From NCBI GenBank assembly GCA_965202985.1, contig CBDBCF010000002.1, positions 256,001-320,000 on the forward strand: a stretch of DNA of 64,000 bases. The letters are read 5' to 3'. The notes below the pieces were generated by a model, which saw nothing but the letters and a program-made list of their open reading frames with translations, was not told the origin of the DNA and ran no database searches. Of the stretch, positions 1-64,000 are shown one piece after another. Positions within the stretch are counted from its first letter, which is position 1; each line of letters opens with the position of its first letter. A program made the position numbers and the translations under genes. Origin of the DNA: Longimicrobiales bacterium. Its GTDB lineage: Bacteria; Gemmatimonadota; Gemmatimonadetes; Longimicrobiales; Gaopeijiaceae.

Positions 1-2
1 AA

Positions 3-500
3 GACCTGTTCGCGCGAGTCGAGCCGCGCCTGGTCCAGGTGATCGCACGCTGGGCTCAAGACCCTGCTCACGCCGACGATCTCCTGCAAGAGACCCGCGT
101 CCGCATCTACAAGAAGCGGACCGCCTACTCCGGGTCCGGTTCGTTCACGGGCTGGGCAGCGACCGTCTGCCTGAACGTGTGCCGGGCCGACCGTCGCATG
201 GCGAAGCGGGACCCGACCGTGCCGATCGACGAACACGACGAGATCGCTGCCGCCGCACCCAGCCCGGAGGCGGAGCTTCGGCGGAAGCGTCGGGCGACCG
301 TGGTGCGGAAGGCGCTCGAACGGCTGGACGACCGAGAACGAGAAGCGGTGGTCGCCCGGTACTTCGAGGGGCGCTCGACCGCGGAGGTCGCTCGGAGGAT
401 GCGGGTGACGGAGACCGTCGTCGCGGCCCTGCTCGCCAAGGCTCTTCGCGAGTTCAGATGCATGGAAGACGTGATGGAACTGCTGCTGGACGCCGAGTAA
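3..500 (+). CDS. ECF-type RNA polymerase sigma-70 factor (5' end outside window)
   Basis: Region 2 ADDLLQE...GSFTGWA...NVCR and region 4 LERLDDREREAVVARYFEGRSTAEVA; frame is open from position 3. Confidence 0.85.
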   Translation, partial: DLFARVEPRLVQVIARWAQDPAHADDLLQETRVRIYKKRTAYSGSGSFTGWAATVCLNVCRADRRMAKRDPTVPIDEHDEIAAAAPSPEAELRRKRRATVVRKALERLDDREREAVVARYFEGRSTAEVARRMRVTETVVAALLAKALREFRCMEDVMELLLDAE

Positions 501-511
501 GGCCAGCCAGC

Positions 512-1312
512 ATGTCTCCCGTCCTCGCGCTTCAATCCGACTCCTGGCTCAAGGATCGCCTGCGGGCGGGCGTGCGAGCCGGGGGCGCCCACGGTCTTGT
601 GGCGCGGGTGGAGTTCGCCCCCGGCTGGAGGGGCCTGCGGGACTTGGTGCACCGCTTTCCGGGCTCTCCCGCGTTCGTGGACCCCGCGCACCCGCGCAAG
701 AAGGAGCGCCCAGACGGGGCGGCTTGGCTCGCGCGGCTGGTTCCGACCTGTCCGTTGATCCGCTACGGAAGGCCGGACCGGTCGAGTCCGGCGTCGGCGG
801 ATCGGGACGCCGCCCAAGACGCCGCGTTCGTCGCTTCCATGACGCCCGGCGTCGACGACGGCCTCGTCTCCATCGGCTCCACGGTGCTGCGAACCGCTGA
901 CCACGCACTGGTGCGCACGCTCGGCGCGGACCTCGGGAGCGCCGCCCCCGCCCCCGCCCGGAGGCTGCTGGAGCGCGTCGTCCGTGCCACCGTCTTTCCA
1001 TGCACGGTACGCGCCCTGGCGACGAGCCTGGGAACGAGTGTGGCAATGCTCGACCGGCGCTGCCGAGCGTGGCGAGTGCCCCGACCCAAGAGGCTCCTCT
1101 CGCTGGCGCGCATCTTCCACGTGCATAGGCTGGCGGCGTGGAGCGGCCGCCCGCCCGGAGCAGTCGCCCTTGCTCTGGGGTACTCCGCCTACTCCAACTA
1201 CGCACGCTCCGTCCGGCGGGAGCTGGCGTGCACCTCTTCGCTGGTCGCGGAACAGGGCGGCCCGGCCTACGTGGGGGCGCGACTGGTCAGTATCGTTGCC
1301 GGCTCGTTGTGA
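512..1312 (+). CDS. AraC-family-like HTH transcriptional regulator
   Basis: ATG at 512 just after the sigma stop; C-terminal TVRALATSLGTS...LDRRC and VALALGYSAYSNYARSVRR double HTH pattern. Confidence 0.65.
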   Translation: MSPVLALQSDSWLKDRLRAGVRAGGAHGLVARVEFAPGWRGLRDLVHRFPGSPAFVDPAHPRKKERPDGAAWLARLVPTCPLIRYGRPDRSSPASADRDAAQDAAFVASMTPGVDDGLVSIGSTVLRTADHALVRTLGADLGSAAPAPARRLLERVVRATVFPCTVRALATSLGTSVAMLDRRCRAWRVPRPKRLLSLARIFHVHRLAAWSGRPPGAVALALGYSAYSNYARSVRRELACTSSLVAEQGGPAYVGARLVSIVAGSL

Positions 1313-1383
1313 AGGGATTTGCCGACATGCGTCCGCGAGGAAACGCCCCGCGAAGTCGCCCATCGTCGAAAGGGAGAAGCATC

Positions 1384-1956
1384 ATGACGACGTTCCAAGG
1401 ATTCGTCTTGCGCATCATCGCTGTCCTGCGCCGCATCGTCCTCGCGGCGAGGCCGGCTCGCCCGGTGCGCCACCCCGTCGGCACCAGAAACCTCAACCTC
1501 GGACTCACTCTGATCGCGACGGCTCTCGCGGTTGCGGTCGGGCTGTTGGTGTCCCCCGTCACGGGCGTGTCCTCCTTGCAGCGGCAGTGCGTCGTCTGCA
1601 AGAAGGGCAACTGCGAGGACGGAGCCGGGGGCCCGAGCTGCACGAGCACGCGGAGCGGCGGCCAACACAGCTGTGAGATCGAGGGCGGGTGCGAATGCAC
1701 CAAGGTGGAGAGACGGTTCTGGTTCGACACCCAGGTCTGCTCACCGATCGAAGACGAGCAACAGGCGAGCCTGCTGCCCGGCCTGGACACTCGGGTCATC
1801 GATCACGGCGGACGCAACATTACGTTGACCCGAGTAGGGCCAGCTCACTTTGCCGGAGCCGCTCGTCATCCGGTTCCAACGCTGGGCCCACGGTCTCGCA
1901 TTCGAACGAGCAACGACCGACTGAGCCTGCGGCCAACCAGGAGGCAATCAACATGA
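1384..1956 (+). CDS. Exported/membrane-anchored cysteine-rich hypothetical protein (8 Cys)
   Basis: GGGAGA RBS before ATG 1384; hydrophobic segment then a Cys cluster; stop overlaps next start (ATGA). Confidence 0.6.
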   Translation: MTTFQGFVLRIIAVLRRIVLAARPARPVRHPVGTRNLNLGLTLIATALAVAVGLLVSPVTGVSSLQRQCVVCKKGNCEDGAGGPSCTSTRSGGQHSCEIEGGCECTKVERRFWFDTQVCSPIEDEQQASLLPGLDTRVIDHGGRNITLTRVGPAHFAGAARHPVPTLGPRSRIRTSNDRLSLRPTRRQST

Positions 1957-3014
1957 AGATGATCGTCGGGTCTGTTCTGCTCTTCGCGTCGAGTCTGGCG
2001 GCGACCGGCAAGCCAGCTGCAGGCCACGCGCAGACGTCGCCGTACCCGCTCGAAGTATGTGTTCGGGAGGTCTGGAGCACATTCGGCGATCCGGGATTCG
2101 GGTGGCCCAGGGGCATGCTGCAGTGGCCGGACGGAACGGTCTGGGTTGGCGACAGCCAGGTGTCGGAGGTGGCGGAAGTAGCGGCCGACGGCACCAACGT
2201 AAAGCGCGTTCTGCGCGCGGGCGAAGGTCCGGGCGAACTCCGCCGAGTCTACTATATCGTGCCTTACCGCGACGGCGGAATCGTCATACATGAGAGTCCG
2301 GGGTTCTCGTTCTTCGGTGCCGACAAGAAGTTCCGCCGACGGATGATGTGGCCCGTCAACTTGGAGACGCAGGGCCTCGTGGCAACGCCGGACGGCGACC
2401 TGATCGCCAGCGGCGGCTTCGGGCACGAAACCCACGAGCTGGCTCGCTACGCCGTGCATCGGTTCGACAGCAGGCGTGGTCGGCACGTCAAGAGCTGGCA
2501 CGCTGCCGCCGATCACGAACAGCCAGAAACGGTTCGCTATACGTCCGGGGGTCCCATGGTCGTTACGAGCGACGGCGGGCTCTTGGTGTCCGACGCGGCA
2601 CCGTTCAGGGTCACCCGGTATGCCGACCTCATGGGCAATGGGGCGCAGCTCGTGATCGAAGACGAAGACGTGGTGTCCGCATCGGAACTAGACCGGGCGG
2701 TCACGTACGGGAACAACAACTCGAATAAGTACACCACCGCATGGACCCGATCGTTCTTCATCGACGAGTTGGAGAACGGAGACATCCTCAACATCGTGCG
2801 GGTCTCGCCCGAGGACGATGCCCCGCCCATGAGCGAATGGCTCGTCATCTCGCCGGAGGGAAGCATCTTGGCCCGCACTCCCGTGGCGAAGGGGTACGAC
2901 GTGTGGAACGCCACTCCCGACGGCCACTACTTGGCTACGTACTGGGACGACGCGGCCAGCATGGACGCGGCGGTCAAATTGGAAGTGGTGGTCGGCCCGC
3001 CGCCGTGCGGGTGA
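1953..3014 (+). CDS. Secreted 6-bladed beta-propeller (NHL-like) protein
   Basis: GGAGG RBS, signal peptide MKMIVGSVLLFASSLAA, GEGPGEL motif, repeated PDG blades. Confidence 0.75.
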   Translation: MKMIVGSVLLFASSLAATGKPAAGHAQTSPYPLEVCVREVWSTFGDPGFGWPRGMLQWPDGTVWVGDSQVSEVAEVAADGTNVKRVLRAGEGPGELRRVYYIVPYRDGGIVIHESPGFSFFGADKKFRRRMMWPVNLETQGLVATPDGDLIASGGFGHETHELARYAVHRFDSRRGRHVKSWHAAADHEQPETVRYTSGGPMVVTSDGGLLVSDAAPFRVTRYADLMGNGAQLVIEDEDVVSASELDRAVTYGNNNSNKYTTAWTRSFFIDELENGDILNIVRVSPEDDAPPMSEWLVISPEGSILARTPVAKGYDVWNATPDGHYLATYWDDAASMDAAVKLEVVVGPPPCG

Positions 3015-3021
3015 CGCGAAC

Positions 3022-4074
3022 CTAATCCTCCACGACCGGCCCGCACTGGGGCGGATCGCCGTCTCCGGTCCGCGGGCGCGACTCCACGGCGACGGTCCAG
3101 CGCACGCCGGCCCCGAACACGCCGGTTCCGGCCCCGAAGATCGAGGGGATGCGGATCTCGCCGGTGTCGAACGTTGTGTTCACGAAGAGGGTCTCGAAGG
3201 TCGCGAGGCGGATCCAGTTGAACCAGTTCCGGTCGATCGCCCCCACGGCCACGGCGGCGGCGGCGCCCTCGGGGAGTCCCACCTGGAGCATGTCGGTGAC
3301 CGCCGCGGCGACGTTCGCCGCGCTGAACAGTGTGCCGAAGTCGCGGGGGAAGACCATCTCGGTGGAGTCGCGGCCGAAGGGAAGTCCCGCCATGTACAGA
3401 GGTTCGCCGGCGTAGAGCGTGTCCTCTCCAGGCCAGATTCGGGGGTCGAGCCCCTTGACCGCGGCCCCGCCGACGTACGCCTGGGCACCCTCGGCGACGC
3501 CCCACGAGAAGCGATGGTTCCTGTCGGGCTCGACGAGGCAGCGGCCGCCCTCGCTGGCCAAGCCGGCCGCCGGTACGAACGCCTCCGGCAACCGAGTTGC
3601 TCCCTCGGCCACGCCGCCCGCCGGCGACTCGATCGTCAGCGATATGCCCTCGCCGGGCGCAAGCGGCGAAGGCGACGCCGAAGCCAAATAGCACGTTCCG
3701 TAAGTGGGAATGTGATGGATGTCGGGCCGTATTGGCCCCGGCGTGAAGCAGGATCCCTGCTCCGGCATCTGGACGAGTTCGACCGAACGGCCCGACTCCC
3801 CGACGACCCGGACCGACGCGCCCGGAACCTCGTTCGACCGCCGGCCGGTCCGAGTCCAGTGGAGCCAAGCCGTGGCCAGCAGCTCGGTGCGGGACGGGTC
3901 GGCGGGATCGACGGTCACGACGGTCCACACGCCCGCCGCGACGATGTCCTCCGGCGGGATGCCGGTGCCCGTGGGGTCGCACCCCGCCAGAGCCAGCGAC
4001 GCCAACCCCGCCGACGCCAAGCCGAGCGACGCGCTGGTCCGCCCACCGCCGAGCCGTCCGGCCGCCGGCTTCAA
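3022..4074 (-). CDS. Lipoprotein partner of TonB receptor (DUF4249-like)
   Basis: TTG start overlapping receptor stop; lipobox LALAGC; C-terminal PSIFG..GTGVFGA. Confidence 0.6.
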   Translation of the reverse strand: MKPAAGRLGGGRTSASLGLASAGLASLALAGCDPTGTGIPPEDIVAAGVWTVVTVDPADPSRTELLATAWLHWTRTGRRSNEVPGASVRVVGESGRSVELVQMPEQGSCFTPGPIRPDIHHIPTYGTCYLASASPSPLAPGEGISLTIESPAGGVAEGATRLPEAFVPAAGLASEGGRCLVEPDRNHRFSWGVAEGAQAYVGGAAVKGLDPRIWPGEDTLYAGEPLYMAGLPFGRDSTEMVFPRDFGTLFSAANVAAAVTDMLQVGLPEGAAAAVAVGAIDRNWFNWIRLATFETLFVNTTFDTGEIRIPSIFGAGTGVFGAGVRWTVAVESRPRTGDGDPPQCGPVVED

Positions 4075-6407
4075 AACGACACCTCCACGCCGGCCGTGGG
4101 GAGGAACGGCATCATCGAGATGCCTCTGCGACCCACGCCGTCCGCCCGGTAGTCGAAGACGTAGAACAGGATGTTGTCTTGGTTGTAGAGGTTGATCACG
4201 CTCAGGTAGGGAACGACCCGCCCCCACGCCTTGTCCATCGGCTTGCGCAGGCTGATGTCCAGCCTGTGACGCGCCGGGTATCGCTCTCCATTGATGGGCC
4301 CCAGGAGGATGGCCTTCTGACAGCATCCCTCTTCCACCAACAGGTCCACCATCCGGTGGTCGTAGAGGTCGTAGGAGCCCGCGGGCAGCGTGTACGGGAG
4401 GCCGGTGCCGAAGTTCCAGCGAAGGCCGCCCACCAAGCCCCAGCCCATCGGCCGCCGAAGCACCAAGTCCACCTCCAGACGCCGATCGAACACCGGCGGA
4501 TGTTCCACGACCGGAGGCGGCGTCAAGAACGAGTACGCGTCCGGAAACCGCCGAACCGCCTTCAGGAAAGAGGCGGACACCCACCCCGTCGTCTCGCCCT
4601 CGGACTTTCGCACCATCAAGTCCGCGCCGTAGGACGCTCCATCGCCGGAAAGCGCGTCGTCCAAGGGGTCGCCCGGGTCTTCGGTCAAGTTCAGCGTGAT
4701 CACGCCGTCGAAGGTGCGGTAGTAGCCCTCGGCGGAGACGGACCATTCGCCGTCCGGGCCAAGGTAGCCCTCGACTCCCATCTGCACTTGATCGGACACG
4801 ACATGAGTGACGCCGTGCTCCGCCAGCAGCCAAACGTCGATGCCGAAGGGCAGCCGCTCGTCCCGCCGCGAGTGCAGGAACTGCGTGAAGCGTCCGCCGG
4901 CGACGCGAACGGCCCAGTCTCCGTCGTGGACGAAGCGCTTGATCGCGGCCCGAGGCGACACGACGACGACGCTGGCGGACTCGCCGGGAGCCCAGTAGTC
5001 CACTCGCACTCCGCCTTCGACGAGCCAGCGGGAGCTTGGGTTCCAGCGCACCTGGGTGTACGCCGCGGATTCCCATGCGCCGAAGTTCTGCTCCCGAAGG
5101 ACGGCGCCGCCGATCTCGGAGAGGTAGTCGGAGGCGGCGCGCTTTGCCGACAGCCCGGACTTCCAACGGCTGCGCGGAGTCGGGCGTCGCTCCAAGTCGA
5201 TCGCGAACAGAGACTCGGAGACGCCGTTGATGAAATCGGTGTCGGCCATGTTCAGGAAGTCGAAGTCCATCCGAAAACGAGAATGCGAAGCCCGCAGGTC
5301 CAATGCGCCTCCGCCCTTCGTGGGGCGCGTCCACGAGGCCCCGACGACGTCGTTGCCCCAGCGAGAGTTCATGCCCGCGAAGTCGGTGCCGGGCCGCACG
5401 TTGAGGACGTCCCGCCCCGAGTACGCCGTCAGCTTGAATCGGTCGCCCCTCCGGGTCCACGCCTCGAAGGCGCCCTGGAAGTCCATCAGGTAGTACGGCA
5501 TGTCGGGCAGCAGCAGATCGAAGTAGCTGCGCCGGCCCGACACCCTCCACCGAGCGCTGGTAAGGCCGATCCCCGACTTGGTTCCGTCCGGCAGGTCGCC
5601 GCCGACCGCCGCTCGGGTCGCCAGCAGACTCCATCCCGAATCAACGCCGAACTCGCCGTCGCCCAAGTCGGTCTCCACCGACAGAACCGACGACACCCGC
5701 CCGCCGTACTCGGCCGGAAAGCCCCCGGAACGAAGCTCGGCGCGCCCCACCATGTCCGCGTTGAACACCGAGAAGAAGCCCGCGAGGTGGAAGGGGTTGA
5801 TGATCGGCACGCCGTCCAGCAGGATGAGGTTCTGGTCCGCGGAACCCCCACGCACGTTGAAGGCCGACGAGAAGTCCGACACGGTGACCACGCCGGGCAG
5901 CACCTCCACGGCCCGCATCGGGTCCGCCTCGGCGATGCCGGGGACCGACTTGATCTCGGCCCGATTCAGCTCCTCCACCGTCACGCCCGCGGATTCCTCG
6001 AACCACTCCCGGCGGCGGCTGCGACGGGTCTCCACCACCAGGCCTGCGAGTTCCACGGCCTCGACGGACAGCACCACTTCCAGCTGGACTTCCGCACCGG
6101 CGGACACGGTCACTCTTTGCGTTCCCGGACCGAAGCCGATGCGGGCGACGGTCAGCATGTAGTCCCCCGAGGCCACGCCGCGGAAGACAAAGAACCCGAG
6201 GCGGTCCGTGCCGGTAATCTGCTGCATCGTCGAATCCGCCGCCGAGCGAAGACGGACCGTGGCGTCGGCGACCGGGACGCCGTCTTCGGCGCGCACCCGA
6301 CCTGCGACGGACCCCTGCTGGGCGTCGGCGACCGACGGGAGCCAGCCGGTAGCAAGCATGGCAACAGCGGCGAGCGCCGCCGCCGACGAGAGGGTGGGCC
6401 GCGTCAT
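4071..6407 (-). CDS. TonB-dependent receptor with N-terminal carboxypeptidase-regulatory-like domain
   Basis: Signal peptide, plug FNVRGGSADQNLILLDG, GGFPAEYGGRVSSV, terminal Phe. Confidence 0.9.
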   Translation of the reverse strand: MTRPTLSSAAALAAVAMLATGWLPSVADAQQGSVAGRVRAEDGVPVADATVRLRSAADSTMQQITGTDRLGFFVFRGVASGDYMLTVARIGFGPGTQRVTVSAGAEVQLEVVLSVEAVELAGLVVETRRSRRREWFEESAGVTVEELNRAEIKSVPGIAEADPMRAVEVLPGVVTVSDFSSAFNVRGGSADQNLILLDGVPIINPFHLAGFFSVFNADMVGRAELRSGGFPAEYGGRVSSVLSVETDLGDGEFGVDSGWSLLATRAAVGGDLPDGTKSGIGLTSARWRVSGRRSYFDLLLPDMPYYLMDFQGAFEAWTRRGDRFKLTAYSGRDVLNVRPGTDFAGMNSRWGNDVVGASWTRPTKGGGALDLRASHSRFRMDFDFLNMADTDFINGVSESLFAIDLERRPTPRSRWKSGLSAKRAASDYLSEIGGAVLREQNFGAWESAAYTQVRWNPSSRWLVEGGVRVDYWAPGESASVVVVSPRAAIKRFVHDGDWAVRVAGGRFTQFLHSRRDERLPFGIDVWLLAEHGVTHVVSDQVQMGVEGYLGPDGEWSVSAEGYYRTFDGVITLNLTEDPGDPLDDALSGDGASYGADLMVRKSEGETTGWVSASFLKAVRRFPDAYSFLTPPPVVEHPPVFDRRLEVDLVLRRPMGWGLVGGLRWNFGTGLPYTLPAGSYDLYDHRMVDLLVEEGCCQKAILLGPINGERYPARHRLDISLRKPMDKAWGRVVPYLSVINLYNQDNILFYVFDYRADGVGRRGISMMPFLPTAGVEVSF

Positions 6408-6428
6408 GGCACGAATCGGCTTGCTACC

Positions 6429-7085
6429 CTACCCTATGGGAAAGCCAAGGCCGGCCCGAAAGGAGAACGCGCGGCTCTTCGCCGCATTCGTGTTGTTCAG
6501 GTTGTCAACCTCGCCAAATCCGTGGGTGTAGAGTGCTTCCACGGACAAGGCCACGGACGGGTCGCGGAGAACCTGGAGCTGGAAGCCCGCGCCAACCGTG
6601 GCGCCGATGTCTACGGACCCGATGTCGAGGTTGAGGTCTTCGCAGAGTATCGGTGCAGCGCCGTCTGGCGGGGCGTTTTCGCACGATCGCTTGAAGGACA
6701 CGGTCGGCCCGACGAGCAGGTCGAACGAGGCCTCCTTGTCTCCCGTGGTGCGGATCGGCCTGATATCGATCAACGGCGACAACTCGACGTAGCTGATTCT
6801 CAGGGTGCTCTCCGCCCCTCCCTCGAACGACGCCGTGGCGCCCTTCGATGCGAACACGCCCCCGAGTCTGACCCCGACCTTCTCCCCCAGGTAGCGCGTG
6901 ACCGACACCCCGACCGCGATGCCCCTCCGGTAGCCGATGTCGGGCCCCGGGTCGGACTCGTAGTCCAGCGTCGCGATCGATGCGCCGGCTCGGACCGCCA
7001 TCACCGTCTGGGTCGAAGCTGGTGCGGCGACAAATGCCCAGGTCGCGAACGCTGCGACTAGGGCTGAAGTCACGCGGCGGTTCAT
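6429..7085 (-). CDS. Outer-membrane beta-barrel (porin/PorT-like) protein
   Basis: AAGGAG RBS, signal peptide MNRRVTSALVAAFATWAFVAAPASTQ, amphipathic strands, C-terminal FSFRAGLGF. Confidence 0.75.
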   Translation of the reverse strand: MNRRVTSALVAAFATWAFVAAPASTQTVMAVRAGASIATLDYESDPGPDIGYRRGIAVGVSVTRYLGEKVGVRLGGVFASKGATASFEGGAESTLRISYVELSPLIDIRPIRTTGDKEASFDLLVGPTVSFKRSCENAPPDGAAPILCEDLNLDIGSVDIGATVGAGFQLQVLRDPSVALSVEALYTHGFGEVDNLNNTNAAKSRAFSFRAGLGFPIG

Positions 7086-7385
7086 TTGCGGGCTCCTTTG
7101 TTGCGAGGTACGCGGACTTCCAAGCGCGGATACGGGTCTTCGAATACTGCGACATGACCATCTGGTGTCGCAAAGATGCGAGGCAGAGTGTCTCCAATGA
7201 ATCCGCCTCGGCCACTTGTAGCCTGGTCGCAGACGATCTCGTGCGCCTGGGCCTCGGGGGGGAGCGACCACGTCCAGCACCGCCGCTCCTGCCACGGCTC
7301 CTGCCGTGACGCTGATCGCGAGCAGCCCGGCGAGGCCGATGGCGCTCACCAGGTTGCTCACGAGTCTCGAGGTGGTTTCGAACAT
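7082..7385 (-). pseudogene. Small exported protein apparently frameshifted at a C7 tract (7256-7262)
   Basis: GGAGG RBS plus ATG 7385 and signal peptide; deleting one C gives an AQA cleavage site and a stop overlapping the porin ATG. Confidence 0.4.
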
Positions 7386-7701
7386 CTCGTTCTTTCCTCC
7401 TGCTATTGGGTTGCCTGCTCGCCACGGGAGCTCGTCTCCCGGCGAGCGGTCGGGTTCCTCCCGACAACAAGCCGATGCCCCAATCCACGTTTGCGGTATA
7501 TCAAAATTGGCACCCCCAGGCGAAGAGGCTTCGTGGCGTGCGCCGCTGGCCGTCCTGGCGTGCCAGCAAGGCCCGCCGGACGGGACGGCATGTCGTCCCT
7601 TGCGAATCCAGCGAAGATCGCCGTATCGTGCGTCACGAACCCGAACGCGACCGGACCCGTCCGGCCTTCTCTGGACAGGGACCACCAGGCAGGACGTCGA
7701 T

Positions 7702-9180
7702 GTGATCAACCGACCGAACCGCGACTACTTTGCGAGCCTGATCCAGGAGTTGCGCGGGTTGCCCGGGGAGAACGAGTGGCTGGAGTTCAAGGTCGACTTC
7801 AGCGACCCGCAGGGCATCGGCGAATACATCTCTGCGCTCTCGAACTCGGCCGCCCTTTGCGGCAGGAACCATGCGTACATTGTCTGGGGAGTCGAGGACG
7901 CCACGCACGACGTCGTCGGTACCCGCTTCTCGCCGGCTAAGGCGAAGAAGGGCAACGAACCGCTGGAGAGCTGGCTTCACCGCTTCCTGGAGCCGGCGGT
8001 CGACTTCGCCTTCCACGAAGTGGCGGTGGAGGGCCGACGGGTCGTCTTGCTGGAGGTTGCCGGAGCCGTTCATCGCCCGGTCGAGTTCATGCGAGCAAGG
8101 TACGTGCGCGTCCGAAGCGCAAAGAGGCGGCTATCCGACTTTCCGGAGAAGGAGCGCGCTCTGTGGCGGTCGTTCGACAACGTGCCCTTCGAGAAGCAGA
8201 CCGCCGCGGAAAGACTGGGCGCGCGCGATGTTCTTGGGACGCTGGACTGTCCCAAGCACTTCGACCTGCTCGGACGCCCGCCCCCCGACGGCGCAGATGC
8301 GATCGTCGCCGCCCTGGTCGAGGACGCCGTCGTCGTCCGAAGCGCTGCGGGTGGGTTCGACGTCACGAACCTGGGCGCGATGCTGCTGGCGAGGGACCTG
8401 GGCGACTTCCCCGGGTTGCGGCGAAAGGCCCTGCGAGTGGTCCACTACCGCGGCGCGGACCGCATCAATGCGCTGACGGAGCAAGAGTTCGTCGAAGGGT
8501 ACGCTTCCGGCTTCGACAGGATGGCCGCTCACGTCGTCGCTCGCCTGCCTGCCAAGGAAGAGCTCGACGGCGTCTTCCGGCGGTCGATCACGGCGTATCC
8601 CGAGGTGGCGGTGCGCGAGCTGATGGGCAATGCGCTCATCCACCAGGACTTCGCGCTGCGCGGGGTCGGGCCGATGGTCGAGATATTCGACGGCCGACTC
8701 GAGATCAGCAACCCGGGAGAGCCGCTCGTGGACACGCAAAGGTTCGTCGACGCGACGCCGGCCTCCCGCAACGAGGCCACGGCCTCGATGATGCGACGAT
8801 TCGGCCTGTGCGAAGAGCGGGGCACGGGGATCGACAAGGTCGTGTCCGAGATCGAGCTGCGGCAGCTTCCCGCTCCTCTCTTCGAGGCGCCGCCCCGCTC
8901 CACGAGGGTCGTTCTCTTCGACCGAAAGACGGTGGCGCAGATGGACGGGAGCGAACGGCTCCGGGCTTGCTATCTGCACGCGTGCATCCAGTTCGTGAGC
9001 CGTCGGCGCATGACGAACGGCTCGTTGCGAGAACGCTTGGGCGTCCCCGACAAGAACGCGTCCATGGTCTCCAGGATTCTGCGCGAGGCGGTTGCCGACG
9101 GACTGATCGTAGTGGCGAACCCGGAAAACGGCCTGCGCGCCCGCCACTACGTGCCGTTCTGGGCCGTGTCGAGGAGCTAG
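7702..9180 (+). CDS. AlbA_2 (Schlafen-like) + HATPase_c_4 + wHTH protein
   Basis: ENEWLEFK and IGEYISALSNSA (AlbA_2); YPEVAVRELMGNALIHQDF, EISNPG, CEERGTGIDKV (HATPase_c_4); C-terminal HTH ending HYVPFWA. GTG start inferred. Confidence 0.85.
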   Translation: MINRPNRDYFASLIQELRGLPGENEWLEFKVDFSDPQGIGEYISALSNSAALCGRNHAYIVWGVEDATHDVVGTRFSPAKAKKGNEPLESWLHRFLEPAVDFAFHEVAVEGRRVVLLEVAGAVHRPVEFMRARYVRVRSAKRRLSDFPEKERALWRSFDNVPFEKQTAAERLGARDVLGTLDCPKHFDLLGRPPPDGADAIVAALVEDAVVVRSAAGGFDVTNLGAMLLARDLGDFPGLRRKALRVVHYRGADRINALTEQEFVEGYASGFDRMAAHVVARLPAKEELDGVFRRSITAYPEVAVRELMGNALIHQDFALRGVGPMVEIFDGRLEISNPGEPLVDTQRFVDATPASRNEATASMMRRFGLCEERGTGIDKVVSEIELRQLPAPLFEAPPRSTRVVLFDRKTVAQMDGSERLRACYLHACIQFVSRRRMTNGSLRERLGVPDKNASMVSRILREAVADGLIVVANPENGLRARHYVPFWAVSRS

Positions 9181-9195
9181 GCCGGGACCGACGCC

Positions 9196-9273
9196 TTTTC
9201 TTGACTCGAAACCGGCAATTCGGCCTCGAATTCTCGTAACTCCTTATTTGACAGCCATTTAGTTTCTTGACTG
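9196..9273 (+). repeat. 78-bp inverted repeat, left copy (partner 10937-11014)
   Basis: Manual alignment to the reverse complement of 10937-11014: 9 substitutions and 2 indels; TTTCTTGACT direct repeats at both ends. Confidence 0.85.
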
Positions 9274-9349
9274 GAAGCTGCAAGAAACCGCGACTCGCGT
9301 GACGCCGGTCGCCCGGGGAGCCTGTCCGCACAAAGCGGGGCCGCGGCTC

Positions 9350-10189
9350 TCACCTTGCCCCGAACCTCCGGCCCGCAAGCCGAAGGGTGTGCGTCAAGCC
9401 CAGCACCTCGGCGCGGCTGGGCAGGCGCTCCCGCCCTTCCAGGAAGGGCCGCACGTCCGCGGAGAGCTGGTCCCACGACGAGGCCGAGAGCCGGCGCGCG
9501 ACCGCCTCCCGCCACGCGCTGGCCGGCGACGGAGGTTCGTCCCCGGTCGATTCCGCGCCCCGGTCCAGTGCGGCGGACAGCAGGCGCAGGTTCGGCGCCG
9601 GCCACCTTGGGTCGCTCAGGTACCACGCCAAGTCGTACACGTCCCGGCCCTTGGCGAACGGCCGTCCCAGGACCGCGTGGATCTTGCCGGCCAGCAGCGA
9701 TGCTCGGTCGTGGTGCCACAACCGCAGCGACACGTGGCGGCGCACCAGGCGCGTCCGGGCGACGGCACCGTCCGGCGGGTCCGTGTCCACCTCGATCTTG
9801 ACGGCCAATGCTTGGTCCCGATGCGGCGACAGGCCGATCTCGTACAGGACGCCGGGGAACCGCAGTCGGGCGGCGTGGACTGCGCCGCCGTCGCGAACCG
9901 CCGCCCGCACCTTGTAGCCCTCCCGCCGGAACTGCCGCCGAACCGCCTCCAGCCAGCCGCGCAAGTCGTATCCAGTGCGGTCGCCCTCGAGAGCGAAGTC
10001 CAAGTCTTCCGAGTAGCGGGGCAAGTCGTACAAGAAGCGGACCGCTGCGCCCCCCCGGCAAGCGACGTGCGCGAACGCGCCCGCCCGCTGCATTGCCTCC
10101 AGGATGCGCGCCTGGAGGTACTCGCGGGCGATGTTGCGACCGGCCAGGGGATCGACCTCCCGCACCAAGCGCCGAAGGTGGTCCTTCAC
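9350..10189 (-). CDS. AbiEii-family nucleotidyltransferase, type IV TA toxin
   Basis: AREYLQARIL, GG...RFLYDLPRYSEDLDF, KIEVD, LLAGKIHA, KGRDVYDLAWYL; GTG start overlaps antitoxin stop. Confidence 0.88.
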   Translation of the reverse strand: MKDHLRRLVREVDPLAGRNIAREYLQARILEAMQRAGAFAHVACRGGAAVRFLYDLPRYSEDLDFALEGDRTGYDLRGWLEAVRRQFRREGYKVRAAVRDGGAVHAARLRFPGVLYEIGLSPHRDQALAVKIEVDTDPPDGAVARTRLVRRHVSLRLWHHDRASLLAGKIHAVLGRPFAKGRDVYDLAWYLSDPRWPAPNLRLLSAALDRGAESTGDEPPSPASAWREAVARRLSASSWDQLSADVRPFLEGRERLPSRAEVLGLTHTLRLAGRRFGAR

Positions 10190-10830
10190 TCTTGCAGCTC
10201 CTCGTAGGCCAGCGCTCGGTCTTCGGCCGTCACCCGGAGATGTCCGACCGTCCGCGTCAGCTTGGGGTTGGCCGTGCGGGCCGCGGCGTCTTCCAGCGCG
10301 GGAATCGAGATCGCGTCCAGGTCGAGGCGCAGTCCGTCGATCCATGCGGGGTCGTCGCCGCCCGGCTGCAAGTAGGCCAAGTCGAGGAACGCCTTCTCGG
10401 GGCTGGCGACGAACGCGTGTTGGCCGCCGCCCAAGGGCCTCCGCTGGTAGCCGAAGAGCATCTCCGGCTTTATGCGGCGGAACGAATAGCGGCCCAAGGG
10501 CGTCTCTCGCACCCCCGGTCGGACCGGACCGAAGCTGGCGACCTCGGCCATGTGCTCCGGGACCGCGCCGGCCGCCGCCAGCGCCGACAGTCCGCTCACG
10601 TAGGAGCCCGGCGCGAGCCGATTGGCCACCAGGAACGGATGGGGGATCGTCTTCCGGTACGGGGGCGCCAGCGCGTACAGCCCCCGGCGCAGCTGGTGCA
10701 GACGGCCGGCGGCGCACCATCGCACCAGCTGTCCGGCCAACCCGGGCTCGCGCCCGCGACCGGCCGTCAGCAGCCCCGTCTCGAAGACGGGCTCGTCCTC
10801 CACGATCTCCAGCAGCTCGGCGAATCTCAT
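10186..10830 (-). CDS. AbiEi-family antitoxin
   Basis: LRRGLYAL, PFLVANRL..SYVSGLSAL, ASPEKAFLDLAYL; directly upstream of the toxin. Confidence 0.85.
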   Translation of the reverse strand: MRFAELLEIVEDEPVFETGLLTAGRGREPGLAGQLVRWCAAGRLHQLRRGLYALAPPYRKTIPHPFLVANRLAPGSYVSGLSALAAAGAVPEHMAEVASFGPVRPGVRETPLGRYSFRRIKPEMLFGYQRRPLGGGQHAFVASPEKAFLDLAYLQPGGDDPAWIDGLRLDLDAISIPALEDAAARTANPKLTRTVGHLRVTAEDRALAYEELQE

Positions 10831-10936
10831 GGCAACAAGTTAGCATAAAAAATGATTTGATGCGCTCGATATCGCCCAATACAGCAATGGTTCGCGCCGT
10901 CCCAAGAGGTCCTGCGGAGGTCTCCCAGTCAAACAA

Positions 10937-11014
10937 CAGTCAAGAAAACAAGTGACTGTCAGATAAGGACTTACGGGAATTCGAGGCTCGGATTCCGGTT
11001 TCCAGTCAAGAAAA
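10937..11014 (-). repeat. 78-bp inverted repeat, right copy (partner 9196-9273)
   Basis: See left copy; an extra TTGACT half-site lies at 10927-10932. Confidence 0.85.
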
Positions 11015-11052
11015 CCGGGGCGGTCCACGCCGGCTGATCGGGGGACGGCCTG

Positions 11053-11307
11053 CTAGGCCAGAGAGCGCACCGCTCGGTCCAACTGGGACTTGATTCTGCC
11101 GGCCTTGTTGGGATGGATCAGACGGCGGGCGGCCGCGCGATCGATCAGCGCCACGGCGGCGCGTCGGGACGCCTCGGCCTGCTCGTGCGAACCAGCCTCC
11201 TGCACGCGCCGGATCGCCGTGCGGATCTTGGACCGCACGGCCCGGTTGCGGGCCCGCGCGGCCCGACTGAGGTGCATCCGCTTCTTGGCGCTCTTGATGT
11301 TCGGCAT
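11053..11307 (-). CDS. rpsT: 30S ribosomal protein S20
   Basis: MPNIKSAKKRM...IHPNKAGRIKSQL. Confidence 0.97.
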   Translation of the reverse strand: MPNIKSAKKRMHLSRAARARNRAVRSKIRTAIRRVQEAGSHEQAEASRRAAVALIDRAAARRLIHPNKAGRIKSQLDRAVRSLA

Positions 11308-11444
11308 CTGTGGCGTGCTTCTCGATCTGTGACGTGGCTTGTCGGTTCCGTGACCCGCGAACGACGAACGCTAACGATAGCCCCGTCGGCGAAGGCCGGT
11401 CAACCCGTGGTCCGGGGCTGGTCTCTTCCATTAGCTTGATCGCC

Positions 11445-12092
11445 ATGGACTTCCTCTACATCGTCGCCGTCCTCCTGTTCTCGATCGTGGTCCACGAGGT
11501 CGCCCACGCTTGGCAGGCGCTCCGGGAGGGCGACACGACGGCGAGGGACCTGGGCCGCATCACGCTGAACCCGCTGCCGCACCTGGACTTGGTCGGCTCG
11601 CTGATCGTCCCCCTCGCGCTCTACCTGCTTCCGGGAAACTTCGTCTTCGGCTGGGCCAAGCCGGTGCCGGTGAACCCGGCCAACTACCGGAACTACCGGG
11701 CGGGCGACATCCGCGTCTCGATGGCCGGGATCGTGGCGAACCTGTGTCTCGCGGCGCTGTGCGCGGGGCTGCTCGCGGTCTTCTTCCAGTTGGGCGGCGC
11801 GTGGTGGACCACGAACGCATTCGGTTCGGCGCTGGTCAAGGCTGCGACCGTCGGCGTCTTCGTCAATCTGGTGCTCGCCTGGTTCAACCTGCTTCCCGTT
11901 CCGCCGCTGGACGGCTCCCACGTCTTCCGCCACCTCCTTCCGGCGCGGCTGGCGCGCCTCTACCAGTCGGCCGGCAGGTTCGGGATCGGCCTCCTGGTGC
12001 TGGTTGGCGTCTTCTACCGCGACGCCCTCTTCGTCGTGTTCGCGCCCGTGGAGCTGGCGTTCGACTGGATCATGCGGATCGTCCTGGGATGA
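11445..12092 (+). CDS. Site-2 protease family (M50) membrane metalloprotease
   Basis: HEVAH, GRITLNPL, FGWAKPVPVNP, FNLLPVPPLDG. Confidence 0.92.
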   Translation: MDFLYIVAVLLFSIVVHEVAHAWQALREGDTTARDLGRITLNPLPHLDLVGSLIVPLALYLLPGNFVFGWAKPVPVNPANYRNYRAGDIRVSMAGIVANLCLAALCAGLLAVFFQLGGAWWTTNAFGSALVKAATVGVFVNLVLAWFNLLPVPPLDGSHVFRHLLPARLARLYQSAGRFGIGLLVLVGVFYRDALFVVFAPVELAFDWIMRIVLG

Positions 12093-12934
12093 CCGCCGCG
12101 ACCAGCACGACCAGCACGAGCAGCGCCGAAACGGCCCGCCCGGATGCCGACGCCGACGGCCTGCTGGTCGTGGAAACCGACCGCTTTCACGGGCCGCTGG
12201 ACCTGCTCCTTCATCTGATCCGCACCCAGGACATCGACGTCTTCGACATTCCCATCGCCCGGATCACCCGTCAGTTCCTCGCGGCCATCGAGACCCTGGC
12301 CGAGACGAAGATCGACGAAGCGGGCGAGTTCCTGGAGATGGCCGCGGCGCTCGTGCGGATCAAGGCCGCCATGCTGCTGCCGAGGCCGCCCGGCGAGGAG
12401 GACCACGATCCGCGCGCCGAGCTGGTCCGCCGACTGCTGGAGTACGAACAGGTGCGCGAAGTCGCCTCGCGCTTCCGGGCCGCCGAGAACGACCAGGGCC
12501 GTCGCTTTCCCAAGGGGTGGGTGCCGGTCCGCCCCAAGCCGCAGATCGCCGAAGCGCCCTTGAACGTCTCGTGGGACCAGGTGTACGCCGCCGCCCTGCG
12601 ACTGCAACCCCCGAGAGAGCGCGAGCCCGAGCACCGCATGGCCGCCCGCACCGTCGTCATGCGCGACAAGACCGGACTCATCGTGGACGCGCTGCGGCGG
12701 GTGAAGCGCATCGAGTTCGCCAGCTTGGTGGCGCCTTGGAAGGATCGCCTGCACGGCGTGATGACCCTCTTGGCAGGCCTGGAGCTCGGCAAGCGGCGCG
12801 TCGTCGCGCTGAAGCAGAGTCGCCCGTTCGCGTCCCTGTGGCTGTACCCGGGGCGCCGGATCGCCGACGGCCCGTACGTCGAGGACGACGAGGCCGCCGC
12901 GACCGAGGCTTCCCCGACCGAGGCCGCTGCGTGA
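12089..12934 (+). CDS. scpA: Segregation and condensation protein A
   Basis: FHGPLDLLLHLI, EFLEMAA.LV.IKA.MLLP, DPRAELVRRLLEY. Confidence 0.95.
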   Translation: MTAATSTTSTSSAETARPDADADGLLVVETDRFHGPLDLLLHLIRTQDIDVFDIPIARITRQFLAAIETLAETKIDEAGEFLEMAAALVRIKAAMLLPRPPGEEDHDPRAELVRRLLEYEQVREVASRFRAAENDQGRRFPKGWVPVRPKPQIAEAPLNVSWDQVYAAALRLQPPREREPEHRMAARTVVMRDKTGLIVDALRRVKRIEFASLVAPWKDRLHGVMTLLAGLELGKRRVVALKQSRPFASLWLYPGRRIADGPYVEDDEAAATEASPTEAAA

Positions 12935-13680
12935 ACGACGCTTCCGTGGTCGAGGCGGTCCTCTTCGCCAGCGACGAGCCGCTGACGGCGTTGGAGATCG
13001 CTCGGGCCGACGAGACCCTGGACGAGGACCGGGTCGAAGCGGCTCTGGAAGCGCTCAGGGTCGCATACGACGACTCCGGCCGCGCCTTCGAGCTTCGGGA
13101 AGTGGCTGGCGGCGTCCAGATCGCGACGCGTCCCGAGTTCGCCCCCTATCTGGAGCGCTTCGACACCGTGGCCAAGCCCACGCGCCTTTCGGGACCCGCC
13201 TTGGAGGCGCTGGCGATCGTGGCCTACCGGCAGCCAATCAGCCGCATCGAGATCGAGTACGTGCGCGGCGTCAACTCCTCCGGCGTGATCCGCACCCTGC
13301 TGGACCGCGAGCTGATCCACGTCGCCGGAAGAGGCGAAGGCGTCGGTCGTCCCGTCCTCTACGGCACCACGCGGCGCTTCATGGAGCACTTCGGCTTCGC
13401 GTCGCTGGAGGACCTGCCCCGGCCCGAGGAGCTGCCGGTCGTGCTGCGCGAACGGACCCCGTTGACCGACACGGGAACGGCGGACGGGGCGCCGAGCGAC
13501 GGGGAAGGGGAGGTCGCGCCGGAGCCGGACGACCCGGTGGCCGCGGTCCTGGCCCATGCGCAAGAGGTCGGCGCGGACGTTGCCGGCGGCGGGGATGCTG
13601 CCGAAGCGGACGCTGTCGGCGACGCGGACGCTGTCGGCGACGCTGCGGTGTCGGGTCCTCCTTCCGAGGACGAAGGTTGA
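12931..13680 (+). CDS. scpB: Segregation and condensation protein B
   Basis: VEAVLFAS, ALEALAIVAYRQPISR, GRPVLYGTT..F..HFG; GTG start. Confidence 0.95.
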   Translation: MNDASVVEAVLFASDEPLTALEIARADETLDEDRVEAALEALRVAYDDSGRAFELREVAGGVQIATRPEFAPYLERFDTVAKPTRLSGPALEALAIVAYRQPISRIEIEYVRGVNSSGVIRTLLDRELIHVAGRGEGVGRPVLYGTTRRFMEHFGFASLEDLPRPEELPVVLRERTPLTDTGTADGAPSDGEGEVAPEPDDPVAAVLAHAQEVGADVAGGGDAAEADAVGDADAVGDAAVSGPPSEDEG

Positions 13681-14552
13681 CTCGCCGGCACGGGGGCGGC
13701 CTCGGGCCAAGCGGCAGGTCCACGTCCGGTCGCCAAGCGCGACAGGGCTCCCGCGTCACGGTTCCGACCGCGTCTCCGGCACCGCCTGGCATCCGCGTCC
13801 AGCGCTACCTGTCTCAGGCCGGCGCGGCTTCCCGCAGGCAGGCCGAGGTCCTGATCGGCGAGGGGAGGGTGGCCGTCAACGGCGACCCGGTCGCGGAGAT
13901 GGGCGTGCGGGTGGTTCCCGGACAGGATGTGGTGGCGGTGGACGGCCGCGTGGTGGAGCCGGCGCCCCGTCGCTGGATCGTCCTGCACAAGCCGGTCGGC
14001 GTTCTCTGCACGCGGGTCGACCCTCACGGAGGCGCAACCGTCTACGACGTGCTTCCCGACTGGACGACGGGCCTGCGCTACGTGGGGCGACTGGACCGCG
14101 ACACGTCGGGACTGCTCCTCATGACCAACGACGGCGCGCTGGCGGCCGCGCTGGCCCATCCCGCGAACCGCGTCGAGCGCGAGTACGTGGCCACGGTCGG
14201 GAAGCCGTTGACCGCCCAGGCGATCCGCGCCATCAAGGCGGGGGCCCGGCTGGAAGACGGCTTCGCCCGTCCCAAGAAGGTGCGCCGAACGCCACTGGGC
14301 GACGGCGAATGGGGGGTGAGCTTGGTCCTGACCGAGGGACGCAAGCGCGAGGTTCGTCGGCTCCTCAAGGCCGTCGGCTGCCCGGCGAAGTCGCTCTGCC
14401 GCGTCCGCTTCGGCCCCTTCCGCCTGGGCCGACTGGCGGCCGGGCGCTGGCGTCCCGCTCTTCCGTCCGAGATCACGACGGCCCGTTCCCAGGTTCGCCC
14501 GCGCCGAGGCGGCCGGAGACGAGGCTGCACAGCGCAAAGGAAGTCCCCATGA
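13677..14552 (+). CDS. rluB: rRNA pseudouridine synthase (RsuA/RluB family)
   Basis: S4 domain, HKPVG, VGRLDRDTSGLLLMTNDG, EGRKREVRR; follows scpB. Start approximate. Confidence 0.85.
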   Translation: MTRRHGGGLGPSGRSTSGRQARQGSRVTVPTASPAPPGIRVQRYLSQAGAASRRQAEVLIGEGRVAVNGDPVAEMGVRVVPGQDVVAVDGRVVEPAPRRWIVLHKPVGVLCTRVDPHGGATVYDVLPDWTTGLRYVGRLDRDTSGLLLMTNDGALAAALAHPANRVEREYVATVGKPLTAQAIRAIKAGARLEDGFARPKKVRRTPLGDGEWGVSLVLTEGRKREVRRLLKAVGCPAKSLCRVRFGPFRLGRLAAGRWRPALPSEITTARSQVRPRRGGRRRGCTAQRKSP

Positions 14553-15199
14553 CCTCTTCGTCGTCCGTCGTTGTCGTCGACCACCCGCTGGTTCGGGACA
14601 AGCTGGGCCGCCTCCGGGACCGCCGCACGCCGGCGAAGCGATTTCGGGAGCTGGTGAACGAGATCGCCATGCTCATGACCTTCCAGGCCACCCAGGACCT
14701 CCACGAGCGGGAAGTGACCGTCGAGACGCCCCTGGAGACGACCCGCGCCACTCGCGTGCAGGAGCCCGACGTGGTGGTCGTGCCGATCCTGCGAGCGGGG
14801 CTGGGGATGCTGGAAGGCGTGCTCCGCGTGATTCCGGGCGCCAGGGTCGGCCACGTGGGCCTGGAGCGCGACGAGCGGACGTTGGAGGCGACGCGCTACT
14901 ACGCCAAGCTGCCCTCGGGCGCGGAGCACGCCCGCCACTTCCTGGTGGACCCCATGCTGGGCACCGGCGGCTCGGCCACCGCGGCAACGACGTGGCTCAA
15001 GGAGCGCGGCGTCCGCGAGATTCGCTTCCTGTGCGTGCTGGCCGCCCCGGAGGGCTTGGCGCGCCTGCACCAGGAGCACCCGGACGTCCCGGTGCTGGCG
15101 GCCGCGGTGGACCGGCGGCTGAGCGAGGCCGGCTACCTGCTGCCGGGGCTGGGCGACGCCGGCGACCGCATGTTCGGCACGCTCTTCGCCGATCTGTAG
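14549..15199 (+). CDS. upp: Uracil phosphoribosyltransferase
   Basis: VPILRAGLGM, DPMLGTGGS, PGLGDAGDRMFGT. Confidence 0.96.
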   Translation: MTSSSSVVVVDHPLVRDKLGRLRDRRTPAKRFRELVNEIAMLMTFQATQDLHEREVTVETPLETTRATRVQEPDVVVVPILRAGLGMLEGVLRVIPGARVGHVGLERDERTLEATRYYAKLPSGAEHARHFLVDPMLGTGGSATAATTWLKERGVREIRFLCVLAAPEGLARLHQEHPDVPVLAAAVDRRLSEAGYLLPGLGDAGDRMFGTLFADL

Positions 15200-15332
15200 A
15201 CGCCCCACCGGAAGCCGCGCCCGATTCCCCGGTCCGTCGCGTCGTGACCGGAGTGGGGGACCAGCCCCGACAGTGACACCGCTCGACCGTGACGGGGTTG
15301 CCATGCGGCGCCCTGCTGGCGTAACGTTCGTT

Positions 15333-15406
15333 GGGCCCATAGCTCAGGCGGTTAGAGCAGCGGACTCATAATCCGACGGTCGGGGGTTCAAGTCCCTCTG
15401 GGCCCA
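15333..15406 (+). tRNA. tRNA with CAT anticodon, probably tRNA-Ile2 (lysidine); CCA not encoded
   Basis: GGGCCCA acceptor stem, D-arm AGCTCAGGCGGTTAGAGC, anticodon loop CTCATAA, T-loop GTTCAAGT. Ile2 rather than Met is an inference. Confidence 0.9.
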
Positions 15407-15470
15407 CTCCGTCCGCGAGGAACACGCTATCTTTTCGCCGAGAACCACGCTGAAACACGAGGAACGCGCG

Positions 15471-15884
15471 TTGATCGATCCGTTGCCTGCGCCGGGGCGC
15501 ACCTTCATGCGGGGTGCGCTCCGCCTGCCAGGTCACCGCTCCGCAAGGCCGGACGCTCGCAGGTTCGCCCTGCTTGCCGTCGTTGCCGTCATGATTGCGA
15601 CGACGGGCGCGACGGTAGTCCTCGACGTGCTTGCCGACCAGGGCGGGTTCGGAGTCCCAGCGCACATGGAGTCGCCGGACGGGGACTGCCCGTGGGCCCA
15701 CAACCACGGCTTCTGCCAAATGGTGCGCTCGCTGCCGGCCGTTGTGCCCGCGCCGAACGGTACGCTCGAGGCGTCGCCCGCGCCGGCCAAGCTCGTTTCT
15801 CTTCCGGGCGTTCCAGAACGCGGTCCTTCCCGACTGACGTTCCTGACGGACTGCGTCGTCCCCCGAGGTCCGCCGCTCGTCTGA
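15471..15884 (+). CDS. DUF2946/CruR-like leader protein with His/Cys cluster and C-terminal RGPP motif (start may be ATG 15507)
   Basis: Hydrophobic segment, HMESPDGDCPWAHNHGFC, ends PRGPPLV; directly upstream of a TonB receptor. Confidence 0.65.
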   Translation: MIDPLPAPGRTFMRGALRLPGHRSARPDARRFALLAVVAVMIATTGATVVLDVLADQGGFGVPAHMESPDGDCPWAHNHGFCQMVRSLPAVVPAPNGTLEASPAPAKLVSLPGVPERGPSRLTFLTDCVVPRGPPLV

Positions 15885-16078
15885 CCTGCTGGAGCTTCCC
15901 GCTCCAGTCCCCCACCCAACAAGCCCTGCCCGCCAGCGGCGTCCGAGGCCGGATCGGCCTTGGGGTTGTCGTCCGGTCATCCGGCAGGGCGTCCAGCCCG
16001 TTCACGCCCGCTTCGGCGACTCTCGCTTCCCGACAAACGGGGGGCGCACGCCGCTCGGGAATCTCGGAGAAGTCGTAG

Positions 16079-18337
16079 ATGCCCCGATTCTTGGCCCCGC
16101 GGCTCGTTGTCCGCGTCGCTCTTGCGACCGCGGCGACGGGGTTGTGTCCGCCCACGGGCTGGATCGGCGTCTCGGCGTCCCTTCGCGGACAGGCGTCCGA
16201 GCAACAGGTCGTTCACGGAGTCGTCCGCGACGCCGAGACCGGGCTTCCGCTGGCCGGGGTCGTCGTGTCGCTGGCCGGAGGGCGGCGTTCCGCGCTCACG
16301 GGAAGCGACGGCGCCTTTCGCATGGAGGTGGCGGGCGCGGCGGCCCAGCAGATCCGCGTGGAGCGACTGGGCTACGGCCGTCGGACGGTGGCGCTGGCCG
16401 AGGACCGGGGCGCCGATCCCGTCGTGGTGGAGCTCGTACCGTCGCCGATTGCGCTGGCGGGACTGGTGGCCACGGGCGCGATCACGGCGCGCACGACGGA
16501 GGAGACGCTGCGTCCCGTCAACGTCGTCGCGGGCGAAGAACTTCAGAGCCGTATGGAGGGAACGGTGGCGAGCGCCCTGGCGGGTCAGCCCGGACTGGCG
16601 GTCGCGACGATGGGACCGGCCACGGCCCGCCCCGTGATCCGCGGCCTGGGAGGCGATAGAGTGCTGATGCTGGAAGACGGCGTGCGGGTCGGAGACGTGT
16701 CTTCCAGCGGGTCGGACCATGCGACGGCCCTGGACGGGTCGTCGGCGCGCCGAGTCGAGGTTGTCCGCGGGCCGGCGGCGCTGCTGTACGGGAGCGGCGC
16801 CCTGGGAGGCGTCGTCAACGTCATCCGTGACGAGATCCCGACGACGGTGCCCGAGCGGTTGTCCGGGTTCGCGTCGCTGCGCGGCGCCACGGTCAGCGCA
16901 TCGCTTGCCGGAAGCGCGGCATCCACGTTCAGGGTCGCAGAGCGCGTGCCGTTGCGAATCGAGGCGTCGGGACGCAGGGCGGGGGACCTCAAGACGCCCA
17001 TCGGCGTCCTTCGGAACACCGACGCCGATACCTGGAACGTCGGCACAGGAGCGTCGTACGTGGCGGACTGGGGCCACGCCGGAGGGGCCTTCCGGTCCTA
17101 CCGCAACAACTACGGCATCCCGGGCGGGTTCGTAGGGGGACACGAGGAGGGCGTGGCGATCGAGATGGAGCGCATGTCCACAAAGCTCCGCGCCGTCGTG
17201 GACCAGCCAACGGGTCCTGTCGAAGCGATCGAACTCCACGGCAGCTACACGTGGTACCGCCACAAGGAGATCGAACCCCCCGACATCCTGGGCACGCTCT
17301 TCAAGTTGCAGGCGACCACCGTGGAGACGCTCGCCCGCACGTCTCCCGTCGGGCCGTTTTCGGCCGGCGCCGTGGGAGTTCGAGCGTCGCGGGAGGAGTT
17401 CGCGTTCGGCGGCGGCGTGTACACGCCCGACACCCGTCGCACCACGCTGGCCGGGTTCGCCTTCCAGGAGATGGAGTTCGGTCCGGTTCGCCTCGAAGGC
17501 GGGTTGCGGTACGATTGGGCGAAGACCGACCCGCTTCAGGACGACCCGAATTCGGAGATCGGCGCCGTTCGGGACCGGAGCTTCCAGGCCATGTCCGGGT
17601 CGCTCGGGATCTTGTACAGCGCCGGTTCGAACGTGTTCCTGGGCGCAACCGCCGGTCGGGCCTTTCGCACGCCGGACGTGAACGAGCTCTATTCGGAAGG
17701 GCCGCACTTGGCGGCGTACTACTTCGAGGTCGGCAACCCGTCGCTGGACGCCGAAACCGGCAACGGCCTGGACGTCTTCGTCCGCTACGGCGGAGACCGG
17801 CTGCGGACCGAGGTCACGGGGTTCTACAACGCGATCTCGGGCTACGTCTACGGTCGGCGAACCGGCGAGACGAGCCGCGTGCAGCTGCCGATCTACCAGT
17901 ACCGGGGCAACGACGCAGTGCTGGCCGGATTCGAGGCCGCGGTGGACGGCGACCTGGGCCGGGGCTGGGGCTTCCAGGGGGCCGCGTCCTATGTGCGGGG
18001 CGAACTGGAGGACACGAGAACGCCGCTGCCGCTGATCCCGCCGATGCAAGGGCGGATCGCGGTGGAGCACGAGCACCCGGCCTGGTTCGTTCGCGCCGAA
18101 GCCGAGATCGCCGCCGAGCAAGACAGGGTCGACGAGTTCGAGCTGCCCACCGACGGGCATGTCGTTCTCCACGCCGCCGCCGGCGCGCGCTTCGCAGTGG
18201 GGGGGCGCTTGACCGTGATCACGGCCAACCTGCGCAACGCCACCAACCAGACGTATCGGAACCATCTCTCCCGGGTCAAGGAGATCATGCCCGAGGCCGG
18301 GAGGAACCTGTCGATCGCGTACCGCGTGATCTTCTAA
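16079..18337 (+). CDS. TonB-dependent receptor, ZnuD-like metal uptake type
   Basis: RPVIRGLGGDRVLMLEDG, DHATALD, VVRGPAALLYGSGALGGVVN, ELYSEGPHLA, YRNHLS...GRN, terminal Phe. Confidence 0.9.
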   Translation: MPRFLAPRLVVRVALATAATGLCPPTGWIGVSASLRGQASEQQVVHGVVRDAETGLPLAGVVVSLAGGRRSALTGSDGAFRMEVAGAAAQQIRVERLGYGRRTVALAEDRGADPVVVELVPSPIALAGLVATGAITARTTEETLRPVNVVAGEELQSRMEGTVASALAGQPGLAVATMGPATARPVIRGLGGDRVLMLEDGVRVGDVSSSGSDHATALDGSSARRVEVVRGPAALLYGSGALGGVVNVIRDEIPTTVPERLSGFASLRGATVSASLAGSAASTFRVAERVPLRIEASGRRAGDLKTPIGVLRNTDADTWNVGTGASYVADWGHAGGAFRSYRNNYGIPGGFVGGHEEGVAIEMERMSTKLRAVVDQPTGPVEAIELHGSYTWYRHKEIEPPDILGTLFKLQATTVETLARTSPVGPFSAGAVGVRASREEFAFGGGVYTPDTRRTTLAGFAFQEMEFGPVRLEGGLRYDWAKTDPLQDDPNSEIGAVRDRSFQAMSGSLGILYSAGSNVFLGATAGRAFRTPDVNELYSEGPHLAAYYFEVGNPSLDAETGNGLDVFVRYGGDRLRTEVTGFYNAISGYVYGRRTGETSRVQLPIYQYRGNDAVLAGFEAAVDGDLGRGWGFQGAASYVRGELEDTRTPLPLIPPMQGRIAVEHEHPAWFVRAEAEIAAEQDRVDEFELPTDGHVVLHAAAGARFAVGGRLTVITANLRNATNQTYRNHLSRVKEIMPEAGRNLSIAYRVIF

Positions 18338-18378
18338 CCCTCACGTACCACCACCACGTACCACCAAGGAGACCAAGC

Positions 18379-18861
18379 ATGAAGAAGCATCGCAAGAACC
18401 GCCTCGCAACCCTGGCCGTCGTTGCCTTCGCCGCCTTCGCCGCCGCGTGCAGCGACGACCCGGTGGCGCCCGACGAGGACGAGCACGCCGAGCCCGAAGG
18501 AGTCCAGGTGCTCGTGGACGGCGCCGTGGTCGCCACCTACGACGGCGACGCCCAGTCCTGGACCGGCGAGCTGGAGATCGAGGCCGGCGAGGAGAGCGGC
18601 ATGGTCGAAGTCCGGTTCGTGGATCACGACGGCGACCCGATCCCGATCGACGACGACCTCTACCTGGAGGTCGACGTGGAGGACACGAGCATCGCGGAGT
18701 TCCACCACGAGCCCGCCCCAGGCAGCTTCACGGGCCACTTCGACGGCAAGGTCGAGGGCGAGACCGACGTCGTGTTCATGCTTATGCACGGCGCCGTCGG
18801 CTCGGGGCACTCGGACTTCACCACCACGGCTGTGCACATCCACGTCGAAGCGCACGGATGA
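18379..18861 (+). CDS. His/acidic-rich lipoprotein, putative metal-binding partner
   Basis: AAGGAG RBS, lipobox FAAAC, EHAEPEG, FHHE, MHG..GHSDF, VHIHV. Confidence 0.75.
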   Translation: MKKHRKNRLATLAVVAFAAFAAACSDDPVAPDEDEHAEPEGVQVLVDGAVVATYDGDAQSWTGELEIEAGEESGMVEVRFVDHDGDPIPIDDDLYLEVDVEDTSIAEFHHEPAPGSFTGHFDGKVEGETDVVFMLMHGAVGSGHSDFTTTAVHIHVEAHG

Positions 18862-18948
18862 CCGACTAGAACCCCGCGCGCGGGGGGCGCCGTCACGGGC
18901 CGAGGCTGGTAAAGACCCCGCGCGCGGGCGCCGGTTTTCCGGCGTTCC

Positions 18949-20571
18949 CTACCGCCCGCCGGCCTCGATGATGTCGGCTGCCCGACTCCGGTCCGGCTTG
19001 CCGGCGCCCGTCAACGGTACGGCGTCCACGATCGCCACGCGGCGCGGGTGGGCGTAGGTGGGTCCGTGCGCCAGCGCGTGGTCGCGCAACGCTTCCGGCG
19101 TCGCCTTGGAGTCCGGCGCCACGACGACCACCGCGGCGGGCACATGGCCCTTCACCGGGTGGGGCAGCGGGACCACCACCGCGTCCAGCACGTCGGGGTG
19201 CGACAGCAGCAGGTCCTCCACTTCCTTGGGATAGATGTTCTCGCCGCCCGAGTTGAACATGTCGTCGGCGCGACCGCGGAAGTAGAAGAAGCCGTCTTGG
19301 TCGCGGTGGAACAGGTCGCCGGTGGCCAGCCAGCCGCCCTTGATGCGCGTCGCGGTCAACTCGGGGAGGTTGCGGTACTCGGCGGCCACGCCCGGGTTGC
19401 GCACCCACAGCTCGCCGTCGCTGGGGTGCTCCGCGCCGTCCTGCACCAGCTTCACTTCGCCTTCGGGCCAGGCGGCGCCGCAGCTGCCCACGGGGACGGG
19501 CGCTCCGTCCGGCGGCGGCCCCAGCATGACCGGCCCCCCTTCGGTGAGGCCGTAGCTCTCGCCCACCTCCACGCCGAACGCGCCGGACACGGCGTGCACA
19601 AGTTCGGGTTGCACCGGGGCCGATCCCAGCGTCGTGGTGCGGAGCGCGGAGAAGTCCAGCCGTTCGATCAGGTCCCTGCGGCGCAGCACCATGGCAAAGA
19701 CGGCGGGGACCGCGCTGACCCTTGTGCAACGGTACTTGCTCAGGGCGCGCAGGAACGGCTCGGGCGCGAAGCCGGGCAGGATCACCGCTGAACCGCCCGC
19801 CTGCAGCAGCGGCTTGACCGCGCCCGCCATGGCGTTCTTGTGATAGAGGGGGACGGCGACCAGCGCGCGTTCCGACGGGTCCGCCGGCCAGTGCCTCTCC
19901 AGGCAGCGGATCCACCAGAGCTGTCCCTCGTGCGGCAGGACGACCCCCTTGGGCTTGCCGGTGGAGCCCGACGTGTAGGGAAGGAAGGCGACGGCGGCCG
20001 GGGGCAGGGAAGGGGGCTCGAAGCCGGTGGAGGCGCGCGAGAGTTCGGCTTCGTAGTTCCGCCAGTTCGTTGCGCCTTCCAGGGGGCGCCCGTGACCGGC
20101 GGCGTCTGCACCGGTTGGTTCCGACTCCGATCCGCCGACGCGCCAGCGGATCCCGATGCCCGCGTCTTCCACCACTTGCGCGGCCCTTGCGGCGGCCGCC
20201 GGCTCCACGAACGCCGCCCGGCACCCCGAATCGGACACGACGTGGCGCAGCGAATCGGCGCTCAGCTTGTAGTTCAGGGGCACCGCCACCGCGCCCCGGC
20301 GCATGATCCCGAACATGATCTCGACGAACTCGAAGCGGTTGCCCACGCCCAGCGCCACGCGCTCGCCCGCCTTCACTCCTGCGGACTCGAGGAGCGAGGC
20401 CACGCGGTCCATGCGTTCGTCGAGCTCTCGGTAGGCGATTCGACGCGGCGTCGGGCGCGACAGGTCGATCAGCGCGACGCGATCGGCGAAGCGCTGGCAG
20501 GCGCGCCGGCACCAATAGCCCAGGTTGTCGTCGCGGCGGGGGTCCGAGCGCGTTGCCGCAGCCGGCGTCAA
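18949..20571 (-). CDS. Class I adenylate-forming enzyme (acyl-CoA ligase)
   Basis: YTSGSTGKPKGV, YGLTEG, TGDL, GRADDMFNSGGENIYPKEVE; TTG start inferred from overlap. Confidence 0.92.
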   Translation of the reverse strand: MTPAAATRSDPRRDDNLGYWCRRACQRFADRVALIDLSRPTPRRIAYRELDERMDRVASLLESAGVKAGERVALGVGNRFEFVEIMFGIMRRGAVAVPLNYKLSADSLRHVVSDSGCRAAFVEPAAAARAAQVVEDAGIGIRWRVGGSESEPTGADAAGHGRPLEGATNWRNYEAELSRASTGFEPPSLPPAAVAFLPYTSGSTGKPKGVVLPHEGQLWWIRCLERHWPADPSERALVAVPLYHKNAMAGAVKPLLQAGGSAVILPGFAPEPFLRALSKYRCTRVSAVPAVFAMVLRRRDLIERLDFSALRTTTLGSAPVQPELVHAVSGAFGVEVGESYGLTEGGPVMLGPPPDGAPVPVGSCGAAWPEGEVKLVQDGAEHPSDGELWVRNPGVAAEYRNLPELTATRIKGGWLATGDLFHRDQDGFFYFRGRADDMFNSGGENIYPKEVEDLLLSHPDVLDAVVVPLPHPVKGHVPAAVVVVAPDSKATPEALRDHALAHGPTYAHPRRVAIVDAVPLTGAGKPDRSRAADIIEAGGR

Positions 20572-20834
20572 GCCTGGTCCTCGTCCCCGGGCTCGCGCTT
20601 GTCGGGAATCGCCAGCGCCAGCACGCAGAGCAGCGTGACCGCGCCGCCGCCGACCGCCCAGGGCCAGCCGCTGCCCGTGCGGACGATCGACGAGATGCCC
20701 CACAGGGCCGCCACGTTGGCCAGGAAGTTCACGGCCAGCCCCCAGACGCGCAGCCTCATCGCCCGGCCCTCCGGCCGCCGTCCGGCGGGCTCGCGACGAT
20801 CCGGCGGGCTCGGGACGCCCATGTCCGCGTTCAC
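20568..20834 (-). CDS. Small two-TM membrane protein
   Basis: Two hydrophobic helices; 4-nt overlaps with both neighbours. Confidence 0.6.
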   Translation of the reverse strand: MNADMGVPSPPDRREPAGRRPEGRAMRLRVWGLAVNFLANVAALWGISSIVRTGSGWPWAVGGGAVTLLCVLALAIPDKREPGDEDQA

Positions 20835-22171
20835 GACGCCCACCATCCGAGCCTGTTGAACACCCAGGTGATCGCCACGGCGTTCAGCAGCGTGACTTGC
20901 AGCAGGATGCCCAAGTTCCACACGTAGGAGCCGGTTCGGTCGCGGCCGAGCACCTTGCGGTCGTTGAGCAGCAAGTACATCGACCAGCCCACGACCGTGT
21001 TGGCCATCGACATGCCCGCCGCCACCGCGATCACGAACCACACCGGGTCCACGTTGAAGGCGCCCACCAGCGCCAGCTGCGGCAGCAAGATGCAAGCTCG
21101 CCATCGCCACGACGACGTGTCCGGCTCCCACCCGAACGCCTCGTGCAGGGCCATGGCCCCGGCCACGCTCATCACCACCGTGGAGGTGACGGGAACCGCC
21201 AGGAATCCCACGTAGAACAGGACCTCGGACCAGGTCGGACCGAGCAGGGGCGCCAACGCCGCCGCCAGTGCCTTGGCCGTTCCGGGCACGTCGCCCCCGA
21301 AGTCGGTCGCGGCGAACACGGACACGACCAGGAAGTTCACCACGACGAAGGGAACGAACAGCCCCGCCACCAAGTCGAAACGCGCCAGGGATTCGTGCTT
21401 TCTGCCCCACCCGCGCACAAGTCCGGCGTAGTTGAACAGCACCCAGTCCATGACCACCACGGCGGCGGCCGTCGTGGCGATGAACAAGTCCAGCCCCTCG
21501 CCGCCGCCAGGCAGCCAAGGCACGACGAAGCCGCGCGCCGCCGCGCCCCAGTCCACGCCCACGATCAGGAGCACGGCCCCGAACGCGAGCACCATGATCC
21601 CGATCGCCGCCTTCATCGCGCCCTCGACGAACCGCGTGCCTCTGCCCCCTTTCCGGCCGTAGCTCAGCGCCAGCCAGCTCGTGACCAAGCCGTAGACGAT
21701 CCAGTTCCACTTGGCGGGGAACGACACGCCGGCGAACGGCGCCAGGGACTCGATCAGGTGAGTGCCCAGGGCGACTTGACCCAGGTTGAAGACGACCGCC
21801 ACGGCCACGGTGCCCACCAGTCCGGTGGCCAGCGACCCCACGAGCCAGCCGTGCCGGCGGTTCTGCACTTGGATCAGGCGGAAGCCGCCCCGGCAGGTGA
21901 AGCGCGCGCTCGCGGCCATCAGGAAGAGGCCCAGCCCGGCCGACAGCCAGACCAGCCACAGCGTCCGGTATCCGTACTTGGCGCCTGCCACCATGGCGGT
22001 CGTCATGGTGCCGGCGCCCAGGGTCAAGGCCGCGGTCATGACGCCGGGTCCGGCCAGCCGCGCGTACCCGCCTATCCGTCTATGGAGGGGCGCGGACGCC
22101 AGCGATTCCAGGTGGGCCGCCTCCGCGTCCAGGTCCCGGCGCGGAATGCGGCGGGCGATGGGATAGGTCAA
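20831..22171 (-). CDS. Nramp-related transporter lacking the DPGN metal motif
   Basis: GPG...LGAGTMTTAMVAGAKYGYRTLW, multiple TM helices. Confidence 0.75.
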   Translation of the reverse strand: MTYPIARRIPRRDLDAEAAHLESLASAPLHRRIGGYARLAGPGVMTAALTLGAGTMTTAMVAGAKYGYRTLWLVWLSAGLGLFLMAASARFTCRGGFRLIQVQNRRHGWLVGSLATGLVGTVAVAVVFNLGQVALGTHLIESLAPFAGVSFPAKWNWIVYGLVTSWLALSYGRKGGRGTRFVEGAMKAAIGIMVLAFGAVLLIVGVDWGAAARGFVVPWLPGGGEGLDLFIATTAAAVVVMDWVLFNYAGLVRGWGRKHESLARFDLVAGLFVPFVVVNFLVVSVFAATDFGGDVPGTAKALAAALAPLLGPTWSEVLFYVGFLAVPVTSTVVMSVAGAMALHEAFGWEPDTSSWRWRACILLPQLALVGAFNVDPVWFVIAVAAGMSMANTVVGWSMYLLLNDRKVLGRDRTGSYVWNLGILLQVTLLNAVAITWVFNRLGWWAS

Positions 22172-23196
22172 ACGGTCAGGATCGATTTTCCGAACACCTT
22201 TCGTTCCTCGAGTTCGGCGACGGCTTCGCCTATCCGCTCAAGCGGACGAACGGCGTGGACAGCGGGGTCCAGCCGGCCGGCGGCCACCATCTCCAGCAGT
22301 CGCGCCAGCCCCGGGCGGCTCCAACCGTCCGAGCCCAGGATCGTCTGCTCGAAGCTCCAGATGTAGCGGATGTCGGTGGGCGGATCGTACCCGGCGGTGG
22401 CGCCGCAGGTCACCATCCGGCCCTGGAAGCGCAGCACCTTCAAGCTGGCCGCCCAGGTGTCGCCTCCGATGTAGTTGATCACGACGTCCACGCCGCCGGC
22501 GCCCCGGTCCAGGTAGCGGGGGCGGCCCGCGATCTCCTTCACCGCCTTCACCCAATCGTCGGTGCGCGACGGCAGCACGTGATCGACGCCCAGCGCCGCG
22601 AGCTTGTCGCGTTTCCACTGGCCGCGCCCCGTGGCCAGCACTTTGGCGCCCGCTTGCTTGCACAGCTGCACGCAACAGACGCCGACGCCCCCCGTGGCGC
22701 CCAGCACCAGCACGGTCTCTCCCTCCCGAACCTTGGTCCGTTCCTCGACGACCCGCTGGGCGGTGCCATAGGCCACCGGGACGGCCGCCGCCGCCTCGAA
22801 GGAGACGCCCGCCGGCGCCGGCACCAAGTTCTCCACCGGAACCGCCACGTACTCGGCGGCCACGCCCCGCACCTTCTCGCCCATCATGCCCCGGTCGGCC
22901 AGGACGGGGTCCAGGACGGCCCGGTCGCCGACGCGCCACGCCCCGGGGTCCGTGCCCGCGCCGAACGCCGCCACTTCGCCCGCCGCGTCCCCGCACGGGA
23001 TCATCGGGAACGGCACGCGGATGCGCGTGGTCCCGCGCAGCATCATGGGGTCGAAGCCGTTCAGCGCCACGGCCCGCACGCGCAGCAGCGCCTCGCCTGG
23101 CGCGGGTTCGGGACGCGGCATCGTGCCCACGTAGAGCTCGTCCACGCCGCCGTGGCGGTCGTAGAGAGCGGCGCGCATCGAAGGTTGTTCGGCCAT
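22168..23196 (-). CDS. MDR-family (quinone oxidoreductase-like) dehydrogenase/reductase
   Basis: MRAALYDRHGG, VLVLGATGGVG, GRMVTCGATAG, VFGK. Confidence 0.9.
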   Translation of the reverse strand: MAEQPSMRAALYDRHGGVDELYVGTMPRPEPAPGEALLRVRAVALNGFDPMMLRGTTRIRVPFPMIPCGDAAGEVAAFGAGTDPGAWRVGDRAVLDPVLADRGMMGEKVRGVAAEYVAVPVENLVPAPAGVSFEAAAAVPVAYGTAQRVVEERTKVREGETVLVLGATGGVGVCCVQLCKQAGAKVLATGRGQWKRDKLAALGVDHVLPSRTDDWVKAVKEIAGRPRYLDRGAGGVDVVINYIGGDTWAASLKVLRFQGRMVTCGATAGYDPPTDIRYIWSFEQTILGSDGWSRPGLARLLEMVAAGRLDPAVHAVRPLERIGEAVAELEERKVFGKSILTV

Positions 23197-23199
23197 GGC

Positions 23200-23649
23200 T
23201 CAGCCCGGTCTGGACGAGTAGATGCCGCGGCCCAAGGCGCAGAGCCGCCCGTCGTGGCCGCGAACCTCCACGTCGGCCACGGAAATCGTGCGCCCGAAGC
23301 GCCGCAACCGGCCCACGGCCCGCACGAACGGACCCGTGGCCGGGCGCAGGTAGTCCACCTGCAAGGAGATCGTGGGCACGCCGCCCCCCGCTCGGACCGC
23401 CACCGCCATGTCGCCGGCCACGTCGACCAGCGACGCCAGCGGCCCCCCGTGGAAGACCGTCCCGTCGCCCCGCGTGAGTTCGGCCTTCAACTGCATCTTG
23501 AGCGTCACTGCAACGTCGCCCTCGGGGTCCGCGATCTCCTCCAGGACCAGCCCAAGCGCGGCTGTGGCCCGCGAGTCGGCCAGGACCGATTCGATCATTG
23601 CGTGGACGCGGGCGCGGTCGGCGTGGACGCGGGTGTGGTCGCTGGGCAT
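23200..23649 (-). CDS. PaaI-family thioesterase
   Basis: FHGGPLASLVD, TISLQVDYLRPA, hot-dog fold pattern. Confidence 0.9.
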   Translation of the reverse strand: MPSDHTRVHADRARVHAMIESVLADSRATAALGLVLEEIADPEGDVAVTLKMQLKAELTRGDGTVFHGGPLASLVDVAGDMAVAVRAGGGVPTISLQVDYLRPATGPFVRAVGRLRRFGRTISVADVEVRGHDGRLCALGRGIYSSRPG

Positions 23650-23889
23650 GATCGGCAGGCTACGGCGCGCGATGCCATCGCGCAAGCCTTGGCGCGGCGT
23701 CGACGCATGCGGCAATCCCGTCGCGTTTCTGAAACCTTGCGGGGGGCACGGTGCTGCTGGGCGTCGAGGACGACGGCAGCGTGTCCGGCGTTCGTCGCGA
23801 CCGCCTCGAGGAGTGGGTGGCCGAGGTAGCCCGTACCAAGTATTGAACCTCCGGTCGTGCCGGTCCTTGCCTGGGTGCGAGACGCGAGC

Positions 23890-24205
23890 GCGTGGCGACC
23901 GCGAACGGGCTCGTCCCATCACCTACGAGCTCGCCATCGACAGCGACCGGTTCGGCCGCCCCTATGTCTCGAGCGAGCGCCTGCGGACGCCGCCCGCAGC
24001 TTGCCGTTGGCCGGGCCGCAAAGGCATCTGAGCATCCACGGCGACAATTCTGGGCAATGTGGTTCAGTTCATGGAGCGCCAACATCCGACGCGGTTCAAG
24101 GACGTTCTCAATAGACATCGACACCGATCGAAGCCCGGACGGACGCTTGCTTCTGCGGTTCAGCGACAGGGGATTCCAAGAACCCTTCTACGCGCAACAG
24201 GTGTC
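23890..24205 (+). pseudogene. Decayed AAA/ABC-type ATPase fragments
   Basis: Collinear fragments in different frames: RPITYELAIDSDRFGRPYVSSERLR / DAARSLPLAGPQRHLSIHGDN / LGNVVQFMERQHPTRFKDVL / DRSPDGRLLLRFSDRGFQEPFYAQQVS. Confidence 0.6.
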
Positions 24206-24379
24206 TTGTCGGGCCGCACCTCGACCCGCACCGACTTGTTGTACCGAAACGGAGCACCCATTATCTTCACCTTGGCGTTGCGTGCGGCAGGCCGCCGGCT
24301 CTCGGCCGCGAACCTTGAACCTAATGGCCTCGCCGCCGCAAGCCACTCCCCTCACAACAAACTTCGTGAATAAGGCGGG

Positions 24380-25819
24380 ATGATGCCCCCCCCCAAGTGG
24401 TTGCGCCGCCGCCGCACTCCTGTGGTCTTGTTCGGGGCGGCGCTGGCCGTGGTCGTGTTCTTGGGCGGCGTGCAGGTCGGGCTAACGAAGGCATTCCCCT
24501 ACGAACTGTTCCAGTCGGCCTGGAGAACTGCCGATGCTATCCGTGACAAGTGGTACAGACAGTCGCTGGGTCTGCCGGAATCCGCGCCCGTAGACTTGTC
24601 TCCCGGCGAAGTGGAGGCTGCGCGCATCGTGTTTCACAACCAGAGCGGACTGACGGATCGCATCGTGTGGCCGGGAGGCGTCGGACGGTTTGCCGAGCTG
24701 TGTCCGGGGCATCCCGGATGCGTGGCCGTCGAGTACGTCGGCCAAGGCCAAGTCGCTCGCGCCTATCCCTATCGCCCGAGCGAGATCGAGCAAGCGACGA
24801 TCGTGGACCTGCCTTACGAGTCCCTGTTCGACATCAAGCTGGTCGACGACGCCTACGTGTTCGCCGTGGACACGTATCCCAACGGCGACCTGCTCGCGGT
24901 CTTCCACTACAATGGCGCCTTCCCCTTCGCCGGGGGCGTCGCGCGGATTCGACCCGACGGCACGGCGGCCTGGTATCGAAGAGACTACAGTCATCACGAA
25001 CCCCATCTCGCGGCCGACGACGTGGCCTGGGTTCCCGGCTTGCGCATCGGTCAAGGCCCGCTCCGCGTGCATTACCAAGCCCCCAAGCAGAACCTCGGCT
25101 TCGAGCTGCCTTGCGCGAAGCCCTACGTCGATACTGTGCGCAAGATCGGACCCGACGGCGAGCTTCTCGAAGAGGTCTCGATCTGGGAGAAGCTGGCTGC
25201 TTCCCGCTATCGGTTCTTGCTGCGGCACGCTGGCGCCCCATGTCACCCGCTCCACGTGAACTCGGTGCACGAACTGGGGCCCGACGCGACGGGACCGTCG
25301 GGCATCGGTCCGGGCGACCTCGTGGTGTCGCTGCGGAACTTGAACGCTTTCGCCGTGCTCGACCGGGACGGCTTCGACGTCAAGACGCTGGTGCGGGGAA
25401 CCTTCGCCGGGCAGCATTCCGTCAAGCACTTGAGCGACTCCCGGTTTCTCGTCTTCGACAACTGGGGCGTCGAAGCAGACCGAGACGGACCTTCGCGAGT
25501 GCTGACGATTGACTTGGCCGACGGCAGCGAGACGACCGTCTTCCCCGTCGCCCTCGACGCCGGACGACCCCCGTTCGGAAACAACTTCTTTACGCGGTGG
25601 CACGGCCTCCTGTCGATCTCCCCGGACCGGCAAAGGCTGATCGCCACCTTCCATTACGAGTCAAGGGCCCTGGAGATCGAGATCGCCACCGGCAAGGTGC
25701 TGACCGAGTTCACCTCGGTGCACGACCTGACTCCGACCCCCTTCGGCGACTTCGCGGGAGACGCGCAAGTCGTTCTATTGCTGGCGACGCCGGCACCACG
25801 CTATGTGCTCGACCCGTAG
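24380..25819 (+). CDS. Arylsulfotransferase-family protein
   Basis: N-terminal TM, YSHHE, PLHVNSV, LVVSLRNLN, GQHS..LVFDN. Confidence 0.8.
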   Translation: MMPPPKWLRRRRTPVVLFGAALAVVVFLGGVQVGLTKAFPYELFQSAWRTADAIRDKWYRQSLGLPESAPVDLSPGEVEAARIVFHNQSGLTDRIVWPGGVGRFAELCPGHPGCVAVEYVGQGQVARAYPYRPSEIEQATIVDLPYESLFDIKLVDDAYVFAVDTYPNGDLLAVFHYNGAFPFAGGVARIRPDGTAAWYRRDYSHHEPHLAADDVAWVPGLRIGQGPLRVHYQAPKQNLGFELPCAKPYVDTVRKIGPDGELLEEVSIWEKLAASRYRFLLRHAGAPCHPLHVNSVHELGPDATGPSGIGPGDLVVSLRNLNAFAVLDRDGFDVKTLVRGTFAGQHSVKHLSDSRFLVFDNWGVEADRDGPSRVLTIDLADGSETTVFPVALDAGRPPFGNNFFTRWHGLLSISPDRQRLIATFHYESRALEIEIATGKVLTEFTSVHDLTPTPFGDFAGDAQVVLLLATPAPRYVLDP

Positions 25820-26071
25820 CCGTTGGACCCCGTCGAATACGCGGCTCGGACCACGACCATGATATCATCTCGGGAGTCTCTGGTACAGCGATCGGAAGGT
25901 GGTGCTGGCCGCTTATCCGGGTGCCAGGAAGTCCGTGCTGAACGGGTAGGCGCGCGGCTCGCGTCGCCGCGCCCCCATTGGACGCACCCGACATCGAAGA
26001 CGTAGCTTACGAGCTTGTCGCGCGCCGCCGTCCAGGAGCCGCTCGCCACAACCCAGGAGGAGTCCTCGATC

Positions 26072-29000
26072 ATGCGCATTCGTCCCTTCGCCTTCGGCTT
26101 CATCCTTGTCGCCGCCCTGCTTCCTTTGTCGCCGGCTCAGCCTGTGGTCGCCCAGGAAGTTCCCACCTCCGCGCTCCAGGCGATGAAGTTCCGCCACATC
26201 GGGCCGGTGGGGAACCGGGTGACCTCGGTGGCGGGCGTCGCGGGCGATCCGCTGACCTACTATGCGGGCGCGGCTTCGGGCGGGCTGTGGAAGACGGAGG
26301 ACGGGGGCGTCAACTGGCGGCCCGTCTTCGACGACCAGCCGGTGCACGCGATCGGCGAGGTGGAGGTGGCGCCGTCGGACGCGAACATCGTGTGGGCGGG
26401 CACCGGCGAGCCGTTCATCCGCTCCAACGTCTCGATCGGGAACGGGGTGTGGAAGTCGCTGGACGCCGGGCGGACCTGGACGCACATGGGACTGGAGGGC
26501 ACGGGGCGGATCAGCCGGATCATCGTGCACCCGACCAACCCCGACATCGTGTACGCGGCGGCGATCGGGCACGGCTACGCGCCCCAGCCCGAGCGGGGCG
26601 TCTACCGCACGCTGGACGGCGGCGCCACCTGGGAGCACGTCCTTTTCGTGGACGAGGAGACCGGCGCCAGCGACCTGGTGATGGACCCGTCCAACCCGCG
26701 CACCCTTTTCGCGGGGAGTTGGCAGATCGCGATCCGCACCTGGACGCGCACCTCGGGCGGCCCCGGCAGCGCGATCCACGTTTCCCGCGACGGCGGCACC
26801 ACCTGGACGCGGCTGGAGGGGAACGGCCTGCCCACCCGCGAGATCGGCAAGATCGCGCTGTGCATGAGCGCCGACGACCCCGACCGCATCTACGCCCTGA
26901 TCGAGACGGGCGACGCCGTGCCCTGGGAAGGCGGCGACACCGACGGGGGCGAGCTGTGGCGCTCCGACGACGGAGGCCGCCAGTGGGCGCTGACCAGCTA
27001 CGACCGCGACTTGGCCGGCCGCACCGCCTACTACACGCGCTGCGAGGCCAACCCCGACGATGCCGACGAGGCCTACTTCCTGGCGGCGGCGTACAGCACC
27101 ACGCTTGACGGCGGCGTCACGTCCACGGCGGCGCCGTTCCTGCAAGGACCGGTATGGGACCACCACGACATGTGGGTCGACCCGCAGGACGGCGACCGGC
27201 AGATCGTGGCCGGCGACGGCGGCGTCGCGATCTCGCGCAACCGGGGCAAGACCTGGTACCGCCAGCAGCTGCCGATCGCGCAGATGTACCACGTGACCGT
27301 GGACAATGCGGTGCCTTACAACGTCATGGGCAACCGCCAGGACGGCCCTTCAACTCGCGGGCCGAGCAACAGCCGCACGGGCGGCCTCTTCCTGGGCGGC
27401 ATCCCCCGGGGCATGTGGCAGACGGTGGGCGGCGGCGAGTCGGGGTTCGCCACGCCGGATCCGACGGACCACAACATCGTGTGGTCGAGCGCGTCGGGGG
27501 CCGGCGGCGGGGGCGGCATCGTGTCCCGCTGGGACGCTCGGACGCGCCAGTATCGCGAAGTCGAGGTGTGGCCCGAGTCCACGATCGGCCAGCCCGCCGA
27601 CAGCCTGCGCTACCGCTTTCAGTGGACGTTCCCGCTGCTGATTTCCCCCCACGACAACAACACCGTCTACGTGACCAGTCAGCACGTTCACCGCACCACC
27701 AACGGCGGCCAAAGCTGGGAGGAAATCAGCCCGGACCTTACCACGAACAACCGGGAGCGGATGGGGATCAGCGGCGGCCTCACGCCCGACAACATCGGCG
27801 TCGAGTACTGCTGCGTGATCTACGCCTTCGACGAGTCGCCCGTGGAGCGCGGCGTCTTCTGGGCCGGCACCAACGACGGCCTCATGCACGTGAGCCGGGA
27901 CGGCGGCGCCACCTGGACCAACGTCACCGAGAACATCCCCGACCTGCCGCCCGACGGCGTGGTGCGGGGGATCGACGCCTCCCGGTTCGCGCCCGGCAAG
28001 GCGTACATGGTGGTCGAGCATCATCAGGTGGGCGGCTTCGAGGCCCGCGCCTACCGCACCGACGACTACGGCGAGAGCTGGACCATGATCACGGACGGCA
28101 TCGACGACGGCGTGCTCAGCTACACGCGAAGCATCCACGAGGACCCGGTGCGTCCCGGGCTGCTCTACCTGGGCACCGAGGCGTCGCTCTACGTGTCGTT
28201 CGACGACGGCGACCGCTGGCAGTCGCTGCACACCAACATGCCCCGTGCGCCCATGTACGGGCTGGTCGTCCAGGAGCACTTCAACGACCTGGTGATCGGC
28301 ACGTACGGCCGCGGCTTCTGGATTCTGGACGACGTGACGCCCCTCCAGCAGTTGACGGCGGAGGTCGCCGACGCGCCCGCGCACCTTTTCGCCCCCCGGC
28401 CCGCGTACCGCTTCCGCCCGGTGTCGGAGCCCTTCGCCATGTTCGACGACCAGTCCGACGGCGACAACCCGCCCTACGGCGCCTCGATCAACTATTGGCT
28501 CGCGCAGGAGACGGACGACAGCGTGACGATCGAGATCGCCAACGCCGAAGGGGACGTGGTGCGGACGCTGGAGGGCACCGGTCAAGCCGGCGTGAACCGC
28601 GTGTGGTGGAACCTGAACGGCGAGCCCGCCACCGAGATCAAGCTGCGCACCAAGCCCCTGTACGCGGACGACATAGACCTTGGCCCCGAGCGCTGGCGGC
28701 CTCTGCCGGGCGTGCTGGGAGGGCCCGGCCAGGGCGCGGCGGTGATCCTGCAGCCGCCGGGGCAGTACACGGTCGCGCTCAAGATCGGCGGTGCGGACGC
28801 GGACGGCGCGGATGCGGAAGAGGGCGCGGATGCGGAAGAGGGCGCGGGCATGGAGGCGGGCGCGGGCGACTCCGAGGACGAGCCTGCGGGCGACGATCCG
28901 CCGGTGCGCGGGACCCTTGTCCAGACCCTGGAAGTCCGCAAGGACCCGCACTCCGAAGGCGGGCTGACCGACATCCGGGCCCAGCAGGCGATGCTGGAAG

Positions 29001-29428
29001 CGGTCCGCGCCGACTACGAGACCGCTGCCGAACTGGTCAACCGGGTTGAGTGGGTGCGACGCCAGCTCCGGGACGCGAAGGCGGTGCTGGAAGACCGGGA
29101 CGACGACGCCTCGAAGGCGCTGGCCGCCGCCGCCGACTCGCTGGACGAACGGCTGATCGCGGCGGAGCAGGGGCTCTTCCAGATGCGGGCGACCGGGACG
29201 GGCCAGGACGGCATCCGCTACCCGACCCGCGTGATCGAGCGACTGGGCTACCTGTTTGCCACGGTGTCGGTCGGCGACTTCCCGCCCACGGACCAGCAGG
29301 ACGAAGTCCACGCGGTGCTGCGGGAGCGCCTCCTACGCATCCGGGACGAGCTGGAGGCGCTTCTGGACGACGACTTGGCTGAGTTCAACCGCCGCGTCCA
29401 AGCGCTGGGGCTGGGCGTGATCTCGTGA
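26072..29428 (+). CDS. Secreted VPS10/BNR (Asp-box) repeat glycosyl-hydrolase-like protein
   Basis: GGAGG RBS, signal peptide, FRHIGP..NRV, many S/TxDGGxxW boxes, GTYGRGFWILDD. Confidence 0.88.
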   Translation: MRIRPFAFGFILVAALLPLSPAQPVVAQEVPTSALQAMKFRHIGPVGNRVTSVAGVAGDPLTYYAGAASGGLWKTEDGGVNWRPVFDDQPVHAIGEVEVAPSDANIVWAGTGEPFIRSNVSIGNGVWKSLDAGRTWTHMGLEGTGRISRIIVHPTNPDIVYAAAIGHGYAPQPERGVYRTLDGGATWEHVLFVDEETGASDLVMDPSNPRTLFAGSWQIAIRTWTRTSGGPGSAIHVSRDGGTTWTRLEGNGLPTREIGKIALCMSADDPDRIYALIETGDAVPWEGGDTDGGELWRSDDGGRQWALTSYDRDLAGRTAYYTRCEANPDDADEAYFLAAAYSTTLDGGVTSTAAPFLQGPVWDHHDMWVDPQDGDRQIVAGDGGVAISRNRGKTWYRQQLPIAQMYHVTVDNAVPYNVMGNRQDGPSTRGPSNSRTGGLFLGGIPRGMWQTVGGGESGFATPDPTDHNIVWSSASGAGGGGGIVSRWDARTRQYREVEVWPESTIGQPADSLRYRFQWTFPLLISPHDNNTVYVTSQHVHRTTNGGQSWEEISPDLTTNNRERMGISGGLTPDNIGVEYCCVIYAFDESPVERGVFWAGTNDGLMHVSRDGGATWTNVTENIPDLPPDGVVRGIDASRFAPGKAYMVVEHHQVGGFEARAYRTDDYGESWTMITDGIDDGVLSYTRSIHEDPVRPGLLYLGTEASLYVSFDDGDRWQSLHTNMPRAPMYGLVVQEHFNDLVIGTYGRGFWILDDVTPLQQLTAEVADAPAHLFAPRPAYRFRPVSEPFAMFDDQSDGDNPPYGASINYWLAQETDDSVTIEIANAEGDVVRTLEGTGQAGVNRVWWNLNGEPATEIKLRTKPLYADDIDLGPERWRPLPGVLGGPGQGAAVILQPPGQYTVALKIGGADADGADAEEGADAEEGAGMEAGAGDSEDEPAGDDPPVRGTLVQTLEVRKDPHSEGGLTDIRAQQAMLEAVRADYETAAELVNRVEWVRRQLRDAKAVLEDRDDDASKALAAAADSLDERLIAAEQGLFQMRATGTGQDGIRYPTRVIERLGYLFATVSVGDFPPTDQQDEVHAVLRERLLRIRDELEALLDDDLAEFNRRVQALGLGVIS

Positions 29429-29513
29429 CGCCGCCTTGTTTCGTGACTTGCCGGCCCTGGGCACCGCGAGGTGACGGGAACCTGCTGCCGCCGCCTCGAC
29501 GCACCGCGACTCG

Positions 29514-30497
29514 CTAGTTCGCGAGTCGGGCGATCAGCTCCGTGACCGTGTCGCACTCGATGACGGCGTCCGCCGCCGCGTCCAGCTGGTCGCCTCCGTC
29601 CAAGTCGCCGATCACGCCCGACAACTGCACGGCTGCGTCCGCGCCGAACTTTTTGGCCACCTGGCGCTCCAAGACGGTCCTGGATCCCTCCCGGCGGCCC
29701 TCGTCCCGCAGCCTTGCCATCTCTTCTTCGATCTGCGTGTACATGTCCCTCGCCTCCGTCAAGTTGGTGATCTTCGACAGTTCTTCTTCCGAACGTCCCC
29801 ACTTCCGAGCCGCGCCCAACGCCCACAGCGCGAACGCCTCCGCGATCCCTGCGTGCTCGGGACCCGGGTACACCTCCAGCACCTCGTCCAGCACGGCCCG
29901 GACCTTCGCCGTGCCGCCGTCCCGCTCGAGCTTCCTCAACCAAGTCAGGATGCGCCGCTTCCGCAAGCTTCGCCCGGGTGCCGCGCGCATGTCAAGCACT
30001 TGGTAGGGCAGCCGGACCGAGAGGTCGCGGAGCTGGGGCAGCGTGGGCGAGATCAGGTCGGCGATGTCGAGGCGGGCGTCCCAAGGACCGGGGCCGTTGT
30101 GGACGACGCAGACGACGACGGGGGGCAGCCGGTGGTCAGCGCCGGACGGCGTCTCGCGGATTAGGTTCTCGTAGGCGTCGGTCACGTAGCGGAGGACGCG
30201 GGCGGCCATGGATGGGTCGACTCGGGACTGGAATTCGAGGAGCAGGATCATGAATCCGGGGCGGTGTCGGAAGTCGACGCGCCAGATCATGTCGGCCTGT
30301 CGGCGTTCGAGCCGGGAGCTGACGTGCTCCGGCGTGAACTTGCGCAGCGAGTCGAGGTCGAGTTGGTCGGCCCAGTCGGGAGCGATGTAATCTTCGAGGA
30401 GTTCTGCGACGGTGGGGGCCTGGGAGAAGAAGAACTTGTAGACCTCGTCGTGCTTGCGGCGGGGGAAGTCGGGCTTGGCGGACGTGGGATTGGGCAA
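29514..30497 (-). CDS. Rpn-family recombination-promoting nuclease / putative transposase
   Basis: AAGGAGG RBS plus TTG; HDEVYKFFF, RQADMIW, LLEFQSRVDPSMAARVLRY, LPPV..VVHNG..W. Confidence 0.88.
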   Translation of the reverse strand: MPNPTSAKPDFPRRKHDEVYKFFFSQAPTVAELLEDYIAPDWADQLDLDSLRKFTPEHVSSRLERRQADMIWRVDFRHRPGFMILLLEFQSRVDPSMAARVLRYVTDAYENLIRETPSGADHRLPPVVVCVVHNGPGPWDARLDIADLISPTLPQLRDLSVRLPYQVLDMRAAPGRSLRKRRILTWLRKLERDGGTAKVRAVLDEVLEVYPGPEHAGIAEAFALWALGAARKWGRSEEELSKITNLTEARDMYTQIEEEMARLRDEGRREGSRTVLERQVAKKFGADAAVQLSGVIGDLDGGDQLDAAADAVIECDTVTELIARLAN

Positions 30498-30669
30498 CGG
30501 GGTCCTCCTTGGACGCGGGGTTCGCGGGTTGGCGGAGGCCCTTGGGGAGCGCTCCGGGCCCGGGGGAATGGCCGGGGCCGGAAGCAAGATGCACCCGGAA
30601 ATTGGGCGTTTGGATAGCTGGATCGGCCCAACTTTGCGGCTGTGACGGACCGGAGGGGCGCAGCCCCTT

Positions 30670-31791
30670 CTACCGGAACGAGAGTCCGAACGTGTGCGAG
30701 ACCGACAGGGGCGGGTAGCGACTCTCGCGGCGTCCGTGACGCTGATACGCATAGTCGAGGCGGATGCGGTCGCCGGCGAAGCCTCCGCCGAAGGTGAGTT
30801 CGTAGAAGCTGCCGTTCCGATCGTCGGGCATCCGCAGAACGCCGGCCCGAGCGATGAACACGCGGCGCAGCAGCGGCCACCACGCCACCTCCACGCCGGC
30901 TCCGGCCAAGAGCTCGCCGCGCCCGTTGCGGACCAATCGCGCGGCACCTCCCACGTCCAGAGGCCCGACAGGCGTTCGTTCGGTCCCGGCGCCCAAGGTC
31001 ACTCGCCGGGCCAGCGGCACCGTCGGGCCTTCCAGCTCCATCCGCAGCTCCGGCCCCAGGTTCTGCACCGTCAGCGCCACGGTGGCCGGCCCCACTTCGG
31101 TGCTCGCGCCCGCATCGACCGCCCCCGTGACGCCTCTCCGCGTCCCGACCCGCAGACCGACGGCCTTCACCGCGCCGCCCAGCGTGAAGCCGCCGATCTC
31201 GCGGGAGAACGCCCCGGCGGCCACGTACCCGGACGCGGCCTCTTGTCCGGTCCCGCCGAGGTCGATTGCGTTCCGGGGCCAAGCCCAGGGCTCCTCGCCG
31301 TTAGTGTCGTACTCCAAGAACGCCAGCCCAACGCCGGCGACGCCGCCCATCCACCCCGCGCTCCCGCTCATCGCGAGGAAGCCCACCCCGTCCGCCAGCG
31401 CCGACGGATCGTGGAAGTGCTGCCAGCTCATGCCGAAGCCGCCGCTGGACATGAGCGACGGGTGGTGGAAGATCGCCCCGGCCTCGTCGCCCGCCGTCCA
31501 GAAGGCGCCGCCGAGAGCGACGGCCCTGGCGCCGACCGGCAGTTCCAGCATCAGCGGTCCGGGGTCCGGGGGACCGCCGCAGGGCCTTCCCTCGACACAG
31601 GGCGTCGTAGCGGCAACGCTGTATTGCGCCCAAGCGCCTTGGGGCGCGAACCAAACGGCCAGCGCGATCCCGAACGACATCGGCAGCGCAAGCGAAGTCG
31701 GCAACGAGAGCGACAAGTCGGCCCGCGGCAGCGACCCGGTGGTGGCGCTCCCCCTTGTTCCGCGCGGTGTGTTGCTGGCAAGGTGGGCCAT
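30670..31791 (-). CDS. PorV/PorQ-like outer-membrane beta-barrel (start uncertain)
   Basis: LELPVGARAVALGGA, IFHHPS, TVQNLG, LDYAY. Confidence 0.7.
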   Translation of the reverse strand: MAHLASNTPRGTRGSATTGSLPRADLSLSLPTSLALPMSFGIALAVWFAPQGAWAQYSVAATTPCVEGRPCGGPPDPGPLMLELPVGARAVALGGAFWTAGDEAGAIFHHPSLMSSGGFGMSWQHFHDPSALADGVGFLAMSGSAGWMGGVAGVGLAFLEYDTNGEEPWAWPRNAIDLGGTGQEAASGYVAAGAFSREIGGFTLGGAVKAVGLRVGTRRGVTGAVDAGASTEVGPATVALTVQNLGPELRMELEGPTVPLARRVTLGAGTERTPVGPLDVGGAARLVRNGRGELLAGAGVEVAWWPLLRRVFIARAGVLRMPDDRNGSFYELTFGGGFAGDRIRLDYAYQRHGRRESRYPPLSVSHTFGLSFR

Positions 31792-32165
31792 CGTTGACGC
31801 GGGTTGAGGGTGGCCGGAGACGGACCCCGAAGGTAGCTTGGCGAGGAGCGCTGTTGCCAGGAGGCCCATGGCGGGAAGCCCAGCCGTAGTTGGTTTGGCT
31901 TTCCTCTTCCCGCTTGTTACGCCAACGCAATCGGAGGCTACGTGTTTCGGGTCTTCACGGTGTCCATGAGCTTTGCAATGGACCTGTTCATGGAAACGCC
32001 GGTGCCAGAAGCGTTCATGACGCAGTCGCCTCCTGGACACTCTGCACGGGCCAGAGGCACCCTCGGAGATGGATAAGGAAAGCCGAGACGTGACTTGCGG
32101 TAGAGGTGCTTCGATTGGACTCGGTTATTTTCTAAGCAAGCGGTCTCGCGACTGACCAGCTCGGT

Positions 32166-34463
32166 CTACGGCTTGCGGGCCCGTTCTGCCGAGCGCCCGA
32201 ACGATTGTGCGACTTGGCCGGACACTCGGAAGCGGCGTTCGACGAAGCCCTGCCAGCCGTCGGGTTGGGCGTTGAAGACGTTGCCCACTCCGGCGATCAG
32301 GGAGAAGCGCCCGTCGCCGATCTCCAGGGCCGCGCTCAGGTCCAGGGCCGCGAACCGACCTTGGGTGCCTACGCGGGCGGGCGCGCCGTCCGGGCCGACG
32401 CCGACGATCGGGGCTTGACCGGTGACGTGGCCCGTGGCGTCCAGACGGAGCCGCCCGGCGGTCCAGCTGGCGCGAGCGCGGGCCGAGTGCTTGGCCTGTC
32501 GGTCCAGTGGGAGGTCGGGTCGAAGGGAGCGGGCGTCCAGGAAGGCGTAGGCGGCGACGATCTCGCCACCACCTTCGTGAACGGCCCGCAGGTCGAGCTC
32601 GAAGCCTCGGGTGACGGCGTCCGCCACGTTGCGGGGCGAGTAGATCGCCAGCCCGCTGGGTGCGTATCCCACGAACCCGGACTCGATCAGATTGCGGACC
32701 CGGTTGGCGAATAGTTCGACGCCGGCGCGAACGCCGGTGCGCGGGCGCCACTCCACGCCCCCCGAGGCGTTCCACGAGCGCTCGGGTTCCAGGTCGGCGA
32801 AGCCCTGAAGCACGTAGCCGCCGCCCAGGTTCACGAAGTTCCAAGCAAGCTCCTTGAACGACGGCGCCCGGAAGCCGCGAGCCACGGCGCCCCGCACACG
32901 GACCCGATCCCCAATCGCGAAGACGGCCCCCAGGGAGGGGGATACGGTGGACCCCCAGCGGCTGTTCCGGGTAATCCGCGCACCCGCCGTCAGCACCGTG
33001 GCCGCGCCGGGTGCGTGGTTGCCGGGCACGGCCGAGTCGCCCAGGCCGCCCGAGCCCCTTGAGCCGTCCGAGCCCCCCGAGGCGCCCAGGCCCCCCAGCC
33101 GCCAGGCGTCCTGTACGTACAGCTCCACTTGCCGGTCCTCCGCGCGGTCCTCCAGCAGCTTCTCGGGCGAGCGGATCCCCCGAAGCGCGCCCTCCACGCC
33201 CACGTCGAAGCGGTGACGGCCCCACGTTGCCGAGTAGGCCGCGGTCGCCTTGGCCAAGCGCTCCTGCTGCTCGGGGGCGCCGCTTCCCTCGATCGGCGCG
33301 CTTCCTCGGGCGCTCCGGTACAGGTGGTCGTAGTCGTGAGCGAAGATGCGTCCGATCCACTCTCCCCGTCCCGCTTGACGTCGGGCCTCGACCCAGCCGG
33401 ACACACCGGCGTTGTCGTTGAAGCCGGAGAAGCCGCCGCCCACAGGCCAGCGCTGCCGTTCGCGGAGGAAGCTCGCGTCGCCGCGCACCACCCACCTTCG
33501 GGTCGCGAACCGCAGGCTCGACCGAAGGTCCCACACTCGGGCGAAGGCCGTCTCCCGGTCCGCGACCCCCGGCACCCGGTCCTCTTGCCTCCAGCTCCCG
33601 CTGACCCGGTAGACCAAGCTGCTGCCGGAACTCAACCGCCCGCCCCCGCTCGCGCTCGCTTCCGCCCCGCGCCGGCCCGCGCCTCCCGACGACGCCCGTG
33701 CCTCCACCCGAAAGCCCGGCGCCGGCGTGCGGGTCACGATGTTCACCACGCCTCCCACGGCGTCGGAGCCGTAAAGCGACGACAGGGGACCCTTCACCAC
33801 TTCGATCCGGTCCACGCCGGTCATCGACGCGCGGCTCAAGTCCTGGTTCTCGATCAGCGCACCTCCGGCCGGCTGTCCGTCCAGCAGCACCAGCACCCGC
33901 GGCCCGCCGATCCCCCGGATCGAGATGCGGGAGCCCGTGGGAACCCCCCTGCCGACTTGCACGCCCGGCATCCGCGCCAGAAGGCGGTCGGCGGAAGCGG
34001 CCCCGGCGGCGCGTATCTCGGCGGGACCGACGCTAGCCACATGGAGGGCGACTTCGGACCGACGCCGGGGGCGTCCATCGGCGGTGACGACGACCTCTTC
34101 CAGCGCCAGGGGGTCGCGAACAAGGGCGATCTGCCACCCCGCCAGCGCCGCGTCGTCCCAGGGCACGGTCCGGGTTCGGTAGCCCAGGGCCGACACCTCC
34201 ACGGCGCCGCCGGGTCCCCACGGCGTCTCCGACTCGAACCAGCCGCCTTCGCCCGCGAGCACTTCGACCGAGCGCGCCCCGCCGTCCGCCGTCCACGCCA
34301 CCAGGCCGCCGACAACGGGCGCGCCCGTCTCCGCGTCCGTCACCTGTCCGCGGACTTCCGCCGCCATCCCGCGCCGCTGCTCGAGGCCGTGGACCGGCGC
34401 GACGGCAACGACCGCCCAAGCTGCAACCCCGATCCCGGCCCCGACCCAGCGTCCGGCCTTCAC
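32166..34463 (-). CDS. TonB-dependent receptor (haem/tetrapyrrole type)
   Basis: IEVVKGPLSSLYGSDAVGGVVN, FRAPSFKEL, DLEPE; GTG start overlaps HmuY stop. Confidence 0.88.
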   Translation of the reverse strand: MKAGRWVGAGIGVAAWAVVAVAPVHGLEQRRGMAAEVRGQVTDAETGAPVVGGLVAWTADGGARSVEVLAGEGGWFESETPWGPGGAVEVSALGYRTRTVPWDDAALAGWQIALVRDPLALEEVVVTADGRPRRRSEVALHVASVGPAEIRAAGAASADRLLARMPGVQVGRGVPTGSRISIRGIGGPRVLVLLDGQPAGGALIENQDLSRASMTGVDRIEVVKGPLSSLYGSDAVGGVVNIVTRTPAPGFRVEARASSGGAGRRGAEASASGGGRLSSGSSLVYRVSGSWRQEDRVPGVADRETAFARVWDLRSSLRFATRRWVVRGDASFLRERQRWPVGGGFSGFNDNAGVSGWVEARRQAGRGEWIGRIFAHDYDHLYRSARGSAPIEGSGAPEQQERLAKATAAYSATWGRHRFDVGVEGALRGIRSPEKLLEDRAEDRQVELYVQDAWRLGGLGASGGSDGSRGSGGLGDSAVPGNHAPGAATVLTAGARITRNSRWGSTVSPSLGAVFAIGDRVRVRGAVARGFRAPSFKELAWNFVNLGGGYVLQGFADLEPERSWNASGGVEWRPRTGVRAGVELFANRVRNLIESGFVGYAPSGLAIYSPRNVADAVTRGFELDLRAVHEGGGEIVAAYAFLDARSLRPDLPLDRQAKHSARARASWTAGRLRLDATGHVTGQAPIVGVGPDGAPARVGTQGRFAALDLSAALEIGDGRFSLIAGVGNVFNAQPDGWQGFVERRFRVSGQVAQSFGRSAERARKP

Positions 34464-35542
34464 CGGAGCCGCAGGAACCTCACGGTGGGGAAGCCCGACG
34501 CGCCGTCGGCGGAGTAGTAGCTGGTGATTTGGACCTTGTAGACCTGCTGGCCGTCCCGCACCAGGAAGACGTTGTAGGTCGGCCACATCCGATTGCCGCC
34601 CTCGATGTTGTACCAGAAGGTTCCGCTGGCGTCGCTCACGGCCGCGGGGAACGCCCCGCCGACGGCCGACAGGAAGCCTCCGTACTTGGGCGCGTCGGCG
34701 GCGGTGGTCAGGGCCGCGAAGTCGTCGTCGGCGGCCAGGGGGAACGTTCCGCCGTCGCAATCGGCGTTCACCTCGATCTCCAGGGCGGGCGTCGCTCCAA
34801 GGTCCCACGCGCAGGCGTTCTGGCCCTGCACCTCGCCGGCTCCGAGCGCCCGGCCGTTCGCGAGAGCGACGTAAGCCGGCCCCCGCGTCAGGTCCAGCGC
34901 CACGGTTTCGGCCTCGCCCAAAGCGCCGCCCGGGTCCTGCCGCCGATACTCCACGACAAGGCCGACGGGCCGCTGCCCCTGCATCGTCAGCTCGCTCACC
35001 CGGAAGACGGCGTGACCCCGGCCCGAGCCCTCTTGCACCTTCCACGCCGCGCCGGGGTTCGCCACGACGGTGCCCGCCCGCCCGTCGAACCGGAACCAGC
35101 TGGCGCCGGGGTCGGGCACCACGTCGTCCTCGACGAAGGTCGCGCCGGCGATGTCGTCCGCCGTGACGGCCTGGAACGCGCTCTCGCCGTCGGCCGCGTC
35201 CAGAGCCGCCACCTGCTCCTGGGTCAGCGCGGCGTTGTTGCGCAGGTTGGCGCCGGCCACCGACCCCGCTCCGCTGACGCCGCCGTTGAGGCGCACGGCG
35301 AAGCGCTGGAAGCTCATGTGCCAAGCCGTCGAGGCAGCGTCGGGGGAAGTCACGACCGTTCCCCCGTCGGCCAGGCTCAGGTAGGCGGGGGCGCGGTGCG
35401 AAGAGGCGTCGACCGTGATCGTGCCTTCCTCGAAGACATCGTCGGGCGGCGCCACGGTGTCCTCGCAGGCGGCGGGAACGAGGGAAAGGATCGTCGCGGC
35501 GGTCGCGGCCGCGAAGGACGGGTACTGGAAGCGATTGCGCAT
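34460..35542 (-). CDS. hmuY: HmuY-family lipoprotein (apparently two HmuY-like halves)
   Basis: Lipobox PAAC, WHMSFQRFAVRLNGG.SG, second W-DL unit, VYKVQITSYY...SGFPTVR. Confidence 0.75.
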   Translation of the reverse strand: MRNRFQYPSFAAATAATILSLVPAACEDTVAPPDDVFEEGTITVDASSHRAPAYLSLADGGTVVTSPDAASTAWHMSFQRFAVRLNGGVSGAGSVAGANLRNNAALTQEQVAALDAADGESAFQAVTADDIAGATFVEDDVVPDPGASWFRFDGRAGTVVANPGAAWKVQEGSGRGHAVFRVSELTMQGQRPVGLVVEYRRQDPGGALGEAETVALDLTRGPAYVALANGRALGAGEVQGQNACAWDLGATPALEIEVNADCDGGTFPLAADDDFAALTTAADAPKYGGFLSAVGGAFPAAVSDASGTFWYNIEGGNRMWPTYNVFLVRDGQQVYKVQITSYYSADGASGFPTVRFLRLR

Positions 35543-35562
35543 GACTGGAAGAATCCTCGAGT

Positions 35563-36660
35563 TCAGAAGGATGCAGGTTCGCGCCCTCGTGCCGGATTGG
35601 CCGAAAGGGCGCAGGAAGCGAGGGGCGACGGCAGGCCAGCGGCGCAGAAGCGACTCGTGGCCCGTTCGGCGACCCACTCGGTGATCAGGGGATGGGGAAG
35701 GAGGGCGGGACCGCTTTCGTAGGCGAGTCCCTCCAGCACGTCCGCGTAGGGGCCGAAGCCGTAGAGACGGTACGGCAGCACGACGACCCGACCGTGCCGG
35801 CGCCGCATCTCCTCGACGGCCGCCCGGATGTCGTCCTCGGCCACTGCCCGGGCCTCCGCCCAGTCCTCGCGAAGTGTGGCCGTCCGCACCTCCGGGTGCC
35901 CGGTGGTCCGCAGCTCCTGCGCGCTGCGCTCCATCAGGGCCAGCAGCCGGTCGTTCTCGTCCTCGGCGCCCATGCCGTGGGCCACCAGAAGCACGCCGGC
36001 GTCCCGTTCGGGGGCCGCCGCCGCCGCCCGCCCCGCCATGATGCCGCCGGCCGCGCGGGAGCCCGCCAAGCCGTCCGGGTCAAGCAGTATCCTCGCCTCC
36101 GTGGTCAGAGGCCGAAGGTCGGCGCCGTCGGTCATGCGATGTCCGATCATGCCCCAGGACGGGGGATCGGAGCGCAGGCCGAAGAGGTACTCGGTCTGGT
36201 GCAGGAAGGAAGCGCCGGACAGGAAGAGTCGGACGACGGCCACGTCGCGCGCCCCATGCGCCGCAAGGCTGTCCAGCCCCGCCTGCAGCGTGCGCGGGTC
36301 CGCCATTCCAAGCGCCAGGACAAGGGGGATGCGGTCTCGGAGCGGAGCGACGGCCTGGGCGACGGCGGCGTTCCATTCGGCCCCGCCGCCGTGCGCCATG
36401 ACGAGGACGCCGGTCGAGTGGGCGGCGACTGGGTTCGCCGGGGAATCGCCGGTATCGGGTGAGTCGGCCGTGATGGGGGAGTCGCCCGGGGCGGGGAAGT
36501 CGCCTGCCGCAGGGAGCGGCTCGGGGACGGGCGCACCGACGCCGGCGCACGCCGACAGCGCTGCAAAGGCCGCGAAGCACGGGGCGAGCACGAGGGCGGC
36601 GCGCCCGCGGCGGGCGGGTCGGATCGGCTCCGGCATCGGTGGTGGCTCCTTCTCCTGCAT
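35563..36660 (-). CDS. CbiX/SirB-like class II chelatase with lipoprotein signal
   Basis: Lipobox LSAC, VLVMAHGG, VVRLFLSG, LLVAHG, LLPHP; AAGGAG RBS. Confidence 0.75.
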   Translation of the reverse strand: MQEKEPPPMPEPIRPARRGRAALVLAPCFAAFAALSACAGVGAPVPEPLPAAGDFPAPGDSPITADSPDTGDSPANPVAAHSTGVLVMAHGGGAEWNAAVAQAVAPLRDRIPLVLALGMADPRTLQAGLDSLAAHGARDVAVVRLFLSGASFLHQTEYLFGLRSDPPSWGMIGHRMTDGADLRPLTTEARILLDPDGLAGSRAAGGIMAGRAAAAAPERDAGVLLVAHGMGAEDENDRLLALMERSAQELRTTGHPEVRTATLREDWAEARAVAEDDIRAAVEEMRRRHGRVVVLPYRLYGFGPYADVLEGLAYESGPALLPHPLITEWVAERATSRFCAAGLPSPLASCALSANPARGREPASF

Positions 36661-36681
36661 CGTCGATGATCTCCTTGATGA

Positions 36682-36702
36682 AAATGAGAAGCGTTCTCAT
36701 TT
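36682..36702. promoter_or_regulatory. Fur-box-like palindrome AAATGAGAA-gcg-TTCTCATTT
   Basis: Perfect 9-bp inverted repeat about 22 nt upstream of the chelatase start; resembles Fur 7-1-7 boxes. Confidence 0.75.
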
Positions 36703-36816
36703 AGCGCGAAACGCGCCGGAGTATGGACGAACACGGAGAAGAGGTCAACCCCGGACCGTCGGTCCCCTCGGCTGCCCCCCGTTGACAGGCCGGGCCGCCG
36801 GGCGATTCTTCCAGTC

Positions 36817-37686
36817 ATGGCCTTGACTCTTGCTTACCTGGGACCGGAGGGGACGTACAGCGAGCAAGCGGCGCTGGGGTACGGTCCGCGGGCTCGGCGG
36901 GTGCCGTTCGGAAGCATTCCGGCGGCGATCCGGGCGGCGGAGGGCGGGGAGGCGGACGAGGCGGTCGTGCCGATCGAGAACAGCTTGGAGGGCGCCGTCA
37001 CCTCGACGACCGACCTGCTGATCCACGAGACGGCGCTCAAGATCAAGCGCGAGATCGTCGTCCCGATCCGCCATTGCCTGGTCCTGCCGCCGGGCGCCGA
37101 CGCGGCCCAGGTCGCCGTGATCTTCTCCCACCCCCAAGCGACGGCGCAGTGCCGCGGCTACTTGGGACGGCGCTTCCCGGACGCGGGGCTCTCGGCGTCG
37201 CTCAGCACCGCCGCGGCCGTGGGGGACATGTTGGTGAGCAAGCGCCCCGCCGCGGCCGTCTCCAGCCGTCGCGCGGCCGAACTGTTCGGCGGCGAAGTCG
37301 TCGCGAGCGGGATCGAGGACGCCGCGAACAACCAGACCCGGTTCGTGGTCCTGGGCGCCGACGACGCCCCGCCCACGGGCCGCGACAAGACGTCCGTCTG
37401 CTTCGACTTCAGCCACGACGGCCCCGGCATCCTCCACAACGCCCTAGGCGCGCTGGCGTCGCGCGAGATCAACATGCTCAAGATCGAGTCCCGCCCCGAC
37501 AAGCGAAGCCCCGGCCGCTACTACTTCCTGCTGGACGTGGAGGGCCACCGCACCGACCCCGCCGTCCGCGACGCCCTTGCGGACATTGCCCGGCCCGCCG
37601 CGTCGTTCAAGGTTCTAGGCTCGTATCCCAGGGCGGACCGAGAGGGGGACAGGGACAAGGCCGCTGTTGAACGACGACCAAGATGA
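36817..37686 (+). CDS. pheA: Prephenate dehydratase
   Basis: AYLGPEGTYSEQA, VPIENSLEG, SHPQA..QC, NQTRF, ACT domain KIESRP. Confidence 0.95.
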   Translation: MALTLAYLGPEGTYSEQAALGYGPRARRVPFGSIPAAIRAAEGGEADEAVVPIENSLEGAVTSTTDLLIHETALKIKREIVVPIRHCLVLPPGADAAQVAVIFSHPQATAQCRGYLGRRFPDAGLSASLSTAAAVGDMLVSKRPAAAVSSRRAAELFGGEVVASGIEDAANNQTRFVVLGADDAPPTGRDKTSVCFDFSHDGPGILHNALGALASREINMLKIESRPDKRSPGRYYFLLDVEGHRTDPAVRDALADIARPAASFKVLGSYPRADREGDRDKAAVERRPR

Positions 37687-37995
37687 GACGGTAGTGACAA
37701 CCAGATGAGACCGTCGGAGGCGGCTGTGATCCGAGGTCGAGGGTTCGCGTGCGGGCTTGGTCCTGTCGTTCGGAGTCGATCGTCGGTGATCGTGGAGAGG
37801 GTCCAGCTACATCAGCCTGCCCGAATGAGGAGGAGTGCTGATGGCCAGCTGGCACGTGAAATGATGGCCAGGTGAGGTAGTACATCGGACCCGATCGGAC
37901 CGACCGCTCCCGCGTGGACAACGTTGTTCCCAATCGGTTGGCGACTACGAGTGCGCAGCCAAGCTTGAACGACGCTGTCCCCCACGGCTGCAACC

Positions 37996-38024
37996 TTGAC
38001 GCACAGACGAAATCCCACTTTAAT
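37996..38024 (+). promoter_or_regulatory. Sigma70-type promoter TTGACG-N17-TTTAAT
   Basis: Near-consensus hexamers with 17-nt spacing upstream of the AAGGAG RBS and ATG 38079. Confidence 0.6.
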
Positions 38025-38078
38025 GTGCGACTATTTGTAGGCAACCAACCACATTCTCGAAAGGAGTCCAAGATCACC

Positions 38079-38315
38079 ATGAGCAGACTCGCCAAGAAAC
38101 CCGTCGCCCCGATCGTCGAGATCCTCCTACAGATCAAAGAAGGCCAGCGCCCCACGCAGGGAGACGCCCTGGAAGAGGCGATCGCACGTAGGTGCGTCAC
38201 GGAGCGGATTTCCGAGCCACCGCTTGATCCGGATGTTCCTCCCCCGCCTCCCGTGTACGCACTTACGGGCAAGGGCGAGGAGTACCTAGCGCAACAGGAA
38301 GACGCCAACCAGTAG
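38079..38315 (+). CDS. 78-aa hypothetical protein, winged-helix-like
   Basis: Own promoter and AAGGAG RBS; YALTGKGEEYL wing-like motif; diverged duplicate 384 bp downstream. Confidence 0.65.
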   Translation: MSRLAKKPVAPIVEILLQIKEGQRPTQGDALEEAIARRCVTERISEPPLDPDVPPPPPVYALTGKGEEYLAQQEDANQ

Positions 38316-38343
38316 GAGACGATAAGAAGACGAGTGCGGAGGC

Positions 38344-38380
38344 CGCTCAACGAAGGCCGGTGCCTCGACCCCGGTGCCAC
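38344..38380 (-). CRISPR. Solo degenerate type I-G repeat
   Basis: CGCTCAACGAAGGCCGGTGCCTCGACCCCGGTGCCAC, 4 mismatches to the array consensus. Confidence 0.85.
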
Positions 38381-38416
38381 TGCCGACTTCTTCGCTGGGC
38401 TGGGTGGAGCACGGCA

Positions 38417-38445
38417 CGGTCTATCCCCGCACACACGGGGAAGCC
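38417..38445 (-). CRISPR. Solo type I-E-like repeat
   Basis: 29 nt; minus strand GGCTTCCCCGTGTGTGCGGGGATAGACCG has the CCCCG/CGGGG stem and ATAGACCG handle of I-E repeats. Confidence 0.7.
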
Positions 38446-38489
38446 CCCGTCCGTCAGGCGTCCGGCCGACGACGACGGCGCGACGAACC

Positions 38490-38697
38490 GCCCCGATCAT
38501 CGAGATCCTGCGGACAGATCAAAAACGGCCAGCGCTCCACGCAAGGGGATGCCCTGGAAGGGGCAATCGCACGCTGGTACGTCACGGAGTGGACTCCCGA
38601 TCAACCGCTTGATCCAGGTGTCCCTACCCAGCCTCCCATGTACGCACTTACGGGCAAGGGCGACGAGTGCCTAGCGCAACAGGAAGACGCCAACTAG
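38490..38697 (+). pseudogene. Frameshifted, 5'-truncated duplicate of the 38079-38315 gene
   Basis: APIIEIL / +1 shift / QIKNGQRSTQGDALEGAIARWYVTE...YALTGKGDECLAQQEDAN; the 30-nt 3' flank is also duplicated. Confidence 0.75.
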
Positions 38698-38728
38698 TAG
38701 GAGACGACAAGAAAACGAGTGCGCAGGC

Positions 38729-41700
38729 CGCTCAAACGAAGGCCGGGGTCGACCCCGGCAACACGCGTGCAGGGCAGGGGTGGTCACCGAGACCGGTCCC
38801 GCTCAACGAAGGCCGGGATCTCGACCCCGACAACACCCGAAGGTTCCGGCTTGCAATGTGTCGCAAATCGCTCGCTCAACAAAGGCTGGGGCCTCGACCC
38901 CGGCAACACACCTCGGCGCACGCGGCTTCCCACAACACGGACGCGCGCTCAACGAAGGCCGGGGCCTCGACCCCGGCAACACGTCGGTGTCCCACTTCAA
39001 CATGACCGGCTCTGGGCGCGCTCAACGAAGGCCGGGGCCTCGACCCCGGCAACACTCGCACCTGCCATGGGCAGGTTGGACCGACGGGCAGCGCTCAACG
39101 AAGGCCGGGGCCTCGACCCCGGCAACACTCGCACCTGCCATGGGCAGGTTGGACCGACGGGCAGCGCTCAACGAAGGCCGGGGCCTCGACCCCGGCAACA
39201 CGGGCGGTGGTCGGGTTGGCCATGGTGGCGCATCCGGTCGCTCAACGAAGGCCGGGGCCTCGACCCCGGCAACACCGGCCCGGGGCGGGTTGCGCGCGTT
39301 GCGAAAAAGCTCGCTCAACGAAGGCCGGGGCCTCGACCCCGGCAACACCAGCGTGCCGGCTGGCCACGCGGCCTCGATTTCGAACGCTCAACGAAGGCCG
39401 GGGCCTCGACCCCGGCAACACTCGAGCAAGCGACGTATGGCGCGGCGTGGTTCGACGCCGCTCAACGAAGGCCGGGGCCTCGACCCCGGCAACACGACGC
39501 CCTAGGGCGCGTCTAGGGCAGGCTGGACGCCCGCTCAACGAAGGCCGGGGCCTCGACCCCGGCAACACGTGCCCCGGCGCATCTCCACGCCGGTGTCGGT
39601 GAACGCTCAACGAAGGCCGGGGCCTCGACCCCGGCAACACCGGATCGGGGCCGACGCGCGATTGCCCACCTCGAGCGCTCAACGAAGGCCGGGGCCTCGA
39701 CCCCGGCAACACTTGCAGGATCAAGTGGGGCGTGGCGCCGCGAAAGTACGCTCAACGAAGGCCGGGGCCTCGACCCCGGCAACACTTCAGCGGATGCGTC
39801 GATGGTGAGCACGAACGAGGACGCTCAACGAAGGCCGGGGCCTCGACCCCGGCAACACGACGGATGGCCGCTTCCAGCGCTGGACATTGAAAACGCTCAA
39901 CGAAGGCCGGGGCCTCGACCCCGGCAACACCTGCTCGCCAGACATCGGGGACTCGGTCTCCGGCCCGCTCAACGAAGGCCGGGGCCTCGACCCCGGCAAC
40001 ACACGCCAGTATCGAACGACGGCGCCACGGTCCGGCACGCTCAACGAAGGCCGGGGCCTCGACCCCGGCAACACCCCATCTCCTGAAGACCCGCGGAGAG
40101 CAGGCGGGCCGCTCAACGAAGGCCGGGGCCTCGACCCCGGCAACACGAAGCGTCATGACGCTGGCCCGCCTCGAGTCCAGCCGCTCAACGAAGGCCGGGG
40201 CCTCGACCCCGGCAACACTGTCTCCGTTGGTTGGCGATGGTCCATGCACTAATCCGCTCAACGAAGGCCGGGGCCTCGACCCCGGCAACACACGACGCGA
40301 TACGGCTGGCGACCGAGCGCATGGAGCTCGCTCAACGAAGGCCGGGGCCTCGACCCCGGCAACACGTCATGACCGACGAAACAATCTCCGTGCTGGACCC
40401 GCTCAACGAAGGCCGGGGCCTCGACCCCGGCAACACGCGTCCGATCCGCCCGTCGCCGACGAGGTGCAGCGCGCTCAACGAAGGCCGGGGCCTCGACCCC
40501 GGCAACACCGCGTGTTCGTGCCGTATTGCGGGCACGGCGTGGCCGCTCAACGAAGGCCGGGGCCTCGACCCCGGCAACACCCGGCCCGGAACCGACAGAA
40601 ACGCACGAAGAGGATCGCTCAACGAAGGCCGGGGCCTCGACCCCGGCAACACACCGACGCGCAGATCAACACGCTGGCCGATGGTCGCCGCTCAACGAAG
40701 GCCGGGGCCTCGACCCCGGCAACACATCCCGCCGCCCAGCATGACCCGGCCGCTCCCGACCGCTCAACGAAGGCCGGGGCCTCGACCCCGGCAACACGAG
40801 GCCAGCGCGATCGCGAGGCAGCACGTGCTGCACGCTCAACGAAGGCCGGGGCCTCGACCCCGGCAACACCGGGATCAGAGACGCCATCATGTCGGGCAGG
40901 CGGGCCGCTCAACGAAGGCCGGGGCCTCGACCCCGGCAACACTCGCCGCCGCGATGTCACTTCGGTTCCAGCTTTACATACGCTCAACGAAGGCCGGGGC
41001 CTCGACCCCGGCAACACGAGCAGCTGGCGGAGCGGTTCACGTTCGATCGAGTGACCGCTCAACGAAGGCCGGGGCCTCGACCCCGGCAACACATCACCGT
41101 GGTCGAGACGGTGCCGACGCGAGGGCTCGCTCAACGAAGGCCGGGGCCTCGACCCCGGCAACACAGGCGCCGCCGGGTAGTCCGAGACATAGTCTCAATC
41201 CGCTCAACGAAGGCCGGGGCCTCGACCCCGGCAACACAATAGTTCGCGACTCTCTCCCGATACGATCATGTCCGCTCAACGAAGGCCGGGGCCTCGACCC
41301 CGGCAACACGCGGAGCCGTCGTTGCGACTCCGGGCGCTGGAGCCCGCTCAACGAAGGCCGGGGCCTCGACCCCGGCAACACATCTGATCGTCCAGCAGCA
41401 ATGCGAGCTTTTCGAGATCGCTCAACGAAGGCCGGGGCCTCGACCCCGGCAACACTCGGCCCAGAAGTCCTTCAGCGCGTACTTCGAGATCGCTCAACGA
41501 AGGCCGGGGCCTCGACCCCGGCAACACATGCCGTAGTCGTCGCAGTCGGCGACCTCCGGCGTCGCTCAACGAAGGCCGGGGCCTCGACCCCGGCAACACA
41601 CCACTCGTCCGGGCGCATCGGCGTGCCCGGCCCGCGCTCAACGAAGGCCGGGGCCTCGACCCCGGCAACACTGCACCACTAGTCCGGGCGCATCGGCGTG

Positions 41701-44700
41701 CCCGGCCCTCGCTCAACGAAGGCCGGGGCCTCGACCCCGGCAACACCTCGTCGCGCACGCGCGTGCCCCACTTGGTCTGCTCGCTCAACGAAGGCCGGGG
41801 CCTCGACCCCGGCAACACCTCCGACAACGCCTCGTGGCCTTCGTGGTCAAGGCCGCTCAACGAAGGCCGGGGCCTCGACCCCGGCAACACCTCCGACAAC
41901 GCCTCGTGGCCTTCGTGGTCAAGGCCGCTCAACGAAGGCCGGGGCCTCGACCCCGGCAACACTCACGGGCATCGACGAACCCGTGAAAGGCGCCGCGCGC
42001 TCAACGAAGGCCGGGGCCTCGACCCCGGCAACACGAAGCTGAACCGCGACGTCTATTTCCCGATGGCGGACCGCTCAACGAAGGCCGGGGCCTCGACCCC
42101 GGCAACACACGTGCACGCACGTGGCCCGCGCGGCGCCGCGGACCGCTCAACGAAGGCCGGGGCCTCGACCCCGGCAACACACGTGCACGCACGTGGCCCG
42201 CGCGGCGCCGCAGACCGCTCAACGAAGGCCGGGGCCTCGACCCCGGCAACACACGCCCCCGAGCTACAAGACCCAGAAGCACGTGCTCGCTCAACGAAGG
42301 CCGGGGCCTCGACCCCGGCAACACTTTCGAGGGAGCGTCGGCCGGCCCGTGCCGAACAGCCGCTCAACGAAGGCCGGGGCCTCGACCCCGGCAACACGAC
42401 CGGGAAGCCTCGCGCCTCCCGCGTATCCTAATGCGCTCAACGAAGGCCGGGGCCTCGACCCCGGCAACACTTGCTGCAAACAGTGAATACGAACAGTATC
42501 GGACGTCGCTCAACGAAGGCCGGGGCCTCGACCCCGGCAACACGAGACGACGAGGACGTGGCCCTGGCGGAGGCGGAGCGCTCAACGAAGGCCGGGGCCT
42601 CGACCCCGGCAACACCGGGCTTCCGCCGCCGCCGCTGAACGTGGACACGTCCGCTCAACGAAGGCCGGGGCCTCGACCCCGGCAACACCGCCCACTTTCG
42701 CTTGCGTTCGCGCTCCCATTGTGCGCTCAACGAAGGCCGGGGCCTCGACCCCGGCAACACTTGGCGTTGCCCGTGCCGCTCGCCGCATGGGCGGACGCTC
42801 AACGAAGGCCGGGGCCTCGACCCCGGCAACACGTCGTGTCCTCGTCCGTGATCACGATGGGCTTGACCGCTCAACGAAGGCCGGGGCCTCGACCCCGGCA
42901 ACACGGTTCAATCGTTCCAAGATTCGCTGCGGTTGATCGCGCTCAACGAAGGCCGGGGCCTCGACCCCGGCAACACTGGTGCTCTTGGTGGTGCTCATGT
43001 CGTTCTCCTAGAACGCTCAACGAAGGCCGGGGCCTCGACCCCGGCAACACGTAGCGTGGAGGCCCGCGTAGATGGCGCGCCCGAGACGCTCAACGAAGGC
43101 CGGGGCCTCGACCCCGGCAACACCCGCGCGAGACGGTGCCCAGGGGGAACGAGCCGAACGCTCAACGAAGGCCGGGGCCTCGACCCCGGCAACACCGCCG
43201 CCGTGCCGTTGCTCGCGCTCGTGACCACCCACGCTCAACGAAGGCCGGGGCCTCGACCCCGGCAACACCGCAAGCGGCAGTGGGCTCCGTCGCCATCCCG
43301 ACCAGCGCTCAACGAAGGCCGGGGCCTCGACCCCGGCAACACAGCTGGTCGATCCCCTGCTGGTCCTGCGGTGCCATCCGCTCAACGAAGGCCGGGGCCT
43401 CGACCCCGGCAACACCGCGTCGTCGTGATGGCGGACATGCACATGTGGCACGCTCAACGAAGGCCGGGGCCTCGACCCCGGCAACACCACGACCTTTCCG
43501 ACACGTCCTGCGCTTCTTCGAGCGCTCAACGAAGGCCGGGGCCTCGACCCCGGCAACACCCGTGTCGTGGTCGATGCCCCTTTCCCTGGCGGCCGCCGCT
43601 CAACGAAGGCCGGGGCCTCGACCCCGGCAACACGGTCGTGTACGCGCCAAGCGTCGCAGACCCGATCCCTCGCTCAACGAAGGCCGGGGCCTCGACCCCG
43701 GCAACACCTCCGCCAAGCCGTCGGTGTCGAACTTCGCCATCACCGCTCAACGAAGGCCGGGGCCTCGACCCCGGCAACACAGCTGCCGGCCACGCGCACG
43801 GCAAGGGCATGAAGTCCGCTCAACGAAGGCCGGGGCCTCGACCCCGGCAACACCCAGTCGGCCAGCACGTCGTCGTACAGATCGTTGGGCGCTCAACGAA
43901 GGCCGGGGCCTCGACCCCGGCAACACGTCCGCAACGTCAACAGGAGACGCCGCGACATGCACGCTCAACGAAGGCCGGGGCCTCGACCCCGGCAACACCC
44001 GGCGGTGCGCCAGCGCCCATGCCAAACGATGAGCCGCTCAACGAAGGCCGGGGCCTCGACCCCGGCAACACTGGCCACCTTCCACGCCGCCTGCGTGCGC
44101 GACATCGCTCAACGATGGCCGGGGCCTCGACCCCGGCAACACGGCCGACGTGGCGCCTGGCCCCAGCGCGTCGGCAACGCTCAACGAAGGCCGGGGCCTC
44201 GACCCCGGCAACACGCCGGCAGCGAGCGCGGGGAGATCGGGATTTTCGACCGCTCAACGAAGGCCGGGGCCTCGACCCCGGCAACACCATCGGAGAGCGG
44301 ACGCATCTGCGCCTGCACGGTCACGCTCAACGAAGGCCGGGGCCTCGACCCCGGCAACACGGCCGGCGAGAGCCACGTCGAGCCTCCGTCCAGGGACGCT
44401 CAACGAAGGCCGGGGCCTCGACCCCGGCAACACTGGCGGGCGGCTGGAAGTCCCCGCAGATGCCGGCGTACGCTCAACGAAGGCCGGGGCCTCGACCCCG
44501 GCAACACCGCCGGCAGCGAGCGGGGGGAGATCGGGATTTTCGATCGCTCAACGAAGGCCGGGGCCTCGACCCCGGCAACACCACCTCCGGACACCAGCCC
44601 AGCACCGCCTGCAACGACGCTCAACGAAGGCCGGGGCCTCGACCCCGGCAACACCTGTCACGTCACCACCGTGCCGACGAGCTGACCCTCCGCTCAACGA

Positions 44701-47700
44701 AGGCCGGGGCCTCGACCCCGGCAACACGAGGCAGTTGGGCTCGCACGTGCGGCAGACGCCCCACGCTCAACGAAGGCCGGGGCCTCGACCCCGGCAACAC
44801 GTGGAGGCATTGGAAGCGCAGGTTCGGACGCAATCCGCTCAACGAAGGCCGGGGCCTCGACCCCGGCAACACGACTACGAGGGGCTCTACACGTCCGAGC
44901 GGGTGCACGCTCAACGAAGGCCGGGGCCTCGACCCCGGCAACACGAGAGAGACATGACGGACGCTACGACGACGACCGCTCAACGAAGGCCGGGGCCTCG
45001 ACCCCGGCAACACTCGTGTGGATGACTGCCGACGGCCGCGACTGGGTCGCTCAACGAAGGCCGGGGCCTCGACCCCGGCAACACAGGCGCGCCGCCGGGA
45101 GCGCAAGGTGCGCAAGGTCGCGCTCAACGAAGGCCGGGGCCTCGACCCCGGCAACACCAGGAACAAAGGACGTCATCGCTCCTCCTCCATCGCCGCTCAA
45201 CGAAGGCCGGGGCCTCGACCCCGGCAACACTTCGGGCAGCGCGTCCAGCATCTGACGAACGGGGTCCGCTCAACGAAGGCCGGGGCCTCGACCCCGGCAA
45301 CACACGAAGAGAAGTCCGCGCGGACGTTCGCCGCGGACGTCGCTCAACGAAGGCCGGGGCCTCGACCCCGGCAACACGTCTCCGACGAACACTCGCAAGT
45401 CGACGACGTAGCCGCTCAACGAAGGCCGGGGCCTCGACCCCGGCAACACCTCGCCGTCGCCGACGCGCACGCAAACCATGCGGCCCGCTCAACGAAGGCC
45501 GGGGCCTCGACCCCGGCAACACTCCTCGCGACGTGCGGCGCGAACGTAATGCACAAGCGCTCAACGAAGGCCGGGGCCTCGACCCCGGCAACACGGCCGA
45601 CGTAGAGAAGCGTAACACTTCCGACCATGCGCTCAACGAAGGCCGGGGCCTCGACCCCGGCAACACCCCTTTCCGTTGGTCGGCTGCTCGTCGCCCGGCT
45701 CCGCTCAACGAAGGCCGGGGCCTCGACCCCGGCAACACGCCTTGGCGGCGCGCAGCGTGGAAGCATACACGCTGGCGCTCAACGAAGGCCGGGGCCTCGA
45801 CCCCGGCAACACCGCCGCAGGCGTCCATGTTCCGAAGTCGATGGGCTCCGCTCAACGAAGGCCGGGGCCTCGACCCCGGCAACACCAGCTCTTCCAACGC
45901 CAGGCTGTCGGACCTCTGGACCGCTCAACGAAGGCCGGGGCCTCGACCCCGGCAACACACGGTCACGGTGACAGACAACGACGACTTCGTGCGACGCTCA
46001 ACGAAGGCCGGGGCCTCGACCCCGGCAACACGGACTGCGCCGTCGCGGCGGCGCGGCGCTTGGGCACGCTCAACGAAGGCCGGGGCCTCGACCCCGGCAA
46101 CACCCTGGCGGGGCTGGGGGGATCGTCGGCCAGCTTGAACGCTCAACGAAGGCCGGGGCCTCGACCCCGGCAACACCGTCGCGGCAAGGCGGGCGTGGCG
46201 CCGGAATCCGCACCGCTCAACGAAGGCCGGGGCCTCGACCCCGGCAACACCGGCGCGTCGGTCAGCCAGTTCGCGATCGGACAGGCCGCTCAACGAAGGC
46301 CGGGGCCTCGACCCCGGCAACACGATACGGCGAGCCGCCGTCCGGACAGACCAGCGCCGCTCAACGAAGGCCGGGGCCTCGACCCCGGCAACACTGCGTC
46401 CCCGCCGTAATGCGCCTCGACCAGCGGGACGCTCAACGAAGGCCGGGGCCTCGACCCCGGCAACACGCCGCCCCCGCCCCCCAGCCGGGCCGGGAGGATG
46501 CACGCTCAACGAAGGCCGGGGCCTCGACCCCGGCAACACAGGGCGCGATGGCGCCGCTCGAGATGCTGATGGCGCACGCTCAACGAAGGCCGGGGCCTCG
46601 ACCCCGGCAACACACGTTCAGCAAGACGGGTTCGCCCCTGCTCAACCGCGCTCAACGAAGGCCGGGGCCTCGACCCCGGCAACACGCCTGGTACAGCGCG
46701 CGCTTGCGCCCCCGGACGGTCGCTCAACGAAGGCCGGGGCCTCGACCCCGGCAACACAACCGGATCTCGCCCTTCCTCGCGAAGATGCACGGCGCTCAAC
46801 GAAGGCCGGGGCCTCGACCCCGGCAACACGTCGAGGGTCTCGGACGCCGGTACGGAGTCCACGAACGCTCAACGAAGGCCGGGGCCTCGACCCCGGCAAC
46901 ACATGGCCGCGATCCCCAGGATGGCCGCGGGGGCGACCGCTCAACGAAGGCCGGGGCCTCGACCCCGGCAACACGCGTATCCACCCTGCACCCGCGCGGA
47001 CACGTCAGGACCGCTCAACGAAGGCCGGGGCCTCGACCCCGGCAACACGGGAAACGACCATGATAGCCACCAATACCATGGTCACGCTCAACGAAGGCCG
47101 GGGCCTCGACCCCGGCAACACCTCCCACCCGATGAAGAGGGACTCCACGCCTCGCCGCCGCTCAACGAAGGCCGGGGCCTCGACCCCGGCAACACTGGTG
47201 GCGCGCGCCGTCCGCGCCTTCGGTCCGGTCCGCTCAACGAAGGCCGGGGCCTCGACCCCGGCAACACCGCGCCGCCGAACTACAAGACGCAGAAGCAGAC
47301 GCTCGCTCAACGAAGGCCGGGGCCTCGACCCCGGCAACACAGGCTGTCCTTGGTGCTCATGTCTTCTTCTCCTAGAACGCTCAACGAAGGCCGGGGCCTC
47401 GACCCCGGCAACACCGCACGCCACGGGTCAGCCCCCGGTACACGCCCTGCGCTCAACGAAGGCCGGGGCCTCGACCCCGGCAACACCGCGAGGTGCGGCA
47501 CGAGGCCGCGGAGCAGCATGCCCGCTCAACGAAGGCCGGGGCCTCGACCCCGGCAACACAGCCGCATCGTTCGTCGGCAGTCCAGTTCTTCACGGCGCTC
47601 AACGAAGGCCGGGGCCTCGACCCCGGCAACACATCACGACCAGGTCGGGCAAGGATTTCAGCTACTCCGCTCAACGAAGGCCGGGGCCTCGACCCCGGCA

Positions 47701-48500
47701 ACACGGTACAGCATCGGCGACCTGTGGGTAGACATCCCCCGCTCAACGAAGGCCGGGGCCTCGACCCCGGCAACACCGGAACATCGGGCAAGGATTGACC
47801 AGATGCTGGTCCGCTCAACGAAGGCCGGGGCCTCGACCCCGGCAACACCCCCGGCGAGCAGCGCGTGCCGCCGCGTTCTTTGCGCGCTCAACGAAGGCCG
47901 GGGCCTCGACCCCGGCAACACCAGACCTCGACTTCCTCTGCGACGAAACCTGCCTCGCTCAACGAAGGCCGGGGCCTCGACCCCGGCAACACCGCTGATG
48001 CACTGGCGGCCGTCCGACGCACTGTACCCCGCTCAACGAAGGCCGGGGCCTCGACCCCGGCAACACACGAGCCTCGTCGCCCGTCTGCCCTGGTGGCCGC
48101 ACGCTCAACGAAGGCCGGGGCCTCGACCCCGGCAACACGTTTTCCACGGAACGTATGCTGGCTTCTTTACCCACGCTCAACGAAGGCCGGGGCCTCGACC
48201 CCGGCAACACCTGTGCGTCGCCGCCGGCGTGGAGGCCGTGAAGGCCGCTCAACGAAGGCCGGGGCCTCGACCCCGGCAACACCTTTTCGTGCGCTTCGCG
48301 CTCCGACTTGATTTTGGCCGCTCAACGAAGGCCGGGGCCTCGACCCCGGCAACACGGTCGTGTGGATGACCGCCGACGGCCGCGACTGGGTCGCTCAACG
48401 AAGGCCGGGGCCTCGACCCCGGCAACACATCTCGAACTCGGGCAGCAGCCCCTTGCGCGAAGCCGCTCAACGAAGGCCGGGGCCTCGACCCCGGCAACAC
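38729..48500 (-). CRISPR. Type I-G CRISPR array, about 135 repeats of 37 nt (GTGTTGCCGGGGTCGAGGCCCCGGCCTTCGTTGAGCG), spacers mostly 34-38 nt
   Basis: Repeats counted by eye, period about 72-75 nt. The three lowest-coordinate repeats are degenerate (trailer), so the leader is next to cas2. Confidence 0.98.
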
Positions 48501-48663
48501 CCCTAATGAGTAAGAAACTCGCCGCTCAAGCCGACGAACCACCCATTTCGGCCAATTTCGTGCCAAGACCGCCCTACACCGCGTCCTCACCGGCGGAAAT
48601 CCGGCGGCCCGTGGGCACGATATCACTCCCCTGTGCCCGGATCACCGAAGGTTCGCATGCCGG
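48501..48663 (-). promoter_or_regulatory. CRISPR leader
   Basis: Non-coding interval between the cas2 stop and the first perfect repeat. Confidence 0.7.
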
Positions 48664-48954
48664 TCAGACGACCCAAGGATCTCCGAGACGGCGAGCGCTG
48701 CGCCTTCCGTACTCCAACTTCGAGTCGTTGATTTCTCCGGAAAACCGATAGACGATCACCGAGTCATGTTCTTCGTCGATAGCATCCTGAACCTCGCCGA
48801 TCATCCGGGCGAATGAAGTTGGAGAGACCCTGCACTCGAACACGGAGAACTGGACGCGCTGTCCGTACTTCTTACATACCTGCGCTATTCTCCGCAGGCG
48901 CGGCGCTCCCGCACCCTCCGTGTCTCCAATATCGTACGACACCAGTATGTCCAT
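48664..48954 (-). CDS. cas2: CRISPR-associated endonuclease Cas2
   Basis: MDILVSYDI...RLRRIAQVCKKYGQRVQFSVFEC...DSVIVY. Confidence 0.96.
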   Translation of the reverse strand: MDILVSYDIGDTEGAGAPRLRRIAQVCKKYGQRVQFSVFECRVSPTSFARMIGEVQDAIDEEHDSVIVYRFSGEINDSKLEYGRRSARRLGDPWVV

Positions 48955-48958
48955 GGTC

Positions 48959-49975
48959 TCACGCCAGCACGAACGGAGGATAGGCTGGCAGGTCCCCACG
49001 CAAGGACCGGGCAAGCAGTGTGGCCTGAACCGACGGCAGTGCCCATCGGCCCACCGTTCTGTCGCACACCCGGTGATACAATTCGTCTTCCTTGTGTCTC
49101 TCCCATGCATGCAACAGATTGGTTCTTCCGTCGTCGCTCAAGTAACACGCACCACCGGGCGTCTCGACGAAACTATCACGCGAGACCTGTCTTCTGCGAA
49201 TGAGCGACACGACAAACCGATCCGAAAGCGGGCGCAATTCCTCCACAAGGTCAAGCGCTAGCGAGGGCCGACCCGATCGTGGCCGATGGAGAAACCCAAT
49301 CTGGTAGTCGAGGCCCACACTCTCCAAGGCTCCTATGAATTCAGTCAGCAACAGGCCATAACAGAATCCAAGCAGTGCGTTGGCCGGATCCCGGGGCGGT
49401 CTCCGCTTACGCCCAAAAAAGGGAAACCGGCTCTTCGCAAGAGCCTGTCTAACCGCCCGGAAGTAGACCCGTGCGGCATCGCCTTCGATCCCGCGCACAT
49501 GGTCCGCAGATTCCGCGTCCGCCACGCGTTCGATGCGTTGGCGGATTGATTCTGCTCGTTCGCCGAGTGTACGAGACCTGTCGTCATCCTGATCGTCACG
49601 TGACCATCTGCCTACCACTGTCCTGCAATTCTGAAGCTTTGCCGCCACGATCGACTTAGCAATCGCCAGCGACCGAGCTTCGTCGCTCGACGCTCGGTAC
49701 TGTGCGCTTCGCAGGTGAACGTTACCACCAGTTGCTCCGCCAACCACGAACCTGATTGCGCCGCTCCGACGCAGCGCTGCCACTCGTACACCTCTCCTAA
49801 CGCACTCTTCCATGGCCTGAGAAGTCAATTGGCCCCCGCCCAACAGGACAAGAGCGTCTATCGCTTCAAGGGGGATGTGCTGGCTCCCGTCTGGGGTAGT
49901 GATCCGAAGTGCGCCTTTCCGATGCCTGACCTTGGCCCGATGGTGGCGAACGTAGGCCGTATTCAAGTAGCGCAC
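48959..49975 (-). CDS. cas1: CRISPR-associated endonuclease Cas1
   Basis: RGIEGDAARVYF, RKRRPPRDPANALL, GFLH...SLALDLVEELRP. Confidence 0.97.
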   Translation of the reverse strand: MRYLNTAYVRHHRAKVRHRKGALRITTPDGSQHIPLEAIDALVLLGGGQLTSQAMEECVRRGVRVAALRRSGAIRFVVGGATGGNVHLRSAQYRASSDEARSLAIAKSIVAAKLQNCRTVVGRWSRDDQDDDRSRTLGERAESIRQRIERVADAESADHVRGIEGDAARVYFRAVRQALAKSRFPFFGRKRRPPRDPANALLGFCYGLLLTEFIGALESVGLDYQIGFLHRPRSGRPSLALDLVEELRPLSDRFVVSLIRRRQVSRDSFVETPGGACYLSDDGRTNLLHAWERHKEDELYHRVCDRTVGRWALPSVQATLLARSLRGDLPAYPPFVLA

Positions 49976-50583
49976 GAATAGACAACCTCCTTCATGTACC
50001 GGGCGACACGTTCCGGCGCACCGGTCACCTCAGGTAGGCAGTGATGTCTCAACTGACATTCGGTGCACCGTTGGTCATTCGGTGCAACGGGCAACACACC
50101 CGTTCGCAGCTGTTCTCGTATTGATCGAATTGTCGCCTTCACTGTCTGCCGTAGCGATGACGTCAACGACACCCTTTCGCGACGTCTCGGCCCGCCGTAC
50201 CATATGTCGCCTTCGGTGACGGTGGTATCGAGCATTTCTTCTAAGCACAGTGCCTGTGCGCAAAGCTGCAGATCGGCCGCATTTCCATGTCGAACGCCTG
50301 ATTTGTACTCAACGGGACGGAGGATGCCATTCTCGATTTCCACAACATCTGCCCGCCCCGAGAGTCCCAGGACCTCCGACCACAGCGGGATTGATCGCAT
50401 TACAAGTCTGCCTCGTTCCCTTCGATGTCGATCGGTGTCTACCCGGTGATGTGCGCGTAGTCCACGAACCGTATGTTTGTTGTGGAGCCAGACACCGTCG
50501 CCGTGAATGAGTGCGCATTGCCGGGAACAGTACGCGTAGTGCTCGAGGGCTGATATTCGAACGATCGGCTCTGGGCTCACCAT
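49963..50583 (-). CDS. cas4: CRISPR-associated Cas4 (stand-alone)
   Basis: ISALEHYAYCSRQ, GRADVVE, PVEYKSG, QLCAQALCLEEM, C-terminal CxxC...C. Confidence 0.96.
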   Translation of the reverse strand: MVSPEPIVRISALEHYAYCSRQCALIHGDGVWLHNKHTVRGLRAHHRVDTDRHRRERGRLVMRSIPLWSEVLGLSGRADVVEIENGILRPVEYKSGVRHGNAADLQLCAQALCLEEMLDTTVTEGDIWYGGPRRRERVSLTSSLRQTVKATIRSIREQLRTGVLPVAPNDQRCTECQLRHHCLPEVTGAPERVARYMKEVVYSCAT

Positions 50584-51488
50584 GGCTCTGAACCGAAAGC
50601 GCATGTGTAGTCACCCGAAGATCTTCTAGGGACGATTTTCCAGGCTGCGTGCACGCCGAGTCGGTGCCAGGTCGATCTGGCTTCAGGGTTCCAAACATCA
50701 AGCAATGCATCAATACCGTGGTGTTCCAGGGGTTGAGACCAAGCTGGCCAGAGAAACCGCCGTTCTCTCCGCTTGTCCAGTGCATCCTCGACTTCAACCA
50801 TTCGCCAGCCTCTTTGTAGGGGCGACACGCCAGACGCGCGGCCTAACCGTTCATCAGTCCCGTTGCCGCGGACAGGAAGAAGAGCCAGGCCAAAGAATGC
50901 GAGTATTTCAACGACAGGATCGACGAACTTGCCGTGTTCGTCAGATTGTGATCCTAAACGTGTCAGATCAAATCCCAACCCATTGTCCTTGACCCGTGCT
51001 GCTCGTCCCGCGAGGGAGTCCATCAGTCGATCTCGTGAAGACTGCGACAACGCCTTTTGCAATTTCAGAATGCGGTGATGAAGCCACTTGATGGGTCCAG
51101 GTCCGGCAGCGTCAAAAGGCGCGTGGGCAACTTCCCCATTTTTGTCCACATGCAAGTCCGTAAGTGTGGAAGATATCGTCCACGACTGAGGATCGCCGCG
51201 AGCGGCACGTGTTCGGGCAACCAGTGCGTCAACATGCACCTTGCGTTCCAATGGATTGTCGGGCTGCCATTCGGACGCCAATGGCATCGAGTCAAGTGCA
51301 TCTGCATCTGGCCACGCAGCCTCGAGAAGCGAAATCGGATCGTTGTCGTCGGCCGACAGAACTGCGATAGGCGTGGGCTCGGAGGTCCATCCCAACCGAA
51401 TTCGGGAATCAAGAACAGTGGCACCGACGGCCGCGAGCCAACCGTTGATCCAATCAGCCGGCAAGCCGATGCAGGATACATGGGCCAT
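50577..51488 (-). CDS. csb3: Type I-G large subunit, Csb3/Cas8u2-like
   Basis: Position after cas3; GWLAAVG, PVVEILAFFGLALLPV, FLWPAWSQPL; about 300 aa. Confidence 0.7.
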   Translation of the reverse strand: MAHVSCIGLPADWINGWLAAVGATVLDSRIRLGWTSEPTPIAVLSADDNDPISLLEAAWPDADALDSMPLASEWQPDNPLERKVHVDALVARTRAARGDPQSWTISSTLTDLHVDKNGEVAHAPFDAAGPGPIKWLHHRILKLQKALSQSSRDRLMDSLAGRAARVKDNGLGFDLTRLGSQSDEHGKFVDPVVEILAFFGLALLPVRGNGTDERLGRASGVSPLQRGWRMVEVEDALDKRRERRFLWPAWSQPLEHHGIDALLDVWNPEARSTWHRLGVHAAWKIVPRRSSGDYTCAFGSEPW

Positions 51489-54338
51489 TTATGTGGTCCT
51501 CTTGGTGGACAAAGTGGAGTTGCGTCCAGATACCGCATGGTCCGCCCGGCATACTATCGATTCCAGTAGCGCGAGGCCCCAGGGTCCGAATTCCGAATTG
51601 AGCCTATGGAACCTGGCTGGTTGCTCCCAATCGACCTCGGAAAGATCAGCAGACGTCGTGAGGGAATGGCCATCGATGCTGCAAGCCAAGGCCGCCGGAG
51701 CTTCGTCGAGCACAGGGCCGACGAGCGGCCGTCCGTGGCCATGATGGCTGATGACGAGATGAAGAAGCAATTCTCGCAGAAGTCCGGTGCCCCATTCGGA
51801 GTCGAAGTCGAGCCACTGACTCACGAGACGTGCGGACAGCACCTCGTGACGGCCTCCACGGGGCCATCCGGCGGCAACGCGGGCTGCGTTCCAACTGTGG
51901 CGCGGCAAGCCCGACTTGGCGAGCATAGCGCATGTGTGGTCGCCTCTGGGGTCCAGCCATCGCTGGAAGCGCTCGTCCGCTTTTCCAATGTCGTGTAGGC
52001 GACCGGCCCGTGCCACGACCTCAACCAAGTCGCGACGCATGCCAAGGCGATTTGCAATCGTCTGCGCATGCTTCTCGACATCCTCACTGTGACGGTCCAA
52101 GGATTCGACGTTCGCAGCCAAGGATCTCTCGTCGAACTCGTCGCTACTGCGCTCTTTCTCTGTGGTTTCAACACGAAGTCGAGCAACCTCTCCTCGTGGG
52201 ACAACTGCCACGGGATTCAGGGAGTCAACGAAGTCTGTCCACTCCTCTTGACGCCATCCCGACGGCGTATTTGCTTCCCGAAGGTTGTCCACAATCCGCT
52301 CGACAGCCTGTCGTTGCTCGGCAGGATCGAGATCGACGCCGTCTTCCTGGGGAATCCCCGTGGCCGTCCGGATCAACTTGTCGGGAAGGGCAACGCCGGA
52401 CATGCGCTTGATCGCAACCGGATCGAGTGGCAACCCGTTGCCAGGGAGGGACACGTCGACCACTGGCGACGCTCGCGACGACGGTTCCCACCCAAATTCG
52501 TCGAGAAGCCCACGGTCAACCGGAAGCACCAGCGAGTCTCCGGGTCGCAAGTCGTCGGCTCCGACCCTTTCGACGGTCACGCGATCTGCGGCGATCCGAT
52601 GTATTTCTTCATCCTGCTCCAGAGCTTCTCGAAATTCCCAAATTGGAACACTAACCGCCTCTCGGTCTTTTGCTCTGGGCCACAACCGAGCTCCTGCCAA
52701 GTCGCGCTGGCCGGTCGGGTCGCCGTCACCGTCGGGAATGTGCGCTCGCCAAATCACAGAGACCATGCGATCGACTCTGGCAATCCCAGAGAAAAACGAC
52801 TCCACCGGCGCTTCGCCAGGAGGCGGCGTGGTTGTCTTGATCCACTCCCACAGCAGTCCATAGAGAATTTCTGGCGCGCGTCCGCACTCGTCTTTGGGAA
52901 GGCCAAGGACCTCCTTGATGTGACGGGAGCAAAGGTTCAGTTCTTCCGACTCTTCGCCAGACCGTTTCTGAAGCCGCTGCCAGACGATCGCCGGCTCTGG
53001 ACCGTAGACAGGCCATTCAGCAGGATTGTTGGTTGGCGTGACGCGATGTTGCTTTGGTGGAGGTGCATGGAGGTACACAGCGCGAGCGTGATCATGACGG
53101 CCGAGCCGGTTCATCCGTCCGAATCGCTGCGTAAGCGCCCTTACTCCACAAGTCTCCGTAACGACATATTCGGCGTCGATGTCCGCTCCAACTTCCAGTG
53201 TTTGGGTCGCAACAACGACCAAGTGACGGTCTCGACACGCGCCATGCTCCCTGTCAGACGCCATGCCGTGCTCCGGATGGAGTATTCGACTTCGGATGTC
53301 CTCCGCTTCGCGTTCTCGTGCTCGCCCGGTCAGCAGCTTGACTTCCGCGTCGCGGCCCAGCAGCTTTCTCAGCAAACCGAACACTTGGCGTGCGGTTTTC
53401 GGAGTGTTGGCGAACACCACGCCTGCTGCCGGTGCTCGTGCGCGATCAAGCAAATCTCTCATCGCCTCGGCAAGCTTACTTGGCACGTCTTTGGCTTCGC
53501 ATTTTCGAAGTTCCACCGGCTTGGGCGCATCCAAGCGCTTTTTGACGATGGCGTTGTCGAAGTCGTTTTCGTCCAGGTCGAATCGCGAGGCGACCGGTTC
53601 GCCGCCGGTTGCGGTTAGGGATACGAGCTGTGGTTCGGATCGCGATTGAGGCAGAACGTCGTGTCCATGGGGAGCGCACCCCTGAAGGGCATCGCAGAGT
53701 GTTCGCAGGTGTGGCGCGAGATGGGCTTCGTCGAGCAAGACGAGACTGTCGGTTCCGGCCATGGCGGCGTCGATGGGACGCCGCATTCGGCTCGATCCGT
53801 AGCCACGAAACAAAAGCCGCGACCCGTACATCGGGAGTGTGGACAAGATGACTGCAGGCTGGGACGGATCGGTGGGCGTGCGGGATTCAACACCTCCTCG
53901 GAGCCGTATGACCTCCAAAGCACATGCCGAGGAAGATGCGCTGAGGGAACGCAGTCTGTCGCCGACGGCTGTGATGTCTCCACCAGCGGCGTCGGATCTC
54001 AATTCGACGCTCGATAGATCATCCAGGGCGGCCGCGAGCTTGTCAGCATGCTCCCAGGTGGAATCGACAAGCATGCGCCGGTTGACTACCCACCAGATCC
54101 GGGTTGGCGCGGACCGGAGAGTGGGATCAAGGTGCGCTTGGGACGCCAACCACCATACGGCAATGTCCAAACACGCCGTCTTGCCAAGGCCAGTCGGCAC
54201 ACCGACTTCAATCGGCCATCTGTTGTCTTCGCGGACTTGACGAGCAAGCCGAGCCTGCCAGGGAAACGGTTCACGGCCCTTGTTGATGGCCCGGTAGAAC
54301 GCTTCAAAGTCCGGCATTGGAAGCTGAGATTCGGTCAC
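51489..54338 (-). CDS. cas3: Type I-G Cas3 (helicase with C-terminal HD nuclease)
   Basis: PFPWQ, PTGLGKT, DEAH, TAT, QRFGRMNR; HDIGK, RHE, SHHG at the C terminus. Confidence 0.96.
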   Translation of the reverse strand: MTESQLPMPDFEAFYRAINKGREPFPWQARLARQVREDNRWPIEVGVPTGLGKTACLDIAVWWLASQAHLDPTLRSAPTRIWWVVNRRMLVDSTWEHADKLAAALDDLSSVELRSDAAGGDITAVGDRLRSLSASSSACALEVIRLRGGVESRTPTDPSQPAVILSTLPMYGSRLLFRGYGSSRMRRPIDAAMAGTDSLVLLDEAHLAPHLRTLCDALQGCAPHGHDVLPQSRSEPQLVSLTATGGEPVASRFDLDENDFDNAIVKKRLDAPKPVELRKCEAKDVPSKLAEAMRDLLDRARAPAAGVVFANTPKTARQVFGLLRKLLGRDAEVKLLTGRAREREAEDIRSRILHPEHGMASDREHGACRDRHLVVVATQTLEVGADIDAEYVVTETCGVRALTQRFGRMNRLGRHDHARAVYLHAPPPKQHRVTPTNNPAEWPVYGPEPAIVWQRLQKRSGEESEELNLCSRHIKEVLGLPKDECGRAPEILYGLLWEWIKTTTPPPGEAPVESFFSGIARVDRMVSVIWRAHIPDGDGDPTGQRDLAGARLWPRAKDREAVSVPIWEFREALEQDEEIHRIAADRVTVERVGADDLRPGDSLVLPVDRGLLDEFGWEPSSRASPVVDVSLPGNGLPLDPVAIKRMSGVALPDKLIRTATGIPQEDGVDLDPAEQRQAVERIVDNLREANTPSGWRQEEWTDFVDSLNPVAVVPRGEVARLRVETTEKERSSDEFDERSLAANVESLDRHSEDVEKHAQTIANRLGMRRDLVEVVARAGRLHDIGKADERFQRWLDPRGDHTCAMLAKSGLPRHSWNAARVAAGWPRGGRHEVLSARLVSQWLDFDSEWGTGLLRELLLHLVISHHGHGRPLVGPVLDEAPAALACSIDGHSLTTSADLSEVDWEQPARFHRLNSEFGPWGLALLESIVCRADHAVSGRNSTLSTKRTT

Positions 54339-54343
54339 GGTTT

Positions 54344-55756
54344 CTAGGTTCTGCTATGTGAGTCGAGCGGTGCACACAGCCCGAACCCCCGTTGCCGCCC
54401 GCTGCCGATGACGATTGGCCCACGAACGGGCTCAGCAAACTGCAGCGCCACATGGCAATAGGGCAATCGAGGCCGGTCGCGTCGGTGCACTTCGACCGGC
54501 GCAAGATCGACGGCTCCCCTAACAAGTGGAGCCCGCGCCGCACGAAACGCTATCGGCTCTGGAAGTCCGGCGTGACGACACCAACGGGAGACTTCGTCCA
54601 AGTCGAGCGTTCCGTGCCGCTCGTGGACTGCAGGAAAGGCGGTAACCCACTCGCGGGATTCTCTTTCCCATCTGCGGGGCTGGACAGCCCAAGGGCGGTC
54701 CATGTGTCGACGTGCGACCGACACGTCGACGCCGTTGCCAACCAGTCGCCGCACCGAATACACCGCACTTCGCACGCTCCGGCGTTCGGCGGCGTCCGAC
54801 TCGGGCGGCAACCACAACGCCAGTCCGTGAATTCGCCCTCTCGAATGAGGGAAAGCCACGTCGGGCAGAGCGAGGAAGCGAGCAAGTTCGTAGCCCTTTC
54901 CACTCCAGCCGTGCCCATGGAGAACCGCGGGCGGCTGTCCGAACATCCGTTGATAGTGGCTGAGAACAGCTTTCTTGAACAAGCCCGTCAGGACGCCGAT
55001 TCGCCGGCCAGAAACGGCCTTGTCCAGGCTCATCCAAGCCACGACGCTCCCACCCGATGGCCGCCGTCCCGACCGTGGGTCGCGGTAGGCAGCCTCGTGA
55101 CGCAACCCCGGGAACTGCGAGCGACTGACACTTGCCCCCTCCCGTTGCCATGCCTGGTACATCTGGTCGAGGATGCTGAGGTCTCCTGGCCTCGGAACAT
55201 TGATGTGGAGCGTGCCGTCGGAATCGGGTACGTATGCAACCCCCCGGCCGATCGGAGGCGGATCACCGGTGCGCACTCGGACGCGGGCCGGGGAATCGGA
55301 AGTGCCCAGGTACCCAATGCGGGCCGCGCGAAACCGCAGTGCGTCGAGGATTCGCTTTGAGGGCGGTGCCACATCCCACGAGTAGACAAGCCGGGGGTCC
55401 TTCGGTGCCACCCGGATGCTGGGTCGAACGAGCGCCCCCTCTCGAGCGACGTACTCCTGGTGCGTTTTCTGTTTGCCCGTGGAGTGGTGCTTGACCACAT
55501 AACGGGGCTGCATCTCCGAGTGTGGCGGGTTGCAGTCTGCGTGAATCACGGGGGGCGGCAACCGCTCGATCCACTCCAGTTCTGATCCATCGGTAGCGGT
55601 GCAACGATCTCCCGTCCCGTCTGCTGCGACGAACGCGGCGAAGAGCCGGAAGGGAGTAGGCGGCCACTCCGGGACCACCAGACGCCCCGTGTTCGCCGTG
55701 CCGAGTGCGTCTCCCCGGAAGGTTCCGTGAAGCAGCTCGGCCGATACCGAGAACAT
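54344..55756 (-). CDS. csb2: Type I-G Cas5/Cas6 fusion Csb2
   Basis: EWPPTPFRLFAAFVA, YLGTSDS, GPIVIGSGRQRGFGLC. Confidence 0.92.
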   Translation of the reverse strand: MFSVSAELLHGTFRGDALGTANTGRLVVPEWPPTPFRLFAAFVAADGTGDRCTATDGSELEWIERLPPPVIHADCNPPHSEMQPRYVVKHHSTGKQKTHQEYVAREGALVRPSIRVAPKDPRLVYSWDVAPPSKRILDALRFRAARIGYLGTSDSPARVRVRTGDPPPIGRGVAYVPDSDGTLHINVPRPGDLSILDQMYQAWQREGASVSRSQFPGLRHEAAYRDPRSGRRPSGGSVVAWMSLDKAVSGRRIGVLTGLFKKAVLSHYQRMFGQPPAVLHGHGWSGKGYELARFLALPDVAFPHSRGRIHGLALWLPPESDAAERRSVRSAVYSVRRLVGNGVDVSVARRHMDRPWAVQPRRWERESREWVTAFPAVHERHGTLDLDEVSRWCRHAGLPEPIAFRAARAPLVRGAVDLAPVEVHRRDRPRLPYCHVALQFAEPVRGPIVIGSGRQRGFGLCAPLDSHSRT

Positions 55757-56955
55757 CAGCCGTCTCCGGCTTCCTCGCCGTCCAGATTGGGCCACGTCTT
55801 GCTGATCGCGTTGCACAGGTTGGGTTTGGGCGAAAGCACGAGCGGCTCTTGGTCCCAACCATCCAGTGGAACCCCGACGGCCCTCGCGTTCTCCTTGGCC
55901 TCGTTCACCATGCTCAGAACCCCCTCGGCGTTGATGATAGCACACGACTCATCGCCAGCACTTCCCAGCCACGTCACGACCGCCGTGGCCGGTCGAAGCT
56001 CGGCTCCCGACCGAAGCGCGAAGCCTCGCCCGAACGCGAGGACGTGCGCGTACAGGCCGAGAGCAACAAGCAGCGCGCGGGCCGCGCCGTCCGCTTTATC
56101 GTCATAGCCGCTTCCCAGATGGATCCGCCGGAGCTGGGCGAACGAAACCGTGGCCCGCTGACTGATCCGCGAGAAAGACACCGCCGCCGCGGTGGCCTCT
56201 TTGCCCATGAACGGCACCTGACCGTGACCGATCTCGGAGAGGGCGGCCTTCTTCTTGCCCTTGCCGAACTGCCAATAGGTGGAGTCATTGGGATCGAAGG
56301 CGACGCTCTCGTCGACGCTGAGATTCAGCGAGTCACCCTTGAGACCCCGCGTCCGTGTGTCCGTCGAGGCTGGATTCCAGCCGATGATCTCGGAGACCCA
56401 CGCCCTAGCGTGCTTGGCGTTGGAGCGCTTCTTCCCCAGGTGGGACTGCCAGAACCCGAAGAGAAGGGCTTGTGGGAACCACTTCATAAGCGGGGCGCAG
56501 GTCTGCGCGGTGGCTCCAAAGATGTCGCGCCCGATTTCTGTGTTAAGGAAGTCGCTGCCGCCCAGCATAGCGTCGCGGAGGTAGGCGTCGGCGTTCCTGT
56601 GGGGGAACTGCCAGCTGGACAGTTGCCGGGGCAGGTGGGGTGGAAGGTGGAGTCCATCCAGGTCAAGGACGAGTTCGGGGAGACCAGCGTCGGCCCGGCG
56701 TCGCCGCAGGGCGTCTTCCAGGCGGTTTGCCTGCGAGGGGACGTTGTCGATGACGATCACAGGCGTCGGCTTGTCATCATCGATCGACGCCCAACGACGA
56801 TCCTGCTGATACTCGCCGCCCTCGTAGACGGCTGGCTTCACCGGTGCCCCAGGCCCGGCCAGCGGTTCCAGATCAGTGTCGATGCGAATGCCGTCGTCAA
56901 AGTGGCTGTCGGCGCAACCGGCCAGCAGCGAGTCCAGAGTGATCGTTCGGGCCAT
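55756..56955 (-). CDS. csb1: Type I-G backbone Cas7 (Csb1)
   Basis: VKPAVY, IDNVPSQANRLE, PHRNADAYLR, LLFGFWQS, GHGQVP, LRSG; GGAGG RBS. Confidence 0.93.
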   Translation of the reverse strand: MARTITLDSLLAGCADSHFDDGIRIDTDLEPLAGPGAPVKPAVYEGGEYQQDRRWASIDDDKPTPVIVIDNVPSQANRLEDALRRRRADAGLPELVLDLDGLHLPPHLPRQLSSWQFPHRNADAYLRDAMLGGSDFLNTEIGRDIFGATAQTCAPLMKWFPQALLFGFWQSHLGKKRSNAKHARAWVSEIIGWNPASTDTRTRGLKGDSLNLSVDESVAFDPNDSTYWQFGKGKKKAALSEIGHGQVPFMGKEATAAAVSFSRISQRATVSFAQLRRIHLGSGYDDKADGAARALLVALGLYAHVLAFGRGFALRSGAELRPATAVVTWLGSAGDESCAIINAEGVLSMVNEAKENARAVGVPLDGWDQEPLVLSPKPNLCNAISKTWPNLDGEEAGDG

Positions 56956-56997
56956 GTGATCCTCCAAGAGTGGATGGGATTGGGGCGTATGGACAGC

Positions 56998-57019
56998 AAG
57001 ATAACAGCCCCCCGTGACA
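56998..57019 (-). promoter_or_regulatory. Candidate cas promoter TGTCAC-N10-TATCTT (RecA-NDp/PafBC-type spacing)
   Basis: Minus strand TGTCAC GGGGGGCTGT TATCTT, ending about 43 nt upstream of the csb1 ATG. Confidence 0.5.
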
Positions 57020-57450
57020 GCCGCACGGGTGGCGACCCATGGTTACCGCGAAAGTCGTCTCCCGGCAAGTCCCAGCGGAACGTGGGGTAGGGGGTGGCCC
57101 CGATTTCTCGGGCCGGTCCTTGGCGTACGAGGTCGAAGTCGGGACGCCGCGAGCCGACGGCCAGTCCTCCCGGCTTGGCCGACGAGCCGATGTGGGGCCG
57201 CCCCAGCGCCCGGTGGGGTTCCACGAGATCGGACACCGGGCCAGCGTCGGCAATCTGCACCGTCCTGGCCGCCGCCAATCCAGCTTGCTGGAGGAAGGCG
57301 CGCCAAGTGCCCTGGCAAGCCTTCGGAGTCCGACTCCCGAGTGCGGCGCTCGGTCCCCCAATCCCGGTCATCGCCAACGTGTTGACCGGCGTTCTCGCGG
57401 CCCATGCCGCGGAATTGGCACCGTCGCCCGCGGCTTGAATGGGGCTCCAC

Positions 57451-57479
57451 TTGCAAGCCAGACGGAGTCGTGGTACCAT
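57451..57479 (+). promoter_or_regulatory. Divergent sigma70-type promoter TTGCAA-N17-TACCAT with extended -10 TG
   Basis: Hexamers and spacing read directly; no credible ORF downstream. Confidence 0.45.
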
Positions 57480-58262
57480 TAGTGACGCCCGAGTCGGGCA
57501 AGCCCAGCAGTCCCGGGTGTCGAGGTGCCCAGTCTGGAAGTTGCGGGAGGTCGGGACCCTGTGCGGTGTGTCGACATGAGGAAGTGGAAGGAGAACAGGA
57601 CACTCAAGCGAATATATCCAGCCTATATTTGTCTACAAGATAACAATATGGACTAAAGGGCTAATGCTTCATATTTTGTCGTTTCCAGTGATGCATATGA
57701 ACCATAGCTTCGTATCTGACTGAATACAGCATCCGCCGGGGTCGGATGCTGACGGAAACAATGGATGGGATCTAGCATTTACCAGGACAAAGCATCGCTG
57801 CTTTCGGGGGCCAACAAATGAACAGTTCGAATTGCAGGCCATGGCCAAGAGCGCCGCCCTTACAGGTGTTCGGCCTCCATGGAGGTATCAGGAAGTTGAC
57901 AATATATGCTCACCAGAATTGAGGCACAAATGAAGAGAAACGTAGCATTTCCTAGGATACGGAGAAATAATACAGTCCCCAAAAAGAAAGGAGGAAAGAT
58001 GAATGGATATCTGAACAGACGTCCAATGGAGCCGTTGCCGTTGCGTGTCAGGCTAATGCTTCGCTATGGTGCGGGTAACGGCCCAAGATCCTCTCCAGCG
58101 AAAGGCGGTGGAAGTCTGACATTGGACCAGAATAGCAATCCACTGCTATTCTTGGTGGGAACCCGTCCCGGTGTTGTCAGCAGGAGCTGGCAACCCTGGG
58201 GCGGGTTCGCGACGCCCGTTCGAGACGGCCCGTTCCGGAGACGAACGTCAATTCGCCAAGCA

Positions 58263-58632
58263 ACCCTCGCCTGCGGCCCCCCCCCGACGCCCCCCACCCA
58301 ACAACCCGCCACCCAGTGGCCCGTTTGCCGAGTGGCCCGTCTCCACCCCCGAAGCCGAGGGCCTGGACGCCGCCGCCGTGGATTCCCTCCTGGCCGACAT
58401 CGATGCCGAGCGCTACGGCCTGATCGACCACTTCCTCCTCGTCCGCCACGGTCGCGTCGTTGCCGACCGTCGCTGGGACCACGCCGCCCGCTACGCCGAA
58501 CTCCTGGCCGCGCAGGACGACACCGCCGCCCACCAGTACAACACGTCGGACCCCAGGCGCGCCGCGGCCACGCAGGAGGACTTCCTCACCATGCGAAGCG
58601 GGATCGAGTGGGCGACCCCCGGCCAGAGCTAC
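58263..58632 (+). pseudogene. Decayed partial duplicate of the serine hydrolase gene
   Basis: Near-identical to about 59447-59971, but with a frameshift, a 168-bp deletion removing SVTK, and truncation. Confidence 0.85.
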
Positions 58633-58728
58633 CCACCGGGGTCGGCCCCCCATTGACCTTCAACGGAAACGTTACGTACCTTTATCGTGTCCATTTTTCG
58701 TTCCTGCGAACGCGAGGCCAACCCGAAG

Positions 58729-58971
58729 ATGAGCAAGACCATCGGAGCCGCGGCATTCAAGGCGACCTGCCTTCGGGTCATCAAGCAGATCAACCGGGAC
58801 GGGGAGTCGGTCGTCGTCACCAGGCACGGCCGGCCCGTCGCCGTCGTGTCGCCGGCGCCGGCCGACGCCGAGAGTCCGCTCTTGGTCGGAGCCATGCGGG
58901 GATCGGTGCTCGGCTACGACGATCCGTTCGAGCCCGCCGCCGACCCGGCCGATTGGACCGCGCATCGTTGA
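58729..58971 (+). CDS. Phd/YefM-family antitoxin
   Basis: IGAAAFKATCLRVI..INRDGESVVVTRHGRPVAVV; upstream TTGACC-N18-TACCTT. Confidence 0.92.
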   Translation: MSKTIGAAAFKATCLRVIKQINRDGESVVVTRHGRPVAVVSPAPADAESPLLVGAMRGSVLGYDDPFEPAADPADWTAHR

Positions 58972-59381
58972 TCGTCCTCGACACCCATGTGCTCGTGTGG
59001 GTTGTGGACGGCAGCAGGCGATTGGGAGCAACTGCGCGCGATCTGGTCAACCAAGCCGCGCGCGCCGGAGGCGTCGGCCTTTCGGCGATCACGCCGTGGG
59101 AAGTTGCCCTGCTGGCGGAAAAGGGCCGCCTCCGGCTGGGGCGCGACATCGCCGCTTGGCTGGACGAAGCTCTCGCTCTGCCCGGCTTGCGCTTGATCCC
59201 CATCGACCCCTCCATCGCCGTGGCAAGCGTGAGTCTGCCGGGAGACCTTGGCGCCGATCCCGCGGACCGCTTCATCGTCGCCACGGCGCGACACCTCGGC
59301 GTGCCGCTCGCGACCGCCGACCGAGCCATCCTCGCCTACGGCCGTCAAGGCCATGTCCGCGTATTGGACGCCCGTCGCTAG
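58968..59381 (+). CDS. vapC: VapC/PIN-domain toxin
   Basis: LDTHVLVW, SAITPWE, DPADRFIVATA, LATAD; TTG start overlaps antitoxin stop. Confidence 0.92.
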   Translation: MIVLDTHVLVWVVDGSRRLGATARDLVNQAARAGGVGLSAITPWEVALLAEKGRLRLGRDIAAWLDEALALPGLRLIPIDPSIAVASVSLPGDLGADPADRFIVATARHLGVPLATADRAILAYGRQGHVRVLDARR

Positions 59382-59383
59382 TC

Positions 59384-60565
59384 GTGACCCGCAACTTGGT
59401 CCCCCGCGCGCTCGCCTGCTCGCTCGCCCTCGCCCTCGCCCCAACGACCCTCGCCTGCCGCCCACCAGTCCAGCAACCCGCCGCCCAATGGCCCGCTGCC
59501 GAGTGGCCCGTCTCCACCCCCGAAGCCGAGGGCCTGGACCACGCCGCCGTGGACTCCCTCCTGGCCGACATCGACGCCGGGCGCTACGGCCTGATCGACC
59601 ACTTCCTCCTCGTCCGCCACGGCCGCGTCGTCGCCGACCGCCGCTGGGACCACGCCGCCCGCTACGCCGAACTCCTGGCCGCGCAGGACGACACCGCCGC
59701 CCACCAGTACAACTACGACCACCCCGCTTGGCACCCGTTCTACCGCGACACCCGGCTCCACACCCTCCAGTCCGTCACCAAGAGCGTGCTCTCCGTGGCG
59801 TTCGGCATCGCCGTGGACGAGGGCCACCTGCCCGGCGTCGAGTCCCCGGCGTGGCCCTACCTGCGGGCCTACCAGCCCGACACGTCGGACCCCAGGCGCG
59901 CCGCGGCCACGCTGGAGGACTTCCTCACCATGCGAAGCGGGATCGAGTGGGCGGCCCCCGGCCAGACCTACGACGACGAGACCCACCCCACCGTGGTCCT
60001 GGAGGCCAGCGACGAGTGGATCGCCTACGCCGCCGGCCGCCCCATGGCGGAAGACCCCGGAACCCGCTTCGACTACAACGACGGCGTGAGCGTCCTGCTG
60101 GGCAAGATCGTCCGCGAAGCCACGGGCGCGAGAATGGACGAATGGGCGGCGGAGCGCCTCTTCCGCCCCATCGGAATCGACGAGCACTACTGGAAGATCA
60201 CGCCCGACGGCGAAGCCGACACCGAAGGGGGACTCTACCTGGCGCCCCACGACCTGGCCCGGATCGGCTACCTCATGCTGCGCGGCGGCCGGTGGGACGG
60301 CCGGCAGATCGTCTCGGAAGCCTGGGTGCGCGCCTCCACGTCCCCCGTCGTCCCCGACCCCGGCTACGGCTACCAGTGGTGGGTCCCCGTCCACCGCGAC
60401 GGCGAGCCCGTCGTCTTCGCCGCCAACGGCTACGGCGGCCAGTTCCTCCACGTCTCCCCCGAGCACGACCTGATCTCGGTCTTCAACGGCTGGACCCTCC
60501 ACGACCAGCCCGAACTCTCCAGCTGGACCGCCTTCCAGGACCGAATCCTGCCGGCGGTCAGGTAG
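59384..60565 (+). CDS. Beta-lactamase-fold serine hydrolase lipoprotein
   Basis: Lipobox TLAC, SVTK, FDYN, YGYQWW, ANGYGGQ. Confidence 0.9.
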   Translation: MTRNLVPRALACSLALALAPTTLACRPPVQQPAAQWPAAEWPVSTPEAEGLDHAAVDSLLADIDAGRYGLIDHFLLVRHGRVVADRRWDHAARYAELLAAQDDTAAHQYNYDHPAWHPFYRDTRLHTLQSVTKSVLSVAFGIAVDEGHLPGVESPAWPYLRAYQPDTSDPRRAAATLEDFLTMRSGIEWAAPGQTYDDETHPTVVLEASDEWIAYAAGRPMAEDPGTRFDYNDGVSVLLGKIVREATGARMDEWAAERLFRPIGIDEHYWKITPDGEADTEGGLYLAPHDLARIGYLMLRGGRWDGRQIVSEAWVRASTSPVVPDPGYGYQWWVPVHRDGEPVVFAANGYGGQFLHVSPEHDLISVFNGWTLHDQPELSSWTAFQDRILPAVR

Positions 60566-61727
60566 CTGCCAACGGTGCCCAGCCTACCTCGTCGATACCC
60601 AGCCGGCGAGCGAACTTCTCAAAAGTCCTTCCGTGCAGACCGGTAAGTTCGTATGCCTCCAAGTACGGCAACTTGCCGCTCTTGGCGGCAGCGATGACCG
60701 CACCGGCAAAGGTGACGCCAACACGCATGTTCTGCGTGTTGTAAAAGTTGCCGCCGCCGCCCGAAGTCGTCTTGTGCTCTCTATTCTGCCAATCCGCATA
60801 GAACGCGCGAAAGGTCGGTCCGTCGATGAGGTCGGCGTCCAGCGCGCGACGGGCGGCGACGACCACGCTGACCTTGAAGCGGCCTCCCAGGAACTTGAAC
60901 GGATCGTCCGTGCGCTTCGCCCGCTCCCACTGCTGCCGCAAGGCGCGGGACGGCACAAGGAACTCCGCGGCCACGCGATTGCAGGCCCTCTCGGTGGCGT
61001 TCGCGGCCGGCTGGAGCTGGCGCAGGTCAAAGGCTGCGCTGCTCCCGAAGAAGACGTGCGCCAGCTCGTGAGCGAGCGTGAACATCTGGGCTGCCTGGGC
61101 GTCTGCGCCGTTTACGAATACGAACGGCGCATACTCGTCGGCGAGCACGAACCCGCGAAACTCCGATACGTCGAGCCTGCGATGGGTATTGTTCCCCACG
61201 ACGCCGTTGGAAACGACGAAGACGCCCGCGCGCTCCATGCGGTCTCGCAAGCAAGCCAACGCTTCTTGCCAGGTATGCCGGCCTTCGGCCCAGTTCGGGT
61301 CGAGGCCGAGGACGTCGCGCATGTTGTCGACCACCGCCTCGACAGAGTCGTGAACCGTGGCCGACCCGACGTACGGCAACCGAGCGCAGCCCTGCTCGAT
61401 CAAGTGGCGTCGCATCCACACCTGGCGTCTCTCCAGCGTGTAGATCGTGTCCAGCAGGTCGGGACTGGGGTTGCGAGGCGGGGCGTCGCGTTCGCTGCGG
61501 TAGTGCGGGATCGGGATCTTCTTCTCGGGCGGATCGGCCAGAAAGAGATATCCGAAGGGTACGAACACGGCTTTGGCGAAGTTCTCCAGCTGCTTGAAGG
61601 TGGGGCGCAGCTCGCCGCGCTCCCATTCGACGAGCTTCGGGAACCTGCGGAGCAGGTCGGTCTGGCCGATCCCGGCCCGTTCGCGCGCCCACGTCAACAG
61701 CTTCGGATTGACGTCGGCGCGGGTCAT
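60558..61727 (-). CDS. XRE-HTH + ImmA/IrrE metallopeptidase
   Basis: NPKLLTWARERAG, PTFKQLE, EFRGF, FTLAHELAH, ERACNRVAAEFLVP. Confidence 0.92.
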   Translation of the reverse strand: MTRADVNPKLLTWARERAGIGQTDLLRRFPKLVEWERGELRPTFKQLENFAKAVFVPFGYLFLADPPEKKIPIPHYRSERDAPPRNPSPDLLDTIYTLERRQVWMRRHLIEQGCARLPYVGSATVHDSVEAVVDNMRDVLGLDPNWAEGRHTWQEALACLRDRMERAGVFVVSNGVVGNNTHRRLDVSEFRGFVLADEYAPFVFVNGADAQAAQMFTLAHELAHVFFGSSAAFDLRQLQPAANATERACNRVAAEFLVPSRALRQQWERAKRTDDPFKFLGGRFKVSVVVAARRALDADLIDGPTFRAFYADWQNREHKTTSGGGGNFYNTQNMRVGVTFAGAVIAAAKSGKLPYLEAYELTGLHGRTFEKFARRLGIDEVGWAPLAAT

Positions 61728-62776
61728 GGAGGGCAACCGCCCGTCGCCCAACTCAGCTCCCGAGGCGCTGCTTCGGCGTAGATCGGGTTGGCGATGCGAA
61801 GCGGTGTGTCGAGGGCGACCAGCCCCAATTCCCGTACGTACTTCAAGTCGCGCTCCGACAGTCCCAGCGGATCGGCGCCCGCCAGCAACGGCTCGACCAC
61901 CCGCCGCACCCGCTCTTCCCGGAGATTGTCCGCCAGCTGGTCCAGATGGGGGTCGCGGCGCAGGAACAGCGCTTCCTTGGCGTTCATCACGTCGGCCTCT
62001 TCGATCCGTCGCCCGTGGTCCGGCGCGTCGTCCCCTCTGAAGCAAGCCTCGTAGGCCAGCGCGTTGACCAGCCACGGCTGGCCGAGCGTCTGGGCCCACA
62101 CCGCCTCCAGCGCTTCGTCGGCGAACGCCTGGCCGGTCTCCGCCGTATGCTGGCCCAGCAAGGCGGCCACGTCCGCTCGCGAGAAGTCTCCCAGGCGCAA
62201 CGACTCCGCCTTGCTGAAGGCGCTTCCGCGCACGTCCCGCACCCCGCACAGCACTATGCTCTGGGGGAAGCTCTTCGGCCGACCGGGATAGTCCGCCCGA
62301 AGCTGGCGCAAGACGGACAAGAGCGTGTCGCCCACCAGCGCGTCGATCTCGTCGATCAGCAGCACGACCGGCCTTTCGTCCGCCTCGGACCAGAGCGCCA
62401 GCGCCTCCCCCAGCGCGCTGGAACCATACTCGGCGAACACACCCGACCACGTTTCGGTCAAGAAGCGATCGCCAACCTGTCGCGCTTGGCGAGCCATCTG
62501 GGTCAGGATCGCTTGGGTCGCCCCCCGCACGTCTTCCCGCATCGCCTGGGCGGCCTCGACGTTCGCGTAGACGCAGCGGTAGCGGCCCTCGCCGTGCAGC
62601 AGCTCCTGGAGCGCCAGCAGCACCGACGTCTTGCCCGTCTGACGGGGCGCGTGGAGCACGAAGTACCGCTCCTCGTCCACTAGCCGCCGCAGTTCGGCAA
62701 GGTTCACGCGGTCCAGCGGCGGTATGTGGTAGTGGCGCGCCGGCTTCACCGGTCCCGTCGTGTTGAAGAAGCGCAT
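61724..62776 (-). CDS. AAA-like ATPase, apparently C-terminally truncated
   Basis: MRFFNTTGP, HAPRQTGKT, LLIDEID, GQPWLVNAL, RIANPIY, then early stop. Confidence 0.8.
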   Translation of the reverse strand: MRFFNTTGPVKPARHYHIPPLDRVNLAELRRLVDEERYFVLHAPRQTGKTSVLLALQELLHGEGRYRCVYANVEAAQAMREDVRGATQAILTQMARQARQVGDRFLTETWSGVFAEYGSSALGEALALWSEADERPVVLLIDEIDALVGDTLLSVLRQLRADYPGRPKSFPQSIVLCGVRDVRGSAFSKAESLRLGDFSRADVAALLGQHTAETGQAFADEALEAVWAQTLGQPWLVNALAYEACFRGDDAPDHGRRIEEADVMNAKEALFLRRDPHLDQLADNLREERVRRVVEPLLAGADPLGLSERDLKYVRELGLVALDTPLRIANPIYAEAAPRELSWATGGCPP

Positions 62777-62832
62777 GGCGTCAATTTCGCCCACGGGACA
62801 GGGCGGCGCAAAGGAAAACGCGCAGCACGCCC

Positions 62833-64000
62833 CTACGCCTCCGCGACCGTCCGCCCCGCGCGCACGCTCGGCTCCGCGCACCACTTCCGGCGCAGCACGT
62901 CCAGCGGCCTCTCCACGACCTCCCAGTCCAGTCCCAGCACGTCGCGAAGCACGCGTGCGTCCAGTTCCTTCCGGGCCGCGTCCCGGTCCGCCAGATAGGC
63001 CGGCTTCAGATCGCGGTGCTTCATCTCCGCGAACACGGCTTCGGCGTCGTCGAGCTGCTTCCGCGCCAGAGAGGTCACGTCCAGAAACGGCATCCGCCCG
63101 ATCGCGGTCACCGGCATCAGTCCCCGCCCGATCTGCTGCTTGCTCGCGTGTTGCCAGTACAGGAGCAGCCCCATCGTGGTGTTGCCCCACAGGCAGTACG
63201 CCTTCTCGTGGGCCTGGGTCGGCAGCTGCACGTTCGGCCAACCCCGTCCGCCGATCGTGCGCCCCTCGGTGTACGCGGCCCCCAGCGACTGGGAAGTGAA
63301 GCTGAGGTCGCGGTTGTGATGAGCCCAGCTTCGCGTCGCCCAGACCTTGCCCGCCTTGGCTTCGCGGCCCTCCCGCACCAGCCCGTGCATGTCCGGGGCG
63401 ACCACCATCTTCCGCTGAACGGCAGCCCGACTGCGCCAGAGCATCGGGTACGCCGGCTCGCCAGAGATCGGATGGCGGTCGAAGGGGGCGGCCTGGTTGT
63501 TGGCGATGTTGTTGTCGGCCCAGCCCACCGCCGCGAACTCGCCGACCGGACGCACCGGAACCGACGGCGCATCCTCCCGGAGCGTCGTGGGCAGCCACAG
63601 AGCGCCCCGGGCTAGCTGGTGTCCGGCTTGAACCACCATGGCGTCCAGCACCGGGCAGCAACCCCACGGCGCGGCGCTCAACGGCGCATCGACGGCCTCG
63701 CCGACCGGCTCCCCTCCAATCGCCAGCACGGTGCCCCCGACAGGTCCGTCCTCGATCCTGCGCAGCCGCTCCGGCCCGGACACGACCCGCCGAATCGCCC
63801 TCGCCACCTCCGTCGCCTCCATGGCGCTGGACGGCCGTCGGCGCAAGGTGACGAAGGCGCCCCGGCCGCTCCCGCGCCCCGTACCCGCCTGCCGCCCGAC
63901 GATCAGCGCTTCGGCCATCTTGGTGTCCGCCGACCAGGACTGGTCGATCGGCTTCGGTCCCGCCAAGCCCACGACCGTCACGTCGTCGTAGTCGGAGGCC
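62833..64000 (-). CDS. C-terminal part of a large probable type IIG R-M / DNA methyltransferase protein (5' end outside window)
   Basis: WSADTKMAEALIV and WGNTTMGLLLYW...PFLDV...RKELD resemble IIG target-recognition tails; no catalytic motif is in view. Confidence 0.5.
   Translation of the reverse strand, partial: ASDYDDVTVVGLAGPKPIDQSWSADTKMAEALIVGRQAGTGRGSGRGAFVTLRRRPSSAMEATEVARAIRRVVSGPERLRRIEDGPVGGTVLAIGGEPVGEAVDAPLSAAPWGCCPVLDAMVVQAGHQLARGALWLPTTLREDAPSVPVRPVGEFAAVGWADNNIANNQAAPFDRHPISGEPAYPMLWRSRAAVQRKMVVAPDMHGLVREGREAKAGKVWATRSWAHHNRDLSFTSQSLGAAYTEGRTIGGRGWPNVQLPTQAHEKAYCLWGNTTMGLLLYWQHASKQQIGRGLMPVTAIGRMPFLDVTSLARKQLDDAEAVFAEMKHRDLKPAYLADRDAARKELDARVLRDVLGLDWEVVERPLDVLRRKWCAEPSVRAGRTVAEA

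Follow-up and report, generated by a model that had tools for sequence, protein, structure and literature searches.

Our analysis covered a 64,000-nt stretch of a Longimicrobiales genome (the window; positions are counted from its first letter) in which a CRISPR-Cas system of type I-G lies beside pheA. This prephenate dehydratase gene (36817..37686, + strand; Pfam PDT and ACT domains) is the conserved left anchor of a variable CRISPR site, with orthologues at 79-93% in 3/3 congeners. A dispersed non-coding repeat element (37665..37885) follows, which has blastn matches at nine other places in the genome, two of them spanning about 200 nt at 79-83%, and is present in congener G001 too. Next come a predicted sigma70-like promoter (37996..38024, + strand) and an orphan 78-aa ORF (copy 1; 38079..38315, + strand). 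A solo type I-G repeat (38344..38380), a 36-nt segment of spacer length (38381..38416) and a solo type I-E repeat (38417..38445), all on the - strand, separate this ORF from a 5'-truncated, frameshifted duplicate of the ORF and its 3' flank (copy 2; 38489..38728, + strand). The duplicate abuts the terminal I-G repeat (38729..38764, - strand) of the type I-G array (38729..48500, - strand), which comprises 134 spacers and 135 repeats of 37 nt, the first base being C in 135/135 copies. The array leader adjoins cas2 of the operon csb1, csb2, cas3, csb3/cas8g, cas4, cas1, cas2 (48664..56967, - strand). Among contigs of four of the seven listed public runs, three agree with the window without a single difference (0): over 37587-38972 in X1, which may be the source sample, over 38280-38593 in X4 and over 38611-38795 in X6, so the trailer structure is not an assembly artefact.

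Upstream of copy 1, TTGACG (37996-38001) and TTTAAT (38019-38024) are separated by 17 nt and together score 10/12, in a stretch of 46% GC, and an RBS-like AAGGAG is found at 38061. The first-pass annotation of a 78-aa gene with its own promoter and RBS was sound as a prediction. Promoter-like sites scoring at least 10/12 number 48 genome-wide, or about 0.001 per 150 nt; a strict promoter scan returned 0 promoters because this -10 lacks an A at position 2. GC content by codon position in copy 1 (0.73/0.44/0.72) resembles that of cas genes. The same annotation had proposed a search for homologues at CRISPR trailers, and none was found in any search. There was no credible homologue in 60 relatives or among 313 family genomes, none among 5 candidates in one search or 520 longer proteins in another, and none confirmed among pattern matches in 21, 231 and 172 stretches; one further search gave no candidate and another 0 matches. 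These searches rely on short shared words or a 2-row profile, which distant relatives of a 78-aa protein may escape. Viral matches to the protein numbered 0, and no ORF-like gene was found at the array ends of the four closest I-G loci (Csb1 64-74% identical). Several candidates were set aside along the way. A match at E 8.7e-4 was to a repetitive 639-aa sequence without any matched stretch, and a match in 1 of the 313 genomes (G095, E 2.2e-5) had an internal stop and no DNA similarity; both were rejected. The best match in a search of related I-G loci (E 0.003) lay inside an unrelated long frame.

Domain and fold searches gave similarly little. Nothing significant emerged from PHROGs, PADLOC or NCBIfam, a PHROG regulator appearing only at E 0.26; no HTH family was detected by Pfam (E<=1) or NCBIfam, and the one Rfam match (E 6.4) was judged to be due to chance. 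A structure model from the 2-row alignment has four helices and no strand (pLDDT 66, pTM 0.24), and because it is of low confidence, its 0 Foldseek matches at E<=0.001 and best VIA-align Z of 2.5 say nothing about the fold. An atlas search returned weak leads to small HTH and YjhX-like clusters (0.81-0.87). The HTH_27 lead (0.87), a family assigned on 16% of members, has 144/256 features in common, below the 170 typical of true families. The helix pattern and the C-terminal YALTGKG motif may resemble those of winged-helix proteins, which leaves the wHTH-like label of the first-pass annotation putative. The chance that copy 1 still makes a useful protein seems to us somewhat below even; if it does, a small DNA-binding protein is our best guess.

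The solo I-G repeat starts 28 nt past the ORF stop. Comparison of the two blocks revealed that 38105-38343 and 38489-38728 are identical at 208/239 positions (87%), with one 1-nt gap. Copy 2, which is joined to the terminal repeat, is without promoter, RBS and the first 8-9 codons, and its stop comes one codon earlier. This agrees with the earlier description of a solo I-G repeat about 30 nt past the gene and of a recurrence of gene, flank and repeat as a frameshifted copy. Divergence between the copies is near-neutral (7 synonymous and 17 non-synonymous changes; dN/dS 0.74-0.98, compared with 0.13 for pheA), and a dN/dS of 0.55, the value for a pair in which one copy is live and the other dead, is also compatible with the data (P 0.21).

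Both leftover I-G repeats are degenerate. The solo copy carries 4 substitutions, which leave the 8-nt handle intact and weaken the stem; the terminal repeat has one extra base and two missing, keeps a 7-bp stem and has an extra U at the handle. The 29-nt element at 38417-38445 is, judged by sequence identity, a relic type I-E CRISPR repeat, matching at 28/29 positions the repeats of arrays with a 61-bp period beside cas6e in G001 and G002. It is the sole copy in this genome (G000), in which Cas6e has no match; Cas6e is present in G001 and G002. This repeat lies between the ORF copies and had been overlooked in the first reading. For the 36-nt segment, neither a genome seed scan nor blastn against the fetched loci identified a target. 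The repeat pattern had 0 viral matches.

At the pheA-adjacent site, four congeners carry three different CRISPR-Cas systems. G001 and G003 have a different I-G clade there, with Csb1 34-36% identical and a cas4/1 fusion. Type I-E systems are found in G001 and G002, and in G002 pheA is followed immediately by five decayed I-E repeats with the same orientation. Between pheA and the array, every congener has different, unrelated cargo, that of G003 behind its own 10/12 promoter. Co-occurring congeners thereby document the mutual replacement of type I-E and two type I-G clades at this site.

Two spacers of the array match cas genes of other I-G systems. The oldest (terminal) spacer (38765..38799, - strand) agrees at 33/35 positions, with a TAC flank, with the part of the G001 cas4/1 fusion that encodes the Cas1 domain, G001 carrying the rival I-G clade at the same site; it reaches 29/35 in G003 and G122. 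The host lacks this gene. Its own Cas1 is 37-39% identical to the targeted protein, and the best match in the host's own DNA has 16 mismatches. As a spacer, this sequence occurs only in G000 among 314 genomes. Spacer 38 (45739..45775, - strand) matches cas3 of another I-G system (G122) at 32/37 positions with a TAT flank. For spacer 96 we discarded a third cas3 match (8 mismatches, GCC flank), since 1/252 reversed controls also reached 8. Genome-wide, no spacer had a near-full match outside the array. From the cas-targeting spacers comes an initial indication of the PAM (TAN) in this I-G clade, and they offer a testable instance of exclusion between CRISPR systems. It is possible, and we put it forward tentatively, that the I-G system keeps its place in the chromosome because it targets cas1 and cas3 of competing I-G islands with the same site of residence.

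A contig from a conspecific metagenome (X3) matches 37331-38223 with 3 differences and then passes into a foreign spacer end and a repeat. In this contig the ORF is cut at codon 48, the whole module is missing, the promoter is retained and the terminal spacer appears to be absent; the joint is seen in one contig (depth 9.2), with 33 letters on the short side placed at 82% likeness. Loss of a toxin together with its antitoxin would also fit an addiction module.

We consider it probable that the region is a hotspot of CRISPR swapping that holds trailer debris and an orphan cargo gene, and is not a Cascade-controlled toxin switch. On this reading, the trailer of a type I-G array would have eroded at a site next to pheA that repeatedly exchanges CRISPR-Cas islands and cargo, and the 78-codon ORF would be an orphan cargo gene that has its own promoter and faces the array. 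In its favor we count the I-E repeat within the unit, the decayed I-E repeats of G002, the other I-G clade of G001 and G003, the differing cargo of the congeners, the near-neutral divergence of the copies, the X3 joint, the missing gene at the four closest I-G loci and the flank similarity at 37947. We infer that recombination, either intrachromosomal or with a relative's incoming DNA, may have put a second block of gene end, flank and repeat beside the first, and that the spacer-length piece and the relic type I-E repeat could have been trapped between the two blocks in the process. The sequence at 37947 would then be an earlier instance of this gene-repeat junction that has since decayed, and not a Cascade target, and the module would be dispensable and free of Cascade regulation. 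The near-consensus promoter, which is rare, and the intact frame, RBS and coding-like base use of copy 1 speak against the debris reading and fit ongoing selection.

Much depends on how the 37947 sequence is read. A motif had been noted at 37947, 38330 and 38715, about 384 bp apart; its spacing is 383 and 385, and its first 8 nt appear again at 38663. The exact 12-nt core has 2 occurrences genome-wide, both in this trailer region, and chance alone would put such a word near the trailer with a probability of 0.00065 when only 31-nt flanks are considered and 0.059 for the whole unit. Homology between the two ~384-nt units does not extend to their 5' parts (P 0.93), which means that this is not a plain tandem triplication and leaves the equal spacing unexplained. 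The segment 37947..37996 consists of the 12-nt core common to the gene-repeat junctions and then weakly repeat-like sequence. The suggestion that 37947-37994 is a third, decayed copy held in part: with the core removed, the combined flanks resemble copy 2 (P 0.008-0.027), but the likeness to copy 1 is weaker (0.05-0.13) and single sides are often not significant. Similarity was found on the repeat side with the terminal repeat (P 0.02-0.04) and on the gene-end side (12/16, P 0.012-0.023); most of the 13 flank comparisons at 37947 were not significant, an anchored test gave P 0.37, and the support for a third copy is post hoc. The segment shows no repeat-like folding (-7.3 vs -16.9 kcal/mol for the repeat). 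Searching the genome contigs for the junction pattern gave 11 matches, none preceded by the gene or followed by a full repeat. The 12-nt match is not chance; a third junction, now decayed, or the footprint of an insertion accounts for it best.

The insertion footprint is a separate explanation, which we regard as unlikely. It holds that a 383-bp cassette of promoter and ORF entered the trailer, that the word at either end is the direct repeat left by this event, and that a later duplication affected the right part; the word would not act as a guide. The word does bracket promoter and ORF (37947 and 38330), its low chance probability with 31-nt flanks suits such an origin, and an insertion would account for both the unrelated 5' parts of the units and the weak flank match of 37947. 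However, neither the congeners nor the runs showed an empty-site allele, we noted no integrase and no inverted ends around the cassette, and the repeat-like similarity to the right of 37947 is left unexplained.

An improbable alternative is that the ORF encodes a small DNA-binding protein with the conserved word as its operator, upstream of the promoter and downstream of the gene, or that the promoter serves mainly to make antisense RNA across the trailer. The presumed winged-helix resemblance, the HTH_27 lead and the PHROG regulator would suit the former; in addition, no + strand terminator was found between the 37996 promoter and the array, and X3 retains the promoter. The word is not clearly palindromic, though, the ORF copies are without purifying selection, and the atlas lead falls short of the feature count of true families.

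The first-pass annotation had raised the possibility of a module like CreTA/CreR. In this model, also comparable to CrePA/CreR, RNA past the terminal repeat would guide the I-G Cascade to 37947-37960, and the promoter of the 78-aa protein, a toxin or regulator, would be repressed. The underlying 13/14 match (minus strand from 38728 against 37960-37947), with its position-2 mismatch and CTT flank, is as it described and is non-random; under our proposal, it would exist because 37947 is an older, decayed gene-repeat junction. A strong predicted promoter, the retention of most of the 8-nt handle in both repeats, the weak HTH and YjhX-like leads and the joint loss of the gene's 3' half and the guide in X3 are all compatible with such a module, as is the maturation of A. 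baylyi CreA, which proceeds without a 3' hairpin (10.1101/2024.01.05.574328). The details of pairing and position point the other way. With an unbroken PAM-proximal match required and every 6th base excused, the 38728 guide is mismatched at position 2 and the 38343 guide at positions 2 and 5. In CrePA, single changes at positions 1, 5 and 10 derepress 3.5- to 8.4-fold, and the target directly abuts the -35 (10.1101/2024.01.05.574328). Here, the last base of the target is 37960, which is 35 nt short of the -35 (37996), and the target points away from it. The CTT flank differs from the TAC and TAT at this system's two credible protospacers, from which its PAM is inferred (n=2), and does not fit TTN, the PAM of other I-G systems, either. 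The Bifidobacterium I-G system uses TAT (PMC12915315). The part bound by I-G Csb2 is the 3' hairpin, as opposed to the 5' handle (10.1101/2022.08.08.503147), and there is no repeat hairpin 3' of either candidate guide. Apart from one 12-nt match of the middle spacer (among 41), no guide combined a seed of at least 11 nt with a TAN or TTN flank; against the cas promoter or leader, none had an 11-nt seed, and local matches of 8-12 nt lay inside cas genes or were without a TAN/TTN flank. The arrangement is not conserved at four related I-G loci and is missing from the conspecific contig. Cascade regulation of this ORF thus finds no backing in seed, PAM, target position or conservation, and we doubt it strongly. 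If it were true, Cascade-repressed toxins would extend to type I-G, and assumptions about seed, PAM and hairpin would change. We attach very little probability to the idea that the terminal I-G repeat is also an antitoxin gene, whose read-through RNA loads I-G Cascade without a 3' hairpin, tolerates the position-2 mismatch and CTT, and represses an orphan protein toxin from ~35 nt upstream of the -35. Our literature searches found no such I-G example, although supplementary tables of predicted mini-arrays in bioRxiv papers could list some.

If the debris reading is correct, the locus is a cautionary example of how repeat-adjacent duplications in array trailers yield short "guide-target" matches by paralogy. 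Like CrePA of the A. baylyi I-F system (10.1101/2024.01.05.574328) and haloarchaeal CreTA (PMC9458426), this CRISPR locus includes a small gene that has a promoter of its own, and repeat-adjacent sequence matching DNA upstream of that promoter. Unlike them, it has a seed mismatch at position 2, an unmatched PAM and a target 35 nt from the -35; it has no dedicated guide gene with its own promoter, and no phage or CRISPR-linked homologues were found. The Racr solitary repeat units of phages (PMC10651486) likewise sit beside a small, possibly HTH-like gene, whereas our repeat is chromosomal, between pheA and its cognate array, antisense to the gene and without a viral match. Decayed terminal repeats and isolated repeats outside the array recall the degenerate trailer ends and standalone repeat units of PMC10120712, in which functional mini-arrays were chosen by conservation among related loci; such conservation is absent here, and here I-G and I-E repeats are interleaved with a duplicated orphan gene. 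Finally, the "anti-CRISPR" spacers of E. coli CRISPR3 against Ypest (I-F) cas1/cas3/csy2 (PMC2886076) are likewise directed at cas genes of a system that relatives carry at that locus. CRISPR3 is a short, cas-less and widely conserved array that targets its own subtype, whereas here the spacers belong to a complete I-G system and 2/134 of them match another I-G clade, in one genome only.

The type I-G locus in the window is complete and lies on the minus strand, with csb1, csb2, cas3, csb3/cas8g, cas4, cas1 and cas2, and the leader of its array (135 repeats, 134 spacers) adjoins cas2. The module lies in the array trailer, between the array and pheA. The trailer anatomy described in the first-pass annotation is real: the sequence contains a 78-aa ORF (copy 1; 38079-38315, plus strand), a solo I-G repeat (38344-38380, minus strand), a broken duplicate (copy 2; 38489-38728, plus strand) identical to the copy 1 block at 208 of 239 positions, and a shared motif at 37947, 38330 and 38715. 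Contigs from three public sequencing runs, X1 (which may be the source sample) and X4 and X6 (both from other studies), match parts of the trailer with 0 differences. The promoter proposed for the ORF proved better than chance, with 10/12 matches and a 17-nt spacer (48 such sites genome-wide), though it fails a strict scan and its -10 lacks the conserved A. Upstream, a dispersed element of ~220 nt (37665-37885) overlaps the pheA stop and has full and partial copies elsewhere in the genome and in the congener G001; it has no Rfam match and appears MITE- or REP-like.

A second solo repeat, of type I-E, had been overlooked (38417-38445, minus strand, between the solo I-G repeat and copy 2). It is the sole copy in the host genome and shares 28 of 29 positions with the repeats in the I-E arrays of two congeners, G001 and G002. 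Cas6e is present in both congeners, and a Cas6e search of the host genome (92% complete) gave no match. Five decayed I-E repeats lie directly behind pheA in G002, oriented as in the host; in the fetched G002 locus (L012), the decayed mini-array behind pheA (1641-1960) and the main I-E array, at a distance of 10 kb, have opposite orientations. G001 and a third congener, G003, carry another I-G clade at an identical site and with an identical layout (Csb1 34-36% identical, fused cas4/1, different repeat). The cargo between pheA and the array differs per congener, comprising IS elements, a DuOB gene with its own 10/12 promoter, an AlbA-RecG gene and unclassified ORFs; the host genome is not unique in having a cargo gene with its own promoter pointed at the array trailer. 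Because variable systems and cargo lie between pheA and far-side genes common to the congeners, the pheA-adjacent position is a CRISPR swap site. Arrays with the same I-E repeat also occur in X1, X4 and X6, so possible I-E donors may be present in those samples. We consider it probable that what lies here is trailer debris, together with an orphan cargo gene, at this swap site.

Two of the 134 spacers matched cas genes when compared with 17 fetched CRISPR loci (297 kb), where 252 reversed control spacers gave no match with fewer than 8 mismatches. At 33/35 positions, the oldest spacer (38765-38799) agrees with the Cas1 domain of G001 cas4/1, and at 29/35 each with the cas4/1 of G003 and of another genome, G122, all with a TAC flank; by sequence comparison, it does not target the cas1 of the host itself. 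Spacer 38 (45739-45775) matches cas3 of another I-G system in G122 (32/37, TAT flank). Both repeats flanking the oldest spacer keep their stems, so this spacer may still be functional. Cas-targeting spacers have been described from E. coli CRISPR3 (PMC2886076), and those found here may reflect a competing island at this position that was either displaced or defended against.

Other features of the array and its surroundings were also recorded. Duplicated or near-duplicated spacers (39056-39164, 41600-41925, 42109-42215, 44215-44544, 45014 and 48356), some far apart with 1-2 differences, suggest either that the array has recombined or that spacers were acquired more than once, from variant targets. 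Upstream of csb1, an AT-rich stretch without a long ORF (57540-58150) probably contains either the cas promoter or a remnant of foreign DNA. Also upstream of the cas operon, a pair judged from translations to be a Phd/YefM-like antitoxin and a PIN-like toxin (58687-59329) sits between partial (58171-58656) and full (59422-60565) copies of a serine-hydrolase-like gene. An HTH and IrrE/M78 peptidase-like gene (60587-62100) has 89% DNA identity to the G001 island, whose locus (L013) encodes a protein with Pfam Peptidase_M78, and a YhgA-like gene (Transposase_31, Rpn family) occupies 29514-30947. Two related I-G operons, L057 (11982-12088) and L058 (~7703-7810) (G201), each have only a two-repeat mini-array, directly after csb3 in L057. 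Their spacers have the first 13 and last 11 bases in common, suggesting that a guide for regulation or homing has been conserved; the fetched loci gave no target.

No search, including 60 relatives and 313 family genomes, found a homologue of the 78-aa ORF. Its base use by codon position resembles that of cas genes, its language-model recognition score (2764) was reached by 9 of 100 shuffled proteins, the nearest named cluster was an HTH_27 lead at 0.87, and the predicted structure was too poor for judging a fold. Over 60 codons, copies 1 and 2 differ by 7 synonymous and 17 non-synonymous changes (dN/dS 0.74-0.98), compared with 0.13 for pheA between the host and G001. The data reject a model with both copies under selection (dN/dS up to 0.3; P 0.011) but not one in which a single copy is live and the other dead (dN/dS 0.55; P 0.21).

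Within the genome, the exact 12-nt core of the motif is confined to this module; chance is an improbable source (P 0.00065 counting flanks, 0.059 counting the whole unit), so its presence needs explanation. If 37947 marks a decayed third copy, as had been offered, similarity should extend beyond the core. It does, weakly: the left side matches the gene end at 12/16 (P 0.012-0.023 in the comparison with copy 1 and 0.17-0.24 in that with copy 2), the right side resembles the terminal repeat (P 0.02-0.04), and both flanks together give P 0.008-0.027 relative to copy 2 and 0.05-0.13 relative to copy 1. These tests were post hoc with uncorrected P values, and an anchored test gave P 0.37. Moreover, the two units share no homology in their 5' parts, which leaves the 383/385 spacing unexplained. 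The main alternative to paralogy, that the 12-mer is a direct repeat left behind when a cassette of promoter and ORF inserted, seems unlikely. Neither explanation needs Cascade. An operator or antisense role is very improbable.

We give equally little credence to Cre-like regulation, in which trailer RNA would guide Cascade to 37947-37960 and repress the ORF. A contig of run X3, which comes from a different study, aligns to 37331-38223 with 3 differences over 893 nt, followed by 21 other letters and then a repeat. The joint, seen in a single contig of depth 9.2 with 33 letters on its short side, would interrupt the ORF at codon 48 and take out copy 2, the proposed guide and both solo repeats; losing gene end and guide together would also fit a toxin-antitoxin pair, a point against the debris reading. 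Trailer RNA has a far longer match to the copy 1 flank (28/31), but repeat sequence, the usual self signal, occupies the PAM position there. The annotated RNA start at 38728 agrees with the 37-nt repeat, whose first base is invariant in 135/135 repeats, and the 8-nt handle given for I-G crRNA (10.1101/2022.08.08.503147). The same report describes Csb2 binding the 3' hairpin, not the handle, and neither candidate guide is followed by a repeat hairpin, although A. baylyi CreA is described as working without one (10.1101/2024.01.05.574328).

The guide against 37947-37960 does not hold up when set beside CreTA and CrePA, from which the trailer differs in four features: seed, PAM, target position and conservation among related I-G loci. 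The seed is mismatched at position 2, and in CrePA repression is reported to be relieved by a change at position 1, 5 or 10 (10.1101/2024.01.05.574328). The flank is CTT, versus TAC and TAT at the array's only two credible protospacers, which agree with the TAT PAM reported for Bifidobacterium I-G (PMC12915315). The -35 lies 35 nt beyond the end of the target, and an R-loop would point away from it; the four closest I-G loci (Csb1 64-74%) end in other sequence, without the module.
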